A program made the translations under genes and the position numbers. This document shows positions 1 to 64,000 of a stretch of DNA of 64,000 bases, piece after piece. The DNA lies in contig JASJPF010000016.1 in NCBI GenBank assembly GCA_031426835.1, positions 24,023 to 88,022 on the forward strand, in the 5' to 3' direction. The notes beneath the pieces were generated by a model. The model saw only the letters and a list, made by a program, of their open reading frames with translations, made no database searches and had not been told where the DNA came from. The stretch comes from Thiobacillus sp. GTDB taxonomy: Bacteria; Pseudomonadota; Gammaproteobacteria; Burkholderiales; Thiobacillaceae. Position 1 is the first letter of the stretch; each line of letters begins with the position of its first letter.

Positions 1-865
1 CCTCTGCCAGATCATGCACATTAATGGGCACGTCATCCTTGAGTGCGTGGTCGTCACTTTCCAACTGTGACAACGTCAGCAGGTCATCCAGCAGATGTTG
101 CATGCGCCGGGTGTGGTCCAGCATCAAGTCGAAATAGCGCTTGGATTCTGCAGCAGGCAATTCAGGTGCATCCGCCAGGGTTTCGACAAACCCACCCACC
201 ACAGTCAGTGGCGTGCGTAACTCGTGTGAAACATTGGCAATGAAATCGCGCCGCATCGCATCAACACGCTCGAGGTCGGTGATATCCCGGGCAACCAGCA
301 GTTTTTGCGACGCACCAAACGGCACCAACTGCAGTGAAACCGTGACCTCACGGTTAATCGGGGATTTGCAGACCAGCCGCTTCGAGTAGTCCACCGCATC
401 GAGAAATGCCAGGAAATGCGCTTGCCGCAACAGGTAACGAATGAACTGACCGCGGTCACGCTCGCAATCCAGGCCCAGATATTTACGCGAGGCGGGATTA
501 CACCACTCGATCTGGTCGCTGCGATTAAGAATGACCATACCGTCAGGCACGGCCTGCGCGGCGTGTTCGAACTGTTCGAGCGCGTTGGTCAGCTCGCTGC
601 GACTGGCGCGCTGACGACGCTGAAGTTTGTCGAGGCGGTAGAAGATATCGCCCCAGGTGCCGGTGGCATCAGGCGGATCCACTTCATCCGGGTTTTCCAG
701 CCAGCGCGACAGGCGGTATTCCTGCAACAGGCGGCGCAACATTACAAAAGCCTGAATGCCCGCCAGAAACGTCAGCGCAGCCACCCAGCCCGAGCCGGCC
801 CACAACAACAGTGCCACCAGCATGACACCAGCCAGCACGCCCAGCGGTCGCCACCAGAAACCCAT
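1..865 (-). CDS. phoR: Phosphate-regulon sensor histidine kinase PhoR (3' end runs off the window)
   Basis: Frame open from ATG at 865 to position 1, so it has no stop and is absent from the ORF track. My translation: MGFWWRPLGVLAGVMLVALLLWAG (TM), a PAS-like segment, then H-box RRDFIANVSHELRTPLT. Lies 33 nt downstream of phoB. Confidence 0.85.
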   Translation of the reverse strand, partial: MGFWWRPLGVLAGVMLVALLLWAGSGWVAALTFLAGIQAFVMLRRLLQEYRLSRWLENPDEVDPPDATGTWGDIFYRLDKLQRRQRASRSELTNALEQFEHAAQAVPDGMVILNRSDQIEWCNPASRKYLGLDCERDRGQFIRYLLRQAHFLAFLDAVDYSKRLVCKSPINREVTVSLQLVPFGASQKLLVARDITDLERVDAMRRDFIANVSHELRTPLTVVGGFVETLADAPELPAAESKRYFDLMLDHTRRMQHLLDDLLTLSQLESDDHALKDDVPINVHDLAE

Positions 866-898
866 GTTCAACCACCCATTGAAATCAAGCTTGGGGAA

Positions 899-1591
899 TT
901 ATCCCACTTCGACCGAAAAACGATAGCCCGAACCCCGAACGGTCTGGACCAGCCCGGCATGGCCCGACGGTTCCAGCGCAAGCCGCAGTCGGCGGATATG
1001 GACATCGACCGTGCGCTCTTCCACAAAGACATCGTCGCCCCACACCTGGTCAAGCAGTTGGGCGCGCGAATACACGCGCTCGGAATGGGTCATGAAAAAG
1101 TGCAGCAAACGGAATTCGGTTGGCCCCAGTTCCAGCGTCTGGCCATTTCCCTGCACGCGGTGGCGGGCCGGGTCGAGCCTGAGGCCGTTGGTTTCCACCG
1201 GTTCATCGGTCATTTGCGGTGCCCGGCGGCGCAGCACCGCCTTGATGCGCGACACCAGTTCGCGCGGCGAAAACGGCTTGGTCATGTAGTCATCCGCACC
1301 GGAATCCAGCCCCAACACCTTGTCGCGTTCTTCGCCGCGCGCAGTCAGCATGATGATGGGGACCGGCTGATAGCGCTCGTCGTTGCGCAGTCGCTTGCAC
1401 AGATCGACCCCCGACATGCCGGGCAACATCCAGTCGAGCAGGATGACGTCGGGCAGCGTGTTTTTAAGGAATTGCAGCGCATGTTCCGCGTCGCCGCTGA
1501 CGCTGACCTGATGGCCCGCTTTGGTCAGATTGAATTTGAGCAGTTCCTGAATGCCGGTTTCGTCTTCGACCAGCAAAATATTGGCAGCCAT
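899..1591 (-). CDS. phoB: Phosphate regulon response regulator PhoB (REC + OmpR/PhoB winged helix)
   Basis: 230 aa. MAANILLVEDE...LDWMLPGMSG receiver domain and a C-terminal RTVDVHIRRLR...GSGYRF DNA-binding domain. Followed by phoR. Confidence 0.95.
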   Translation of the reverse strand: MAANILLVEDETGIQELLKFNLTKAGHQVSVSGDAEHALQFLKNTLPDVILLDWMLPGMSGVDLCKRLRNDERYQPVPIIMLTARGEERDKVLGLDSGADDYMTKPFSPRELVSRIKAVLRRRAPQMTDEPVETNGLRLDPARHRVQGNGQTLELGPTEFRLLHFFMTHSERVYSRAQLLDQVWGDDVFVEERTVDVHIRRLRLALEPSGHAGLVQTVRGSGYRFSVEVG

Positions 1592-1624
1592 AGGGCCTCC
1601 GGCATCGTTTCAATAATCGCCATA

Positions 1625-1656
1625 CTATGACGGCAGTATGACCTATTTATGACACC
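1625..1656 (-). promoter_or_regulatory. Pho box-like direct repeats upstream of phoB
   Basis: Minus strand reads GTGTCATAAATAGGTCATACTGCCGTCATAG. Three GTCAT cores sit exactly 11 nt apart (plus-strand ATGAC at 1627, 1638, 1649), 35-65 nt upstream of the phoB ATG. Confidence 0.55.
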
Positions 1657-1729
1657 CGCTGGCGTCCTTGAACCCCTGCCAGCCCACGCACTGGTAGAAT
1701 TCACGGGTTTCCCTCTCATTCCGTCTGCC

Positions 1730-2464
1730 ATGGATAAAACCACCCATTTCGGCTACAAGCAGGTTGCCGAATCCGAAAAAGCCGCCAAGGTGGCCGAGGT
1801 GTTCCACTCGGTTGCCGCGCAATACGACGTCATGAACGATCTCATGTCAGCCGGCCTGCATCGTTTGTGGAAGCGGTTTGCCGTGGCGCAGGCGGGCTTG
1901 CGGCCTGGCATGAAAGTGCTCGACGTCGCCGGCGGCACCGCCGATCTGACCCGACTTTTTTTGAAGGAAGTCGGCGAGGCCGGCAGCGTACTGCTGACCG
2001 ACATCAATTTCTCCATGCTGCGCGAAGGCCGCGATCGCATGTTGAACGAGGGCAGAACGCCCCCTGCCGTGCAGTGCGACGGCGAACGGCTGCCGTTTCC
2101 CTCCAATCATTTCGACTGCGTCTCCGTGGCCTTTGGCCTGCGCAACATGACGCACAAGGACCAGGCGCTGGCCGAAATGCACCGCGTGCTGAAACCCGGC
2201 GGCCGGCTGCTGGTGCTGGAATTCTCCAAAGTGTGGAAGCCGCTGGAACCGGTGTATGACCTGTATTCGTTCAAGCTGCTGCCGCTGATGGGCAAGCTCA
2301 TCGCCAGGGATGCCGCCAGCTACCAGTACCTGGCCGAGTCGATCCGCATGCACCCCGGCCAGGAAGAACTCAAGACCATGATGGAAACCGCCGGTTTTGC
2401 CAAGGTCAGCTATCACAACCTGACCGCCGGCGTGGTGGCGCTACACAAGGGCTTCAAGGTTTGA
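1730..2464 (+). CDS. ubiE: Demethylmenaquinone/ubiquinone C-methyltransferase UbiE
   Basis: [12 protein letters not shown]...[11 protein letters not shown] (SAM motif I)...[15 protein letters not shown]. The ORF track start (1649) is probably too far upstream; ATG at 1730 gives the canonical N-terminus. Confidence 0.93.
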
Positions 2465-3066
2465 TCGCTGAAGGTTTATTCGAGCGCAGCCTCAATCATC
2501 TGCTGCAACAATCGCCCGGTGCTGCCGAGGCCTTGCGCCGCCACGCCGGGTGCAGCGTGCGCTTCGACCTGACATTGGCGCAATTCGATTTCCGCATTGC
2601 CGTCGACGGCTATTTCTCCGAAGCCGCGGTCGAGTCCTCCGACGCCGTCATCCGCCCCACCCCGGCACTCGTGACCCGCTTGCCTTTTTTTGGCCGCGAG
2701 GCGCTGCGCCATGCCGAATACAGCGGCGATCCTGCCTTGCTTGCCACACTCGACCGCGTCTTCAAGCAGTTGAACTGGGACGTCGAAGCCGACCTCGCGC
2801 CCATCGTCGGCGACATCGCGGCCCATCGCCTGCATGCGTTGGGCCGCGAAGCGATCGCCAGCCTGACCCAGGCGGCATCCGCGGTCGGCCACAACGCCAG
2901 CGAATACCTGGTGGAAGAAGCCGAACTGATGGCGCGTGCGGTCGATGTCACCCGATTCAATCGTGAAGTCGACACCCTCGCCGACGATGCGGCGCGGCTC
3001 GAAGCCCGCCTGCGTTTGCTGGAAGCCCGCCAACCTGTCGAGGACGCGCAGCCGCGCCCACAATGA
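2461..3066 (+). CDS. ubiJ: Ubiquinone biosynthesis accessory factor UbiJ (SCP2-like, YigP family)
   Basis: 201 aa. Sits between ubiE and ubiB as in E. coli, with 4-nt overlaps on both sides and a TTG start. Has a coiled C-terminal tail ([16 protein letters not shown]). Confidence 0.7.
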
Positions 3067-4589
3067 AGCTGTTTCGCCTGATCCGCATTCTCAGCGTCGG
3101 CCTGCGTTTCGGACTCGAGGAATTTTTTCTCGGTCATGAACGCGTACGACCGCTGCGCTGGCTGGTACGCGCCACTCTGTTCTGGCGTCCACTTTCCGAG
3201 CCGCGCGGGGTACGCCTGCGTCGCGCGCTGGAGGCGCTGGGCCCGATCTTCGTCAAGTTTGGTCAAATGCTCTCCACCCGCCGCGACCTGATTCCGCTCG
3301 ACATCGCCGATGAACTCGCGCTGCTGCAGGATCGGGTACCACCCTTCCCCTCGAACGAAGCGGTTGCCACACTGGAAGCACAATACAAAAAACCGCTGGC
3401 CGAGGTATTTGCCGAATTCAACGCCACCCCGGTCGCCTCCGCTTCGGTGGCACAGGTGCATTTTGCACGATTGCACAATGGCACACCGGTTGCGGTCAAG
3501 GTTCTGCGGCCCGGCATCGCGCCGGTGATCGCGCACGACGTGTCGCTGCTCTACGCCGCCGCCGGGCTGATCGAAAAACTGTTCGCCGACGGCAAGCGAC
3601 TGCGCCCACGCGAAGTCGTGTCCGAGTTCGAAAAGCATCTGGAAGACGAACTGGACCTGATGCGCGAAGCCGCCAACTGCTCGCAGTTGCGGCGCAACTT
3701 CACCGACTCACCACTGTTGCTGGTGCCCGAAGTGTATTGGGATTACTGCGGCCGCGACGTCATGGTGATGGATCGCATGGACGGCATTCCGGTGAGCCAG
3801 ATCGAGCGTTTGCGCGCATCCGGTGTGGACATCCCCAAACTCGCCGCCACCGGAGTGGAAATCTTCTTCACCCAGGTGTTCCGCGACGGCTTCTTCCACG
3901 CCGACATGCACCCCGGCAACATCCTGGTTCGCGCCGGTTCCGAGCAATACATCGCGCTCGACTTCGGCATCATGGGCACGCTCACCGAAGTCGACAAACA
4001 ATATCTTGCACGCAATTTCCTCGCCTTCTTTCAACGCGACTACAAGGCCGTGGCACTGGCGCATCTAGAATCCGGCTGGGTGCCGGCCGACACCCGCATC
4101 GACGAACTCGAAGCCGCGGTGCGCGCCGTGTGTGAGCCGGTATTCGACCGCCCGCTGAAAGATATTTCCTTCGGCCGCGTGCTATTGCAGCTGTTTCAGG
4201 CCTCGCGCCGTTTCAACGTGGAAATCCAGCCGCAGCTGGTGCTGCTGCAAAAAACCCTGCTCAACATCGAAGGCCTCGGCCGCCAACTCGACCCCGAGCT
4301 CGACCTGTGGAAAACCGCCAAGCCATTCCTTGAACGCTGGATGAACGAGCAGATGGGCTGGCGCGCGTTGCTGAAAAACCTGCAGACCGAAGCCCCAAAA
4401 TGGGCCGCCCTGTTGCCACAACTGCCGCGGTTGGCGCACCAGGCGCTGAATGAAAACCGGCTGACCCAACTGGAATCCGGCCTCACCCTCATGCTGCGCC
4501 AGCAGCACGCCCGCAACCGCTGGCTCGGTATCATTGCCGGCCTGCTTGCCGTTTTGTCGGTCGCCACGCTCTATTTCAACTTGCGATAA
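3063..4589 (+). CDS. ubiB: Ubiquinone biosynthesis regulatory protein kinase UbiB (ABC1/ADCK family)
   Basis: 508 aa. [27 protein letters not shown]-type motif ([11 protein letters not shown]), [10 protein letters not shown], and a C-terminal TM. Confidence 0.93.
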
Positions 4590-4601
4590 GGACACACCGC
4601 C

Positions 4602-6017
4602 ATGCTGATTGGCTTTGTCACCCTCTATCTGATTCTCTCCATCGGCATCGGCCTGTTTGCCGCCACCAAAGTCCACAACGCCAGCGACTACATCACCGCA
4701 GGACGTTCACTGCCCATGGTCGTGGTGGTGGCGATGGTATTTGCAACCTGGTTTGGTGCTGAAACCGTACTGGGCATTCCCGCCACTTTCCTTAGCGAAA
4801 ACCTCGGCGCCACGATTTCCGATCCGTTCGGCGCCTCGCTCGCGCTGATTCTGTTCGGCCTGTTTTTCGCCCGCCCTCTGTACCGGATGAAGTTGCTCAC
4901 GCTGGGAGATTTCTTCCGTCGGCGCTACAACCGCCCGGTCGAAATGGTGATTTCGCTGGCCATCGCGCTCTCCTATCTGGGCTGGGTGTCCGCGCAGGTG
5001 GTGGCGCTGGGTCTGGTGTTCAACGTGCTGTCCGACGGTGTCATCACCCAGGTGCAGGGCATCTATATCGGTGCAGCCGTCGTCCTGCTCTATACCTTGT
5101 TCGGTGGCATGTGGTCGGTGGCCCTGACCACGCTGGTGCAAATGACGGTCATCGTCCTGGGGCTTTTATGGATCGCCAAGCTGGTGGGCGACATGCCCGA
5201 AGTGAATGGCATCGCCCCGGTCATTGAACACGCTGCCGCTGCCGGAAAATTCGAATTCTGGCCGCCCATGGAATGGGCCGCGGTGATCACCTTCATCGCC
5301 GGCTTTCTCACCATGGGGCTGGGCTCGATTCCACAGCAAGACGTGTTCCAGCGCGCCAATTCCAGCAGAAGCGAACGCATCGCGGTATGGGGCACCGTCA
5401 TCGGCGGCACCTTGTATTTCGTGTTCGCAGCCGTACCGATCTACCTCACCTACTCGGTCACGCTGGTCGACCCCGCTATGACCACAGCGCTGCTGGCCGA
5501 TGATGCCCAACTGGTCCTGCCCACCTTCATCAAAACCCATCTACCGCTTTATGCGCAGATCATTTTTTACGGCGCCCTGCTCTCGGTCATCATGTCGACG
5601 GCTTCCGGCACCCTGCTCGCGCCATCGGTCACCATCTCGGAAAACATCATCAAGGAACTCATGCCGCATCACCGCATGAGCCAGAAAAAACTGCTATGGA
5701 TCACCCGCAGCGTCGTCGTCGCTTTCACGGTACTGGTGGTGTTTTATTCGCTGTGGTCGCTGCAAACCGAAACCAGCATCCACCAGATGGTGGAAAACGC
5801 CTACAAGGTCACGCTGGCCTGCGCCTTCGTTCCACTGGTTGCCGGACTGTATTGGAAGCGCGCCAGCAACCTGGGGGCGGGACTGTCTATCGTGCTCGGG
5901 CTGGTGGCCTGGATCGCGATGGAATTCATCGCGCCGGATGCCGCATTGCCGCCGCAGTTTTCAGGCTTGATTGCCAGCCTCATCGGCATGGTTGCGGGGT
6001 CGCTGGCCACCCGGTAA
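4602..6017 (+). CDS. Sodium:solute symporter family (SSF) transporter
   Basis: 471 aa polytopic protein. The N-terminal motif DYITAGRSLP...ATWFGAETVLG is typical of SSF permeases. Its TAA stop (6015-6017) coincides with the putative IS630 TA target. Confidence 0.85.
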   Translation: MLIGFVTLYLILSIGIGLFAATKVHNASDYITAGRSLPMVVVVAMVFATWFGAETVLGIPATFLSENLGATISDPFGASLALILFGLFFARPLYRMKLLTLGDFFRRRYNRPVEMVISLAIALSYLGWVSAQVVALGLVFNVLSDGVITQVQGIYIGAAVVLLYTLFGGMWSVALTTLVQMTVIVLGLLWIAKLVGDMPEVNGIAPVIEHAAAAGKFEFWPPMEWAAVITFIAGFLTMGLGSIPQQDVFQRANSSRSERIAVWGTVIGGTLYFVFAAVPIYLTYSVTLVDPAMTTALLADDAQLVLPTFIKTHLPLYAQIIFYGALLSVIMSTASGTLLAPSVTISENIIKELMPHHRMSQKKLLWITRSVVVAFTVLVVFYSLWSLQTETSIHQMVENAYKVTLACAFVPLVAGLYWKRASNLGAGLSIVLGLVAWIAMEFIAPDAALPPQFSGLIASLIGMVAGSLATR

Positions 6018-7037
6018 TTCCCTGGGCTCGTTCCGGGGACTGTTCGAAGTTGGCGAGCGCCAGTTCGAGGTGGTTTTCCAGGGACTCAATACTGTCAAAG
6101 ACACGGTTATGGAAAGATTTCTCACGAAGATCATCCCAGAGGTGTTCGACCGGATTGAGCTCTGGCGCATACGGCGGTAGATACAGCAGTTGAAGATTAT
6201 TGCTTGGCAGGATGATGGCCTGACTGCGATGCCAGCCTGCGCCATCAACCACCATGAGGATGTTTTCTTCCAGGTGGCGGCTTGCGATCTCATCCAGAAA
6301 CACCTGCATACAGGCGCAATTCACACTGGGCAGTATCAGGGTGTCGAGCACGCCATCCACGGGTGAAACGGCGGCGTAGGAATAGGTGTATTCCTGCGTC
6401 ACCATGGCCTGCGTGAGGGGTCGCAGCGGCTTTGGACACCAGCAATACCGGGTTTGCGATATCCGTCCAAATCGCGCCTCGTCCTGGAACATAAGCCTCA
6501 GCGGCGCGGGGTGGTCGAAGCGTTTTTGTGCTTGATCGATTTCTTCGGGGAGTTTTTTTTCCACGCCTCCTGAGCCACCGGGTCTGACTGCGGATGCTGT
6601 TTGTCGGGCGCAAGCTTGCGCCAACCGTGACGGTGCAACATCGCGTACACCGTCGATAACGCCATGGGACGACCCAAGGCCGCCTCGATCTGGGCTTTCA
6701 GCGGCGGCACAATAATCACACCGCCCTGTTTGGCCCGTTCAATATGCGGTGCCAGCAAGGCTGCTTCGGCTTCAAACGTCATGCGCGCCCGGTTGCGCAG
6801 ACCCTTTCGTGTCTTGGGCTGTTCTTCTCCGCTTTGGATGCGGCCAAACCGCTTACGTAGCCTGAGCGCCCAACTCTTCGACACGCCCAAGACCACCCCT
6901 GCGTCGTCAAGCGATAAGCCAAACTTCAAGGGCAGCAATAAAGCTTGCGCCATGCGCAACTCGCCTATCGTCTTCGCATTCGCCGCTTGTGCGATTGCCG
7001 CATCCAGATATTCGCCTCCACCCGCCAATCTTGCCAT
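5980..7037 (-). CDS. IS630-family transposase in two overlapping frames (6498-7037 HTH part; 5980-6624 DDE part) joined by a -1 shift at an A8 run
   Basis: N-terminal frame: MARLAGGGEYLD...HRHGWRKL. C-terminal frame: FQDEARFG...VVDGAGWH...YAPELNPVEHLW (DDE). On the coding strand, TGG AAA AAA AAC (plus-strand T8 at 6553-6560) forms an A_AAA_AAC slippery heptamer. Confidence 0.75.
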
Positions 7038-7170
7038 GGGCCACTCCGCTCACCGTTGGTGACGCAATTATCGGCTTATTTAACTGGAAATAGAATAAAT
7101 CACGGCGGACTCCGTTTGAAGTCGCGTATGCATGTCAGTTTCAAGGTTTATCGAATGTCGGGAATTTTTA
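6015..7170 (-). mobile_element. IS630-family insertion sequence (ends approximate)
   Basis: Contains an HTH + DD(34)E transposase. The left end is inferred from TA at 6015-6016 and the transposase C-terminus. A candidate terminal repeat ATTCCCTGGGCTCGTT (6017-) matches the reverse complement of 7150-7165 (ATTCCCGACATTCGAT) at only 11/16 positions, so the right end is uncertain. Confidence 0.55.
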
Positions 7171-7270
7171 CAGTTTGCGGCAAGGCACCGCCTTCTAGTT
7201 GACAGCGCGGCTACGCCTAAATCATCTAACCAATTGAAAGAAATAATAAATAATAACCTGCACACGAAGC

Positions 7271-7286
7271 TGGCATAGTTGATGCT
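7271..7286 (+). promoter_or_regulatory. Sigma-54 (-24/-12) promoter of the vWA PEP-CTERM gene
   Basis: TGGCATAGTTGATGCT, with GG and GC at the canonical 12-nt register. It lies 92 nt upstream of the ATG and is almost identical to the elements at 25231 and 41541. Confidence 0.6.
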
Positions 7287-7377
7287 TATATCTCGTCAAG
7301 CTCAGGCCGATTGTGTTTTCAAGGAATAAATCGTGCTGACCCCATTTTCATTTTGAAACATTTTCATTTTGGAGGTC

Positions 7378-8136
7378 ATGATGAAACTCAACAAACTTGC
7401 CACTGCCCTGATGGCCACCGCCCTGATCGGCTTCGGCTCTTCCGCCCAAGCCGTCATTTTGACCGACATCGTCTGGGTCGTGGATACATCCGGTTCCATG
7501 GGCGGCGACATCGCCCAGGTCAAAAACAATATCGTTGCCTTCAATACCGTGATGACCAACGCAGGTATCGATGCCCAATACGGGCTGGTGCGCTTCGGGG
7601 GGCTAAACACGCTGATCCAGGACATCACCACCTTTGCCAACTTCAGTCAGGCCGGAAGTCCTTTCCAGTTGCTGGGAGCTACCGGTGGTGGCACGGAAGA
7701 TGGGTCTGGCGCCATCCAGGTTGCCTTGGGTGCGACTTTCCGCGCGAATTCCGTGCGCAACTTCATTCTTGTGACCGATGAAAATGATGACGTTTCTGGC
7801 AATCGTGTGGCACTCAATGATGCCTTGGCCGCCACAAACATCAAGGAACTTATCAACATCATCGGCAACCCGGGCGATGACGACAATAACTATTACCGCA
7901 ACTTGGCCCCCGCCCATGGTGGCGCATTCTTCAATATTGTAGATTTCCGGGCAAATCCTCAGGCTTTCTTCACGAACTTCACCACGACCAAGGTACAGGA
8001 AACCGTGATCAATTTCTGTGAGGCAAACCCGACCGCTCGACAGTGCACGGGCACCGTTCCCGAACCTAGTGTCCTGGCTCTGCTGGGCATTGGTCTGGCC
8101 GGTCTGGGCGCCATGCGCCGCCGCAAGACTGCCTAA
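7378..8136 (+). CDS. von Willebrand factor A domain protein with PEP-CTERM sorting signal
   Basis: Signal peptide MMKLNKLATALMATALIGFGSSAQA. MIDAS motif VVDTSGSMGG, then GGGTEDG and LVTDEND. C-terminal VPEPSVLALLGIGLAGLGAMRRRKTA. GGAGG at 7371-7375, so the start is 7378 or 7381. Confidence 0.9.
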   Translation: MMKLNKLATALMATALIGFGSSAQAVILTDIVWVVDTSGSMGGDIAQVKNNIVAFNTVMTNAGIDAQYGLVRFGGLNTLIQDITTFANFSQAGSPFQLLGATGGGTEDGSGAIQVALGATFRANSVRNFILVTDENDDVSGNRVALNDALAATNIKELINIIGNPGDDDNNYYRNLAPAHGGAFFNIVDFRANPQAFFTNFTTTKVQETVINFCEANPTARQCTGTVPEPSVLALLGIGLAGLGAMRRRKTA

Positions 8137-8156
8137 AGTCAGTCTGTTGGCACAAG

Positions 8157-8186
8157 AAAACGGCGACCCGCAGGTCGCCGTTTTTG
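8157..8186 (+). terminator. Rho-independent terminator after the vWA gene
   Basis: AAAA-CGGCGACC-CGCA-GGTCGCCG-TTTTT. Confidence 0.75.
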
Positions 8187-8245
8187 TTATTGACTTCCAA
8201 AACCCAAGAGCCCGCGCTTCAAACCCACATCGAAAAAAGCGGAAA

Positions 8246-8264
8246 AAAGGGGACGCTACCCTTT
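8246..8264 (-). repeat. REP-like hairpin, left flank of rayT (inverted copy)
   Basis: Plus strand AAAGGG-GACGCTA-CCCTTT. The minus strand reads AAAGGGTAGCGTCCCCTTT and contains GTAG. It has a 14-nt perfect inverted match (8251-8264) to 8967-8980. Confidence 0.6.
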
Positions 8265-8283
8265 AATTGTGTTAGCTTCTGAA

Positions 8284-8967
8284 ATGCCCAGACTATCCAG
8301 AGCGGTATTTGCTGGTGTTCCACACCACATCACGCAGCGCGGCAACCGGCGCGAAGACATTTTTTTCGTGGACGAAGATCGCGCAGCCTATCTGTTATGG
8401 CTCAAGGAATACTGCGAGAAATTCGAGGTTGAAATACTCGCCTATTGCCTCATGACCAACCACATCCACCTGGTTGCCGTTCCGGCAACCGACGACGGCC
8501 TGCACCGGGTGTTCAAGCCGCTGCACATGCGCTACGCCCAACGCATCAACCGTGCGCGTGGTTGGAAGGGGCATTTATGGCAAGGTCGGTTTTTCTCATC
8601 ACCCTTGGACGAAGCTTACCTGTGGGCGGCGGTACGCTATGTGGAACGCAACCCGGTACGTGCCGGTATGGAATGCTGTGCAGAGAATTACCGCTGGTCA
8701 AGCGCCGCCGCGCATTGCGGCAAACGAATAGACGGGCTTCTGAATCTGGAATCTGGCTGGAGCAAGCATTTCCTGGAGATGGAAGACTGGTCAGCCTGGC
8801 TTTCCGGGGGAGATGAAGCGGACGAAATCCAGGTGCTGAGGCGAAATGTCGAAAAAGGGCTGCCCTGCGGCTCTGCTGGCTTCGTTCAGAAATTGGGGAG
8901 GCGTGCAGGGCGCTTGCTGGAATATCGTCCTCAGGGCCGCCCTAAAAAGACTGGAGATAATGAATAA
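8284..8967 (+). CDS. REP-associated tyrosine transposase (RayT/TnpA-REP, IS200/IS605-like Y1 HUH family)
   Basis: HHITQRGNRRE..., HUH motif MTNHIHLVAV, and catalytic-Tyr region AAVRYVERNPVRAG. ATG at 8284 is preferred over the GTG at 8269. Confidence 0.85.
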   Translation: MPRLSRAVFAGVPHHITQRGNRREDIFFVDEDRAAYLLWLKEYCEKFEVEILAYCLMTNHIHLVAVPATDDGLHRVFKPLHMRYAQRINRARGWKGHLWQGRFFSSPLDEAYLWAAVRYVERNPVRAGMECCAENYRWSSAAAHCGKRIDGLLNLESGWSKHFLEMEDWSAWLSGGDEADEIQVLRRNVEKGLPCGSAGFVQKLGRRAGRLLEYRPQGRPKKTGDNE

Positions 8968-8985
8968 AAGGGTAGCGTCCTCTTT
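8967..8985 (+). repeat. REP-like hairpin, right flank of rayT
   Basis: AAAGGG-TAGCGTC-CTCTTT (one stem mismatch), containing GTAG. It overlaps the rayT stop codon. Confidence 0.6.
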
Positions 8986-9097
8986 TCCTTTATCGCCCCA
9001 TTAAATAGCCATTTATCGTTTCAAGGTGGTCGACCCCATGCTCACCCAAGCCCGCCGTTCAAGCTGCACATGCACAGCATCTTGTTATGGTTTTATA

Positions 9098-9119
9098 CAT
9101 GGTCTAGTATGAGACCATG
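9098..9119 (+). promoter_or_regulatory. Palindromic candidate operator of the phd/vapC operon
   Basis: CATGGTCT-AGTATG-AGACCATG: perfect 8-bp arms, with the right arm containing the antitoxin ATG (9117). Confidence 0.4.
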
Positions 9120-9362
9120 ATTACGCTGAATCTGAACCAGGCCAAAGCCCACTTATCCGAATGCATCGCCCAAGCCGAAGCTGGGGTGACGGTGGTCATC
9201 TGCAAACGGAACAAGCCCGTGGCCGAGCTCCGCGCGATTCCCCAACCGCAAAAGAAGCTACGCCCTATCGGGCTGCTCAAGGGACAGTTTTCTGTGCCGA
9301 AAGCATTTTTTGAGCCGCTGCCGGATGAGATCATCGCCGCATTCGAGGGGCGCGGGGGTTGA
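9117..9362 (+). CDS. Type II antitoxin, Phd/YefM family
   Basis: 81 aa, MITLNLNQAKAHLSECIAQAEAGVTVVICKRNKPVAEL. Overlaps the downstream PIN toxin gene by 4 nt. Confidence 0.85.
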   Translation: MITLNLNQAKAHLSECIAQAEAGVTVVICKRNKPVAELRAIPQPQKKLRPIGLLKGQFSVPKAFFEPLPDEIIAAFEGRGG

Positions 9363-9748
9363 ACCGCTACCTCCTGGATACATGCACGTTTCTCTGGCTG
9401 GTTGCAGGCAGCGACACGCTCTCCAAAGCGGCAAGGGAAATCATCCGCAATCCCGATAACGAGGTTTTTCTCTCCGTGGTGAGCGCTTGGGAAATTGTGG
9501 TTAAACACGGCATTAACAAGCTACCGTTGCCACAAAAACCTGACCTGTTCGTGCGCCGCCAGCGCGAAGATCACATGCTGGCAAGTTTGCCATTACTGGA
9601 AGCGCATGTGCTGACGCTGATCAAGCTGCCGGGCATTCATCACGACCCGTTTGATCGAATGCTGGTATGCCAGGCGGTGGCTGAAGGTTTGACGGTTCTG
9701 ACACCGGACGAGGCTATCAGCCAATATCCCGTTCGTACGGCGTGGTAG
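9359..9748 (+). CDS. vapC: Type II toxin VapC (PIN-domain ribonuclease)
   Basis: 129 aa. YLLDTCTFLW (first acidic residue), SVVSAWEIVVK, HHDPFDRMLVCQA. TTG start overlaps the antitoxin TGA. Confidence 0.9.
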   Translation: MNRYLLDTCTFLWLVAGSDTLSKAAREIIRNPDNEVFLSVVSAWEIVVKHGINKLPLPQKPDLFVRRQREDHMLASLPLLEAHVLTLIKLPGIHHDPFDRMLVCQAVAEGLTVLTPDEAISQYPVRTAW

Positions 9749-9751
9749 GGC

Positions 9752-11380
9752 TCAGCGTAAATACCCCTCGTGCTCCAGTTTGAGTAGGACTTGTTGCACC
9801 GCTTCCTCGATTCCCAGGCTGGTGGTATCGATCGCCAGTTCGGCATTTTCTGGCACTTCATAGGGATCGGACACCCCGGTAAACTCGGGAATCAACCCTG
9901 CCCGAGCCTTGGCATACAAGCCTTTTCGGTCACGTGCTTCGCAGGTTTCGATCGGAGTGGCGACATGGACTTCGACAAACCCACCGACCGCTTCAATCAT
10001 CGCCCGCACATCCCGACGGGTTTGCTTATACGGTGCGATCGGTGCACAGATGGCAATACCGCAATTTTTCGTAATTTCGGACGCCACAAAGCCAATCCTG
10101 CGCACATTGATATCGCGATGCGCTTTGGAAAACCCCAACTCTGAAGACAGGTTACGGCGAACAATGTCGCCGTCAAGCAGGGTCACCATGCGCCCACCGG
10201 TTTCCATCAAACGCGCCGCCAGCATGCGTGCCAGCGTGGACTTCCCTGCACCGGACAAACCGGTAAAAAATACGGTGAAGCCCTGACGCTCACGCGGGGG
10301 ATTCTGCCGTTTCAGTTCGGCCAACACTTCGGGAAAGCTATACCAGTCTGGAATTTTCAGACCGGACTGCAAGCGCCGCTGGAACTCTTCTCCGCTCAGG
10401 GTCAGAAGCCTGGAACCGGGCGGCGCTTCCGATTCTGGCAGGTATTCCGCACGGTCTTCCACATACACCATGCGCGGATAGGCAATCAGCTTTACGCCAA
10501 TCATTTCAGCCTGTTTCACCGCCTGATGATCAGCATGGTGTTCGTCAAGGTCTTTACCTCGCCGATAATTTCCATCTGAAAGATGTTGGCCTCCTGCAAT
10601 CAGCAGGGCACAACCATAATTTCGTGCAACGATGGCACGCAGCAGCAGTGAACGTGGGCTGGCCTCGCGTGGGGGCGCCGGAAAAAGCGATAACTGGGTC
10701 GTCGCCGCAGGGAAACGATCACGAATGGCGATAAAACTTCGCACCAAACCAAAGTAACCGGGCGCATCTGTAATGTCGCCTCCGGCCTTGGGGTGCAACA
10801 ACAGGTTGGCTTCGTGGGAAATTGCACTTTTCAGGCAGAACTCAAACTGCGCCCGGTGCATCGGTTGGCGTGCCTGCCAGGCCACCACACGCCGCCAGCC
10901 TCTGCGCGCAAACAGGGCGCGCAGTTCGGCCGGAGTGGCGCGCAGCGATGCAAAATCAGGATGGGGGGGCAATGCAACGCCTTCAACCTTTCCGCCCACA
11001 TGCCAGACGCCAGCATCATCCCACGCATCAGCGATGGTCAAAATGGCAAGCATGTATCCCTCACCATCGCGTAGCGCAACACGGTCCCCGGTTTTCATTT
11101 TTTCCGTGGCGTGATGCTGAAAAGCCAGGGAAATCGGCAGCGGCCAAAACGTACCGTCATCCAGTTTTTGATCGGTTTCGACTTGCGCACATTGAGCGCG
11201 CGTCATGAACCCGGTCAGGGGTGAGTAGGCGCCCGTCATCAGCATTTCAAGATCGCATTGCTGACGCCAATCCAGATCGATCGAGGGCAAACTGAAAGCC
11301 TCTTGCTTGAGTGCTTCAGTCTTCGCGGGGTCAATCAGATTGACGAGGTTGCCGCCGTAGGGCGAGATCAATTGATCCAC
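9752..11380 (-). CDS. cysC: Two-domain APS kinase: N-terminal ATP-sulfurylase-like domain with degenerate catalytic motifs + C-terminal adenylylsulfate kinase
   Basis: 542 aa. The C-terminal domain carries FFTGLSGAGKSTLA, LLDGDIVRRNL and GLIPEFTGVSDPYE. The N-terminal domain is Sat-like but reads QARQPMHRAQ (canonical QTRNPxHRxH) and AGGQHLS (canonical GRDHAG). GTG start lies 3 nt after the DHH stop. Confidence 0.88.
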   Translation of the reverse strand: MDQLISPYGGNLVNLIDPAKTEALKQEAFSLPSIDLDWRQQCDLEMLMTGAYSPLTGFMTRAQCAQVETDQKLDDGTFWPLPISLAFQHHATEKMKTGDRVALRDGEGYMLAILTIADAWDDAGVWHVGGKVEGVALPPHPDFASLRATPAELRALFARRGWRRVVAWQARQPMHRAQFEFCLKSAISHEANLLLHPKAGGDITDAPGYFGLVRSFIAIRDRFPAATTQLSLFPAPPREASPRSLLLRAIVARNYGCALLIAGGQHLSDGNYRRGKDLDEHHADHQAVKQAEMIGVKLIAYPRMVYVEDRAEYLPESEAPPGSRLLTLSGEEFQRRLQSGLKIPDWYSFPEVLAELKRQNPPRERQGFTVFFTGLSGAGKSTLARMLAARLMETGGRMVTLLDGDIVRRNLSSELGFSKAHRDINVRRIGFVASEITKNCGIAICAPIAPYKQTRRDVRAMIEAVGGFVEVHVATPIETCEARDRKGLYAKARAGLIPEFTGVSDPYEVPENAELAIDTTSLGIEEAVQQVLLKLEHEGYLR

Positions 11381-11383
11381 AGT

Positions 11384-12346
11384 TCAGCTCCGGGTGAAAA
11401 CTGCATAAAAGGCAGTAACAAATCGATCGACTTCGGACTCGGGCAAGTGATTGATGCCCGCAGCGCCTTTGCGACCGCCGCCTGTCTCGAACTGGCTGCA
11501 CAGCACGTCCGCACCTGACCTGGCTTCCAGCGGGGCGCGAACACTCACCACATATCCCCCTGATGGCTTGGCCGTGAGGACAGCATGCGCCTGTGCGGGG
11601 CTATCGACGGCGAGTTGATTACCCAACACGCCGGAAATCCGCCGCGCCCATTTCTCTGCAGGCAGCATGAAAATACGTCCGACGGTGCGCGTTTCTGTTG
11701 CATTTACGGCGACGGCGCGGACCATGTCGCTCTGGTAACCGGTCTTAAGCGTTTGATAGGCGGGCGACTCGGCAATGAAAGCGAAAGGATTGGAAAATGG
11801 GCGCAACTGGCGATACAAATCGGCCGGGTCGTAAAACAGGTCGTCGAGCGTTTCACCGTAACCGTTGTAGTTGAGGCATTCACCCAGTGATTTCAGTTGA
11901 AGCAGTTGACCATCAGACAGGTTGAGCGGCGCGGCAGCCTGACGCGCCGCATCAGCCAGGTTGTCACCAAACGCAGCAGTCACGGCCCATACCAACTGTT
12001 TACCTTGCAAAGTATGGTTGACCAGGAGGCTGGTGCACGTGTTGGCATCGGTATCAATATGCGGTTCGAAATGAGGGTGCGAGGGAATATCGCCGGGCTG
12101 ATGGTGGTCAAAGTAGCGCACATACGCACCCGCCTTGAGAAGTTGATCCAGCGCTTCGCGGTTTTTTGACAGCGCGATATCAAGCACGGTGATGCGGTCC
12201 CCTGCAGCGGCTTTTGCCCGCCCCAGCAAGCTGATATCGCGCTTGGGGCCCGTTATCAAATCGGCCTCGATCGGGTCGACCAAACGCAACTGATGCAGTG
12301 CGCAAATACCGTCGGCGTCGCCGTTGAATACATCAATGAAATGCAT
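11384..12346 (-). CDS. DHH/DHHA1-family phosphoesterase (NrnA-like; candidate pAp phosphatase)
   Basis: FNGDADGICA (motif I), FDHHQP (DHH), ETGGGRKGAAG (DHHA1 GGGH-type motif). ATG at 12346 overlaps the upstream gene by 14 nt. Confidence 0.82.
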   Translation of the reverse strand: MHFIDVFNGDADGICALHQLRLVDPIEADLITGPKRDISLLGRAKAAAGDRITVLDIALSKNREALDQLLKAGAYVRYFDHHQPGDIPSHPHFEPHIDTDANTCTSLLVNHTLQGKQLVWAVTAAFGDNLADAARQAAAPLNLSDGQLLQLKSLGECLNYNGYGETLDDLFYDPADLYRQLRPFSNPFAFIAESPAYQTLKTGYQSDMVRAVAVNATETRTVGRIFMLPAEKWARRISGVLGNQLAVDSPAQAHAVLTAKPSGGYVVSVRAPLEARSGADVLCSQFETGGGRKGAAGINHLPESEVDRFVTAFYAVFTRS

Positions 12347-14642
12347 GGGATGCCGGGGAGTGAAGCCGTTGAGCGGCGCGGAAGTATGGCCATTGTATGA
12401 ATGAAAGTGCTGTAATGACAAGAACATGCAACGCACCGTAGCGCAGCCAGATGACAGTTTGCGTGACGTAATGCTGGCGGTCCGGGCTCAATAAAAACTG
12501 CAGTGCCGAAAACTGCTGGTCATATTTGTGGATTTCGCCTGCCAGCCCGACGTACAGAAACAATGCAGCCAATGGCAACGAAATGAGGCCTCCAGCCAAC
12601 CGGGGGATGCGCTGGCCCGCGGACGAGGGCGAAGCGATCAAGGCCGCTGCAAAGAACACGGTGAAAAGCCAGGCACATAACACCACAAAAGCCAGCGGTT
12701 GTGGCTCAGCAATCAACTCGGTGAGATTGTCAGTTCCCGCCTGCATCACCACGCCCCAATACGCCAACACCAAACTTGGAACCGCGCTCCAGAATTGCAT
12801 GGCGCCGAGCCTTCGCCCACGCCACCGTCGAACGGCTTGCGCAGCCAGATATAACAACGTACCCGGTATCGCAGCCAGCGCAATCCAGCGCAGCCCGATC
12901 TCCCATTGCCCCGCCCAGCCCAACACCGGGCTACCCACCACATCATGCAGGCTTTCATCCGGGACGGCCATTTTCAGCATGAGAAATGACACCCCGCCAT
13001 AAACCAGCAAACCCAACGGCAATTGCCACAGACGATGGACGCCGGATAGTTGGAGCCGGGCCAGCCACACAGGCCACACTGCCAGCCAGTAACACACGCC
13101 GGCAAGCAGCAAAGCCGACAACCAGATGGCATCCTGCCGGAGCAGTTCACGCGCGTTGTACGGCACAAAGGGTGCATGCGCCGCGCTCCAAAACAGCAAC
13201 CCCATCCCGGCGATCATCAATGGAAAATGCCAGCGCATTCCGGCTACCGGAGTCGCGGCAGTCTGCGCCGGCGGATGATCGGTTGTTCCTTGAAATATGG
13301 CGCGACGCGGCGCATGCAATATGCGGCGCGCCACCCAATAGCCCGCGAGTCCACCCAGCCAGGCCAAAAACCAATCGGTGGTGTCGGCAATTTTAAGGGG
13401 CAGCATCACCTGCCCCAACTCAACGATGGCAGGCATCATCGCCAGTGTCAGCATGGCCAGCGCGAACAACGGCCCACGCCAACGCCAGGGCTGGCGTGCC
13501 ACGCCCCATGCCAGCAATCCGCCAAGTGGCGCAAAGAATAGGGTCTTGCGCAGGACCTCGGTAATGGCACGATACTCAGTGCCGAAGTAATACACCTCGA
13601 ACGGCACTCGATAAATAAAATCGAGACGACTTTTGATAAAAGCGCCGTCAGTGCGGAATTCGAAGGGAAACCAGAACACGAATAACAACACGACCATCCA
13701 CCCCAATGCCAAGGCAAATGGCAGCCATGCTGCCCAAGGCAGGGCGTGATTCTCGGTTGCTTCGCGCTTAGCCAAACGCCCGCCGACAAAGCTGCCTAAT
13801 GCCGCCCCAGCGGCCGCTGTAAACAAGTCGGTGACATCGCTCACGCGCGAGTAGACAAACAGTTGTAAAAACTCCAGCAGGGTGGCAGTCGCCAATGCCA
13901 TACCCCATGCACGCCATGCGCTGCGCGTTCCATCCAGCCGCCAAAGCAGCGCGAGGGGTGTCCAGATCAGGGCATCGCTGGCGATTTCATACAGGGCGTA
14001 GGCGGCATCGTCCGGCAGCCGTCCAAACGGAATCAGGTTGAGCTTGCCGCTCTGCCACTTATGGAATATCTCGACCAGGCTGATGGTCAGATCAAGCGGC
14101 AGAACGTTATAAGTCAAGACGCCTGCCAAATACACCCAGGCCAAACGTTCTGCCAGTGCGGCGCGAGCATGAAGGTGCTGCCAGGACTGCAGCCAGCCAA
14201 CAAAGCGATGACCGCCCCCCCACCAAGCCAGCACGCCGATGGCACCACCCAGCGCCTCGGCCATGATGTCATTCTGCGAAACGGTACGTTGCGGGAAAAA
14301 CAGCTGGCTAAACTCGATACCGAAACTGAAAGCAGTAGCCGCCGGAATCAGCGCCAACGTGGCCAACACGCCAAAAACACGGCTCTTTCCGGCCACCAAT
14401 GCGCTCATCCATAAAAACGACAAAGGAATGAATAGCAGAAGATTGGCCACCCAGTCGGCGCGCGAGCCGATACCCAGTTCAAGAAACGGGATCTCGCCAA
14501 ACCGTGCAATCGCCTCGCCCCAGGGGATGGGCCGAAAGTCCAGTGGAACCAGACTGCCATAAATAACAAATACGGTGTATGCCAGTGCGGCCATCCACAA
14601 CAGGCCGCTGGAATTTCCGGAAGCCTTCACGTCGCGGTTCAT
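12333..14642 (-). CDS. Polytopic membrane protein with three tandem VanZ-like modules plus a ~300-aa multi-TM C-terminal region of unknown family
   Basis: Three repeats of the VanZ signature E-x-x-Q-x(4-5)-R/K-x(3)-D: IEFSQLFFPQRTVSQNDIMAEALGGAIG, LEFLQLFVYSRVSDVTDLFTAAAGAALG, VELGQVMLPLKIADTTDWFLAWLGGLAG. Start taken at ATG 14642, which overlaps the upstream TGA as ATGA. Confidence 0.72.
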   Translation of the reverse strand: MNRDVKASGNSSGLLWMAALAYTVFVIYGSLVPLDFRPIPWGEAIARFGEIPFLELGIGSRADWVANLLLFIPLSFLWMSALVAGKSRVFGVLATLALIPAATAFSFGIEFSQLFFPQRTVSQNDIMAEALGGAIGVLAWWGGGHRFVGWLQSWQHLHARAALAERLAWVYLAGVLTYNVLPLDLTISLVEIFHKWQSGKLNLIPFGRLPDDAAYALYEIASDALIWTPLALLWRLDGTRSAWRAWGMALATATLLEFLQLFVYSRVSDVTDLFTAAAGAALGSFVGGRLAKREATENHALPWAAWLPFALALGWMVVLLFVFWFPFEFRTDGAFIKSRLDFIYRVPFEVYYFGTEYRAITEVLRKTLFFAPLGGLLAWGVARQPWRWRGPLFALAMLTLAMMPAIVELGQVMLPLKIADTTDWFLAWLGGLAGYWVARRILHAPRRAIFQGTTDHPPAQTAATPVAGMRWHFPLMIAGMGLLFWSAAHAPFVPYNARELLRQDAIWLSALLLAGVCYWLAVWPVWLARLQLSGVHRLWQLPLGLLVYGGVSFLMLKMAVPDESLHDVVGSPVLGWAGQWEIGLRWIALAAIPGTLLYLAAQAVRRWRGRRLGAMQFWSAVPSLVLAYWGVVMQAGTDNLTELIAEPQPLAFVVLCAWLFTVFFAAALIASPSSAGQRIPRLAGGLISLPLAALFLYVGLAGEIHKYDQQFSALQFLLSPDRQHYVTQTVIWLRYGALHVLVITALSFIQWPYFRAAQRLHSPASHAFH

Positions 14643-15892
14643 GGTTGCGCAGTGTCCAGCGTACGCAGCAAGGCGGGGGGTATTTTTGCCCCGGGACGCC
14701 CCGTTGCTTGCCAACCAGGATAGTCTGAAAATTCGCGCATCAAGCCAGAGGGCAAGTCGTGCGCCACAGACTCTAACGCCAGCAAACGCGCGGTGAGATC
14801 CGGAACGGGGACGCTCGCCAGCTCGCGTCGATAGGCCAAGGTGACATTTTGTGCCGCCTCGCCGCCATGCAGGGGCGTGCTGGCCGCCACGACGTTAGCG
14901 ATCACGTACTGACGATAAGCGGTGCTGTCGCCCCTGCGCACCTGGATGCCCGTGCCCGAAGCCAGTATCGTATTGGAAAAAATCGCCATGTCACGCGGCA
15001 CGTCATTGTGCGGCTGGATATGAATCGCATCGCCGCTGTCGTTGATGAACGCATTGTCATACAACGCCATCCGGCCTTCCGCCTGCAGCAGCGCTTCGGT
15101 CGGATTCGGCAAAAAAAGATTGCCATAGACCAGATAGCGGTCCTCGCTGCCAGGCCCCGCCAAGGGGAAATGTCCCAGCAGAACATTGGGACGGGCTTGC
15201 GGCCCGGGCAAGGTGTCCTGCTTGGAGAATACGTTATAACGAATCATCGTATCGTGAGGCTCTGCGATGTCGGGCGGACGTGTTTTCTGATGTTTGAATT
15301 GCAGGTTGTAACCCAGCGTATGCGAGACATGATTGGCTTCTATGAGGCCGCCGATAAAGGGGTCGGAGCCATCCGAATCGCCAAAGTACATCCCGGTGCC
15401 GACTCGCTCGATACGATTCTTCCTGACCACCCAGCCCAGCGCCGGACATTTGGTCGAGATGCCCACATTTTGCTGCGAAGCTGCATGGTCATGGATGAAG
15501 AGGTGCTCCAGGGTAATGAAATCGGCAAAACGACTATGGCCTTCAGCCTTGAGTGCATCCACCGGCACATTGCGACCATCCAGTTCCAGATAGCGCAATA
15601 TCAGATAACGCACATTGACCAGGCTGACCGTATTGGCCCCCGGCCGCGCGATGAACCGCGGCAAGGGTGCTGAAGGGTTAAGCGCTTCGATGATAATGGG
15701 TTGGCCGGAGCGACCAGACAACTCATGCAAGGGTAGGCCCTGACGATAGTCGCCGGCCTTGAGCAGCAATCGATCGCCCGGTTGCAGCCGACGCAGCTGT
15801 TCGCGGTAATCATCAGGACCCGCACGGTAGTCTGCTGCAAACACCATGCCAGACGCCAGACAGAGCAACCCCGCGCAGACCCTGTCCAGCAT
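14639..15892 (-). CDS. Secreted right-handed parallel beta-helix repeat protein (polysaccharide lyase/epimerase-like fold)
   Basis: Signal peptide MLDRVCAGLLCLASGMVFAADY. Repetitive N/G/I-rich beta-helix-type turns (HLFIHDH, RKNRIERVGTGMYFGDS, GGLIEANHV, YDNAFINDSGDAIHI, FSNTILASGTGIQV). Its ATG directly abuts the aroK TGA (TGAATG). Confidence 0.65.
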   Translation of the reverse strand: MLDRVCAGLLCLASGMVFAADYRAGPDDYREQLRRLQPGDRLLLKAGDYRQGLPLHELSGRSGQPIIIEALNPSAPLPRFIARPGANTVSLVNVRYLILRYLELDGRNVPVDALKAEGHSRFADFITLEHLFIHDHAASQQNVGISTKCPALGWVVRKNRIERVGTGMYFGDSDGSDPFIGGLIEANHVSHTLGYNLQFKHQKTRPPDIAEPHDTMIRYNVFSKQDTLPGPQARPNVLLGHFPLAGPGSEDRYLVYGNLFLPNPTEALLQAEGRMALYDNAFINDSGDAIHIQPHNDVPRDMAIFSNTILASGTGIQVRRGDSTAYRQYVIANVVAASTPLHGGEAAQNVTLAYRRELASVPVPDLTARLLALESVAHDLPSGLMREFSDYPGWQATGRPGAKIPPALLRTLDTAQP

Positions 15893-16444
15893 TCAGACCA
15901 CCGTATCGGGCGGAGGCAAACCACTCCGCAACAAATCCAGCTTGCCCAACAGAACCCGCATCATGCCGGCAACGCCTTGCCGCCCGGTATCCACCACGAT
16001 ATCGGCCACTTCCCGGTACAGCGGGTCCCGCTGCTGATATAACTCACGTAACCTGGCCAGCGGATCCTCGGTTTGTAACAGGGGGCGATTGCGGTCGTGC
16101 CGGGTACGCTCATACAGATGCTCCGGTGTTCCACGCAAGTAAATCACCACCCCATTTTTCCGCAAATTCTCACGGGTAACGGACGACAGCACCGCGCCGC
16201 CACCGGTGGCCAGCACAATGCCGGTCATGGCCGTCAGCTCGGCAATCACCCCTTCCTCGCGCTTGCGAAAGCCCGCTTCGCCCTCGATTTCGAAAACAAC
16301 CGGAATCTTGACGCCGGTGCGTGCCTCGATTTCGTGATCCGAGTCATGGAAGGCACAACCATAATGCCTGGCCAGCAGTCGTCCCACCGTGGTTTTTCCG
16401 GCACCCATCAGTCCGACGAGGAAAAGATTGTCTCGCTTGCTCAT
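15893..16444 (-). CDS. aroK: Shikimate kinase
   Basis: LFLVGLMGAGKTTVGRLLA, GGGAVL. Sits after pilQ, as is canonical. Confidence 0.95.
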   Translation of the reverse strand: MSKRDNLFLVGLMGAGKTTVGRLLARHYGCAFHDSDHEIEARTGVKIPVVFEIEGEAGFRKREEGVIAELTAMTGIVLATGGGAVLSSVTRENLRKNGVVIYLRGTPEHLYERTRHDRNRPLLQTEDPLARLRELYQQRDPLYREVADIVVDTGRQGVAGMMRVLLGKLDLLRSGLPPPDTVV

Positions 16445-16558
16445 GGCGCCATTCTAATTGAGAGTCCCCTGATGGGCAGCGGTGTAAGTTGGGCGAGAGA
16501 AGAAAATCAGGGCGAAAAAAAGCGCGGGGCCAGCCCGCGCTCGAATGGGTAATCGCGA

Positions 16559-18871
16559 TCAGCGAATCGACAGACGATCGTCGAGAATGCGCGGTGTGAT
16601 AAAGATAATCAGCTCGGTTTTGCTGTTTTCCTTGCTTGTGGTCTTGAACAGGTTGCCGAACACTGGAATATCCCCCAACAGCGGCACCTTGCTGACAGAT
16701 GAGCTTTCCTCACCATCGAAAATGCCGCCCAAAACCAGGGTCTCTCCATTGTTCACCCGCACCTGGGTCTTGACCCGCTTGGTGTCGATTGCGGGGATAC
16801 CTGTAATTTCCGGGATATTGCGCACGGCGTCTTTTTGCACTTCGACCGTCAGAATGATCGAATCGTTGTTAAGAATTTGCGGGTCAACCAGCAAGCATAG
16901 GAAAGCGTCCTTGAATGTGACTGTTTGAGTTACCCCACCGCCCGCACTTACCGTGGTTGTGACGTACGGTATTTGCGTGCCGTTAAGAATTACCGCCGGC
17001 CTCTGATTGGACGTCAGCACACGGGGATTGGAAATCACCTTCCCCTTGTTGTCCGCTTCCAGCGCACGCAACTCCAGGCTCAGAAGGTTGCCGTTGGCGA
17101 GATTCAGCAAGGACAAGGCCAGATTAGCAGCGCCCGGCACGTCCAACGAGGATGGCAGCGCCTGTCCGCTAGCCGAAGGGTTCGCACTGGAAGGTACCCC
17201 CCCAATCTGATGACCCAAAACACTTCTCTGCGGTGCCTTGGTCATCTGAAATCCCAAGCGCGCGCCCAGATCACGGCTCCAGCCATCGGTCGCGACCACC
17301 ACCCGCGCCTCGATCATGACCTGGCGCGCAGGCACGTCCAGACGTGCGAGCAGTTCGCGCACTTCCTGAATCTTGCGCGCCGTGTCGGTGATGATCAGCG
17401 TGTTGGTTTTCAGCTCATAGGTCGCACGGCCGCGCTTGGTCAGGACTTTCTGGTCGTTTTCTCCCTGGCCTTTCTGCGAGGCCTGTGCCGCAGCCGCACC
17501 GCCCAGACCCTGCGCCTGCGCCGAGCAGTTCACCGAGTTGTTACCGGCAGAGGCGAGGAAGGCGCCGGATGCGAAGCCGTACAGCATGGTTTGCGCTTCA
17601 TCCGCCCGCATGTAGTTCATCTGGATGTATTCGGTGGTCAGAGGTTCCAGATCGGCCACAGCCGACTTGGCTTCGAACTCCAGTTTCTCTCTGGTCATCA
17701 GTTCGTCCTTGGGCGCGATCCAGATCACGTTTCCGTTCTGGCGCTTGTCCAGGCCCTTGCTCTGCATGATGAGGTCGAGCGCCTGATCCCACGGCACGTC
17801 TTTCAGGCGCAATGTCAGGTTGCCATTTACGGTATCGCTGGCAATGATGTTGAGGCCGGTGAAGTCGGCGATGACCTGCAGCACCGAGCGCACTTCGACA
17901 TTCTGGAAATTGAGCGAGAGCTTTTCGCCGACGTATTTGACCTTGCCGTCAGCGGTCTTTTTCTGGGCATCATCACTCTGTTTGACTTCAACAATGAAGC
18001 TGTTGTCAGTCTGATAGGCCGAATACTCCCAGCCGCCTTTGGGCTGTATCACCATGCGGGTGTTATCACCCAATGTATACGTCTCAACGGTTTGCACCGG
18101 AGTGCCGAAGTCAGCCACATCAAGGCGTCGTTGCAACGCTCTGGGCAGCTCCGCACCGATAAAGTCAACCACGATGCCATTGGCTTGCTGACGAATATTG
18201 ATGCCGGTCTGTGCATCAGACAATGTCGTCACAATGCGCGCTTCACCAGCTCCACCACGACGGAAATCAATGTCACGGATAGTATGGGAAGCCGCACCTG
18301 GCGCAGCTTCGGCGAAGCGGGGGCTCACATTTGCCGGCGCTGCGCCCGCGCTGAGATTGCCCAACGCGACGATCAAGGTTTTGCCTTCAATCTTCGCGTC
18401 GTATTCAACCGACTTATTCAAATTAAGCACGAGGCGAGTACGTGTCCCTGCCTGCACCACGTTCACGCTCGTAAGCGGCCCCAAATTGGCTTCAACCGTA
18501 TTGCGCCCCATCGCATTCCCCGTGTCCGGCAGATCAAGCGCGATACGTGGGGGGTTACCGACCGTAAATCCGGCAGGCTCCGCGGTCAGCGCTTTCTTGA
18601 GGGTCACGCGCACCACCACTTTGCCGCCTGGCAGCGTGGTGGTTTCAACGTTCTGTACCGCGTTACCGGTGGGCGGCATGTCAGCCGCGTGTACCGCAAG
18701 CGGAAGCACCAAGCCTGTGAGCAGGGCCATCCCGATCAGTTGACGGTACATACGATCTTTCACGCGCTTCAGCTTGTAGAAAGTCGGAGTACCCAAAAAG
18801 GGCATTGAGATCCCCTTGTGGGACAGTTTCTGGGCAATGCTACGAACAATGGTTTTGGGCAATGCGTTCAT
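16559..18871 (-). CDS. pilQ: Type IV pilus secretin PilQ
   Basis: 770 aa with AMIN-like N-terminal repeats and a C-terminal secretin domain (VPLLGDIPVFGNLFK). ATG at 18871 is preceded by AAGAGG. A later start (MYRQLIGMALL) is possible. Confidence 0.92.
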   Translation of the reverse strand: MNALPKTIVRSIAQKLSHKGISMPFLGTPTFYKLKRVKDRMYRQLIGMALLTGLVLPLAVHAADMPPTGNAVQNVETTTLPGGKVVVRVTLKKALTAEPAGFTVGNPPRIALDLPDTGNAMGRNTVEANLGPLTSVNVVQAGTRTRLVLNLNKSVEYDAKIEGKTLIVALGNLSAGAAPANVSPRFAEAAPGAASHTIRDIDFRRGGAGEARIVTTLSDAQTGINIRQQANGIVVDFIGAELPRALQRRLDVADFGTPVQTVETYTLGDNTRMVIQPKGGWEYSAYQTDNSFIVEVKQSDDAQKKTADGKVKYVGEKLSLNFQNVEVRSVLQVIADFTGLNIIASDTVNGNLTLRLKDVPWDQALDLIMQSKGLDKRQNGNVIWIAPKDELMTREKLEFEAKSAVADLEPLTTEYIQMNYMRADEAQTMLYGFASGAFLASAGNNSVNCSAQAQGLGGAAAAQASQKGQGENDQKVLTKRGRATYELKTNTLIITDTARKIQEVRELLARLDVPARQVMIEARVVVATDGWSRDLGARLGFQMTKAPQRSVLGHQIGGVPSSANPSASGQALPSSLDVPGAANLALSLLNLANGNLLSLELRALEADNKGKVISNPRVLTSNQRPAVILNGTQIPYVTTTVSAGGGVTQTVTFKDAFLCLLVDPQILNNDSIILTVEVQKDAVRNIPEITGIPAIDTKRVKTQVRVNNGETLVLGGIFDGEESSSVSKVPLLGDIPVFGNLFKTTSKENSKTELIIFITPRILDDRLSIR

Positions 18872-18902
18872 GTCAGCCTCTTTAGATATTCAGTACTACA
18901 AA

Positions 18903-19400
18903 TCATTCTTGCAAAATCAGGGTGCTGGTGCGTTCGGACCAATCTCCGGCGCTATCCTGAACAATCTCACGCAAAGAAACTTCTCTATCGCTAATCTGCG
19001 TGACGAGACCAAAGTTCTGGCCCACATAATTGCCTTTTTTGACGTGATAAATCGCTTTATCAGGGGTCAAGATCACAGCGTGGATTACCCCGCGTTTCGA
19101 CAACATCCCGACCATTTTCAGCGTTTCCAGTGAAAATGCTTCCAAAGGTTCTTTGGGTCGGTTCAAGTCGGGCTGCATCCCCCCGCCTCCCCCGCTTGAC
19201 AGCTTTCTGGGCTTGAATGGATCGGGCAGATCAAAGGCATTGTAAGTAAACGGTTCAAATGCCTTGACTTCAGGCAGCGGCTCAATTTTCCCTTGCATAT
19301 CCTTGCCCGTTTCATCAACGAAGGCCCGCAAATCGTCCATTCCGCCGCCACCGCAGCCGGTCAGGCTTAACACAAATACCATACTGGCCAGGCGCTTCAT
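18903..19400 (-). CDS. pilP: Type IV pilus lipoprotein PilP
   Basis: Lipobox LSLTGCGGGG. Position between pilO and pilQ. Confidence 0.85.
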   Translation of the reverse strand: MKRLASMVFVLSLTGCGGGGMDDLRAFVDETGKDMQGKIEPLPEVKAFEPFTYNAFDLPDPFKPRKLSSGGGGGMQPDLNRPKEPLEAFSLETLKMVGMLSKRGVIHAVILTPDKAIYHVKKGNYVGQNFGLVTQISDREVSLREIVQDSAGDWSERTSTLILQE

Positions 19401-20017
19401 TTCGCTTGCTCCTTGGCTTTCTGCTTACGGGAAATGAGTTCTTCGTCGTCCAGATAGCGATACGTTCTGACAACTGCGTCCATATTCATCACGCCATCCT
19501 TGGCCGGATTCATCTTGATATCGTGCAGCGTCACGATTCGGGACAGTTTCGAGACGTCACTCACGAAAGCGGCAATGTCATGGTAACCCCCGGTCACTTT
19601 GACGCTGATCGGTGTTTCGGCATAAAACTCGGAAACGGTTTCCGCCGCGGGTCTGAACAATTCAAACTGCAAACCCCGTCCCAAACCCGCCTGGTTCACA
19701 TCGGTGATCAGCGCATCCATTTCCTGTTTATTCGGAAGCTGTTTCAATAGGGCACCAAACGCCTGCTCGATATCCACCAACTGTTTCGTGTAGGCCTCCA
19801 GATTAATAGCCTGATTTTTCTTGGTGGTAAACACGGCTCTCAGTTCGGTTTCCTTTTGCTTGGTCACATCCAGTGCTTCCATGTTGCCGCGCCAAACAAA
19901 CCACCAGCCCGCCGTCACAATGGCCACGCACAACACCGCCAGCGCCACCAGCTTGGTCGCTAACGGCCAGTCCGCCAAAGTTTTTAGATCAAGATTGTTG
20001 AGGTCGTCCAGGGTCAT
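19397..20017 (-). CDS. pilO: Type IV pilus assembly protein PilO
   Basis: 206 aa, single TM plus a coiled region. 4-nt overlaps with pilN and pilP. Confidence 0.85.
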   Translation of the reverse strand: MTLDDLNNLDLKTLADWPLATKLVALAVLCVAIVTAGWWFVWRGNMEALDVTKQKETELRAVFTTKKNQAINLEAYTKQLVDIEQAFGALLKQLPNKQEMDALITDVNQAGLGRGLQFELFRPAAETVSEFYAETPISVKVTGGYHDIAAFVSDVSKLSRIVTLHDIKMNPAKDGVMNMDAVVRTYRYLDDEELISRKQKAKEQAK

Positions 20018-20592
20018 GCTTTGCCCCCCTTGTTCTGCGTATCTGTGGTTTGTTGTGGTGTTTGCTTGACCGTCAGGACAAACTCGTTGGCACGCAGGTT
20101 ATTGACCGTAGCCGACTTGATTTCGACCAAATTGACCGAATCAAACCAGGGTGAACTCTCCAGATTCCGCATCAGCGTGGAAACGCGCGCGCTCGATTGG
20201 GTATAGCCGCTCAGCGTAACCACATTCCCGGATTGACTGAAAGAGTTAAGGTACAAGCCCTCTGGCAGCAGCCGTATCATCTGGTCAAACAAATGCACCA
20301 CTTCTGTACGATTGGATTGCAAGGTTTCAACAACTTGTTTACGCGCCAGCAACGCCTGGGTTTGTTCGCGAATTTTCTTGATTTCGCTGATCTGGATATC
20401 GAGTTTGGCGATTTCCTGATCAAGGAACGCATTCCGCGCATCCTGCGTCGACTGGCTCGCAGCGATAAAACTGTGGCCGAGCAGAACAATGAAGACACCC
20501 GCGGCGACAGCCATGCCGAGAAGAATGTTGAACTGGCGCCGCCGAGCCGCGCGCGCAAGTTCTCGGTGAGGGAGAAGGTTAATCCGAATCAT
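20014..20592 (-). CDS. pilN: Type IV pilus assembly protein PilN
   Basis: MIRINLLPHRE N-terminus, single TM. Confidence 0.87.
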   Translation of the reverse strand: MIRINLLPHRELARAARRRQFNILLGMAVAAGVFIVLLGHSFIAASQSTQDARNAFLDQEIAKLDIQISEIKKIREQTQALLARKQVVETLQSNRTEVVHLFDQMIRLLPEGLYLNSFSQSGNVVTLSGYTQSSARVSTLMRNLESSPWFDSVNLVEIKSATVNNLRANEFVLTVKQTPQQTTDTQNKGGKA

Positions 20593-21677
20593 TGGGGGTC
20601 AAACCTCCGCATGGCGAGGCCGCAGGCGACAAACAAGGACGGGGCATCGGCAGTCAGCGCCTGGGGCTTGATTTTCGAGCCGACCGCCATATTGGCAAAC
20701 GGATTGACGACCAGTGTCGGCATTCCAATGCGTTGTCCGACGACCGCATCAATGCCCGGGATCATGGCGCCGCCACCTGCCAGCAAAACCTGATCGACCT
20801 TGCGATATTGTGTGGATGTCGTAAAAAGTTGCAGTGCCCGGCCGATTTCCATTGCCAGGGTCTCACCGTAGGGCTGCAGCACTTCGACGTCATAAGTTTC
20901 TGGCAGCGTTCCCTTGCGCTTGGCATTTTCAGCCTCTTCGCTGGTCATGCCATAACGTCGCGAAATTTCATTGTTGAGCTGGTTGCCGCCAAACCCGTGT
21001 TCGCGCAGGTAAACCGACTCGTTGTCATGGAGAATGTTGATGTGCATGTTCTGCGCACCGATATCGATGATTGCTACGGTCTGGCCGGCACCGCCACTTG
21101 GAAGCAGGTGGGATATTTGCTCATAAGCCGTTTGCGAAGCAAACGACTCGACATCCATGATGAGGGCCGTCAGTCCAGCCGCCTCAGCCACCGCCACGCG
21201 ATCTTCGACTTTTTCCTTGCGCGCAGCGGCAAGCAGTATTTGCACGTCATCAGGACTGCCGGGCGAGGCGCCAAGCACCTGGAAGTCCAGATTCACTTCA
21301 TCCAGCGAGAAAGGAATCACCTGATTGGCCTCGGCTTCGACCTGGTTTTCCAAGTCCAGTCCTTTCAGGCTGGCGGGTGCCAGAATCTTCTTGGTGATCA
21401 CAGCGGATGAAGGCAACGCAAGCGCAACGTTCTTGATCCGTGAGCCCAGGTTTTTCCAGGCGGTGCGCAGCGTGTCAGCCACTTGATCGAGGTTGGCGAT
21501 ATTGCCATCCATCACCGCATCCTTGGGCAAGGGCTCGATAATATAGCGCTCGATCCGCAGCATCCCTTTGCCGGCATCGGACAATTCCACCAGCTTGACC
21601 GCAGTCGTGCTGATGTCCAGTCCAATGATCGGCAAGCCTTTGGCAGACAGCCAATCCACGTTGATATTCAGGTGCAA
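20589..21677 (-). CDS. pilM: Type IV pilus assembly ATPase-like protein PilM
   Basis: 362 aa actin-like fold (IGLDISTTAVKLVEL, IIDIGAQNM). First gene of pilMNOPQ. Confidence 0.93.
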   Translation of the reverse strand: MHLNINVDWLSAKGLPIIGLDISTTAVKLVELSDAGKGMLRIERYIIEPLPKDAVMDGNIANLDQVADTLRTAWKNLGSRIKNVALALPSSAVITKKILAPASLKGLDLENQVEAEANQVIPFSLDEVNLDFQVLGASPGSPDDVQILLAAARKEKVEDRVAVAEAAGLTALIMDVESFASQTAYEQISHLLPSGGAGQTVAIIDIGAQNMHINILHDNESVYLREHGFGGNQLNNEISRRYGMTSEEAENAKRKGTLPETYDVEVLQPYGETLAMEIGRALQLFTTSTQYRKVDQVLLAGGGAMIPGIDAVVGQRIGMPTLVVNPFANMAVGSKIKPQALTADAPSLFVACGLAMRRFDPQ

Positions 21678-22053
21678 GAGTTTTCCTTTACGCTTCGGTG
21701 AGTTGGCGCTGTTTCTTAGTGTTATTTTGAGATGCTAGCAACAACACACGGTTTTTAACAGTTTTTTTCTCGCCACGCTGCAAGAGTTGAACACATGTGT
21801 CCAATTTCCAACACCACTAACGCCTATAATCGGCGGAAACTTTAGGCACGCTGTTTCATTTCAGCGCCAAGGCGTTTGAGTCAGGATGGCAGCTTGCCTT
21901 ACAGTACAAGGCAAGCAATGCGCTTTAATTGCAGCAAACATCAATTCAAACAGCGGGTTATTGAGATGAATCCGCTGCACATCCCCAGACGGGACCGGGT
22001 CAATCGGCGCAAGTTATCTGGGGATTTCTGCCATCTCAGCAATAAGGAACCCG

Positions 22054-24636
22054 ATGTTTTCGAAATGGTGGCATTACGCAATCGCCCTGGCTGTTAGTTT
22101 GGGCGTGGTGGGTACGGCACTGGCAGGATTGGCTGCCGCACTGATCTATCCCAACCTTCCGCCACTTGAGGCGCTGACCGACTACAAACCCAAGCTCCCA
22201 CTGCGGGTATACACCTCGGATGGCGCGTTGATTGGCGAATTCGGCGAGGAGCGACGCGCCTTCATCACCATCGACAAGGTGCCCGACTACATGAAGCAGG
22301 CCATCATCGCCGCCGAGGATGAGCGCTTCTATTCCCACGGCGGCGTGGATACGCTGGGCGTGCTGCGCGCAGCCGCATCAAACCTGATGTCCGGCGGCGC
22401 CAAGGAAGGCGCATCGACCATCACCATGCAGGTCGCACGCAATTTCTTTCTGTCGAACGAGAAAACGCTGACCCGCAAGCTGTCCGAAGCCATGCTGGCG
22501 ATGAAAATCGAACACAATTTATCGAAGGACAAGATTCTCGAGCTCTACATCAACCAGATCTATCTTGGTCAGCGCGCCTACGGTTTTGAGGCTGCCGCAC
22601 GTGCTTACTTCGGAAAAACCATGCGCGAGTTGTCACTCGCCGAGTTCGCCATGTTGGCGGGGCTGCCCAAGGCGCCCTCACGCTACAATCCGGTGGTTAA
22701 CTTTCCGCGCGCAAAGTCACGCCAGGAATATGTGCTCAAACGCATGCGCACACTCAAATTCATCGACCAGCCAACCTGGCAAGCCGCCGTCAACCAAAAA
22801 CTGGTGATCCGCCAGACACGTCAGCAAACGGATGTGACCGCTGACTACGCGGCAGAAATGGTGCGCCAAACCCTGTTCGAAAAGTACGGCGAATCCATCT
22901 ACAGTACGGGCATCAAAGTCGTAACCACATTGAAAAAGGCGCAACAAGCCTCCGCCAATCAGGCGGTGTGGCAGGGCATCGCCGATTACGATCTGCGCCA
23001 TGGTTATCGCGGACCGGATAAACAGATCAGCCTGCCTGCCGACAAGGCCGCACGAGACGCAGCCATCGTTGATCTGCTGGATGACATCGCCCCTGTCAGC
23101 GACTTGTTGCCAGCCGTCGTCCTCGGCGCTACGCCCAAACAAATCCGTGCGCAGCTACATGACGGAACCGTAGTTGAGATAACAGGCAACTCGCTCAAGT
23201 GGGTCGCGAACTGGGCTGCCGGCAAGAAAGGGCGTCAGCTTGAGCCGGGTGCAGTGGTGCGCGTGCAATTAGCCGGCAGCAAATCGCAATGGCGGCTGGC
23301 ACAACTACCGGAAGTGGAAGCGGCACTGGTTGCGGTAAATCCCGAAGACGGCGCCATTACGGCACTGGTCGGCGGATTTGATTTCAACCGCAATAAATTC
23401 AACCGTGTGACCCAGGCATGGCGTCAACCGGGCTCAAGCTTCAAGCCGTTCATCTATTCGGCCGCGCTGGAAAAAGGCCTGACTCCGGCCTCGATGATCG
23501 ACAACGCACCCATCTCGCTCACAGCCGAAGAAGCCGGCGGTACCGCTTGGGAACCCAAAAACTACGACAGCAGCAGCGGTGAACCCGTGCGCATACGCAC
23601 GGCACTCACCAAGTCGCTTAACCTGGTTTCTGTGCGTATTTTGCAAGCCATCGGACCCTATTACGCACGCGACTATATCCGCCGTTTTGGCTTTGATCCG
23701 GCACGCCACCCGCCTTACCTGACCATGGCGCTGGGCGCGGGCAGCGTCACGCCGCTGCAGATGGCTGCGGCTTATGGGGTATTCGCCAACGGCGGTTTCA
23801 GCGTTAACCCTTATCTCATAGACAAAGTGTATGACAAGAACGGACGCCTGCTGATGCAATCCAGCCCGCAAAAAGTGGGGGGGAACGCCCCGCGGGTGAT
23901 CGATCCGCGCAATGCCTGGCTCATGACCAACATGATGCAGGATGTGGTCCGCTATGGCACCGCCGCCCGCGCGGGCCAGTTGGGCCGCAGCGACATTGCA
24001 GGCAAAACGGGCACCACCAATGATGCGCGCGACACCTGGTTCGCGGGTTTCAGCCCTGATCTGGTAGCGATCGCATGGATGGGTTACGACCAGCCGCGCT
24101 CACTGGGTCGTAGCGAAACTGGCTCACAGTCGGCCCTGCCGATATGGATGAATTTCATGGGGACCGCACTCAAAGGCGTCCCACAAAAAGGCTGGGCCAT
24201 GCCTGGCGGCATCATTTCGGCGCAAATCGATCCCGATACGGGTACACGTGTATCCGAGTCGGTGATCGACACGGTGCTAGGCATTGCCAGGCCCAGCATG
24301 ACGGAATATTTTTATCAGGAATTTCCGCCTCCCGATGCGTCAGCGGTGGAATGGAACACCGAATCCGATGATTTCGCCGTGCCCGGTCAAGTTGCCGAGC
24401 CCGCCATTGCGGAAAAATCCACGCCCGCGGTTCCATCCGTTCAGGTTCCCGTTACGACGACCAAACCCACTCAGGTAGTTCCCGGAAATGTCGCCCCCGT
24501 CATCCCGGCCAAACCTGCACTTACCCCGCCGTCAAAACCCGCACCCACATTGCCGCCTAACCAGGCCCCAGCCGGGATCAAACCGTCGCCGGGCACGCCG
24601 ACCAAAGCGCCGGTTACCGTCGGCACGCCCATATGA
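22054..24636 (+). CDS. mrcA: Penicillin-binding protein 1A (bifunctional glycosyltransferase/transpeptidase)
   Basis: EDERFYSHGG and RKLSEA (GT51); SSFKP, KTGTTN (transpeptidase). Pro-rich C-terminal tail. Divergent from pilM. Confidence 0.95.
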   Translation: MFSKWWHYAIALAVSLGVVGTALAGLAAALIYPNLPPLEALTDYKPKLPLRVYTSDGALIGEFGEERRAFITIDKVPDYMKQAIIAAEDERFYSHGGVDTLGVLRAAASNLMSGGAKEGASTITMQVARNFFLSNEKTLTRKLSEAMLAMKIEHNLSKDKILELYINQIYLGQRAYGFEAAARAYFGKTMRELSLAEFAMLAGLPKAPSRYNPVVNFPRAKSRQEYVLKRMRTLKFIDQPTWQAAVNQKLVIRQTRQQTDVTADYAAEMVRQTLFEKYGESIYSTGIKVVTTLKKAQQASANQAVWQGIADYDLRHGYRGPDKQISLPADKAARDAAIVDLLDDIAPVSDLLPAVVLGATPKQIRAQLHDGTVVEITGNSLKWVANWAAGKKGRQLEPGAVVRVQLAGSKSQWRLAQLPEVEAALVAVNPEDGAITALVGGFDFNRNKFNRVTQAWRQPGSSFKPFIYSAALEKGLTPASMIDNAPISLTAEEAGGTAWEPKNYDSSSGEPVRIRTALTKSLNLVSVRILQAIGPYYARDYIRRFGFDPARHPPYLTMALGAGSVTPLQMAAAYGVFANGGFSVNPYLIDKVYDKNGRLLMQSSPQKVGGNAPRVIDPRNAWLMTNMMQDVVRYGTAARAGQLGRSDIAGKTGTTNDARDTWFAGFSPDLVAIAWMGYDQPRSLGRSETGSQSALPIWMNFMGTALKGVPQKGWAMPGGIISAQIDPDTGTRVSESVIDTVLGIARPSMTEYFYQEFPPPDASAVEWNTESDDFAVPGQVAEPAIAEKSTPAVPSVQVPVTTTKPTQVVPGNVAPVIPAKPALTPPSKPAPTLPPNQAPAGIKPSPGTPTKAPVTVGTPI

Positions 24637-25208
24637 AAAACCAGGACATGCGTCGCCGCATTGCACATGTGGCGGCACGCATACTGGCAGAAGATGGAAG
24701 CCTGGATTACGGCAGTGCCAAACGCAAGGCTGCGCGCCAGTTAGGCGCGCCCGACAGTGACAACCTGCCCGACAATCAGCAGATCGATGAGGCGTTGCGG
24801 AGCTATCAAGCACTTTATCAGGCTGATGAAACGCGAACGCAGGTGACGTTGCTGCGCCAGGTCGCCATTGAATACATGGAACAGCTGGCGGAATTCGACC
24901 CGCATTTGACCGGCCCGGTACTCAACGGGACCGCGGGCAGAAACTCCGACATCAACCTGCAACTCTTCACCGATGACCAGAAAGAAGTCGAATTCCTGTT
25001 GATGCGCCTGACAACACCCTATCAGAGCGCCGAGTACAGAATCAGCGACACCCCCGGGAAGGTCTACCCACGCTTCATCATTCAAGACCCCCGCGCCCCG
25101 GTTGATCTGGTTGTTTATCCCGCCACCGACCTGCGTAGCATGAAGCGGTTGCAGGCAGACGGCAGGCCGCGCCGGCTGCGCCTGACCCAAGTGCGGGCCT
25201 TGAATTGA
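24633..25208 (+). CDS. Conserved hypothetical protein, possible degenerate minimal nucleotidyltransferase fold
   Basis: 191 aa with an ATGA overlap with the mrcA stop. The segment GPVLNGTAGRNSDINLQLF resembles the G-x-G...D-x-D NTase motif but has D-I-N. Confidence 0.45.
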   Translation: MKNQDMRRRIAHVAARILAEDGSLDYGSAKRKAARQLGAPDSDNLPDNQQIDEALRSYQALYQADETRTQVTLLRQVAIEYMEQLAEFDPHLTGPVLNGTAGRNSDINLQLFTDDQKEVEFLLMRLTTPYQSAEYRISDTPGKVYPRFIIQDPRAPVDLVVYPATDLRSMKRLQADGRPRRLRLTQVRALN

Positions 25209-25230
25209 TCTGCGCGCCGAATAGCCGTGC

Positions 25231-25246
25231 TGGCATGGATGATGCT
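25231..25246 (+). promoter_or_regulatory. Sigma-54 (-24/-12) promoter in front of the sugar transferase-prsK-prsR genes
   Basis: TGGCATGGATGATGCT in canonical GG/GC register, 36 nt upstream of the GTG start at 25282. Confidence 0.55.
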
Positions 25247-25281
25247 GATCAGTTCCCCATGACTCAATTGAGCGAACGCCT

Positions 25282-26676
25282 GTGATCCGGTTCTTTCGGC
25301 ACTATGTGCCCCTTAATTTATTGATACTGGTATTGGTCGAAGCCCTGATATTGGGCGGCGCCATCTACGCGGGCGTCAGCGCGCGCTTTCTGGAAGTCGG
25401 GGCAATCCCGCCGGAATTAACCCCGCTGCTGCCCAAGGCCCTGACATTCACGGCAGTCATGCTGGGACTGATGACCGCCAGCGGCCTGTATGACCTTGAA
25501 TGGCAGGGCGGGGCGCGCGTATTGCTGCAACGCCTCAGCCTGTGTTTCGGCATTGGCTTGCTGGCCATGAGCCTGCTGTTTTACGTCTTCCCCGTCTTGC
25601 TGGTCGGCCGGGGAGCCTTTCTGCTTTCGTTTGGCCTGGCCCTGCTGGGCATCTTGCTAAGCCGCACGTTGTTCTTGCGCTGGTCGCGGGTGGGCGCGTT
25701 CAAGGCCCGGGCACTGGTTATTGGCACCGGCAGCCGCGCCGCCCAGATCGAAAGCCTGCTGACTGACCGCGGTCACGCCAGCAATACCGAGGTGATCGGC
25801 TATGTTCCCATGAGCGGGAGTCATCATTTCGTCGATCATGTCCGGATTCTCGACACCGAGGAATCCTTGTCCGACCTGGTTACCCGTCTGCAGATCAGTG
25901 AAATCATCCTGGCGGTGCGCGATCGCCGCGATGGTGGCATTCCCGTGCAGGACCTCCTTAGATGCAAGCTGCGCGGCATCCGCATCCTGGAATTGTCCAG
26001 CTTCTTCGAGCGCGAAAATGGTCATTTGCAACTCGATTCATTGAATGCCAGCTGGATGATTCTGGCTGAAGGCTTTCATCAGGGCATCTTGCGCGACACC
26101 ATCAAGCGCCTGTTTGACCTGGTGATCAGCGCGGCCCTGCTAACGGTAAGCCTGCCCGTCATGTTACTCACCGCTCTGATGATCAAACTGGAAAGCCCCG
26201 GGCCCGTGTTGTATCGTCAGGAACGCGTTGGACAAGGGGGCGACAATTTCACCATTTTCAAGTTTCGCAGCATGTGTGTCGATGCGGAAAAAGATGGGAA
26301 ACCCAGATGGGCGCGCCAAAATGACAGCCGGGTCACCTTTACCGGGCGATTTATCCGGCGTACGCGCATTGATGAACTGCCGCAGGTTTTCAACGTGTTC
26401 TTCGGCAACATGAGCTTTGTTGGACCGCGCCCCGAACGCCCCTATTTCGTGCAGGACCTGACCCAGAAGATTCCCTATTACGGCGTCCGTCACACGGTCA
26501 AACCCGGCATCACTGGCTGGGCACAAGTACGCTACCCCTACGGGGCAACCGACGAAGATGCCATGCACAAGCTTCAATATGACCTTTACTACGTCAAAAA
26601 CCACAGCCTGTTTCTCGACCTCATGATCCTGTTTCAGACCGCACAAGTGGTGTTGTGGGGAAAGGGCGTGCGCTAA
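25282..26676 (+). CDS. Polyprenyl-phosphate glycosyl-1-phosphate transferase (bacterial sugar transferase family; PEP-CTERM-system-associated EpsB-like type)
   Basis: MIRFFRHYVPLNLLILVLVEA N-terminus with multiple TMs. C-terminal catalytic domain: SPGPVLYRQERVG, FKFRSM, DELPQVFNVFFGNMSFVGPRP, GITGWAQV. Confidence 0.9.
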   Translation: MIRFFRHYVPLNLLILVLVEALILGGAIYAGVSARFLEVGAIPPELTPLLPKALTFTAVMLGLMTASGLYDLEWQGGARVLLQRLSLCFGIGLLAMSLLFYVFPVLLVGRGAFLLSFGLALLGILLSRTLFLRWSRVGAFKARALVIGTGSRAAQIESLLTDRGHASNTEVIGYVPMSGSHHFVDHVRILDTEESLSDLVTRLQISEIILAVRDRRDGGIPVQDLLRCKLRGIRILELSSFFERENGHLQLDSLNASWMILAEGFHQGILRDTIKRLFDLVISAALLTVSLPVMLLTALMIKLESPGPVLYRQERVGQGGDNFTIFKFRSMCVDAEKDGKPRWARQNDSRVTFTGRFIRRTRIDELPQVFNVFFGNMSFVGPRPERPYFVQDLTQKIPYYGVRHTVKPGITGWAQVRYPYGATDEDAMHKLQYDLYYVKNHSLFLDLMILFQTAQVVLWGKGVR

Positions 26677-26699
26677 TCGCGCGCCCCTGACGCGCCGCC

Positions 26700-28784
26700 A
26701 TGTTTGCCACCCTGCTTATCCTGGCTGCAGTAGGTTATGGGCTAGCAATGCTGTCCTATTTAGGGCTTTCCGGACTCATTATTGCCAGTTGGAAACAGCG
26801 TCCGCACGGACGTTTGCTGGTACTGGCCACCTGCCTCAGTACTTTGTGGGGAGGCCTATCCGCGCTGACTGCATTAGGCAAGCTCCCGCCCGTGCTCAGT
26901 TTCGCTGCCGAGGTGGCACGTAATGGTGCCTGGCTATCATTACTGCTGTATATCCTGCATCTACGACTGCCCACGGGCGCGATCCTGCCCTTGCCGCTGC
27001 GATTCATCCGCACCCTGAGTGGCGCTCTGGTCATTGGGCTGCTCGTTTCCAGCGCGATACCTTTCATCGCCCCCACCCAGCCAGTCTTGGCGCAATGGGC
27101 CGGCAACCTTGGGTTGGTGCTGCTGTCCGTGATGGGCTTGGTGCTGATTGAGCAGGTCTACCGCAGCACCCGTCCGGAAGATCGTTGGGCGATCAAGTTT
27201 CTGTGTCTTGGGCTGGGCGGCCTGTTCGTCTATGATTTTTATCTCTACGCCAACGCTGCACTATTCAACGCTCTGGATGCCCAGGTGTGGGCAGCACGCG
27301 GCTATGTCGTTGCCATGGTGGCGCCGCTGATCGCCGTTTCCGCTGCCCGCAATCCGGAATGGGCCGCACCGGTCGGCTTGTCACGCAGCATGGCTTTTCA
27401 TACCGCCAGCCTGCTGGGGGCGGGGATCTATTTGTTGCTGATAGCGGGCGCAGGCTACTACCTGCGCCTGTTTGGTGGTGAATGGGGCGATGTGGTGCAA
27501 ACCGTGTTCCTCTTTGCCGCCGCCATGCTGCTGGTGCTACTGATGTTTTCAGGCACTTTGCGCGCCCGTTTGCGGGTTTTTCTATCCAAGCACTTTTTCA
27601 GCTATCGCTACGATTACCGGGAAGAATGGTTGAAATTCACCCGCACCCTCACCGAAGGCCATACCGGCGATCAGATGGGCGAACGCGCTGTAGAAGCACT
27701 GGCCCGGCTGCTCGACAGCCCGGGTGGCGCCTTGTGGATGCATGAGGGCCAGGCAGGTTTTCAGCGTGCCAACCACTGGAACTGGAGCGACATTCAGGGC
27801 ACTGAGCCCACCGACTCCCACTTCATTCATTGGCTCGCTGATAAACAATGGATACTGGATCTGGACGAGATGAAAACCCGGCGAGACCTCTACGGCGACC
27901 TCGACGCACCTGCCTGGATAAAACAGGCTAACGATGCCTGGTTGGTGGTCCCATTGATGCTCCACGAAGAACTGCTGGGGTTCGTCGTACTGAAGCACTC
28001 TCTGGGCAAAGCCAATTTCAATTGGGAGGTAAGCGACCTCCTCAAGGTCGCAGCACGCCAAGCCGCAGCACACCTGGCCCAAATGCGCGCATCCAACCAG
28101 CTCATCGTGGCGCGCCAGTTCGAATCGTTCAACCGCACCACCACATTTGTCATTCATGACCTGAAGAATTTGATCGCACAACTGTCGCTGCTGTTGGCCA
28201 ATGCCGAAAAACACCAGCACAACCCGGAATTCCAGGCCGACATGCTGGTCACCGTGGAGAATGCCGTCACCCGTATGAACAAGGTGCTTACGCAATTGCG
28301 TCGGGGAAACGATGAAGCACGCTCGCAATCGGTGACATTGCTGGACATTCTGGAAGAGGCTGTCGCCAGTAAACACGCATTCAAATTAAAACCGGTTCTT
28401 GAACGCCCGTCCGCCAACTTGCGAGTGTATGCCGAGCGCGAACGACTCACCCGCGCAATTGGCCACCTGCTGCAAAATGCGCTTGAGGCCACCCCCTCAA
28501 CCGGTCAAGTTACCCTGCGTGGATTCGAGGCATCCGGACAAGCCATCATCGAAATCATCGATACAGGTAGCGGCATGGATGAAACCTTTATCCGTACCCG
28601 CTTGTTCCAGCCTTTTGATTCCACCAAAGGCGCCGGCATGGGTATCGGCGCCTATGAGTGCCGCGAAACCGTGCGCGCGTTAGGTGGCACTCTGCGAGTA
28701 AACAGCACACCGGGGAGCGGCACCCGGTTTCGCCTCAGCCTGCCGCTGGACAATAATTCACAAGCCGGAGGAGACGCCGCATGA
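26700..28784 (+). CDS. prsK: XrtA/PEP-CTERM system histidine kinase PrsK
   Basis: 694 aa: ~280-aa polytopic N-terminus, a GAF-like middle, a histidine-containing dimerisation/phosphoacceptor region (VIHDLKN) and an HATPase domain (DTGSGMD, GAGMGIG). 4-nt overlap with prsR. Confidence 0.82.
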   Translation: MFATLLILAAVGYGLAMLSYLGLSGLIIASWKQRPHGRLLVLATCLSTLWGGLSALTALGKLPPVLSFAAEVARNGAWLSLLLYILHLRLPTGAILPLPLRFIRTLSGALVIGLLVSSAIPFIAPTQPVLAQWAGNLGLVLLSVMGLVLIEQVYRSTRPEDRWAIKFLCLGLGGLFVYDFYLYANAALFNALDAQVWAARGYVVAMVAPLIAVSAARNPEWAAPVGLSRSMAFHTASLLGAGIYLLLIAGAGYYLRLFGGEWGDVVQTVFLFAAAMLLVLLMFSGTLRARLRVFLSKHFFSYRYDYREEWLKFTRTLTEGHTGDQMGERAVEALARLLDSPGGALWMHEGQAGFQRANHWNWSDIQGTEPTDSHFIHWLADKQWILDLDEMKTRRDLYGDLDAPAWIKQANDAWLVVPLMLHEELLGFVVLKHSLGKANFNWEVSDLLKVAARQAAAHLAQMRASNQLIVARQFESFNRTTTFVIHDLKNLIAQLSLLLANAEKHQHNPEFQADMLVTVENAVTRMNKVLTQLRRGNDEARSQSVTLLDILEEAVASKHAFKLKPVLERPSANLRVYAERERLTRAIGHLLQNALEATPSTGQVTLRGFEASGQAIIEIIDTGSGMDETFIRTRLFQPFDSTKGAGMGIGAYECRETVRALGGTLRVNSTPGSGTRFRLSLPLDNNSQAGGDAA

Positions 28785-30133
28785 GCGACGCCAAACAAAC
28801 AATATTGCTGGTGGAAGACGACCCCGGGTTGCAAAAGCAGCTCAAATGGAGTCTTTCTGATTATGAACTGGTCGTTGCAGCTGACCGCGACAGCGCCATT
28901 GCTCAGCTCCGCCGGCATGAGCCCCCTGTCGTACTGCTCGACTTGGGGCTACCCCCCGATGCCGATGGCGCCACCGAAGGGCTGGCTGCATTACAGGAAA
29001 TTCTGTCCCTGGCACCCGCAACCAAAATCATTGTCGTCACCGGCAACCTCGATCGCAGCAATGCAGTACAAGCTATCCAGTTGGGCGCATACGACTTCTT
29101 CCAGAAGCCTTTCGAGCCCGATGTGCTGGCACTGATGATTTCACGCGCATTGCATGTCCACGCACTGGAGGCAGAAAACCGGCAGCTGATATCCCGGCAA
29201 CGGGGTTCGCCCCTGCAGGGGCTGATCACCAGCAGCGAACCCATGCTGGAAATCTGCCGCACGGTAGAAAAAGTCGCTCCAGCCAATGTCACCGTCCTTC
29301 TGCTGGGCGAATCCGGCACCGGCAAGGAGGTGCTGGCGCGAGGCGTTCACGAACTGTCGCCACGCGCCGGCAAGCGCTTTGTTGCCATCAATTGCGCCGC
29401 CATTCCCGATACCTTGCTGGAATCCGAGTTGTTCGGTTATGAAAAAGGCGCCTTCACCGGTGCCGCCAAGCAAACCATCGGACGGATCGAATACGCCAAC
29501 GAAGGCACCTTGTTCCTCGATGAAATTGGCGACCTGCCGATGCCGCTGCAAGCCAAGCTGCTGCGCTTCCTGCAGGAGCGTGTCATTGAACGCCTCGGCG
29601 GTCGTGGCGAAATTCCGGTCGATGTGCGCATCGTGTGCGCCACCCATCGCGACCTGTCCAACATGATTCGCGAAGGCAGCTTTCGCGAAGATTTGTACTA
29701 CCGGCTATCCGAAATCTCCGTGAAGATTCCGCCGCTGCGTAACCGTCCGGGAGATGCCGTCCTGTTGGCACAGGCTTTTCTGGAACGCAACACCCAGGAA
29801 ATGGGGCGCAACATCCGAGGCTTTACCGCCGATGCACTGGGCTCGCTCGAAACCCACAGTTGGCCAGGCAACGTCCGCGAAATGGAAAATCTGATCAAGC
29901 GCGCCACCATCATGGCCGACGGCAATCAGATCACCGCAGCCGATCTTGGACTCAATGCCGGCCAGGCTGCGCCGCAACTTCTGAATCTGCGGCAGGCGCG
30001 TGAAAACGCCGAGCGGCTGGCGATCAGTCAGGCGCTTGCACGCAGCGAGGGCAATATCGCCCAAACAGCAGAATTGTTGGGCATCACGCGCCCGACGCTA
30101 TACGACCTGATGGCGAAAATCGGCATGAAGTAA
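28781..30133 (+). CDS. prsR: PEP-CTERM-box response regulator PrsR (NtrC-type sigma-54 enhancer-binding protein)
   Basis: REC (LLVEDDP...LLDLGLPP), AAA+ (GESGTGKEV, GAFTGA, ELFGYEKGAFTG), and a C-terminal Fis-type HTH (NIAQTAELLGITRPTLY). Confidence 0.9.
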   Translation: MSDAKQTILLVEDDPGLQKQLKWSLSDYELVVAADRDSAIAQLRRHEPPVVLLDLGLPPDADGATEGLAALQEILSLAPATKIIVVTGNLDRSNAVQAIQLGAYDFFQKPFEPDVLALMISRALHVHALEAENRQLISRQRGSPLQGLITSSEPMLEICRTVEKVAPANVTVLLLGESGTGKEVLARGVHELSPRAGKRFVAINCAAIPDTLLESELFGYEKGAFTGAAKQTIGRIEYANEGTLFLDEIGDLPMPLQAKLLRFLQERVIERLGGRGEIPVDVRIVCATHRDLSNMIREGSFREDLYYRLSEISVKIPPLRNRPGDAVLLAQAFLERNTQEMGRNIRGFTADALGSLETHSWPGNVREMENLIKRATIMADGNQITAADLGLNAGQAAPQLLNLRQARENAERLAISQALARSEGNIAQTAELLGITRPTLYDLMAKIGMK

Positions 30134-30150
30134 GCCGGCACGTCAGAGTG

Positions 30151-32412
30151 TCACCGCGCCCGGTGGCGCAGCCCCAACAAGGCGGGCATCAGCAGCAATT
30201 CGAAGATTTGGCCTGCGAGCAGACCCACGGCGCAAAGCATACCGAAATGGGCTGTGGGTCTAAAATCGGACAAGCCCAGCAGACTGAATTGCGCCACCAG
30301 AATCACCGAAATGGCGATCACCGCGCGGCCCGAGCTTTCCACACTACGGACGATAGCGAACACCGGACTGACGCCGTGGCGGATGCGGTGCAGATAACCG
30401 TGATACAGATGAATGGTGTCGTCCACTGTGATGCCGAGAATCACGCCTGCGATCAGAACCGTCGCCACATCCAGTGCAATTCCCGTCGTGCCCATCACCA
30501 CGAAAATGAAAAACAGCGGCGCCAGATTGGGCACCAGGCAAATCAACGCACCACGGAACGAGCGGAACAATAGTGCCATCAGCAGCAGGATTTGCAGAAA
30601 TGCTGAGACAAAGCTCTTGACCTGGCCAGTGACGATGCGATCCGTCTGGTCCGCAAACAATTGTCCGTAGCCAGATATCTGGGTGTCCACGCCAGTTATG
30701 GGGTGGGCAGCAATATGCGCCCGTATCCGCTCGATTGCCCGACTGATTTCATTGGCGCCGTGGACGTTGAGATTAAGCGTGATTCGACCACGCTGGAATT
30801 CACGATTGACCAGTTCGTACAAGTCTTTGCCGTCGTAAATCAATAGCAGCTGTTCGATCAGCTTACGGCTGTTCGGCAGGGAGTTGGGGCCGAGCTCTTC
30901 ACCACTGAGTGCGCGATTCATTTCCTCAATCACGTCGACCAGTGAAAAACTGCGGTCAATTTCAGGCTGCTGTTCCAACCAAATTTGCAGGGACTTTATT
31001 TGTGCCAGCGTAGCCGGGACTTTCAAGCTGTCACGCGTCATGCCGGTGAGGACAACCTCCAGTCCAGTGACGCCGGCAAGTTTGTTTTCCACGCGGGCGG
31101 TACTGCGGCTAATGCTGTGATCAGGTGCGAAAAACTCGATCAGGTTGGACTCCACCTTCACTTGCATAACCAGCGGGATGGTCACCAGTACGATTACGAT
31201 GGTGCTCGCCAGAACTGCCTTCGCATTACGCAGGCTGAATACGGCCACCGCTGCCGCGACATGGCGAGCGTACGCCAGCCCGGAACGGCGGCGCGGCCAG
31301 CGCGGCGTGTCCCATTTCACCAGAATGGGTGGCACAAGAATGAAAACCACAACAAAGACCACCAGCGTGCCGATGGAACCCGACAGGCCAAAGGCCTGCA
31401 CTGGCGGAATGTCCACCCACAAAAGGCTAAGCATCCCCGCGCCAGTGGTCAGTACATTAAAGAGACCCGGTATGAGTGTTTCTTTCAGCGCGCGCGCGAT
31501 ACGTTGCGGGCGAGACAAAAGGGCGATGCGCGCGCGCTGGATAGCCGCATAAAAATGCAGCAATGTGGCCGTGGTGTACGCTGCCATCAGGGTAGGGATC
31601 ATCGCAGTGATTGGCGTGTAGGGTTGGCCGGACACGATAATTCCAGCCACGCTGACCGAAACGACCGTCCCCATGGCCAGACCACCTATGATCACAGGCC
31701 GCACTCGCCCAACAACCCACCACATCAATGCCAGGCCGATGGCGACAGTAAGCGGGATGAAAATGGCACTGTCGCGCAAAATAGAGCGCAATTCCTCAAC
31801 CGTTTGCGCTACCGTGCCGGCAGTGGCTGTATGGTAGGGCGATAGCTTCTCGGCCGTGATAGCAGCCTCTAGTGCAATCTGGATATCGCGGCGGACCAGG
31901 CTTTCTTTAATGGTTTTGGGGCGCACGACCAGTGCGACGGCATGACCATCACGCGAGGCAATGAGCCCCGCCGCAAAGGTGTCGCCTATCACGCGGGCTT
32001 TCCATTGTGCTGGCGTGCGTGCGTCCAAATTCTTGGGATCAACCAGCAAGGACACGGCAAAACCATCGTCGGTGGAGTCGATGTGTTCCACCGTAGTCAG
32101 CGTCAGCACCCGGTCAACCGCAGGGTGCTCAGCCATTTTTTGTGCCGCGCGATTGAGTGCGGCAAGAAATTCGGAGGTATAAAGCGTGTCGCCCTCAAAC
32201 AGGACAATGATGGCTTCGTCGTTGGGGAACTCTTTGAATAGCGATTCGCGTAGTTGGAGTGTGGGCGAATCGAGTGGTGCGTAGATGTCCGGTGCGTTAT
32301 TGAAATGCAGCTTGAGAAGAAATGGTAACGACACTAGCTGAATGCCAAGCAGCATGGCCAACGCCAGCCAAGGCGGTAGCATGCGGCGTCCACTGAGCCA
32401 ATGCTTCAACAT
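30151..32412 (-). CDS. RND-superfamily MMPL/HpnN-like exporter (COG1033 type)
   Basis: 753 aa with 2 x (periplasmic loop + 5-6 TM) architecture. Third gene of a three-gene operon. Confidence 0.82.
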   Translation of the reverse strand: MLKHWLSGRRMLPPWLALAMLLGIQLVSLPFLLKLHFNNAPDIYAPLDSPTLQLRESLFKEFPNDEAIIVLFEGDTLYTSEFLAALNRAAQKMAEHPAVDRVLTLTTVEHIDSTDDGFAVSLLVDPKNLDARTPAQWKARVIGDTFAAGLIASRDGHAVALVVRPKTIKESLVRRDIQIALEAAITAEKLSPYHTATAGTVAQTVEELRSILRDSAIFIPLTVAIGLALMWWVVGRVRPVIIGGLAMGTVVSVSVAGIIVSGQPYTPITAMIPTLMAAYTTATLLHFYAAIQRARIALLSRPQRIARALKETLIPGLFNVLTTGAGMLSLLWVDIPPVQAFGLSGSIGTLVVFVVVFILVPPILVKWDTPRWPRRRSGLAYARHVAAAVAVFSLRNAKAVLASTIVIVLVTIPLVMQVKVESNLIEFFAPDHSISRSTARVENKLAGVTGLEVVLTGMTRDSLKVPATLAQIKSLQIWLEQQPEIDRSFSLVDVIEEMNRALSGEELGPNSLPNSRKLIEQLLLIYDGKDLYELVNREFQRGRITLNLNVHGANEISRAIERIRAHIAAHPITGVDTQISGYGQLFADQTDRIVTGQVKSFVSAFLQILLLMALLFRSFRGALICLVPNLAPLFFIFVVMGTTGIALDVATVLIAGVILGITVDDTIHLYHGYLHRIRHGVSPVFAIVRSVESSGRAVIAISVILVAQFSLLGLSDFRPTAHFGMLCAVGLLAGQIFELLLMPALLGLRHRAR

Positions 32413-32431
32413 TCTCAGGGCATCCGTATGT

Positions 32432-33883
32432 TCAGAACTTGGTGTGCAGGCCCAACGTGATCAGCGAATGATCCTGTTGGAAGCCACCCAAGGTACGCGA
32501 CTCACCGTCGAAGTAGTGTGCTGAAATATACAGTTCATGCGGCTCCCAGCCTACATAACCGAGTTTAGGGCTGAGGTAGATGTCGCGTACGTTAAAGCCG
32601 GCGGCAAAGCGCAGGCCGGCCTTCCAGCGCCCCTGGCTGAAACTGGTCTCGACTTCGCCATTGGCGCCGTAATATTCCTTCAGCTCCAGAATGTTTCGAT
32701 CAGTTTGCAGCGCATGTGCGACCAGTTGCAGGTTGACACGGGTGTCCTTGCCGCCGGGGAAGAATTCGAGCGCGCCGATCCAGTCGAGCGAATGTGTGCT
32801 GTCCATCGCCGTGGTGGCCAGGGTTACCGGCACATTGTCGGTGTAACCCGCTTCCATGCGCCAGGTGAGGCCGCCGCTCACCAGTTCCAGGTCGGCGCCG
32901 ACGAAAGTGTTGAACGGATGCACTGCGGTAAGCGTCGGTCCGAGCGGGTCCGTCCGATAATACGGCAACGACTGCCGGGTACGCGCCAGGGTTACGCCAA
33001 AATCGAACGGCGCACCGGTCTTGGTGAGACGCAGCGCGCCACCACCACTGCCATGTTCGTCTTTATCGATACGCGCGGTGCCCACCAACGTTGCCAGTTC
33101 CGGACTAGGCGCAATGCCGATAACCTGTCCGGTGGTACGGTTAATCGGGCTCCAGATACTGGCGACATCGGGCAGTTGCGCGCCACGGAATGCCGGCAAC
33201 CAGACTGCGTCCAGCTTGTAGTCACCAAAGTTATGCTCCCAGCGCGCGGCGAGCTGCGCACGGCGACGGTCGGACAGACCGTCCAGTGCAAAGCGCGTCA
33301 AGTCGACACGGCTGACGCGGTCAGCTAATGGAATTGCATCGGCACGGCCCCAAATAATGGTCTGCGCGCCCAGGGTCAAGCGGGTATCGCCATTGCGGTA
33401 ACGCACATAAGTATCACTGTAGTCAGCTAGCATTTCGCGGTGATCGGCGCGGCCGCCGTCCTGCATCATGCCGTCGAGCCGCGCGCCGGCACGGAACTCC
33501 CAGTTTCGGCTGGGCTGCCACAAGACATAAGGACTGATGCGCAGGGTGGAATAGGTGTCCGCTTCCGCCGCATCGGGCAAACCACCCGTTTCCAGTAGCA
33601 GGTCGTCGACGCCATATTTGAGTGTGGGCTGGAAGCCGCGCGCCCTCGGTTTACGACTGCGCGCGGTTGGAGGCGGCAGATCGTCCGCAGCGTTGACCAT
33701 TGGCCCAGTTACGGCGGGCGCGGCTTCAGTTGACGCCGCACGTGGCTTACGTTTCGGAGTGCGCGGCGGCAGCAGATCTTCGGTTGTGACTTGCGCGTCA
33801 ACACGAACCGGAGGCAATCCATCAGAAGCATAGACTGGCAAAACGATGAGCGACAGACTCAAGCTCAGCAACATGTTTTTCAT
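32432..33883 (-). CDS. Putative outer-membrane beta-barrel protein with Pro/Lys/Arg-rich N-terminal linker
   Basis: Signal peptide MKNMLLSLSLSLIVLPVYASD, alternating-hydrophobic beta-strand pattern, C-terminal ...ITLGLHTKF (terminal Phe). ATGA overlap with the upstream gene. Confidence 0.6.
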   Translation of the reverse strand: MKNMLLSLSLSLIVLPVYASDGLPPVRVDAQVTTEDLLPPRTPKRKPRAASTEAAPAVTGPMVNAADDLPPPTARSRKPRARGFQPTLKYGVDDLLLETGGLPDAAEADTYSTLRISPYVLWQPSRNWEFRAGARLDGMMQDGGRADHREMLADYSDTYVRYRNGDTRLTLGAQTIIWGRADAIPLADRVSRVDLTRFALDGLSDRRRAQLAARWEHNFGDYKLDAVWLPAFRGAQLPDVASIWSPINRTTGQVIGIAPSPELATLVGTARIDKDEHGSGGGALRLTKTGAPFDFGVTLARTRQSLPYYRTDPLGPTLTAVHPFNTFVGADLELVSGGLTWRMEAGYTDNVPVTLATTAMDSTHSLDWIGALEFFPGGKDTRVNLQLVAHALQTDRNILELKEYYGANGEVETSFSQGRWKAGLRFAAGFNVRDIYLSPKLGYVGWEPHELYISAHYFDGESRTLGGFQQDHSLITLGLHTKF

Positions 33884-34707
33884 GGGCGATATTCCGATTC
33901 CAGGCTTTCATCAGCCAAGGTTTGTGAAGTAAATAGTTTGGACGGAAGTTTTTGGTCATACAACGCGACATCAACAACCATGCGGGTTTCGTGGCCGCTC
34001 GCAAGATCAATCATGCGGCTGTCGGTCAAGGTCCAGTAGCCCTGATTACGCTTTTTTCCGCGCAGCAGCCAACGCTTGCCAGGGGTGCTGGTGTCTTTCT
34101 CGAAATAATCCACTCGTTGCAGGATGGCAGTGGCCGGATCGACCCAGCTGATGCGCTTTTTGTATGCAGAATCGTCAGCATCCAGCGGCACGCTTTCGAG
34201 CACATCGCAGAGAATGCCGTTTTCTATTTGCTTGCCCAACAAGTGGTGGCGGTCTTTCGAAGGTTTCCGTTCCTGCATATCCTCGAAATACAGGTCGGAA
34301 CCCACAAAGCGCCCGCCCTTGCGGTCGCTTGAAATACGCCGCACCCGGTCGAGCGCGGGAAGATAAAGCCACTGGTCTGTAGTGCCATCGGCTTTATCTA
34401 CACTTAGAAGACCGGTTCCCGCGATATCTTCCGGATCGAGAAAGCGAATCAGGTTGGCGGTTTCGCCGCCCGATTTGTCAAGCCGGTAAGTCACGATTTC
34501 GCGGATGCGTGGCGCCCGTCCTTTTTCGGTCAGCACCATGCGGCCCAGCGTGGACAGATCGCGGCCGTTGGGACGATCGTAAACGCGCTGCGCCAAAAGC
34601 AATGCGTCGTCGGCCATGGCGGACGCCATCAAAGTGAAGCCGCCCGCCAACAGCAATAACAAAATAACAGACGAGCGAAACCGGTGGCTTAAGTTTTGCT
34701 GATTCAT
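33880..34707 (-). CDS. LolA-like outer membrane lipoprotein-sorting protein family
   Basis: MNQQNLSHRFRSSVILLLLLAGGFTLMASAMAD signal, then DQWLYLPALDRVRRISSDRKGGRFVGSDLYFEDM, which is characteristic of this family. Start taken at ATG 34707. Confidence 0.8.
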   Translation of the reverse strand: MNQQNLSHRFRSSVILLLLLAGGFTLMASAMADDALLLAQRVYDRPNGRDLSTLGRMVLTEKGRAPRIREIVTYRLDKSGGETANLIRFLDPEDIAGTGLLSVDKADGTTDQWLYLPALDRVRRISSDRKGGRFVGSDLYFEDMQERKPSKDRHHLLGKQIENGILCDVLESVPLDADDSAYKKRISWVDPATAILQRVDYFEKDTSTPGKRWLLRGKKRNQGYWTLTDSRMIDLASGHETRMVVDVALYDQKLPSKLFTSQTLADESLESEYRP

Positions 34708-34794
34708 CTGGTGCGTTCCCTGGATATCGTAATGGCATACCAGTTTATCGGTAAAAAGGAGCGATATACTGTCGAACGATCCGCATTGTTGTTG

Positions 34795-34809
34795 AATGTG
34801 TAACACATT
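34795..34809. promoter_or_regulatory. Perfect 15-bp palindrome in the divergent LolA-like/prsT intergenic region
   Basis: AATGTGT-A-ACACATT, 22 nt upstream of the prsT ATG. Confidence 0.3.
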
Positions 34810-34830
34810 ATTCTAAACAGGATTTCTTTA

Positions 34831-37623
34831 ATGCTCCTATTTTCACACCCGTGTACCGCCCGACCAAACCGCTTGCTGCTCACCTGCTTGCTATGTCTCG
34901 GGCTTGCCGCCTGCGGTGGGGAAAATAGCGAGTCGCTCCTTAACCAGGCAAAAGAAAGCATCGCCAAAGGCGACCTGAAAGCAGCAACCATCCAGCTCAA
35001 AAACGCGGTTGCCGCAGACGACAAAAACGCCAATGCACGTTATGAGCTGGGCAAGTTATATCTCGAACAGAATGACATGCCCAGCGCCGAAAAAGAGTTC
35101 CGGCGTGCCCGTGAAGCCGGCTATGCAGCAAGCACCGTCAATCCGATGATTGCCCGCGCAGTGCTCGGGCAGCGTGAATACCAGCGAGTACTGGATGAGC
35201 TGCCCGCCCCGACCGACAGCAACTCAGATGCCGCCACGCTGCATGCCCTCCGCGCCACGGCTGAACTCGGATTAGGCCGCAAGGAAGAAGCGCGCAAAAC
35301 GATACAGGGCGCAATGCAAGCCGCGCCCGACAATGTCGATGTCCATCTGACGCTGGCCCAATTGGCGCTGTCTGACGGCGATGCTGAAAAGGCCATGCAG
35401 GAACTCGACCAGGCTTTGCGCATCGACCCCAAACACCGCGACAGCCTGTTGCTGAAGGGCGACCTGCTGCGCGCCACCAAAAAGCCGGTTGAAGCCGCCG
35501 CGATCTATCGTGAAGTCCTCCAAATCGACCCCCGGCATACCGGTGCCCGACTGGCACTGGCGGGCATTGCCATCGCCGACAACAAACTGGATGAGGCGCG
35601 CAAGGAAGTCGACGCCGCACTCAAGGTCGCCCCCGGCAACCTGCAAGCGCGCTACACCGAGGCGCTGATCGATTTTCGCGAAAAGAAAACCGAAATTGCA
35701 CGCGACCATCTGGCAGCCGTGTTGAAGGCCGCGCCCGGTTTCGTGCCCGCGCTGTTGCTGGGCGGCTCGATCGAATACGCACTCGGCAACCTGCAAACTG
35801 CCGAAGCGTATCTCAACAAGGTGGTCAAAGCAGCACCAAATAACCTTTACGCGTTGCGCCTGCTGGCCGCTTCGCAATTACGCCTGGGCCGCCCGGACGA
35901 TGCAGTGCGAACCTTGGCTCCAGCGCTTAGATCGGCCAATCCAGACGCCGGCGCGCTGGTCGTTGCGGGCGAAATCGCCCTGGCCAAGAAAGATTTTTCT
36001 CAAGCATCGTCGTATTTCGAGCAAGCCGCCCAGCGTAATCCTGACAATGCTGCCATACGCACCGAACTCGGCATTTCCCGCCTGGCTCAGGGCGACAGCC
36101 GCGCCATGGCTGATCTGCAAGCCGCCGCCGAAATGGAAGGCGCCAACAGCCGGGCCGACACATTCATCATCCTCAACCAGCTCAAGAAGAAAGAATTTGA
36201 TGCCGCGTTGCAAAGCATCGCCGCACTTGAGAAGAAGCAGTCCGCCAGCCCGTTGACCTGGAACTACCGGGGCGCTGCTTACCTCGGCAAGCAGGACCTG
36301 GCCCGCGCACGCAACAGCTTCAGCCAGGCGCTCAAGCTCGATCCTGCATTCTTCCCCGCTGCGGCCAACCTGGCGCAACTCGACCTCAAGGATAAGCAGC
36401 CCGCTGCCGCAAAAAGCCGCTTTGAGGGCATCCTCAAGGCCGACCCCAAGCACCTCAACGCGATGCTCGCGCTGGCCGATCTGAGCCTGCTCGACAAAGA
36501 TGAAAAAAACTACGTCAACTGGCTGGAAAAAGCCGCCTCCGCCCATCCCCAGGCACTGCAGCCGCGGATCGCGCTAGCCCGCTACCTACTGGCCAAAGGC
36601 GACAAGAACAAAGCGCTCGCCGTGGCGCGTGAAGCCGTCAACGCTCAACCTGACAACCCCGCCGCACTCGATCTGCTCGGCACCACCCAACTGGCGCTGG
36701 GCGACACCACCAACGCGCTGGGCAGCTACCGCAAACTGGTCGAACGCCAGCCCGGTCAGGCCATCCCCCTGATCAAGCTTGCGAACGCCCAGATCGTTGC
36801 CAAAGACCTCGCCAGTGCACGCAAAACCCTGCAAGACGCCCTACGCATCCAGCCTGACTTCCTGGACGCTCAACTGATGCTGGGGGGTATCGAGATTCAG
36901 GGTGCACGCTTTGATGAGGCGCAAAAACTCGCCAAGCAAGTGCAGCAGCAAAAGCCCGACAATCCGGCGGGTTTCATTCTAGAAGGCGATGCCGCGTTTG
37001 CGCGCAAGGACTATTCCGCCGCGCTCGCAGCATACGAGCGCGCACACAAAATCCAACCTTCCGGCGCACTACTCGTCCGCCAACTGCAAGTTTTCAACGC
37101 CACCCAGCGCCCCGAAGAAGGCGAAAAACGCCTCATCACCTGGCTTGCCAGCCACCCGAAAGACGCCAGCATCCGTGCCGCGCTGGCCGAAAGCTTAATC
37201 AATCGCAATCAGTACAGGGCCGCCTCCGAACACTACCTAGTGCTGAACCATGGCAACCCAAACAATCTTGTCGTTCTCAACAATTTGGCTTGGGCGCTGC
37301 TTGAAGCCCGCGATAAGCGGGCGTTGTCCTTTGCCGAGCAAGCGCTAAAACTTCAGCCCGGCAACCCCTCGGTCCTTGACACCTACGGCTGGGTGCTGGC
37401 CAACAACGGCCAAGCACAAAAGAGCTTGGAATTTCTGCGCAAAGCCAATGCAGCCGCGCCCGACAATGCGGACATTCAATGGCATCTTGCCTATGCACTT
37501 TATCTTTCGGGCGACACCCTGCGCGCTCGCCGCGAACTGGATGTTCTGCTTAGCAGCGGACGTACATTCAGCGCGCTGGACGCCGCCCACAAACTGCAGG
37601 CCAAGTTATCCACCAACTATTAA
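34831..37623 (+). CDS. prsT: PEP-CTERM system TPR-repeat lipoprotein PrsT (copy 1)
   Basis: 930 aa, lipobox LGLAAC, TPR repeats throughout. Confidence 0.85.
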   Translation: MLLFSHPCTARPNRLLLTCLLCLGLAACGGENSESLLNQAKESIAKGDLKAATIQLKNAVAADDKNANARYELGKLYLEQNDMPSAEKEFRRAREAGYAASTVNPMIARAVLGQREYQRVLDELPAPTDSNSDAATLHALRATAELGLGRKEEARKTIQGAMQAAPDNVDVHLTLAQLALSDGDAEKAMQELDQALRIDPKHRDSLLLKGDLLRATKKPVEAAAIYREVLQIDPRHTGARLALAGIAIADNKLDEARKEVDAALKVAPGNLQARYTEALIDFREKKTEIARDHLAAVLKAAPGFVPALLLGGSIEYALGNLQTAEAYLNKVVKAAPNNLYALRLLAASQLRLGRPDDAVRTLAPALRSANPDAGALVVAGEIALAKKDFSQASSYFEQAAQRNPDNAAIRTELGISRLAQGDSRAMADLQAAAEMEGANSRADTFIILNQLKKKEFDAALQSIAALEKKQSASPLTWNYRGAAYLGKQDLARARNSFSQALKLDPAFFPAAANLAQLDLKDKQPAAAKSRFEGILKADPKHLNAMLALADLSLLDKDEKNYVNWLEKAASAHPQALQPRIALARYLLAKGDKNKALAVAREAVNAQPDNPAALDLLGTTQLALGDTTNALGSYRKLVERQPGQAIPLIKLANAQIVAKDLASARKTLQDALRIQPDFLDAQLMLGGIEIQGARFDEAQKLAKQVQQQKPDNPAGFILEGDAAFARKDYSAALAAYERAHKIQPSGALLVRQLQVFNATQRPEEGEKRLITWLASHPKDASIRAALAESLINRNQYRAASEHYLVLNHGNPNNLVVLNNLAWALLEARDKRALSFAEQALKLQPGNPSVLDTYGWVLANNGQAQKSLEFLRKANAAAPDNADIQWHLAYALYLSGDTLRARRELDVLLSSGRTFSALDAAHKLQAKLSTNY

Positions 37624-37635
37624 GGGCCCTTCCTG

Positions 37636-40431
37636 ATGAATCTGGTTTCCACTTCCCTGCCTTCCCGTCTAGCCCCCCTTGCCGCAGCCCTCTTGTTTGC
37701 ACTGACACCCATGTCTGGCTGCGGACGTGCCGCTAATGTCTCAGCCGAAGAACATATCCAGCGCGCTAAGGACATGAATGCAGAAGGCAACCTAAAAGGG
37801 ATGGTCATCGAACTCAAGAATGCGATTCAGAAATCACCCGACAATCCACAAGCGCGCCTGATGCTCGGGGAAACCTACCTTGATTTCAAGCTGGGCGATA
37901 ACGCCGCGAAGGAGTTCGAGAGGGCCCGCAGCCTGGGGGTGAGCAAAGCCGTTATTAACCCTCTGCGTGGCGAAGCCCTGATTCTCACCAAAGATTATCA
38001 GCGCGTGCTCAACGAGTTGCAGGTGACCAATGATGCCAACCCGCGTGACAGGGCACGCATCCTGCAACTTCGCGGCGATGCCCTGCTGGGGTTACGCAAA
38101 TTTGCGGAAGGCTGCGCGCTTTATCATGAGGCGAATCAGGCCGACCCCCAGTGGCACAAGGCGCTTACGGGCATCGCCGCCTGCGATTTTGCCCAAAACA
38201 AAGTCAGCGAGGCACGGCTCGCCCTGCTGCAAGCGATCAAGCTTGAGCCGCGTTCAGTCGAAGCCTGGATCATGCTGTCCAGGCTGGAGCGCTCGCAAAA
38301 TCAGTCTCAGGCAGCCCGCACCGCGCTCGACAACGCGCTTAAGGCCAACAATGCCAGTCTGGGCGCCCTTGTCGAACGCGCCTCCTTGCTGATCGCGCTG
38401 CATGACTTCAAGGCCGCGCACAAGGATGTGGAACGCATGCGTACTTTGTATCCCAAGCATTTCATGAGCGATTACGTGCAGGCGCTGCTGGCGTTTAACG
38501 AAAAGAAACTGGAAGTGGCGCGCGAGCATCTCGCTCACTCCCTTCAGACCGCCCCCGGTTATGTGCCCTCCATACTGCTGGGCGGGGCTATTGAATTCAG
38601 TCTAGGCAACATGCAGACTGCGGAATCCTACCTTGCCAAAGTGGTACAAAACTGGCCGCGGCATACCTACGCCATCCGCCTGCTGGCAGCCGCTCGCCTG
38701 CAACAAGGAAATACCGCGCTGGCAGCTGAAACGCTGGCGCTGCTGAATCCCGAACAATCCAGCGATGCGGCCGTCCTCATCATTGCGAGCGACATCGCTC
38801 TGGCGCAAAAGAACTTTGCTGCAGCCAGCAGTTACCTCGAAAAAGCGGCCGCGCTCAGCCCGGACAACGCCGGAATTCGCGCCCAACTGGGGATCGCCCG
38901 GCTGAGCGAAGGCGATAAACGCGCCCTCTCGGATTTGATGGCCGCTTCTGAACTCGACCCGGAGTGGAAGGGCGCCGACAGGTCGCTGATTCTCGGCCAT
39001 ATCCAGCAGCGGAATTACGACAGCGCCCTCGCCAGCATCGCCGTCCTCGAAAAGAAAGCGCCGAACAGCCCTGAACCCTGGAATTACCGCGGGGTGGTGT
39101 ACCTCAGTCAGCAGCATTTTGCCAAGGCCCGCGAAAGCTTCGAACAGGCGCTCAAACTGGATCCTGGCCACTTCCCCTCAGCGGCCAACCTGGCTGAACT
39201 GGACTTGCACGACAAGCAGCCGGCCGCCGCCAAACAACGTTTCGAATCCGTGCTACAAGTTGACAAAACCAATCTCAACGCCATGCTCGGTCTGGCCTCA
39301 CTGGCTGCGCGTGGCGGTAACGCCCAGGAACATCTGGCGCGGCTGGAGCAGGCAAACAAGGCCGCGCCCAGCGCACTGAAACCCCTTGTCCTGCTAAGCG
39401 ATTTTTACCTGCGTCAGGGTGAGACCGCCAAGGCTCTGGTATATGCCCGCCAAGCGAAAGATGCCCATCCGAATCATGTCGCCGCACTGAGCACACTGGG
39501 CAACATTCAACTGGTCTCGGACGATGTGAACGGCGCACTATCCACCTATAAGAAACTGGCAGAACTCGCCCCCCAGTCTGCCGAAGTCCGGTTACGATTG
39601 GCACGCGCCCAACTCGTCAACAATCAGGCAGGTCCTGCCCGTTCCACCCTGCTTAAGGCACTGGAACTGGAGCCCGCAAACCCTGCGGTACAGGATGCCT
39701 TGCTGCAACTGGAATTGTCCGATCGCAAGTTCGAGGCCGCATTGCAGATCGCCCGGAAATTCCAGGCCAACCAGCCCAAATCGCCTTTGGGGTACGAGCG
39801 CGAAGGCGATGTGTCGGTTGCCCAAGGCCAGCCTGCACAGGCGGTAACCTGGTACGAGCGAGCCCTGAGTCACGGCCAATCCTCAAGCGGAGTCGTCAAG
39901 CTTCTGCGCGCGCTTCATTTTTCCGGTAATACGGTAAGCGTAGATAAGCAGCTGGCGGGCTGGCTTAAGTTGCACCCGGAAGACAAGTACGTGCGCGCCT
40001 ATGCTGCCGAGTATTACATGGTCACCCGGCGCAATCGGAACGCCATCGCGCAGTATGAATATCTGGTCCGCCTTGAACCCAACCGCGCCACCTACGTGAA
40101 CAACTTGGCCAGTCTTTACCAGCGCGAGCAGGACAAGCGCGCCCAAGCCACTGCAGAGCGCGCACTCAAGCTCGCGCCCAATGAGCCGGGCATCCAAGAT
40201 ACGCTGGGCTGGATTTTGGTCGAAAAAGGGCAGGTTGCATCAGGCCTGGAACTCCTGAAAAAGGCTGTTTCGTCCACCCCTCGGACCGCAGCAATGCACT
40301 ATCACTACGCCGTTGCCCTGGCACGGAGTGGCGACACGCTTCAAGCGAAAAAGGAACTACAGAGCCTGCTGGCCAAGCAGCCCAACTTTGCAGAAGCCGA
40401 GGCCGCACGAAAAATGCTGGCCACGCTTTAA
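37636..40431 (+). CDS. prsT: PEP-CTERM system TPR-repeat lipoprotein PrsT (copy 2, tandem paralog)
   Basis: 931 aa, lipobox PMSGC, colinear with copy 1. Example: copy 1 AKEFRRAREAGY...YQRVLDEL against copy 2 AKEFERARSLGV...YQRVLNEL. Confidence 0.85.
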   Translation: MNLVSTSLPSRLAPLAAALLFALTPMSGCGRAANVSAEEHIQRAKDMNAEGNLKGMVIELKNAIQKSPDNPQARLMLGETYLDFKLGDNAAKEFERARSLGVSKAVINPLRGEALILTKDYQRVLNELQVTNDANPRDRARILQLRGDALLGLRKFAEGCALYHEANQADPQWHKALTGIAACDFAQNKVSEARLALLQAIKLEPRSVEAWIMLSRLERSQNQSQAARTALDNALKANNASLGALVERASLLIALHDFKAAHKDVERMRTLYPKHFMSDYVQALLAFNEKKLEVAREHLAHSLQTAPGYVPSILLGGAIEFSLGNMQTAESYLAKVVQNWPRHTYAIRLLAAARLQQGNTALAAETLALLNPEQSSDAAVLIIASDIALAQKNFAAASSYLEKAAALSPDNAGIRAQLGIARLSEGDKRALSDLMAASELDPEWKGADRSLILGHIQQRNYDSALASIAVLEKKAPNSPEPWNYRGVVYLSQQHFAKARESFEQALKLDPGHFPSAANLAELDLHDKQPAAAKQRFESVLQVDKTNLNAMLGLASLAARGGNAQEHLARLEQANKAAPSALKPLVLLSDFYLRQGETAKALVYARQAKDAHPNHVAALSTLGNIQLVSDDVNGALSTYKKLAELAPQSAEVRLRLARAQLVNNQAGPARSTLLKALELEPANPAVQDALLQLELSDRKFEAALQIARKFQANQPKSPLGYEREGDVSVAQGQPAQAVTWYERALSHGQSSSGVVKLLRALHFSGNTVSVDKQLAGWLKLHPEDKYVRAYAAEYYMVTRRNRNAIAQYEYLVRLEPNRATYVNNLASLYQREQDKRAQATAERALKLAPNEPGIQDTLGWILVEKGQVASGLELLKKAVSSTPRTAAMHYHYAVALARSGDTLQAKKELQSLLAKQPNFAEAEAARKMLATL

Positions 40432-40629
40432 CGGAACGGCGGTACCTCAGGGGTTTAATGCCCCGCTTATGCCCCGCTTCCTCCGTGCCCCCTTCCTTGG
40501 GAAGGTATAGTCTTCCCCGGAACAGGGTGTAAAAAATTCCGACAAGCCCAACCTGATTGTCATGAGCCGCCTTTTAACAGGCAAGCATGAAGTTACAAAC
40601 AGACAGCCTTGCTCCGCCCCACAGACGAC

Positions 40630-40658
40630 AAAAAGCCCCGACCGAAGCCGGGGCTTTT
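40630..40658. terminator. Bidirectional rho-independent terminator between prsT copy 2 and the PEP-CTERM gene
   Basis: AAAA-AGCCCCG-accgaagc-CGGGGCT-TTT, 30 nt past the stop of the minus-strand gene. Confidence 0.7.
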
Positions 40659-40687
40659 CTGTATAAAACTTCCGAAACAGACGCCGA

Positions 40688-41449
40688 TCAGGCCGCCTTG
40701 CGACGGCGCAGGCTCAAGCCCATGCCCAGCAAACCCATGCCCAGCAGTGCAATGCTGCCCGGCTCCGGAACCTGGAACACAGCGCTCAGATCACCCGTAA
40801 CTGTCTGGGTGCCCGCAACGAGGAAGCTATCAAAGTCACCGTCCACGTTGACGCGCAGGTAGAAGGGATCGGGTGACACGAAGAAGTTTTTGCCTTCAGG
40901 GTCGACAAGCGTGAAGTCGGCGAAAACCAGGTCGAAGAAACCACCCACACCTGCCACGAGGACACCCGTGCCACTCGTCATGAGGCTTGCAAAAGCGATC
41001 TTATAGTCATCGCCTGCGTTGCCCAACGTGATCGGATCAGCACCTGTAGCACCCAGAGCCTTGGTTGTGTTCATGCCCGGGTCGATATACAGACTGAAGC
41101 CGCCGCCCGTTGCGTTGAACTGGGTTAGGCCGGGAACCAGCGGAACGGCAAAGCCGGTCGCGTCGAACAACGCATACAATGCATAGCCGCTGTTAATTAC
41201 GGAAGATTCCAGCACGGTCCCTTCATTGGAGAAGTACTGGCCGAAATTCCCATAAGCGTTGGTCACAAATGCACCGCCTGCCCCAAAAGTAATCCTTTCA
41301 GAGTAACCACCGTTCAGCTTGTCAGCATTTACCAGACCACCGCCAAACGCGGTTTCATCTACAGTAAAATCGGCGAATTCTGCAGCTTGGACAACGCTAC
41401 CGAGGCTGAGCGCGCCGGCAATTGCCAGGGATATCAGAGTTCTTTTCAT
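40688..41449 (-). CDS. Secreted PEP-CTERM sorting-domain protein (Gly/Ala/Phe-rich; PepA-like small structural protein)
   Basis: MKRTLISLAIAGALSLGSVVQA signal and C-terminal VPEPGSIALLGMGLLGMGLSLRRRKAA. Start at ATG 41449 is preceded by GGAG. Confidence 0.9.
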   Translation of the reverse strand: MKRTLISLAIAGALSLGSVVQAAEFADFTVDETAFGGGLVNADKLNGGYSERITFGAGGAFVTNAYGNFGQYFSNEGTVLESSVINSGYALYALFDATGFAVPLVPGLTQFNATGGGFSLYIDPGMNTTKALGATGADPITLGNAGDDYKIAFASLMTSGTGVLVAGVGGFFDLVFADFTLVDPEGKNFFVSPDPFYLRVNVDGDFDSFLVAGTQTVTGDLSAVFQVPEPGSIALLGMGLLGMGLSLRRRKAA

Positions 41450-41525
41450 GGTAAATCTCCTAATGGTATTTGTTAATGGTACTTGTTTAAGCCACATAGC
41501 CGCAGACTCGGCATGCCTAACAATA

Positions 41526-41541
41526 AGCACACGCTATGCCA
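41526..41541 (-). promoter_or_regulatory. Sigma-54 (-24/-12) promoter of the PEP-CTERM gene
   Basis: Minus strand reads TGGCATAGCGTGTGCT in canonical register, 77-92 nt upstream of ATG 41449. Confidence 0.65.
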
Positions 41542-41643
41542 GGACAAAAAACTCCAATAAAAACAATGCAATAAACCATGACTGGCAGACCAAGGTCTGC
41601 CTTCTGTAAAGTTTTTCGACACTCGCTACGCTTTAGGCCCACG

Positions 41644-41665
41644 AGAATTCCCGATTTGGAATTCT
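41644..41665. promoter_or_regulatory. Candidate enhancer (UAS) palindrome for the sigma-54 promoter
   Basis: AGAATTCC-CGATTT-GGAATTCT with perfect 8-bp arms. Its centre is ~114 nt upstream of the -24 GG. Confidence 0.45.
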
Positions 41666-41794
41666 GCTCTCCCTCCACAAACGCTACGTTTTTTGGGGCG
41701 GGCAAGCACTAAATTCGTTAGACGTGCCTCGCTTCCAGCGCAGATTAAAGTCTTGGCTATCTTTGTCGCTACAATTTACAGATATGGAGGCCCG

Positions 41795-42484
41795 ATGAAT
41801 TCGAAATCAACACGTACAGGCAAAACCCGCGACGAGATCGCCGCCGCCTACGATTCCCCACCTTGGTGGTATGACGTACGCGGCTTCTTCATCCTGACTT
41901 TTTCATATAACAGCACGCTTGCCGCACAGATCCGGCATTTTGGACGGAATTTTGGCCCCCGGCACATCGAAATCGCCTGCGGTTCCGGCACCCTGCTGGA
42001 TATCCTCCTGCGCTGGCGGAAGTGGAAAAAGCTCCCCGAGGTTCATATCGTGGGGGTGGATTACGCCGAATCCATGCTGGCGGGAGCGATTCACCGTTTT
42101 TCCGGCAATCCGCTGATTGAATTGCGGCTGGCCGATGCGGCTCACCTACCCTACCCGGATGCCAGCTTTGACAGCACCAATATCGCCAACGCCATTCATT
42201 GTCTGCCGGATGTGGATGGGGCCCTGCTCGACATTTACCGGGTATTGAAGCCAGGCGCGACGTTTGCTACTAATGTGCTGCTTTACCCGCGTGGCCCGCG
42301 GCCATTGAAATGGATTGCCGAACGGATTAACCACTGGGGAATACGCAAAGGCATTCTATACATGCCATACGAAAAGGAGGATATCCGCAAGAAGCTACTC
42401 GACGCGGGGTTTGAGATGGTTTCCGAGGACGTTTCCGGGAACTGCTATAACGTGCTGGCGCGAAAACCAGAGCTGCCCACCTAA
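41795..42484 (+). CDS. Class I SAM-dependent methyltransferase
   Basis: Motif I HIEIACGSGTLLD and post-I VGVDYAESML. GGAGG lies 5 nt before ATG 41795; the ORF track start at 41693 is unlikely. Confidence 0.85.
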   Translation: MNSKSTRTGKTRDEIAAAYDSPPWWYDVRGFFILTFSYNSTLAAQIRHFGRNFGPRHIEIACGSGTLLDILLRWRKWKKLPEVHIVGVDYAESMLAGAIHRFSGNPLIELRLADAAHLPYPDASFDSTNIANAIHCLPDVDGALLDIYRVLKPGATFATNVLLYPRGPRPLKWIAERINHWGIRKGILYMPYEKEDIRKKLLDAGFEMVSEDVSGNCYNVLARKPELPT

Positions 42485-42492
42485 ACTAACTT

Positions 42493-43365
42493 TCAGCGCT
42501 GGGCCTTGATGAAAGCCAACTGTCGGCGTGCTATCGCGAGGCCCAATCGTTGCATGGGATTGCGGTTCCCACCCGGCCGCCACGTCCGGGTAAATTTATT
42601 CTGGTATGCATCAAACTGACAGCCGTAGGGCACTGCCAGCACTTTTCCACGTTTCAACAGAATTTTGAGCGCTTCAGTAGCTGCGGCACCGGCGCATAAC
42701 TGGCATGCCATTGCCGTGGAAGGGCCGCGCTGTGCTGCAAGATCAACGGTCGAACGGTCCACCAAATAGCCTCTTTGCAGCATGGCAGGGGAGAGACCCA
42801 ACAAAAAGAGTAGGGCTTTTTCTTCATCAGACCTGCCCGAAAAGCGGAAATACTCCTCGAAGGTCATCTGTCCCGGCAATATGTTGACGATTGCCACCCC
42901 CATGCCCAGCGGGGCAGCGATGACCGCTGGAATTTTTAGCCGCTCGCAGGCACGGTAAACAGCCTCCCGTGCCTCAAACACAAAAAAATCCAGGCCATCC
43001 ACATAAAGGTCGACATCCTTGAAGAAATCATCCAGATTCTCTTCGCTGATGCCATGAGGAAATGACCGGATATCCAGTTCCGGGTTGATGTCCAGCGCCT
43101 GTCCAGCCATGACTTCGACCTTGGCATGACCCAAGGTACGCATGCTTGCACCCACTTGCCGGTTGAAGTTGACTTGATCGAAGGTGTCGAAGTCGGCGAT
43201 GTTGAATTTACCGACGCCCATGCGCACAAGCGTCAGGAGGTGAACGCCCCCCACCCCACCCATTCCGGCAATTGCGACGCGGGCATTGCGCAACGTTTGT
43301 TGTTCCGCGTCGGTGACCCAGCCTATATTCCTTGAAAAGGCTGTGTTGTATTCGAAATCTGACAT
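42493..43365 (-). CDS. ThiF/MoeB/HesA-family E1-like adenylyltransferase (stand-alone)
   Basis: 290 aa. Rossmann VAIAGMGGVGG, DFDTFDQVNFNRQ, and a single CQLC. Confidence 0.85.
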   Translation of the reverse strand: MSDFEYNTAFSRNIGWVTDAEQQTLRNARVAIAGMGGVGGVHLLTLVRMGVGKFNIADFDTFDQVNFNRQVGASMRTLGHAKVEVMAGQALDINPELDIRSFPHGISEENLDDFFKDVDLYVDGLDFFVFEAREAVYRACERLKIPAVIAAPLGMGVAIVNILPGQMTFEEYFRFSGRSDEEKALLFLLGLSPAMLQRGYLVDRSTVDLAAQRGPSTAMACQLCAGAAATEALKILLKRGKVLAVPYGCQFDAYQNKFTRTWRPGGNRNPMQRLGLAIARRQLAFIKAQR

Positions 43366-43375
43366 CTGAATGAGC

Positions 43376-44185
43376 TTAGTCGCCCCTTAAAAGACGCTGG
43401 ACTATCCCCGTCTCATCATCTTTAGAGAAAAAGTACGGATAGAGTGAACGCTCTGATTTGGCAGCATTGGCATCTGTTTTCCCACCCCATATAGCTATTT
43501 GTTGATCGACGTAATCGATTTTCAGCCGCAACAGTACGCCCATAGTATGGACACGGGTATTGAGGCGTTCCTCACCAAACGGCTCAAATCCAAGCATGCG
43601 CTTGTAGAAAAGAGCGTGCCTGGGAGTGACTTCTATCACCACATCCGTCTGATTATGCAGGACGCGCCCATAGATATAAGCAATATGGAAAAGACCCGCA
43701 AGGACGCGCTTCGACCCGCGTACTTGATCTACCGCAAATTTTGTTAATTCGCAGATCTTGCATCCCTCATCCCTGAGTTGATCAACTTCTTTTTTGTAGT
43801 TTTCATCGGCCATCAGCCGATTGCCCGAATCAATTCCGAGGGTCAAGGTCCCGACAACAGCCTCGTTCTGCGAGGCCATCAACGTAATCCGGTCTGGCAC
43901 TTTTAGCATGCCCGGCACATCATAACCACGCTTCATGTACATGCGCTGGATCAACATGCTGGCATTGTTGACGCGCTCCTGTGAGTGCGCCAGTCGAATT
44001 TTGAAATTTTGTTCTTCTATGGACTCAGGCTGCGGTTGACGATCCTCGTCACCCGGAATCATGACCAGATCTTTAAGGGTGTAGGGCGACACGGCAATAA
44101 TCGTGTTGTCCCATTCATCTGGGGTTTTTCGCCAGTTTCTAGAACCAAAAGGGAACTTACGCTTTTCTGACATTTTTCCTGTCAT
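43376..44185 (-). CDS. FeeM/OlsB-like N-acyl amino acid synthase family (PEP-CTERM/exosortase system-associated acyltransferase type)
   Basis: 269 aa. FKIRLAHSQERVNNASMLIQRMYMKRGY, ICELTKFAV, GLFHIAYIYG. The family assignment is from memory of the TIGRFAMs exosortase-associated acyltransferase model. Confidence 0.75.
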   Translation of the reverse strand: MTGKMSEKRKFPFGSRNWRKTPDEWDNTIIAVSPYTLKDLVMIPGDEDRQPQPESIEEQNFKIRLAHSQERVNNASMLIQRMYMKRGYDVPGMLKVPDRITLMASQNEAVVGTLTLGIDSGNRLMADENYKKEVDQLRDEGCKICELTKFAVDQVRGSKRVLAGLFHIAYIYGRVLHNQTDVVIEVTPRHALFYKRMLGFEPFGEERLNTRVHTMGVLLRLKIDYVDQQIAIWGGKTDANAAKSERSLYPYFFSKDDETGIVQRLLRGD

Positions 44186-44285
44186 AACTTGGTCTGTTAA
44201 ATCCGAGCAAGCTATCTACCTGAGTATTCAATTGTGTACGCCTGTTATACGGAGAAAATGGGCGGAAACTTAATCGGAGCTTGAT

Positions 44286-45347
<1,062 letters not shown>

Positions 45348-45401
45348 TCAATGAAGCAAGACGGTCTTGTATCGTCTTCCCGCTTCTCCTCCCTGAGCGG
45401 G

Positions 45402-45465
45402 ATGCCTTAATCCCCTTAAGGCATTTTTCAGCCCCGGCCCTTCCCTTGGTCGGGGCTTTTTGTTT
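45402..45465 (+). terminator. Two tandem plus-strand intrinsic-terminator-like hairpins with no annotated plus-strand gene upstream
   Basis: ATGCCTTAA-tcccc-TTAAGGCAT-TTTT (45402-45428) and AGCCCCG-N14-CGGGGCT-TTTTGTTT (45430-45465). Confidence 0.4.
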
Positions 45466-45510
45466 GCGCGCCGCACGAATGAGAATGGGCTTACCTATAA
45501 GGGTCGTCGA

Positions 45511-46140
45511 CTATTCTTCGGCCGGCAGCGTGTCGCTTTGCTGCGCCTTCAACAGCCAGGCTTCGATCAAGGCGGCGGCATCTTCGGCACCCAGGCGGGA
45601 CAGGCTGGAAAATAACTGGACGGTGACGCCATCCAGCGCAGCGAGTTCCTGCTTGACGCGGCGCAGGGTCAGTACTTTCTCGCTATTGGACAGTTTGTCG
45701 GCCTTGGACAGCAGGATATGTACCGGCTTGCCGGTAGGGGTAAACCAGGCAAGCATCTGCTTGTCCAGCGGGGTCAGCGGATGGCGCGCGTCCATGATCA
45801 GCACCATCCCGACCAGCGCATCACGTTCCTGAAGATAGCGCGACAGCAGATTTTCCCATTTGGCCTTCACCGCCGGCGGCACTTTCGCGTACCCATAACC
45901 CGGCAGATCGACCAGATAGATGTCGGTATCCAACTCAAAAAAGTTGATTAATTGGGTCCGACCCGGTGTTTTGGAGGTATAAGCTAACCGATTAATGCGT
46001 GTCAGCAAATTGATTGCGCTCGATTTCCCGGCGTTGGATCTCCCGGCAAACGCAACTTCGGCGCGGCTATAGGGCAAATCGCGCAGTTGGGCGACCGAGG
46101 TATGGAAGTGGGCGCGATTGAGCACGGGCTTGGCAGTCAT
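45511..46140 (-). CDS. engB: Ribosome-biogenesis GTPase EngB/YihA
   Basis: [15 protein letters not shown] (G1), DLPGYGY (G3), LSKADK (G4). Start at ATG 46140; the 385-aa track ORF is an upstream over-extension. Confidence 0.93.
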
Positions 46141-46194
46141 ATTAGTTACCGCTAAACTACCCGTTTTCCCAAGTTTTGCAAGCTTCAGGAGCAT

Positions 46195-46812
46195 TTGATG
46201 AAACTCGTCGTCTCTATGGTTGCCGTATTGGCCGCCACTTCCGCTTTCGCCGCCCCATCCGCCAGCAAAGGCGATCCCAAGGCAGCTGAAAGCATTGTCA
46301 ACCAGATGTGTGCCGCATGTCATGCAGTGGACGGCAACAGCGCTGCTGCCGCCAATCCCAAGCTGGCTGGCCTCAATGTTGAATACATCAACAAGCAGCT
46401 CGTCGATTTCAAATCGGGTGAGCGCAAGAATGCGGTGATGGGTGGCATTTCCGCCGGCCTCAGCCCGCAGGACATGCTGAACCTGGCCGCGTACTACAGC
46501 GCCCAGCAGCCCAAACCCGGCACCTCCAAGGATCAGGAACTGGCGCTGCACGGTCAGAAAATCTATCGCGGCGGCGTGTTGGGTGCGGGCGTGCCGGCCT
46601 GCGCTTCCTGTCACGGTGCGCAAGGGTTGGGCATTCCCGCCCAGTTCCCGCGTCTGGCCGGGCAGCACGGCGACTACATCTACGCCCAGCTGAACGAGTT
46701 CCGCCTCGGCACGCGTTCAAATGATGGCGCCAAGATGATGCGCACCATCGCCGCCAAGATGACGGATGCGGATATGAAAGCCGTGGCGTCATATATTCAA
46801 GGCTTGCGGTAG
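46195..46812 (+). CDS. Diheme cytochrome c4
   Basis: Signal peptide plus two CxxCH motifs (CAACH, CASCH). Confidence 0.9.
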
Positions 46813-46981
46813 AGCGTGGATGTTGCCGATTTATCGGCTTTAGTGCATGAATGTTGCTGCTTTAGCAGCTTTACAGTCATGGCCTGCCCCTTGCGGGGAC
46901 ATCCACGGCCTGCCCCTTGCGGGTAGAGCGTGGAGTTGACGCTTTAGCGGCTTTACATCCACGGCCTGCCCCTTGCGGGTA
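46808..46981 (+). repeat. Mosaic of short direct repeats and mini-hairpins (REP/BIME-like) between cytochrome c4 and resB
   Basis: 27-nt perfect repeat ACATCCACGGCCTGCCCCTTGCGGGTA at 46899-46925 and 46955-46981, with a third partial copy at 46881-46898. GGTAGAGCGTGGA at 46808 and 46922. Three 22-nt hairpin units at 46822, 46853 and 46935. Confidence 0.65.
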
Positions 46982-47008
46982 AACTTATCGGCCGCACCTG
47001 AGTCGATG

Positions 47009-47040
47009 GAAGGGTGGCGTGAGTCACCCTTCTTTATTTT
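47009..47040 (+). terminator. Rho-independent terminator downstream of cytochrome c4
   Basis: GAAGGGTG-gcgtgagt-CACCCTTC-TTTATTTT. Confidence 0.7.
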
Positions 47041-47067
47041 GTGCCCGTCAAGGGTATTGCCGCCACT

Positions 47068-49080
47068 ATGAATACTGCCTCCCACTCCTTTGGTAAATCC
47101 GTATTCGAACTGATGAGTTCGATGCGCTTTGCCATCAGTCTGCTGTCCATATTGGCGGTCGCCTCAATTATCGGCACGGTGCTGAAACAGGCCGAGCCCT
47201 ACAACAACTACCTCATCCAGCTCGGCCCATTCTGGTTCGAAGTGTATGAAAAACTGGGGTTGTACGACGTCTACCAGGCCTCCTGGTTTCTGCTCATTCT
47301 GGCTTTCCTTATTGTCTCCGTCAGCGTCTGCATTACCCGCAACGCACCGAACTTTGCGCGCGAGATGAAAAGCTTTCGCGAGCACGTCACCGAACAGTCG
47401 CTTAACGCGTTCAAGCACAAGCACGAAGCAGCCACCGCGCACCCGCCTGAGGCGCTCGCCGCCAGCGCACAACGCTATCTGGAGGGTCAGGGCTACAAGG
47501 TAAAAAACCTGCCGCGCGAGGGCGGGGTGTTGCTGGCTGCCAAGGCCGGCAGCTGGAACCGTCTCGGTTATTTTCTGGCGCACTCGTCCATCGTGATGAT
47601 CTTGGTCGGCGGCCTGATGGATGGCAATCTGATATTCAAGGTCCAGCAAGTGTTGGGCTACAAGAAAATCGAAACGCGCGACATTCCGCAAAGCCAGGTG
47701 CCTGCCATTTCACGCCTGACGCCATCCAACCCCTCGTTTCGCGGCAGCGTACAGATCCCCGAGGGCTCCAGCGCGGACGTCGCTTTTCTGAATGTGGCCG
47801 ACGGCTATCTGGTGCAGGAACTGCCCTTCACCGTGGGGCTGAAACAGTTCCGCATCGAGCATTACACGACCGGTCAGCCCAAAAGCTTTGAAAGCGACCT
47901 CGAACTGTTCGACCACGCCGGCAACAAAATCCGCGAAGCGACAATCGCCGTCAACTACCCGCTGATCCACGACGGCGTCGCGATTTACCAGGCCAGTTTT
48001 GCCGATGGTGGCACCCGCCTTTCCCTGCGCGGCTGGAACCTGTTTTCGCCCACAGCCGAATATTTCGATGTATCCGGAACGGTGCACCAGAACACGGCAT
48101 TAGCCAGCGCGGCCGGCGACTACACGGTCGAGTTCAATGATTTCCGTCCATTCAACATTGAAAACATGGGCGGCGAAATACAGGCGGCAGGCGACACCAT
48201 GAGTGTGCTCGGTGGCAGCCCGGTCAGCGATAACAAGCATCTGCGCAATGTCGGCCCGAGTTTCCAGTACAAGCTGCGCGATGCGCGCGGGCAAGCGCTG
48301 GAATTCAGCAATTACATGCTGCCGCTGGAGCTGGACGGCCGCTGGTATTTGATGTCAGGGGTACGCGAATCGCCGAACGATGCCTTCCGCTATATGCGTA
48401 TGCCGCTTGATGCCGGGGGAGACATCGACAGCTTCATGCGGCTGCGCGGCGCCTTGCTGAACCCGGAATTGCGTCCCGAAATCGCTGCCCGCTTTGCCCG
48501 TCAGGCGCTACCACAAAATGCCTGGAATACCGAAATCGAGGACAAGCTGAAGTTCAGCGCCACCCAGGTGCTGGCGTTGTTTGCCGAAGGCGGATTTCAG
48601 TCATTGGGCAAGTTCATCGAGGAAAAAGTCCCTGCTACCGAGGGTGAAAAAGCGGCCGGCACCTATCTGCGCATTCTGGAACTGGCCGCGTTCGAGGCGT
48701 TGCAAATCGCCAACCGGCAGAACGGATTACCCCCCCCCAAGGCCGACGACGTCACCGGCTGGCTGGTGCGCGACACCCTCAACAGCGTGAGCGACATGTT
48801 CGTTTATGGCGCGCCGATCTACCTGCAACTGGCCCAGTACGACGAGGTCAAGGCCAGCGGCCTGCAGCTCACCCGCTCGCCCGGCAAGAACGTGGTCTAT
48901 TTCGGTTCGCTTTTGCTGACGCTCGGCGTATTCTTCATGCTCTATGTGCGCGAGCGTCGGGTCTGGTTACGCATCAAACCAGGCCACGCGCTGCTGGCGA
49001 TGTCATCCGCCAAGCACACCATTGATTTCGAGAAAGAATTTTCACGACACTCGCAGGCGCTGGACACGCTCGCAAAATAA
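47068..49080 (+). CDS. resB: System II cytochrome c biogenesis protein ResB/Ccs1
   Basis: MNTASHSFGKSVFELMSSMRFAISLL N-terminus, large periplasmic domain, C-terminal TM. Followed by ccsA. Confidence 0.9.
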   Translation: MNTASHSFGKSVFELMSSMRFAISLLSILAVASIIGTVLKQAEPYNNYLIQLGPFWFEVYEKLGLYDVYQASWFLLILAFLIVSVSVCITRNAPNFAREMKSFREHVTEQSLNAFKHKHEAATAHPPEALAASAQRYLEGQGYKVKNLPREGGVLLAAKAGSWNRLGYFLAHSSIVMILVGGLMDGNLIFKVQQVLGYKKIETRDIPQSQVPAISRLTPSNPSFRGSVQIPEGSSADVAFLNVADGYLVQELPFTVGLKQFRIEHYTTGQPKSFESDLELFDHAGNKIREATIAVNYPLIHDGVAIYQASFADGGTRLSLRGWNLFSPTAEYFDVSGTVHQNTALASAAGDYTVEFNDFRPFNIENMGGEIQAAGDTMSVLGGSPVSDNKHLRNVGPSFQYKLRDARGQALEFSNYMLPLELDGRWYLMSGVRESPNDAFRYMRMPLDAGGDIDSFMRLRGALLNPELRPEIAARFARQALPQNAWNTEIEDKLKFSATQVLALFAEGGFQSLGKFIEEKVPATEGEKAAGTYLRILELAAFEALQIANRQNGLPPPKADDVTGWLVRDTLNSVSDMFVYGAPIYLQLAQYDEVKASGLQLTRSPGKNVVYFGSLLLTLGVFFMLYVRERRVWLRIKPGHALLAMSSAKHTIDFEKEFSRHSQALDTLAK

Positions 49081-49117
49081 CCGTCCACGCCCGTCACAAC
49101 AACCCGGAGAGAGCATC

Positions 49118-50257
49118 ATGGAACTCGCACTAAATCAACCTGCCCCGTTACTGAAACGCCTGTCGTGGTTTGACTGGCTGTTTGCCGCCATTGTTGCTGC
49201 CGGCGGGCTTTATACCCTGTCGCGTTTTGGCGAGTACATGGATATCTATGAAAAAGGCATCCTGCTCACAGCCATTCCTGCCATTTCGGTATTCGGCTGG
49301 TTCTGGAAGCCTTTTCGTGTGCTGTTTATCGTGGTCGGCGCGATCAGCCTGTTTTCGATCAGCCAGTACCAGGGCAACCTGGCACGCATGGAAGAGGCCT
49401 TCTTCCTCAAATACCTGATCTCCAGCCAGGCCGCCATCATGTGGATGTGTGCGCTGTTCGGGTTCGCCACGCTGAGCTACTGGGCAGGCTTGCTGTCCCG
49501 ATCCGAGTTCACGCTCAAAACCGCCAGCGTACTAACCTGGTCCGCTGTCGCCATGGGATTCATCGGCCTGATGGTGCGCTGGTACGAGTCCTACCTCATC
49601 GGCACCGACGTCGGCCATATCCCGGTGTCCAATCTGTACGAGGTGTTCGTCCTGTTCGCCCTCATCACCGCGATGATGTGTCTGTATTACGAAGCCCGCT
49701 ACCAGACCCGCCAGATGGGCGCCTTCGTGCTGCTGATCATTTCGGCCGCAGTCGGCTTCATCCTGTGGTACACCTTCGACCGCGGCGCGCACGAAATCCA
49801 GCCGCTGGTGCCCGCGCTCAAATCCTGGTGGATGAAAATCCACGTACCGGCCAACTTCATCGGCTACGGCGGCTTCTCCATCGCCGCCATGCTCGGCGTC
49901 GCCTATCTGCTGGCTCAGCGCGGCATCCTCGCCAGCCGCCTGCCCAAGCTGGAAGTGATCGACGATGTCATGTACAAGTCGATCGCGATCGGTTTTGCCT
50001 TCTTCACCATCGCGACCATACTCGGTGCGATGTGGGCCGCCGAAGCCTGGGGCGGCTACTGGTCGTGGGATCCGAAGGAAACCTGGGCGCTGATCGTGTG
50101 GCTGAACTACGCTGCCTGGCTGCATATCCGTCTGGTCAAGGGCCTGCGCGGGCCGATGCTGGCATGGTGGGCGGTGGTCGGCCTGTTCATCACCACATTC
50201 GCTTTCATCGGCGTCAACATGTTCCTGTCCGGATTACACTCCTACGGCACCCTATAA
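49118..50257 (+). CDS. ccsA: System II cytochrome c biogenesis protein CcsA/ResC
   Basis: WAAEAWGGYWSWDPKETWA (WWD heme-handling motif). ATG at 49118 is preceded by GGAGAG. Confidence 0.92.
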   Translation: MELALNQPAPLLKRLSWFDWLFAAIVAAGGLYTLSRFGEYMDIYEKGILLTAIPAISVFGWFWKPFRVLFIVVGAISLFSISQYQGNLARMEEAFFLKYLISSQAAIMWMCALFGFATLSYWAGLLSRSEFTLKTASVLTWSAVAMGFIGLMVRWYESYLIGTDVGHIPVSNLYEVFVLFALITAMMCLYYEARYQTRQMGAFVLLIISAAVGFILWYTFDRGAHEIQPLVPALKSWWMKIHVPANFIGYGGFSIAAMLGVAYLLAQRGILASRLPKLEVIDDVMYKSIAIGFAFFTIATILGAMWAAEAWGGYWSWDPKETWALIVWLNYAAWLHIRLVKGLRGPMLAWWAVVGLFITTFAFIGVNMFLSGLHSYGTL

Positions 50258-50399
50258 ACCGCGCACCCTGCCGGAAAAGTGCGGCCCCTTCGTCCAGATG
50301 GCACAAAGCGGATGATGAACCCGGGAGTTGCACGCACACGCCACGATAGCTGAGCCGGCAACGCCCCCATCCGCACAACCAGGAACGCCTGAAGCACCA

Positions 50400-50425
50400 A
50401 TATCGCCCCGCGCGCGGGGCGATAT
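50400..50425. repeat. 26-nt perfect palindrome
   Basis: ATATCGCCCCGCG|CGCGGGGCGATAT, between ccsA and the tlpA-like gene. No U-tract follows. Confidence 0.6.
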
Positions 50426-50445
50426 GCTGTGCGGCGAACACGCCC

Positions 50446-50973
50446 ATGCAAAAAAAATGGCTTTATTTCATCCCCCTGGCGCTGGCCGCATTAGTGGCGG
50501 GTGTCTGGCTGGCGCAGACGCGTTATGCGCCGCAGACACCCGAGGCACCCGCCGTCGCTGCGCTATGGAAACTGAGTTTTCCTGACGTGCAGGGGCAGCC
50601 CCAGTCGCTTGCACAATGGCGCGGCCAAATCGTGGTATTGAATTTCTGGGCCAGCTGGTGCGCGCCCTGCCGCGAGGAAATGCCGGACTTTGTGGCATTG
50701 CGCGAGCAGCATCACCAAAAAGGTGTGGAGTTTGTCGGCATCGCCATTGATAATGTGGCTAACGTCGCTCAATTTCTGCAAAAACAACCTGTCAACTACC
50801 CGATCCTGATTGGCGAAGGCGCTGCCCACAGCCTTACCCGTCAACTCGGCAATCCGAGTGGTGCGCTACCCTACACCATAGTGTTCGACCGTCACGGCAA
50901 CATCGTTTTAACGCATTTAGGCCGGCTGCCCCATGCCACGCTGGAAACCGCATTGCGCAAATTGGGCGCTTAA
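50446..50973 (+). CDS. TlpA/ResA-like periplasmic thiol:disulfide oxidoreductase
   Basis: Signal anchor plus [14 protein letters not shown] thioredoxin motif. Lies downstream of resB-ccsA. Confidence 0.87.
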
Positions 50974-51048
50974 GCAAAATAGACTCATAGTTGTGATTTA
51001 GCGTCAATATCTAGACAATTACCCCCCATTTACGGCAGACTTGCGGAC

Positions 51049-51579
51049 ATGACGACTAAACGAACCGGCCGCGCCGCGGCCAAATCGGCCCACAGTCTGC
51101 GCCCCCATGTTCTGGTTTTGCATGGCCCCAATCTGAATTTATTGGGCAGCCGCGAACCGCAACACTACGGCGTTGCCACCCTCGACGACATCAATCAGGA
51201 TTTGGTGGGTCGCGGGGAAGCGGCAGGCGCACTCGTCGAAACCTTTCAGCACAATCACGAAGGCGCCTTGATCGAACGCATCCACCAGGCCGCGCGCGAT
51301 CACGCCGACTTCATCATCATCAACCCGGCGGGTTACACGCACACCAGCGTTGCCATGCGAGACGCGCTGGCTGCCACCGCCATCCCTTTTGTTGAGATTC
51401 ATCTTTCAAACATTTACGCGCGCGAATCTTTCCGCCACCACTCGTATTTTTCCGACCTGGCGGTCGGCGTGGTGTCCGGACTGGGCGCGCAAGGCTACGA
51501 ACTGGCGCTGGAATATGCCCTGCGCCACATCCAAAACAGGACCTCCCATGGATCTCAGAAAACTGAAAAAGCTCATTGA
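51049..51579 (+). CDS. aroQ: Type II 3-dehydroquinate dehydratase
   Basis: [46 protein letters not shown]. The 3' end overlaps accB by 32 nt. Confidence 0.93.
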
Positions 51580-51994
51580 TTTGGTTGAAGCCTCGGGCAT
51601 TGCCGAGCTGGAAATCACCGAGGGTGAAGAAAAAGTCCGCATTGCCAAGAGCATTGCCGGCGCGCCGATGATGATGTCGCACGCGCCGCAGATGATGCAC
51701 GCGCCGGCACCTGTTGCCGCGCCGGTAGTTGCAGCGCCGGCAGAAGACGCCATCCCCGAAGGCCACGTTGTACGCTCGCCCATGGTCGGCACTTTTTATC
51801 GCGCACCCGCCCCCGGCTCCAAGAACTTTGCCGAAGTCGGTCAAAGCGTGAACGCGGGCGACACGATATGCATCATCGAAGCGATGAAGCTATTGAACGA
51901 AATCGAAACCGATCAAGGGGGCGTCATCAAGGCCATCCTGGTTGAAAACGGCCAGCCGGTGGAATACGGCGAGCCGCTGTTTGTCATTGCTTAA
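51548..51994 (+). CDS. accB: Acetyl-CoA carboxylase biotin carboxyl carrier protein
   Basis: [22 protein letters not shown], an Ala/Pro linker, and the biotinylation motif [12 protein letters not shown]. Confidence 0.95.
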
Positions 51995-52089
51995 TTAAGG
52001 GGCCAGGCGTTAGCGACCCGGCGTTAGATGGATTGATTCAGCGCATGCTGACCTCCCCCTAACCCTGCGTTTCTAGCCTCCACAAACAC

Positions 52090-53439
52090 ATGTTCGAAAA
52101 AATACTCATCGCCAACCGGGGTGAAATTGCCCTGCGCATCCAGCGCGCCTGCCGCGAAATGGGCATCAAGACGGTCGCCGTGTATTCGGAAGCGGACCGG
52201 GATGCCAAATACGTGAAACTGGCCGACGAATCCGTCTGCATCGGCCCGGCTTCGTCGACCCATAGCTATCTGCATGTGCCATCGATCATCGCTGCCGCCG
52301 AAGTCACCGATGCCGCTGCGATCCATCCCGGTTATGGCTTTCTGTCGGAGAACGCCAACTTTGCCGAACGGGTCGAGTCCTCCGGCTTCGCCTTCATTGG
52401 CCCGCGCCCCGACAACATTCGCCTGATGGGCGACAAGGTTGCCGCCAAGCAGGCCATGCTCGAAGCCAAGGTGCCGTGCGTGCCCGGTTCCGATGGCGCC
52501 CTGTCGGACGATGCCGATGAAATCATCAAAACTGCCGCCCGCGTCGGTTATCCGGTGATCATCAAGGCCGCAGGCGGCGGCGGCGGACGTGGCATGCGCG
52601 TGGTGCACACCGAAGCCGCGCTGTTGAACGCCGTTTCCATGACCAGGACCGAAGCCGGGACGGTGTTCGGCAATCCCATGGTCTACATGGAAAAATTCCT
52701 GCAGACGCCGCGCCATATCGAGATCCAGATTCTGGCCGACGAGCACGGTAACGCCGTCCATCTGGGCGAGCGCGACTGCTCGGTGCAGCGCCGCCACCAG
52801 AAAGTACTGGAAGAAGCCCCGGCCCCCGGTCTCAGCACCAAGCTGCGCGACAAGATCGGCGAACGTTGCGCCGAAGCCTGCCGCAAGATCGGTTACCGCG
52901 GCGCCGGCACCTTCGAATTCCTCTACGAAAACGGCGAGTTCTACTTCATCGAAATGAACACGCGGGTGCAGGTCGAACACCCGGTGACCGAACTCATCAC
53001 CGGCATCGACATCGTGCAGACGCAAATCCGCGTCGCCGCGGGCGAAAAGCTGCCATGGAAACAAAAGGACATTCAGTTTCGCGGCCACGCCATCGAGTGC
53101 CGCATCAATGCCGAACACCCGACGACCTTTGTGCCCAGTCCCGGCAAGCTCACCAATTACCATGCGCCCGGCGGACCTGGCATTCGTGTCGACTCGCACG
53201 TCTACCACGGCTATTACGTATCGCCGCACTACGACTCGATGATCGGCAAGGTGATTGCCTATGGCGATACGCGCGACCAGGCCATCGCCCGCATGCGTGG
53301 TGCGCTGATGGAAATGGTGGTCGAAGGCATCCAGAGCAACATTTCCTTGCATCAGGACCTGTTGCACGACGCTGCCTTTATTGCCGGCGGCACCAATATT
53401 CATTATCTGGAACACAAGCTGGCTGGGGACAAGGGCTAG
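52090..53439 (+). CDS. accC: Acetyl-CoA carboxylase biotin carboxylase
   Basis: [41 protein letters not shown]. Confidence 0.97.
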
Positions 53440-53502
53440 TTCAGCCCGGTTCAAACGACGAGGCGCTTGCTGCAGTCGTCCAACCCCCACCGCTCATACA
53501 TC

Positions 53503-54408
53503 ATGCCCTGGCAATCCGTTCGCATCCTCGTCGACTCCAAGCAAGCTGAGCTCTTATCTGACGCGCTGATGGAAGTGGGCGCGCTGTCGGTGTCGCTGGA
53601 AGACGCCGATGCCGGCACGGCGGACGAAACACCGCTGTTTGGCGAGCCGGATTACCCGACCGCGGAACTGTGGCCACACAGCATTGCGGCGGTTCTGCTG
53701 GATGAACATGCCGATGTGGCGGCAATACTGGCGGTTGCCGCGAAACAGGCGGGCATCCCCGCTCCCACCGAATACACGGTTGAACGCGTTGCCGAGCAGG
53801 ACTGGGTACGTCTCACTCAGTCGCAATTCGACCCCATCCCGATTTCACCCCGTCTGTGGATTGTGCCCACCTGGCATGACGCGCCCGACAGTAGCGCGAT
53901 CAACCTCAAGCTCGATCCCGGTCTGGCGTTTGGTACGGGCAGCCACCCGACCACGCGCCTGTGTCTGCGCTGGCTCGACAGCCATCTCGCCAGCGGCGAA
54001 ACCCTGCTTGATTACGGGTGCGGCTCCGGCATTCTTGCGATTGCCGCGGTCAAGCTCGGTGCCACGCGCGTCGACGGCGTCGATATCGACACGCAAGCCG
54101 TCACCTCGTCTCAGGACAACGCGGCGCTCAACAACGTAACGGCCCGTTTTTGCCTGCCCGACGAGCTCGAACCAGGGCACTACGATATCGTCGTCGCCAA
54201 CATCCTCACCAACCCGCTCAAGGGCATGGCACCGTTGCTGGCAGGCCGGGTACGGGCGGGGGGGCAATTGGTGCTGTCCGGCATTCTGGCCGAACAGGCC
54301 GAAGACGTGATGGCGGTTTACCGCCAATGGTTTGCGTTCGCCCCGCCCGAAATCGATGAGGGCTGGGTGCGCCTGGCCGGGGTCAAACAGGCCGGGCTCA
54401 AACAATGA
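53503..54408 (+). CDS. prmA: Ribosomal protein L11 methyltransferase
   Basis: DPGLAFGTGSHPTT, LDYGCGSGILAIAA, ANILTNPL. ATG at 53503. Confidence 0.93.
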   Translation: MPWQSVRILVDSKQAELLSDALMEVGALSVSLEDADAGTADETPLFGEPDYPTAELWPHSIAAVLLDEHADVAAILAVAAKQAGIPAPTEYTVERVAEQDWVRLTQSQFDPIPISPRLWIVPTWHDAPDSSAINLKLDPGLAFGTGSHPTTRLCLRWLDSHLASGETLLDYGCGSGILAIAAVKLGATRVDGVDIDTQAVTSSQDNAALNNVTARFCLPDELEPGHYDIVVANILTNPLKGMAPLLAGRVRAGGQLVLSGILAEQAEDVMAVYRQWFAFAPPEIDEGWVRLAGVKQAGLKQ

Positions 54409-55454
54409 GCTACCGCACCACGTGTTCGCATTGCGCCAGCGTGTTCCGCCTCGGGGCGGACCAGCTTGATGCAGCCCAGGGCTGGGTGCAGTGCAGCGTC
54501 TGCGGCGCGGCCTTCGATGCCCAGCTGAGTTTGCTGATGGAAGACGGCTCACCGGTACCGGTGGTCGAACCTGAACCCGTTGAATCACCCCCCACGCAGG
54601 AAATCGCGCCGCCGCCTGAAGCGACGAGTGACGAAGCGACAGCTGACACCCAGCGCGAAACCGAGCTGGAAGGGGCAAACGCCGAAATCGATGACGATGG
54701 CACGCGCACCACGCCGCAAGGAATCATCCAGCGCGAATCGCCGCTCGACCTGCCTTCCATCATCCTGATCGACCCGGATGCTTCGGAGTCGGACGACCCC
54801 GGCCCGCTGCCGCATATTCAGGCGCCGGCCTATCCGCCTAATCCATACGGGCCCAGTTACGCTGATCGGCCGCCACCCAGCGCCCCATCCTCCGTCTCGC
54901 CCACCACGCGCGTTGAATATGCCAACCTGCTGGCCGGAACGGCACGTCTTCCCGAGACACCACGCCTTCCCGGGACACCACGCCGCACCCAATCCTGGAT
55001 ATGGGTCGTTTCCAGCCTGTTGCTGCTGGCGATTTTGCTCGCGCAAGCCACCTATTTTCTGCGTGACACCGTCGTCAGCCAATTGCCGCAGAGCCGCCCC
55101 GCATTCGAGCAAGCCTGCGCGGCGCTCGGCTGCACGCTCTCACTGCCAAAAAATCTCACGCTGTTGAAAATCGTCGGTTCCGACCTGCAAACCGAAGCCA
55201 GCGGTCGTTTGAAGCTCGCGCTCACCCTGGGCAACCGTGCCAACCATGTTCAAGCGTGGCCGGTCCTGATCCTCACGCTCACAGATCAACGCAATCGTCC
55301 GCTGGCGCGCCGCAGTTTTGCCCCCAGCGAATATCTGGGCGATGCGCAACGTATCGCGGCCGGCATCCCGCCGCGCAGCGAACAAGCGCTGAATCTGCCC
55401 CTCAACGTGCGCAATCTGGCCCCAATGGGGTTTGATTTAAAGCTGACGTATTAA
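54405..55454 (+). CDS. MJ0042-type zinc-ribbon protein with DUF3426-like C-terminal domain
   Basis: CSHCASVFRL...VQCSVCGAAF zinc ribbon, an acidic/Pro-rich linker, a TM, and a C-terminal beta-rich domain. The usual prmA neighbour in betaproteobacteria. Confidence 0.75.
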   Translation: MSYRTTCSHCASVFRLGADQLDAAQGWVQCSVCGAAFDAQLSLLMEDGSPVPVVEPEPVESPPTQEIAPPPEATSDEATADTQRETELEGANAEIDDDGTRTTPQGIIQRESPLDLPSIILIDPDASESDDPGPLPHIQAPAYPPNPYGPSYADRPPPSAPSSVSPTTRVEYANLLAGTARLPETPRLPGTPRRTQSWIWVVSSLLLLAILLAQATYFLRDTVVSQLPQSRPAFEQACAALGCTLSLPKNLTLLKIVGSDLQTEASGRLKLALTLGNRANHVQAWPVLILTLTDQRNRPLARRSFAPSEYLGDAQRIAAGIPPRSEQALNLPLNVRNLAPMGFDLKLTY

Positions 55455-55524
55455 GATTTTCGCCGCTTCCGGCAGTAAAAATCTGACTGGCTGGCGGATC
55501 GCTTCTTCGGTATAGTGCGCATTC

Positions 55525-55742
55525 CCGTTGCGGGAGAGCGCGTGCCGTGTGAATTCGACCCAGCCGCCGCCGAAGGCGTAACCCACCCGGAATCGCTCAG
55601 GCAAAAAGGACCGCAACAACCGGAATACTCTGGAGAGCGCGGACGCTGTGTTTCAAACAGCCAGCCGCCACCGAAGGGGCAGCGGCGGTCTGGATGGCAA
55701 CAATCCAGACCGCCGTAATCTCTCAGGTACCAAGGACAGAGG
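55525..55742 (+). promoter_or_regulatory. Tandem glycine riboswitch (two aptamers) leader of the gcv operon
   Basis: Aptamer 1: GCGGGAGAG...GCCGCCGAAGGCG...CTCAGGCAAAAAGGACCGCAAC. Aptamer 2: CTCTGGAGAGCG...GCCACCGAAGGGGCA...CTCAGGTACCAAGGACAGAG. Confidence 0.88.
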
Positions 55743-55788
55743 GGTGGGGCGTATCCGCGCTTTATCTCTTTTTTAATTTGGTACCCCC

Positions 55789-56883
55789 ATGTCCGATCAA
55801 ACTGCACTCAAGCTCACCCCCCTCAACGCGACTCACCGCGAATCCGGCGCCAAAATGGTCGATTTCGGCGGCTGGGACATGCCGGTGAACTACGGTTCGC
55901 AAATCGAAGAACACCATACCGTCCGCACCGGCTGTGGGCTGTTCGACGTCTCCCACATGCTGCCGCTCGACATCAGGGGCGCCCAGGTCCGCGCCTTTCT
56001 GCGCCGGCTGGTGGCCAACAACGTCGACAAGTTGCAGGTGCCGGGCAAGGCACTGTATTCCTGCATGCTCAACGAAGCCGGCGGTGTGATCGACGACCTC
56101 ATCATCTATTTCATGGACGAGAACTGGTTCCGCCTGGTGGTCAACGCCGGCACCGCGGAAAAAGACCTCGCCTGGATGGAGAAAATGAATACCGAATGGG
56201 ACATGGGCCTCACGCTCACCCCGCGCCGCGATCTGGCGATGATCGCGATCCAGGGCCCGAACGCCACACAGGCACTCAATGAGGCGCTGCCCGGCGTCGA
56301 CAGCATCACCGCCAACCTCAAGCCCTTTAACGCTGCAGCCATGGGCGAAATGTTTATCGCCCGCACCGGCTACACCGGCGAAAACGGCTTTGAGGTGATG
56401 GTGCTGGCAAAATCCGCGCCCTATTTCTGGAAAGCGCTGGTTGAAGCCGGTGGCAAGCCGATCGGGCTGGGCGCGCGCGACACCCTTCGACTCGAAGCCG
56501 GGATGAATTTATACGGCCAGGACATGGACGACACCACCTCGCCGCTGGAGTCCGGCTTGGCGTGGACGGTGGACCTGAAAACCGAACGCGATTTCGTCGG
56601 CCGGGCTGCGCTGGAAAAAAGCGAAATCACCCAGCAACTGGTCGGCCTGCTGCTGCTCGACAAAGGCGTTTTGCGCGGTCATCAGAAGGTCATCACCAAA
56701 CATGGCGCGGGCGAAATCACCTCCGGCTCCTTCTCGCCTACACTGCAGCAATCGATTGCGCTCGCGCGCATTCCGCTTGGGATTGCACCAGGCGAAGAAA
56801 TCGAAGTTGAAATCCGCGACAAAAGACTGAAAGCCAAAGTGGTGAAGTATCCCTTTGTGCGCAACGGCAAGGCTCTGATTTAA
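55789..56883 (+). CDS. gcvT: Glycine cleavage system aminomethyltransferase T
   Basis: [46 protein letters not shown]. Confidence 0.96.
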
Positions 56884-56962
56884 TTTAACGACTCGGCACC
56901 GGCGCTTGAAACGCGCCCTGCCTGCACCCTGACATTTACATCACTCTCTTCTGGACCCCACC

Positions 56963-57352
56963 ATGAATATCCCAGCTGACCTCAAATACACTCCCAGCCA
57001 CGAATGGGTGCGCGTCGAAGCCGACGGCACGCTGACGGTGGGCATTACCCATCATGCGCAAGATTTGCTGGGCGACATGGTGTTCATTGAAAGCCCGGCA
57101 GTCGGCCGCGCCCTCAGCAAGGGCGAAGAGTGTGCGGTGGTCGAATCGGTGAAAGCGGCCTCCGACGTCTACGCCCCGGTTTCAGGCGAAGTGATTGCGG
57201 CAAACGGCGATGTCGAATCCAGTCCTGAACAGGTGAACAAGGATGCCTATGCGGCATGGCTGTTCAAGATCAAGCCCACTGACGCAGGCGAAGTGGCCAC
57301 CCTGCTGGATGCGACGGCTTACCAGAAACTTGTCGTGGCTGATGCCCACTAA
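56963..57352 (+). CDS. gcvH: Glycine cleavage system H protein
   Basis: YTPSHEWV and lipoylation motif [16 protein letters not shown]. Confidence 0.96.
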
Positions 57353-57363
57353 TTTCGACCATC

Positions 57364-58740
57364 ATGCCTTTCATTCCCCACACCCCTGAAGATGTCTCGA
57401 CCATGCTCGGCGCCATTGGCGCTGGCAGCATCGAAGAGCTGTTCGACGAGATTCCGCCTGCACTCAAAGCGGGCAAACTGAAAGACGTACCCGAAGGCCT
57501 GTCCGAAATGGCAGTCGCGCGGCTGATGCAGGAGCGTGCTTCACAGGACGGCTTCTGGTCCAGCTTTATCGGTGCGGGCGTCTACGATCACCACATCCCG
57601 GCAGCCATCTGGCAGATCACCACGCGCGGCGAGTTTTACTCGGCCTACACGCCGTACCAGGCCGAAGCTTCGCAAGGCACGCTGCAGTTGATCTATGAAT
57701 ACCAGACCATGATGACCCGGCTGACGGGGCTTGATGTGTCGAATGCCTCCATGTACGACGGCGCCACCGCGCTGGCCGAAGCCGTGTTGATGGCGGTGCG
57801 TTCGCACAAGAGCTCACGCCGCGTGCTGGTGCCTAAAACCGTGCACCCGATCTACCGTCGCGTGGTCCACACCACAGTGAAGAACCAGGGCATCGAACTG
57901 GTCGAGCTTGAATACGATCCCGCCACCGGGCAAACCATTCTGCCAGCCGACGCAGGCAGCTTTGCCGGCTTGGTGATCCCGCAACCCAATTTCTTCGGCG
58001 TGCTGGAAGACGTGCACGCGATGACCGACTGGGCGCATGCACAAGGCGCGCTGGCCATCGCCTTGGTCAACCCCACCACGCTGGCGGTGCTGGAAGCCCC
58101 CGGGCAATGGGGCCAGACCGGCGCCGACATCGCGGTGGGCGAAGGCCAGCCGCTGGGCGCGCCGATGGCCTCGGGCGGTCCTTACTTCGGCTTCATGTGC
58201 TGTCGCCAGAGTTTCGTGCGGCAAATGCCCGGGCGCATTGTTGGCCGTACCGTCGACCTCGACGGCAAGCCGGGTTTTTCGCTGACGTTGCAGGCACGCG
58301 AGCAGCACATCCGCCGCTCCAAAGCCACCTCCAACATCTGCACCAACCAGGGGCTGGTTGTGACTGCTGCCACGCAATACATGGCGCTGCTGGGGCCGCA
58401 AGGCCTGGCGAAGGTGGCTTCGGCCAGCCATGCCGGCACCATGGCACTGGCTGACAAACTGGCCGCGATTCCGAATGTCACGCGCGCGTTTGCCTCACCG
58501 GCCTTCCACGAAGTCGTGCTCAAGCTCAACGACAACGCCCATGACGTGCTGCGCGCGTTACGGGCACAAGGCATTCTCGGCGGACTGGATATTTCCGACT
58601 GGTATCCCGAGCTCGGTCAGGCGATTCTGGTCTGCGTCACCGAAACCAAAACGCCGGCCGATCTCGATCACTACGTGCAGCAGATGGAACGCATTCTGTC
58701 GAAACGACGCGAAGCCCCGCCCTGCGCATACAAAAGTTAA
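57364..58740 (+). CDS. gcvPA: Glycine dehydrogenase (decarboxylating) subunit 1
   Basis: [42 protein letters not shown]. Confidence 0.95.
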
Positions 58741-58752
58741 TCGGAACCCGAC

Positions 58753-59040
58753 ATGAGCGACATCAAACGCGACAAGGAATTCTGGGAACTGGCTGATTCA
58801 TTTATTCAGTTGGCCAATACCCATTTGAGCGAGCACAAACCCAGCCGGGTGAGTGCGAGCGCGCTCTTTGCAGCAGCAAGATTCAATGCCTTTGTCATCA
58901 CTGCAGCAACCGAAAGCAAGGAACAGCTGATCACGGAGAAAGAAGCCGCAATCGCTTATTTTCTGGAGCAGTACGAAGCCATGCTGCGCGAGAATATCGA
59001 TGAACACTTGACCCGCTACGACAAGAAAATGGATTCGTGA
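58753..59040 (+). CDS. DUF3144-family small protein
   Basis: 95 aa, FWELADSFIQLANTHL...SASALFAAARFNAFV. Confidence 0.6.
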   Translation: MSDIKRDKEFWELADSFIQLANTHLSEHKPSRVSASALFAAARFNAFVITAATESKEQLITEKEAAIAYFLEQYEAMLRENIDEHLTRYDKKMDS

Positions 59041-59109
59041 GCAGTAAATGAATCGGGTGCAAGAACTCACACCCGACATTTAATTAATTGATTAAAGGAG
59101 AGCACACAC

Positions 59110-59601
59110 ATGACAGTGACTTTAGGCGGCAACCCCATTGACGTTGCAGGCAACTTCCCCAAAGTGGGCGACACCGCCCCCGATTTCAAACTGGTGAACG
59201 GCGATCTGACCGACGTTTCACTGGCTGACTTTGCTGGCAAGAAAAAACTGTTGAACATCGTGCCCAGTCTGGACACCGGCGTGTGCGCCACGTCGACCAA
59301 AAAACTCAACGACGCTGCGCTGAATGGGGCGGTGCTGATGGTGATTTCAGCCGACCTGCCGTTTGCCCAGGGACGTTTTTGCACCGCTGAAGGCACTAAC
59401 AATGCAGTGACACTTTCGACCATGCGCGGCGCGGAGTTCATGCAGAACTATGGCGTTGCCATTACCAGCGGCCCGCTCTGCGGTGTCACGGCGCGCGCAC
59501 TGATCGTGCTGGACGAGCACAACAAGGTGCTGCACGCTGAACTGGTGCCCGAGATCAAACAGGAACCCAACTACGACGCCGCACTAGCGGCACTGAAGTA
59601 A
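59110..59601 (+). CDS. tpx: Thiol peroxidase (atypical 2-Cys peroxiredoxin Tpx)
   Basis: [37 protein letters not shown] precedes the ATG. Confidence 0.93.
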
Positions 59602-59652
59602 TTTCTTCCGCGCATACCCTTCACGGTATTCGCGGGCAACCAGGTTTTCACC

Positions 59653-61104
59653 ATGCTGATATTCGACCATTCCCGTCCCGGCCGCACCGCTGCCGCCCAA
59701 ATGCCTGCTGCTGGCGGCAATCTCGACGACCTGCCCGCGGCCTTGCGCCGCAAGGATGCACCGGGGCTGCCCGAAGTATCTGAACTCGATGTGGTGCGCC
59801 ACTACACACGTCTGAGCCAGAAGAACTTCTCGATCGACACCCAGTTCTACCCGCTCGGCTCGTGCACCATGAAGTACAACCCGCGCGCGTGTAACTCGCT
59901 GGCGATGTTGCCGCAGTTTCTGGCGCGCCATCCGGCCAGTCCGGACGAAACCGGGCAGGGCTTTTTGGCCAGCATGTTCGAGTTGCAGGAAATGCTGAAG
60001 GACGTGACCGGCATGGCAGGCGTATCGATGGCACCGATGGCCGGCGCGCATGGTGAATTCGCCGGGGTGGCGATGATCCGCGCCTACCACGATGCCCGCG
60101 GCGACACCGCGCGGCGCGAGATCATCGTGCCGGACGCAGCGCACGGCACCAACCCGGCCACCGCCACCATGTGCGGCTACACGGTCAAGGAAATCCCCAC
60201 CGACTCGACCGGCAGCGTCAATATCGAAGCGTTGAAAGCCGCCGTCGGTCCACACACGGCAGGCCTGATGCTGACCAACCCGTCAACGCTGGGCGTGTTC
60301 GAAAAAGCCATTTCCGAAATCCAGAAAATCGTTCACGACGCCGGCGGCCTCTCCTACTACGACGGCGCCAACCTCAATGCGATTCTGGGCAAGGTGCGCC
60401 CCGGCGACATGGGTTTCGACGTCATCCACATGAACCTGCACAAGACCTTTTCCACCCCGCACGGCGGCGGCGGTCCGGGCGCCGGCCCGGTGGGCGTATC
60501 GAAGCGGCTGCTGCCTTTCATGCCGATCCCGCTGGTGCTGAACGAAAATGGCGCGTATCGCCTGGCCCATGAAGCGGACCTGCCGCAATCAATCGGCCGC
60601 ATGTCGGGCAACATGGGCAATGCGGGCGTACTGATGCGCGCCTACATCTATGCGCGCCTGCTCGGTCGCGACGGCATGCACCGCGTCGCCGAATACGCCA
60701 CGCTCAACGCCAACTATCTGATGGTCCAGTTGCGTGAAGCGGGGTTTGATCTTGCGTTCCCGACGCGCCGCGCCAGCCACGAGTTCATCGTGACGCTGAA
60801 ACGTCTGAAGGAAACCACCGGCGTCACCGCGATGGATTTTGCCAAGCGCCTGCTCGACTACGGTTACCACGCGCCGACCACCTACTTTCCCCTGCTGGTG
60901 CCGGAATGCCTGTTGATCGAGCCGACCGAAACCGAAAGCCGCGAAACGCTGGATGGTTTTGTCGAAGCGATGAAAGCCATCAAGCTCGAAGCCGAAACCA
61001 GCGCAGCGCTGGTAAAGGGCGCGCCCTACAGCCTGCCGGTGCGGCGCCTGGACGACGTCAAGGCCGCACGCGAACTCGATCTGGCCTACAAGCCCGCTGC
61101 ATGA
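59653..61104 (+). CDS. gcvPB: Glycine dehydrogenase (decarboxylating) subunit 2
   Basis: [28 protein letters not shown] (PLP lysine region). Confidence 0.95.
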
Positions 61105-61478
61105 GCGAACCGACCAGCCCGTTCAAGGGCAAGACCGGTCTGCGCCGGATTCTCAACGCAGTGGGCTACTCGTGGGCCGGCCTGGCTGCCGCTTTCAAGC
61201 ATGAAAATGCATTCCAGCAGGAAGTGTTTTTAGCGCTGCTGCTGGTTCCGCTCGCCCTGTTTCTGGGCGACTCGGGGATTGAGCGCGCGCTGATGATCGC
61301 CGCCGTGCTGCTGGTGCTGATGGTTGAACTGCTGAATTCCGCAATTGAAGCCGCGGTCGACCGCATCTCGCTGGAACACCACCTGCTCATCAAGCGCGCA
61401 AAGGATATGGGCAGTGCAGCGGTGATGATCGCGCTCATAAACGTCGTGGCCGTATGGGCTTTGCTGCTGTTGGACTGA
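61101..61478 (+). CDS. dgkA: Diacylglycerol kinase
   Basis: 125 aa, [41 protein letters not shown] overlap with the gcvPB stop. Confidence 0.9.
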
Positions 61479-61584
61479 CGGCCTTATCAAAATCAATCTC
61501 AAGAACCGCGTCATTTGCATGCCAGGCCCTTAAGATATGGCGCCCATGACCGGAATACAGGGGTACGTCCTTTAAAGTAGCCGT

Positions 61585-62838
61585 GTGAACCTCAAATCTG
61601 TTTGTTTCCTGTTGAGCCTGTGCCATGCCGGTTCTGTCGCCGCCCTCGGGCTCGGCGAGCTGACCGTGCGCTCGCACCTGGGGCAGGCACTGCACGTCAG
61701 CGTCAAAATACTGGGGGCAAATACTACAGTCGCCGCGGGCAGTTTCAGCCTTGCCTCCAGCGAGGGAGCAGCCGTCACGCCGCCATGGGCGCAATTTGCG
61801 CTGGGATTCGGCCGCGAGGTGCCCGTTGTCACGGCACAAGAGAAAGCGCCCCGCTCAGAGTCCGCGCCTCCCGCCGACACATACAAGGCAAAGCAAGCCC
61901 CTGTTGCGCCACGCCAGTCACCCTCGGCCACGCGGCCTGCGCTTCCCCGTAATCAAGCGGCTGCCCAGGACGATCAGGCGCCGCGTCCGGTGCTATCGGG
62001 AAGGCATGGCGTAAACAGCGCCGCGCTCGCCCTGCGCCTCGATACCAATCTGCCCGACCTGAGTCGACTGCATACCGAAAGCCTGACCCACGACGAGATA
62101 TCGGACGAAAATACCGCGCTCACCCGCAAGCTTGTCCATCTGGAAGCACAGTTGATCGCCCTGCAAAAACGCAATGCCGAAATCGACGCGAAACGCGTGG
62201 GCGAACCCGCGAACAAAACGCCGAGCCCCTCCAGTCAATCCGCGCAGTGGCCACTGTATCTGTTGATCGTCGGTCTGCTGGTCGCTGCCGGCGTGCTTAT
62301 CGCCTGGCTGCGCCGACACAGCCGCGATTAAACGCTCCCGGAGTCCGAGCCGATATTCGAATTCTCCCCTTCGGCGCAGGCCCCAACGACCGAGGTCAAG
62401 GACGACAGCCTCGACCAGGCCGAAGTCTATATGGCGCACGGCCACGGCGATCTTGCGGTCCACCTGCTGCAGGAACATCTGCGCGAGGCGCCTGACGAAT
62501 CCCCGGTGCCGTGGCTGTTGCTGCTCGACCTGCTTCATCGTGAAGGCGACACCGAGGGCTATACCGTTGCCAGTACCGAATGCCGCCGTTATTTCAACGT
62601 CAATCTCAGCAGCCACCCTGTTTCGCAAGAGGGTGAAACCAGTCAGGGCCTGGAGAATTATCCGCACCTGCTGGAACAAATGGTTGTCGTATGGGGCTCG
62701 CCCGCGGTCGAAGATTTCTTCAATGACCTGATCTTTGACAGACGGGGTGGCACCCGCGCCGGCTTCGACCCCGGTGCCTACCGCGACATTTTGCTGCTGC
62801 GCGCAGTCTCCCGTTCCAACTACCCGCTCGCAGCCTGA
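61585..62838 (+). pseudogene. FimV-like protein (LGLGEL N-terminal motif, TM, cytoplasmic TPR-like C-terminus) interrupted by a single in-frame TAA at 62329-62331
   Basis: ORFs 61585-62331 and 62431-62838 are in the same frame (846 nt apart = 282 codons). The intervening 33 codons are open. The C-terminal helical motif SLDQAEVYMAHGHGDLAVHLLQEHL begins upstream of the second ATG. Confidence 0.5.
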
Positions 62839-62920
62839 ACAGCGGCGACTCGCCTCTGAGTCAGGACCATCGAATCACTCTGCGTATAATCCAGCTTGTC
62901 GTTTACAACCTGTAGCCAAC

Positions 62921-63853
62921 ATGCGCACCCTCATCTGCGGTTCCCTCGCCTTCGATTCCATCATGGTGTTTCAGGATCACTTCAAGCACCACATCCTGCC
63001 CGACAAAATCCACATGCTGAACGTGTCGTTTCTGGTGCCGGAAATGCGCCGCGAGTTTGGCGGCTGCGCCGGCAATATCGCCTACAACCTGAAGTTGCTG
63101 GGCGGCGATCCTGTGATCATGGCAACCGTCGGCGAGGATTTCGGCGTCTACGCCGAACGGCTGGATGCACAGGGCATTTCGCGTGAATCAATCCGCAACA
63201 TGCCCGGCAGCTTTACCGCGCAGGCGTTTATCACCACCGATCTGGCCGACAACCAGATCACTGCCTTCCATCCTGGCGCGATGTTTTTCTCGCATGAGAA
63301 CGATGCGTCCCAAGCGCGCGACATCGGTCTGGGCATTGTTTCGCCCGACGGCCGCGACGGCATGCTGAGCCACTGCCGGCAGTTCCACCAAGCCGGTATC
63401 CCATTCGTGTTCGACCCGGGTCAGGGAATGCCGCTGTTTTCCGGCAGCGAACTGCTGGAAATGGTCGAACTGGCCGACTACGTCACGCTCAATGATTACG
63501 AAGCCGAGTTGCTGCAGGCGCGCACCGAGATGTCGCTGGCTGTTCTGGCGACCAAGGTGAAATGCCTGGTCGTGACGCGTGGCGAAGCCGGATCGCAGTT
63601 TTATGTCGACGGCAAGATGATCGATATCCCGGTTGTCCCGGCCCGTGCCGTGGTCGACCCCACCGGTTGCGGCGATGCTTTTCGCGCTGGCTTGCTCTAC
63701 GGCATCGCCCACGGCTGGGACTGGGAAACCACCGGCCAGCTGGCGAGCGTGATGGGATCGATCAAGATCGAACAGCGCGGTGGCCAAAACCACACGCCCA
63801 CCCGCGACGAGATCGGCGAGCGGTTGAATACCGCTTTCGGCAAAACGCTTTAA
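62921..63853 (+). CDS. PfkB-family carbohydrate/nucleoside kinase (adenosine-kinase-like)
   Basis: MRTLICGSLAFDSI, GGCAGNIAYNL, DPTGCGDAFRAG. ATG at 62921. Confidence 0.87.
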   Translation: MRTLICGSLAFDSIMVFQDHFKHHILPDKIHMLNVSFLVPEMRREFGGCAGNIAYNLKLLGGDPVIMATVGEDFGVYAERLDAQGISRESIRNMPGSFTAQAFITTDLADNQITAFHPGAMFFSHENDASQARDIGLGIVSPDGRDGMLSHCRQFHQAGIPFVFDPGQGMPLFSGSELLEMVELADYVTLNDYEAELLQARTEMSLAVLATKVKCLVVTRGEAGSQFYVDGKMIDIPVVPARAVVDPTGCGDAFRAGLLYGIAHGWDWETTGQLASVMGSIKIEQRGGQNHTPTRDEIGERLNTAFGKTL

Positions 63854-63859
63854 GCCTTT

Positions 63860-63889
63860 AACCGGATGGTGTTTCGACACCATCCGGTT
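63860..63889 (+). terminator. Strong hairpin after the PfkB kinase gene (no U-tract)
   Basis: AACCGGATGGTGT-ttcg-ACACCATCCGGTT, 13-bp perfect stem. Confidence 0.45.
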
Positions 63890-64000
63890 GCACGCGCCCG
63901 CTCGACCCACGCTTTGACTGGGCCGTTCCCGCCAAATCGTCTGGCCTGATTCCGTTAATGTGCACTTCGCCTATATTGGGGGGAGACCATCCACGGGAAG

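Follow-up and report, generated by a model that had tools for sequence, protein, structure and literature searches.

A gene block behind aroK in Thiobacillus sp. that joins an APS kinase, a predicted DHH-fold PAP phosphatase and two putative envelope proteins

In the stretch of Thiobacillus sp. DNA analysed here (the window, 64,000 nucleotides), aroK is followed by four tightly packed genes, coding for a beta-helix-like protein, a membrane protein with three VanZ domains (VanZ3), a DHH-fold protein and an APS kinase. The initial annotation read them as one candidate module for PAPS/PAP cycling and envelope modification, which raises the question of what holds these genes together. We consider it probable that the block is a composite operon starting at aroK, with two evolutionarily separable halves, i.e. 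a core of kinase and DHH-type PAP phosphatase and an envelope-related pair proper to the Thiobacillus lineage.

Gene order and limits of the unit

The features of the unit and of its edges are as follows.

16520..16542, minus strand: terminator-like hairpin between pilQ and aroK (9 pairs, 7 GC, T-run)
15893..16444, minus strand: aroK, for shikimate kinase, at the head of the transcription unit (Pfam SKI, 173.5 bits)
14639-15892, minus strand: beta-helix-like gene (417 aa)
12333-14642, minus strand: VanZ3 gene (769 aa)
12392..12421, minus strand: promoter-like site in the 3' end of VanZ3 (TTGTCA-18-TACAAT, 10/12 matches)
11384-12346, minus strand: DHH-like gene (320 aa)
9752-11380, minus strand: kinase gene (542 aa)
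9117..9748, plus strand: Phd/YefM antitoxin and PIN toxin pair at the unit boundary (convergent, abutting the kinase stop)

The aroK product also matched the NCBIfam model of shikimate kinase AroK (PRK05057) with 189.4 bits, slightly under the 195-bit cut-off. ORF coordinates and junction letters agreed with all four junctions described initially: the aroK TGA abuts the beta-helix ATG (GTC TGA ATG), the beta-helix TGA and the VanZ3 ATG share ATGA (14642-14639), the DHH ATG (12346) lies 14 nt within the VanZ3 gene, whose stop occupies 12335-12333, and the kinase GTG (11380) stands 3 nt past the DHH TGA. The DHH start at 12346 agrees with the length of essentially all homologues (318-322 aa), and the alignment of the kinase to PDB entry 3CR8 begins at residue 2. 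These junctions indicate co-translation of the four genes; they are statistically not unusual and represent normal operon architecture here; pilM/N/O/P of the same window overlap by 4 nt as well.

The unit had been described as fused onto pilMNOPQ, a view weakened by the 114-nt spacer between pilQ and aroK, which holds a strong terminator-like hairpin (16542-16520). It reads GAGCGCGGG-CTGGC-CCCGCGCTT, then TTTTTTCG, matches the consensus of a putative terminator and has a similar counterpart 3' of pilQ in T. denitrificans ATCC 25259. The same strain also carries the promoter-like site found ~45 nt upstream of the DHH start; as this site is in coding sequence, its conservation may reflect the VanZ3 protein, and we treat it as a lead only. 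At the other edge, the toxin pair was recognised by Pfam PhdYeFM_antitox (E 1e-6, 28.9 bits, slightly under the 29.8-bit cut-off) and PIN (E 1.8e-11), and ATCC 25259 has no Phd/YefM and PIN pair at this position. Regulators of the PEP-CTERM/exosortase EPS type are encoded 9 kb from the four-gene block.

The APS kinase and its DHH-fold neighbour

The initial domain calls hold overall, except for the last gene, which had been taken for a plain APS kinase. An extra ATP-sulfurylase-like domain had been missed: all three Pfam domains (PUA_2, ATP-sulfurylase-like and APS_kinase) were found, and NCBIfam NF004040 scored 739.7 bits. From end to end the protein shares 88% identity with T. denitrificans Tbd_0210 (PDB 3CR8; E 3.9e-302, residues 2-542 on 3-544), of which it is an orthologue. 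Its sulfurylase motif is degenerate (QARQPMHRAQ for the canonical QTRNPMHRAH, i.e. loss of QTRNP and HxxH), whereas its P-loop is present (GLSGAGKST). Tbd_0210 has the same degenerate HRAQ/QARQP motifs, and nothing material differs between the two enzymes; a degenerate motif was found in all two-domain kinase partners of the DHH gene, and the separate sat gene of locus L075 reads QTRNPMHRAH. The T. denitrificans orthologue is known to convert APS to PAPS, its sulfurylase-like domain being reported as inactive and serving oligomerisation. Published work on Tbd_0210, as far as cited in PMC13213808, deals with the enzyme alone and not with its operon partners.

The DHH protein scored 20.3 bits with Pfam DHH (PF01368, cut-off 28.1) and had no match to DHHA1 (PF02272). 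Eight relatives scanned were mostly sub-threshold, two of them (P0357, 26.5 bits; P0360, 29.8 bits) narrowly passing the DHHA1 cut-off of 25.9. The protein is a member of a large proteobacterial family that is apparently undescribed. Motifs I-IV of the two-metal site (DxD, D, DHH, D) are present, and among 40 members (35-56% identity) D12, DHH80-82, R236, R270 and G289/G291/G297 are invariant and N8, D10, D56, D128 and R292 at least 90% conserved. The family has GGGR-x-x-AAG in place of the GGGH of DHHA1.

The AF2 model (pLDDT 97.4) has a two-domain DHH + DHHA1 fold. A fold search of the PDB gave 70 matches at E<=1e-3, the best 50 all belonging to the DHH superfamily; RecJ, Cdc45-like proteins, NrnA, GdpP, PggH and MtPAPP are among these 50 listed. 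Rank 1 was 8A8K (E 4.7e-14, TM 0.73/0.74), ahead of all RecJ, NrnA and GdpP entries, the best RecJ-like TM being 0.66-0.68 and that of NrnA 0.45-0.49. Entry 8A8K is MtPAPP, a non-canonical DHH PAP phosphatase of Methanothermococcus thermolithotrophicus serving an assimilatory PAPS-reductase pathway (Jespersen et al. 2023, PMC10322725). [quoted passage not shown] Both proteins are of similar length (315 aa for MtPAPP, 320 aa here) and have a common DHH / linker / DHHA1 layout. The Mn ligands of MtPAPP (H6, D8, D10, D57, H76, H77 and D127; PMC10322725) face N8, D10, D12, D56, H81, H82 and D128 of the DHH family in the same order and spacing, the family differing by an Asn for the His two residues ahead of the first Asp. 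MtPAPP is archaeal, whereas the family is bacterial (beta-, gamma- and zetaproteobacteria). The likeness rests on the modelled fold: at 12% identity sequence homology is not detectable, 8A8K was not among the matches when PDB sequences were searched with the DHH protein by phmmer and profiles up to E=10, and the authors of MtPAPP detected no sequence homology to other DHH proteins either (PMC10322725). We conclude that the DHH protein is most likely a PAP (3'-phosphoadenosine 5'-phosphate) phosphatase of the MtPAPP kind, a prediction drawn from this model; the similarity could reflect nothing more than the shared DHH/DHHA1 fold.

The initial assignment to the NrnA type was rejected. NrnA / Rv2837c (CnpB), a bifunctional oligoribonuclease and pAp phosphatase, offers a precedent for a DHH-type pAp phosphatase and likewise has DHH and DHHA1 domains. 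The profile matches to it are weak (E~4e-3), Pfam DHH and DHHA1 remain below cut-off, the family has GGGR and not GGGH, and the TM of 0.45-0.49 compares with 0.73 for MtPAPP.

The genomic context of the DHH gene was surveyed in 80 loci, with a limit of 2.5 kb for neighbours. An APS-kinase domain was found within this distance in 37 loci, and in 32 of the 59 with enough flank (beta-, gamma- and zetaproteobacteria). The arrangements vary, i.e. a downstream two-domain kinase, a single cysC up- or downstream, or a divergent cysC. Nitrosomonas has cysD-cysN/C-DHH-galE-galU. Pfam-confirmed sulfotransferases stand beside the pair within polysaccharide clusters in two cases: Methylobacter marinus (GT2, Sulfotransfer_1/3, GT2, cysC, DHH) and a gammaproteobacterial MAG, where a sulfotransferase, a Wzx-like gene and a putative Wzy-like membrane protein (assigned without Pfam support) adjoin cysC and DHH. 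In about 45% of the well-flanked loci the surroundings contain no APS kinase (e.g. Thiohalophilus, Granulosicoccus and Mariprofundus), and some Hydrogenophilales read aroK-VanZ-DHH-SSF, again with no APS kinase nearby; the family may therefore act on a broader or different substrate.

These loci bear on a different reading, in which the DHH protein would be a nanoRNase, a phosphodiesterase of cyclic dinucleotides or some other phosphoesterase, and would lie beside APS kinase incidentally or for regulatory reasons. The remaining characterised DHH/DHHA1 relatives among the fold matches listed are nucleases or phosphodiesterases, which would suit such a role, as would the ~45% of loci without the kinase and one family member whose fusion partners are APH and AAA_33 kinase domains, not an APS kinase. 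We nevertheless judge this quite improbable: the top fold match is a PAP-specific enzyme, and the kinase lies next to the DHH gene in no fewer than five gene arrangements, spread over three proteobacterial classes. Chance would hardly produce this for a gene with about one expected copy per genome. The initial pairing of PAPS synthesis with PAP removal is supported by the 8A8K match and by adjacency in many unrelated arrangements, with the DHH protein no longer of NrnA type, and both lines point to a functionally linked pair for which PAP is the predicted substrate.

The VanZ3 and beta-helix proteins

VanZ3, the orthologue of Tbd_0208, is a polytopic protein in which the three VanZ (lipocone) domains named initially were recovered: Pfam VanZ gave 122.6 bits in three stretches (cut-off 30.1), and the motif E..Q-(5)-R/K-..-D/S-..-D occurs at residues 110, 257 and 408. 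With motifs defined as in PMC12419801 (ExxQ in H3, acidic pair in H4), E110/Q113/R119/D125, E257/Q260/R266/D269/D272 and E408/Q411/K417/D420/D423 do not vary among 23 homologues, the most distant of which are 56% identical. The C-terminal 299 aa had no Pfam match; they form a conserved membrane domain of ~300 aa for which no known family was found.

The VanZ family has been placed in the lipocone superfamily, and its members are predicted to act, in exopolysaccharide pathways, on the head groups of lipid carriers (Burroughs et al. 2025, PMC12419801), and VanZ, Llp1 and YfiM were reported as lipid-linked oligosaccharide pyrophosphatases (bioRxiv 10.64898/2026.09.16.752124). VanZ3 resembles them by a Pfam score well above cut-off and by the conserved ExxQ and acidic H4 motifs of all three domains, and differs by its three tandem domains and its 300-aa polytopic C-terminal domain. 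By this analogy an envelope role for VanZ3 is plausible, given the lipocone assignment and the pyrophosphatase activity reported for lipid-linked glycans. The main text of the lipocone survey (PMC12419801) does not mention DHH or APS kinase operon partners.

The beta-helix protein begins with a Sec-signal-like N-terminus by inspection (MLDRVCAGLLCLASGMVFA, then AD). Pfam Beta_helix scored a sub-threshold 16.9 bits on the window protein, and PF13229 is recorded for many orthologues. Its AF2 model (overall pLDDT 58) gives a beta-helix for residues ~20-200 (>80), the remainder lying below 50. Weak profile and fold matches were obtained with PL6 lyases, GH136, PL9 and RbmB. PL6 lyases (chondroitinase B, alginate lyases) and other carbohydrate enzymes with a right-handed beta-helix compare with it as a probably secreted protein with a putative N-terminal beta-helix; these matches are weak (E 5e-3 by sequence, TM ~0.3), the alignments span the N-terminal cap only, and the likeness covers the N-terminal part, the C-terminal half lying outside the model.

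Conservation of the block and the use of PAPS

The four genes are not co-conserved as one module, as had been suggested. T. denitrificans ATCC 25259 has no beta-helix gene and reads aroK, VanZ3, DHH, kinase; in loci L008, L043 and L050, VanZ3, the beta-helix gene or both are absent or degraded; and in L014 aroK is followed directly by DHH and kinase, without VanZ3. The DHH and kinase genes alone are constant; complete VanZ3 and beta-helix proteins are hardly found beyond Thiobacillus and its close relatives. Only in betaproteobacteria does the DHH gene have neighbours of the VanZ type, and one Burkholderiales MAG (L022) groups beta-helix, VanZ3-like, DHH and kinase genes together. Every Thiobacillus locus with VanZ3, ATCC 25259 included, keeps the 14-nt VanZ3/DHH overlap, which speaks for at least joint expression of the two halves and perhaps for a closer integration than the word composite implies.

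Under the composite reading, the DHH and kinase genes would form an ancient, widely conserved core. The kinase would phosphorylate APS to PAPS, and the DHH enzyme would most likely dephosphorylate PAP at the 3' position, at a two-metal site as in archaeal MtPAPP, thereby replacing CysQ; PAP is a toxic by-product wherever PAPS is consumed. The beta-helix and triple-VanZ genes would be a Thiobacillus-lineage insertion between aroK and this pair. The former presumably codes for a secreted, polysaccharide-enzyme-like protein, and VanZ3, by analogy with VanZ, Llp1 and YfiM, would act at the membrane on polyprenyl-linked glycans, whose phosphate head group it is predicted to cleave or trans-esterify.

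The PAPS consumer would be encoded outside the window, with a sulfotransferase and a PAPS reductase as the candidates. Among the long window ORFs scanned, i.e. those other than pilM/N/O/P and 52090-53439, none matched Pfam Sulfotransfer_1/2/3, DHQ_synthase (aroB) or CysQ-type models, and phmmer with two bona fide sulfotransferases from DHH neighbourhoods (L063 and L047) gave no match in any window ORF; the initial reading of a window without sulfotransferase or aroB stands. As the pair adjoins sulfotransferase and glycosyltransferase clusters in relatives, supply of envelope or exopolysaccharide sulfation is our favoured, albeit unproven, reading of its role.

A tighter version of this idea makes the four genes one integrated envelope-sulfation module, with PAPS supplied by the kinase and PAP cleared by the DHH protein, with an unlinked or unrecognised sulfotransferase and with VanZ3 and the beta-helix protein processing or releasing a sulfated lipid-linked or exported glycan. 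Translational coupling through all four genes, the conserved 14-nt overlap (type strain included), the complete set in L022, the cysC-DHH pairs within sulfotransferase/glycosyltransferase clusters of Methylobacter and the gammaproteobacterial MAG, the EPS regulators and the weak likeness of the beta-helix protein to chondroitinase B, whose substrate is a sulfated glycan, all agree with it. We hold it to be possible but doubtful, as ATCC 25259 lacks the beta-helix gene and L008, L043 and L014 lack VanZ3, no sulfotransferase was found among the window ORFs scanned, and the restriction of VanZ-type neighbours to betaproteobacteria could come from inherited synteny and not from function.

Housekeeping sulfate assimilation, with PAPS passed to a PAPS reductase (CysH), the DHH protein as CysQ substitute and the envelope genes as unrelated passengers, would fit the Nitrosomonas locus, where DHH directly follows cysD-cysN/C, and the assimilatory role of MtPAPP. 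Thiobacillus, however, lives on reduced sulfur and draws its APS pool from dissimilatory oxidation; the sulfurylase domain of the kinase is degenerate, and the kinase-DHH pair is found with sulfotransferases too, which makes this explanation unlikely.

There is a last alternative, in which kinase and DHH protein, the latter as a PAPS 3'-phosphatase, form a cycle controlling the pool of APS made by APS reductase. The T. denitrificans kinase is reportedly inhibited by its substrate APS, and many carriers of the family are sulfur oxidisers (Thiobacillus, Thiohalophilus, Sulfuricella, Lamprocystis and Thiohalocapsa). Such buffering seems very improbable, for organisms without APS-based sulfur oxidation, namely methanotrophs, ammonia oxidisers and iron oxidisers, carry the family equally.

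Gene order, junctions and borders of the block

Downstream of pilMNOPQ (16559-21677, minus strand of the window) come five more genes, which are listed below together with two putative regulatory sites.

Genes and putative regulatory sites of the block
15893-16444, minus strand: aroK, 183 aa
14639-15892, minus strand: beta-helix-like protein, 417 aa
12333-14642, minus strand: VanZ3 (triple-VanZ membrane protein), 769 aa
11384-12346, minus strand: DHH-like protein (DHH/DHHA1 fold), 320 aa
9752-11380, minus strand: kinase gene (two-domain APS kinase), 542 aa
16520-16542, minus strand: terminator-like GC hairpin followed by a T-run, directly after pilQ and before aroK
12392-12421, minus strand: promoter-like TTGTCA-18-TACAAT (10/12 matches), in the last ~30 codons of VanZ3

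All the junctions described in the initial annotation are present in the window sequence: the aroK TGA and the beta-helix ATG abut, the beta-helix gene and VanZ3 overlap as ATGA, the DHH ATG lies 14 nt within the VanZ3 gene, and a 3-nt gap separates the DHH gene from the kinase GTG. Such tight junctions are ordinary for operons, and 4-nt overlaps also occur between the pilM/N/O/P genes of the same window. The block had further been described as fused onto pilMNOPQ; the adjacency holds, while a firm joining is weakened by the strong terminator-like hairpin found in the 114-nt pilQ-aroK spacer. An equivalent hairpin is kept in Thiobacillus denitrificans ATCC 25259 (9180-9215 of locus L082). The hairpin suggests that transcription of aroK and the genes behind it is not plain read-through from the pilus operon. 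The promoter-like site, which precedes the DHH start by ~45 nt, is found unchanged in ATCC 25259 (L082, 12234-12263) and could allow independent expression of the DHH and kinase genes; being located in the coding sequence of the VanZ3 3' end, it is a lead only.

At the other border, the kinase gene ends directly against a Phd/YefM-PIN toxin-antitoxin pair in convergent orientation, with insertion-sequence genes beyond. Mobile and accessory genes are found at 5980-7037 (minus strand), 8269-8967 (plus strand) and 9117-9748 (plus strand), between the kinase and SSF-ubiB genes, i.e. an IS630-like HTH and DDE_3 transposase (two overlapping ORFs, possibly frameshifted), an IS200-like Y1 transposase and the Phd/YefM-PIN pair. 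SSF-ubiB lies close behind the kinase in other Thiobacillus genomes.

The DHH-like protein and its APS kinase partner

The DHH-like protein was below threshold in Pfam and no NCBIfam model matched it. Even so, it is a member of a large and well-defined family, whose proteins have ~320 aa; a 50%-identity representative library contains 1084 clusters with E<=1e-3, and 278 with E<=1e-30. An alignment of 40 members (35-56% identity) revealed invariant D12 (in FNGDADG), DHH (80-82), G127 of FGDN, R236, R270 and the three glycines of GGGR-x-x-AAG, N8, D10, D56, D128 and R292 being conserved in at least 90% of them. The AlphaFold model (pLDDT 97.4) has as its best PDB match 8A8K (E 4.7e-14, TM 0.73/0.74), which outranks every RecJ, NrnA, GdpP and PggH structure. 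[quoted passage not shown] Residues N8, D10, D12, D56, H81, H82 and D128 of the DHH family reproduce the order and spacing of these ligands. Sequence homology was undetectable, 8A8K not being retrieved with the DHH-like protein in PDB sequence searches, and the case for a relationship is built on the fold, the pattern of ligands and gene context.

The initial annotation had pointed to NrnA-type enzymes as known pAp phosphatases. Membership of the protein in the NrnA type was rejected, given GGGR in place of GGGH, weak profile matches (NrnA/Rv2837c, annotated 'oligoribonuclease and PAP phosphatase', E~4e-3) and a TM-score lower than that to MtPAPP. The broader PAPS/PAP proposal gains strength, MtPAPP being a better analogue than NrnA, and the most likely activity predicted for the DHH-fold enzyme is that of an MtPAPP-like PAP phosphatase. 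The MtPAPP type has been described as archaeal, and a literature search for a bacterial MtPAPP-like family found no paper. If the DHH family does consist of PAP phosphatases, this type would extend to bacteria and the family would provide a CysQ-equivalent step in chemolithoautotrophs and methanotrophs of many kinds (Thiobacillus, Nitrosomonas, Gallionellaceae, Zetaproteobacteria, Methylobacter and others).

Members of the family are named 'acetyltransferase', 'DHH family phosphoesterase' or 'hypothetical' in public records. The first name (given to homologues P0003, P0004, P0006, P0050 and P0059, among others) finds no support in sequence or model and is probably a propagated misannotation. 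One 862-aa family member of the representative library (P0286) has a DHH-like part fused to an N-terminal APH-like phosphotransferase domain as well as to an AAA_33 P-loop kinase domain, and is by its domain content a kinase-phosphatase fusion.

A DHH-family profile scan of species-representative genomes identified 80 loci, including those of Thiobacillus, other Burkholderiales, Hydrogenophilales, Gallionellaceae, Sulfuricella, Nitrosomonas, Nitrosospira and Nitrotoga as well as Zetaproteobacteria, Thiohalophilus, Granulosicoccus, purple sulfur bacteria and methanotrophs. As antisense ORF artefacts were left in the gene calls (cluster c12), adjacency was counted by tblastn, using the window proteins as queries. 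An APS-kinase domain was located within 2.5 kb of the DHH gene in 37/80 loci, and in 32 of the 59 loci with at least 2.5 kb of flank on each side, in the arrangements listed below.

APS-kinase genes near the DHH gene
Two-domain kinase immediately downstream: 24 loci
Single cysC downstream: 5 loci
Single cysC upstream, same strand: 5 loci
Single cysC divergent: 2 loci
Canonical sat and cysC upstream: 1 locus

Roughly one APS-kinase gene is expected per genome, and its recurrence beside the DHH gene in independent arrangements is therefore strong evidence for functional coupling. With ~45% of well-flanked DHH loci showing no nearby kinase, this coupling is frequent, not obligatory. Gene order is cysD-cysN/C-DHH-galE-galU in Nitrosomonas and GT2, sulfotransferase, GT2, cysC, DHH in Methylobacter marinus. 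In a gammaproteobacterial MAG, a divergent cysC-DHH pair lies beside a sulfotransferase, a Wzx-like gene, a secreted protein and a putative Wzy-like membrane protein (a call made without Pfam support). The sulfotransferases of Methylobacter and of the MAG were both confirmed as Sulfotransfer_1/3.

The kinase of the block is already known as a protein, sharing 88% identity over its whole length with T. denitrificans Tbd_0210 (PDB 3CR8), and comprises PUA, ATP-sulfurylase-like and APS-kinase domains. The sulfurylase-like domain of Tbd_0210 is catalytically inactive and stabilises the hexamer, according to Gay et al. 2009 as cited in PMC13213808. The window kinase reads QARQPMHRAQ where the canonical sulfurylase motif is QTRNPMHRAH, and the same degeneration was found in every retrieved two-domain partner of the DHH gene; the separate sat gene of one locus (L075) carries the canonical motif. 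The block offers a concrete handle on why an obligate sulfur oxidiser retains a dedicated APS kinase in which the sulfurylase domain is dead. Literature searches on Tbd_0207-0211 returned nothing relevant.

VanZ3, the beta-helix protein and the proposed composite operon

Outside Thiobacillus and close relatives, full-length VanZ3 and the beta-helix protein are essentially absent, and the proposal that the four genes form one co-conserved module did not survive comparison of loci within this group. ATCC 25259 has aroK, a 176-nt gap, VanZ3 (Tbd_0208), DHH and kinase (Tbd_0210) with no beta-helix gene; loci L008 and L043 are devoid of VanZ3; L050 is devoid of both and has a divergent single-domain VanZ gene instead; and L014 reads pilQ-aroK-DHH-kinase directly. 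DHH and kinase are constant in all five. The 14-nt VanZ3/DHH overlap is kept wherever VanZ3 is present, from which it seems that co-expression of VanZ3 with the DHH-kinase pair is selected in Thiobacillus. The best reading is a composite operon of two halves. In the conserved core, the APS kinase would make PAPS and the DHH-fold enzyme, as predicted PAP phosphatase, would dispose of PAP; the Thiobacillus-specific half would comprise a lipid-carrier-directed membrane enzyme and a variably present secreted beta-helix protein.

Each of the three VanZ domains of VanZ3 (Pfam) displays the motif E..Q-(5)-R/K-(2)-D/S-(2)-D, whose residues do not vary among 23 homologues with identities as low as 56%. 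The conserved, polytopic C-terminal ~300 aa (residues ~470-769, window 12333-13232, minus strand) matched no Pfam family and contain the invariant polar motifs PYN-RE (494-499), ES--D (563-567), TDNL-E (637-642) and KY-Q (706-709). VanZ has been placed in the lipocone superfamily, for which the predicted activity is cleavage or trans-esterification of the phosphate-containing head groups of polyprenyl-linked precursors of peptidoglycan or exopolysaccharide (PMC12419801), and VanZ, Llp1 and YfiM have been reported to be lipid-linked oligosaccharide pyrophosphatases (bioRxiv 10.64898/2026.09.16.752124). In its main text, the lipocone survey (PMC12419801) names neither DHH nor APS kinase nor sulfotransferases, and the Thiobacillus-specific coupling of DHH/kinase to a triple VanZ does not feature in the lipocone literature searched. 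This coupling represents a testable entry to the lipid-carrier chemistry of denitrifying sulfur oxidisers that form EPS.

In 16 further loci, the DHH gene has a gene for a 371-aa VanZ protein as its divergent upstream neighbour. These loci are without exception betaproteobacterial and share an aroK...SSF-ubiB backbone, so that inherited synteny explains the adjacency equally well, and a functional VanZ-DHH linkage was not accepted from neighbourhood alone. In five loci (L039, L056, L071, L076 and L081; gene identities judged by eye), this VanZ gene is followed, upstream of DHH on the opposite strand, by a MazG-like gene and a thioredoxin-like [2Fe-2S] ferredoxin gene, an arrangement resembling the unusual betaproteobacterial VanZ-1/VanZ-i operon (PMC12419801).

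The beta-helix protein has a plausible Sec signal peptide and weak matches to PL6 lyases (including chondroitinase B), GH136, PL9 and RbmB. Its AF2 model (25 close homologues) is confident for residues ~20-200 only, and the poor C-terminal half makes these fold matches indicative only; as far as the evidence goes, the protein is 'polysaccharide-enzyme-like' and no further.

PAPS use and the nearby exopolysaccharide locus

The PAPS consumer was not found in the window: in agreement with the initial annotation, neither domain scans of long ORFs nor phmmer with two sulfotransferases from other DHH loci detected a sulfotransferase there. By analogy with the gene contexts in relatives, we favour polysaccharide sulfation as the use of PAPS; a PAPS-reductase route is possible. 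That VanZ3 itself performs the missing PAPS-dependent step, transferring sulfate (or a phospho-head group) to a polyprenyl-linked glycan or lipid while being translationally coupled to a PAP phosphatase and a PAPS source of its own, is a long shot. Were VanZ3 such an enzyme, it would define a class of membrane sulfotransferase not previously known.

The window also carries a PEP-CTERM/exosortase-type exopolysaccharide locus, ~9 kb away from the block (25282-40431, both strands, plus 7369-8136 and 40688-41530). Among its products are an EpsB-like Bac_transf sugar transferase, a GAF histidine kinase and sigma-54 response regulator (PrsK/PrsR-like), two ~930-aa TPR proteins (PrsT-like), an MMPL/DUF1302/LolA-like trio and two PEP-CTERM proteins, one with a VWA domain. 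At 41693-44185, genes for a FeeM-like N-acyl amino acid synthase, a ThiF-family protein and a methyltransferase stand beside a PEP-CTERM protein, FeeM-like acyltransferases being a known exosortase-associated family.
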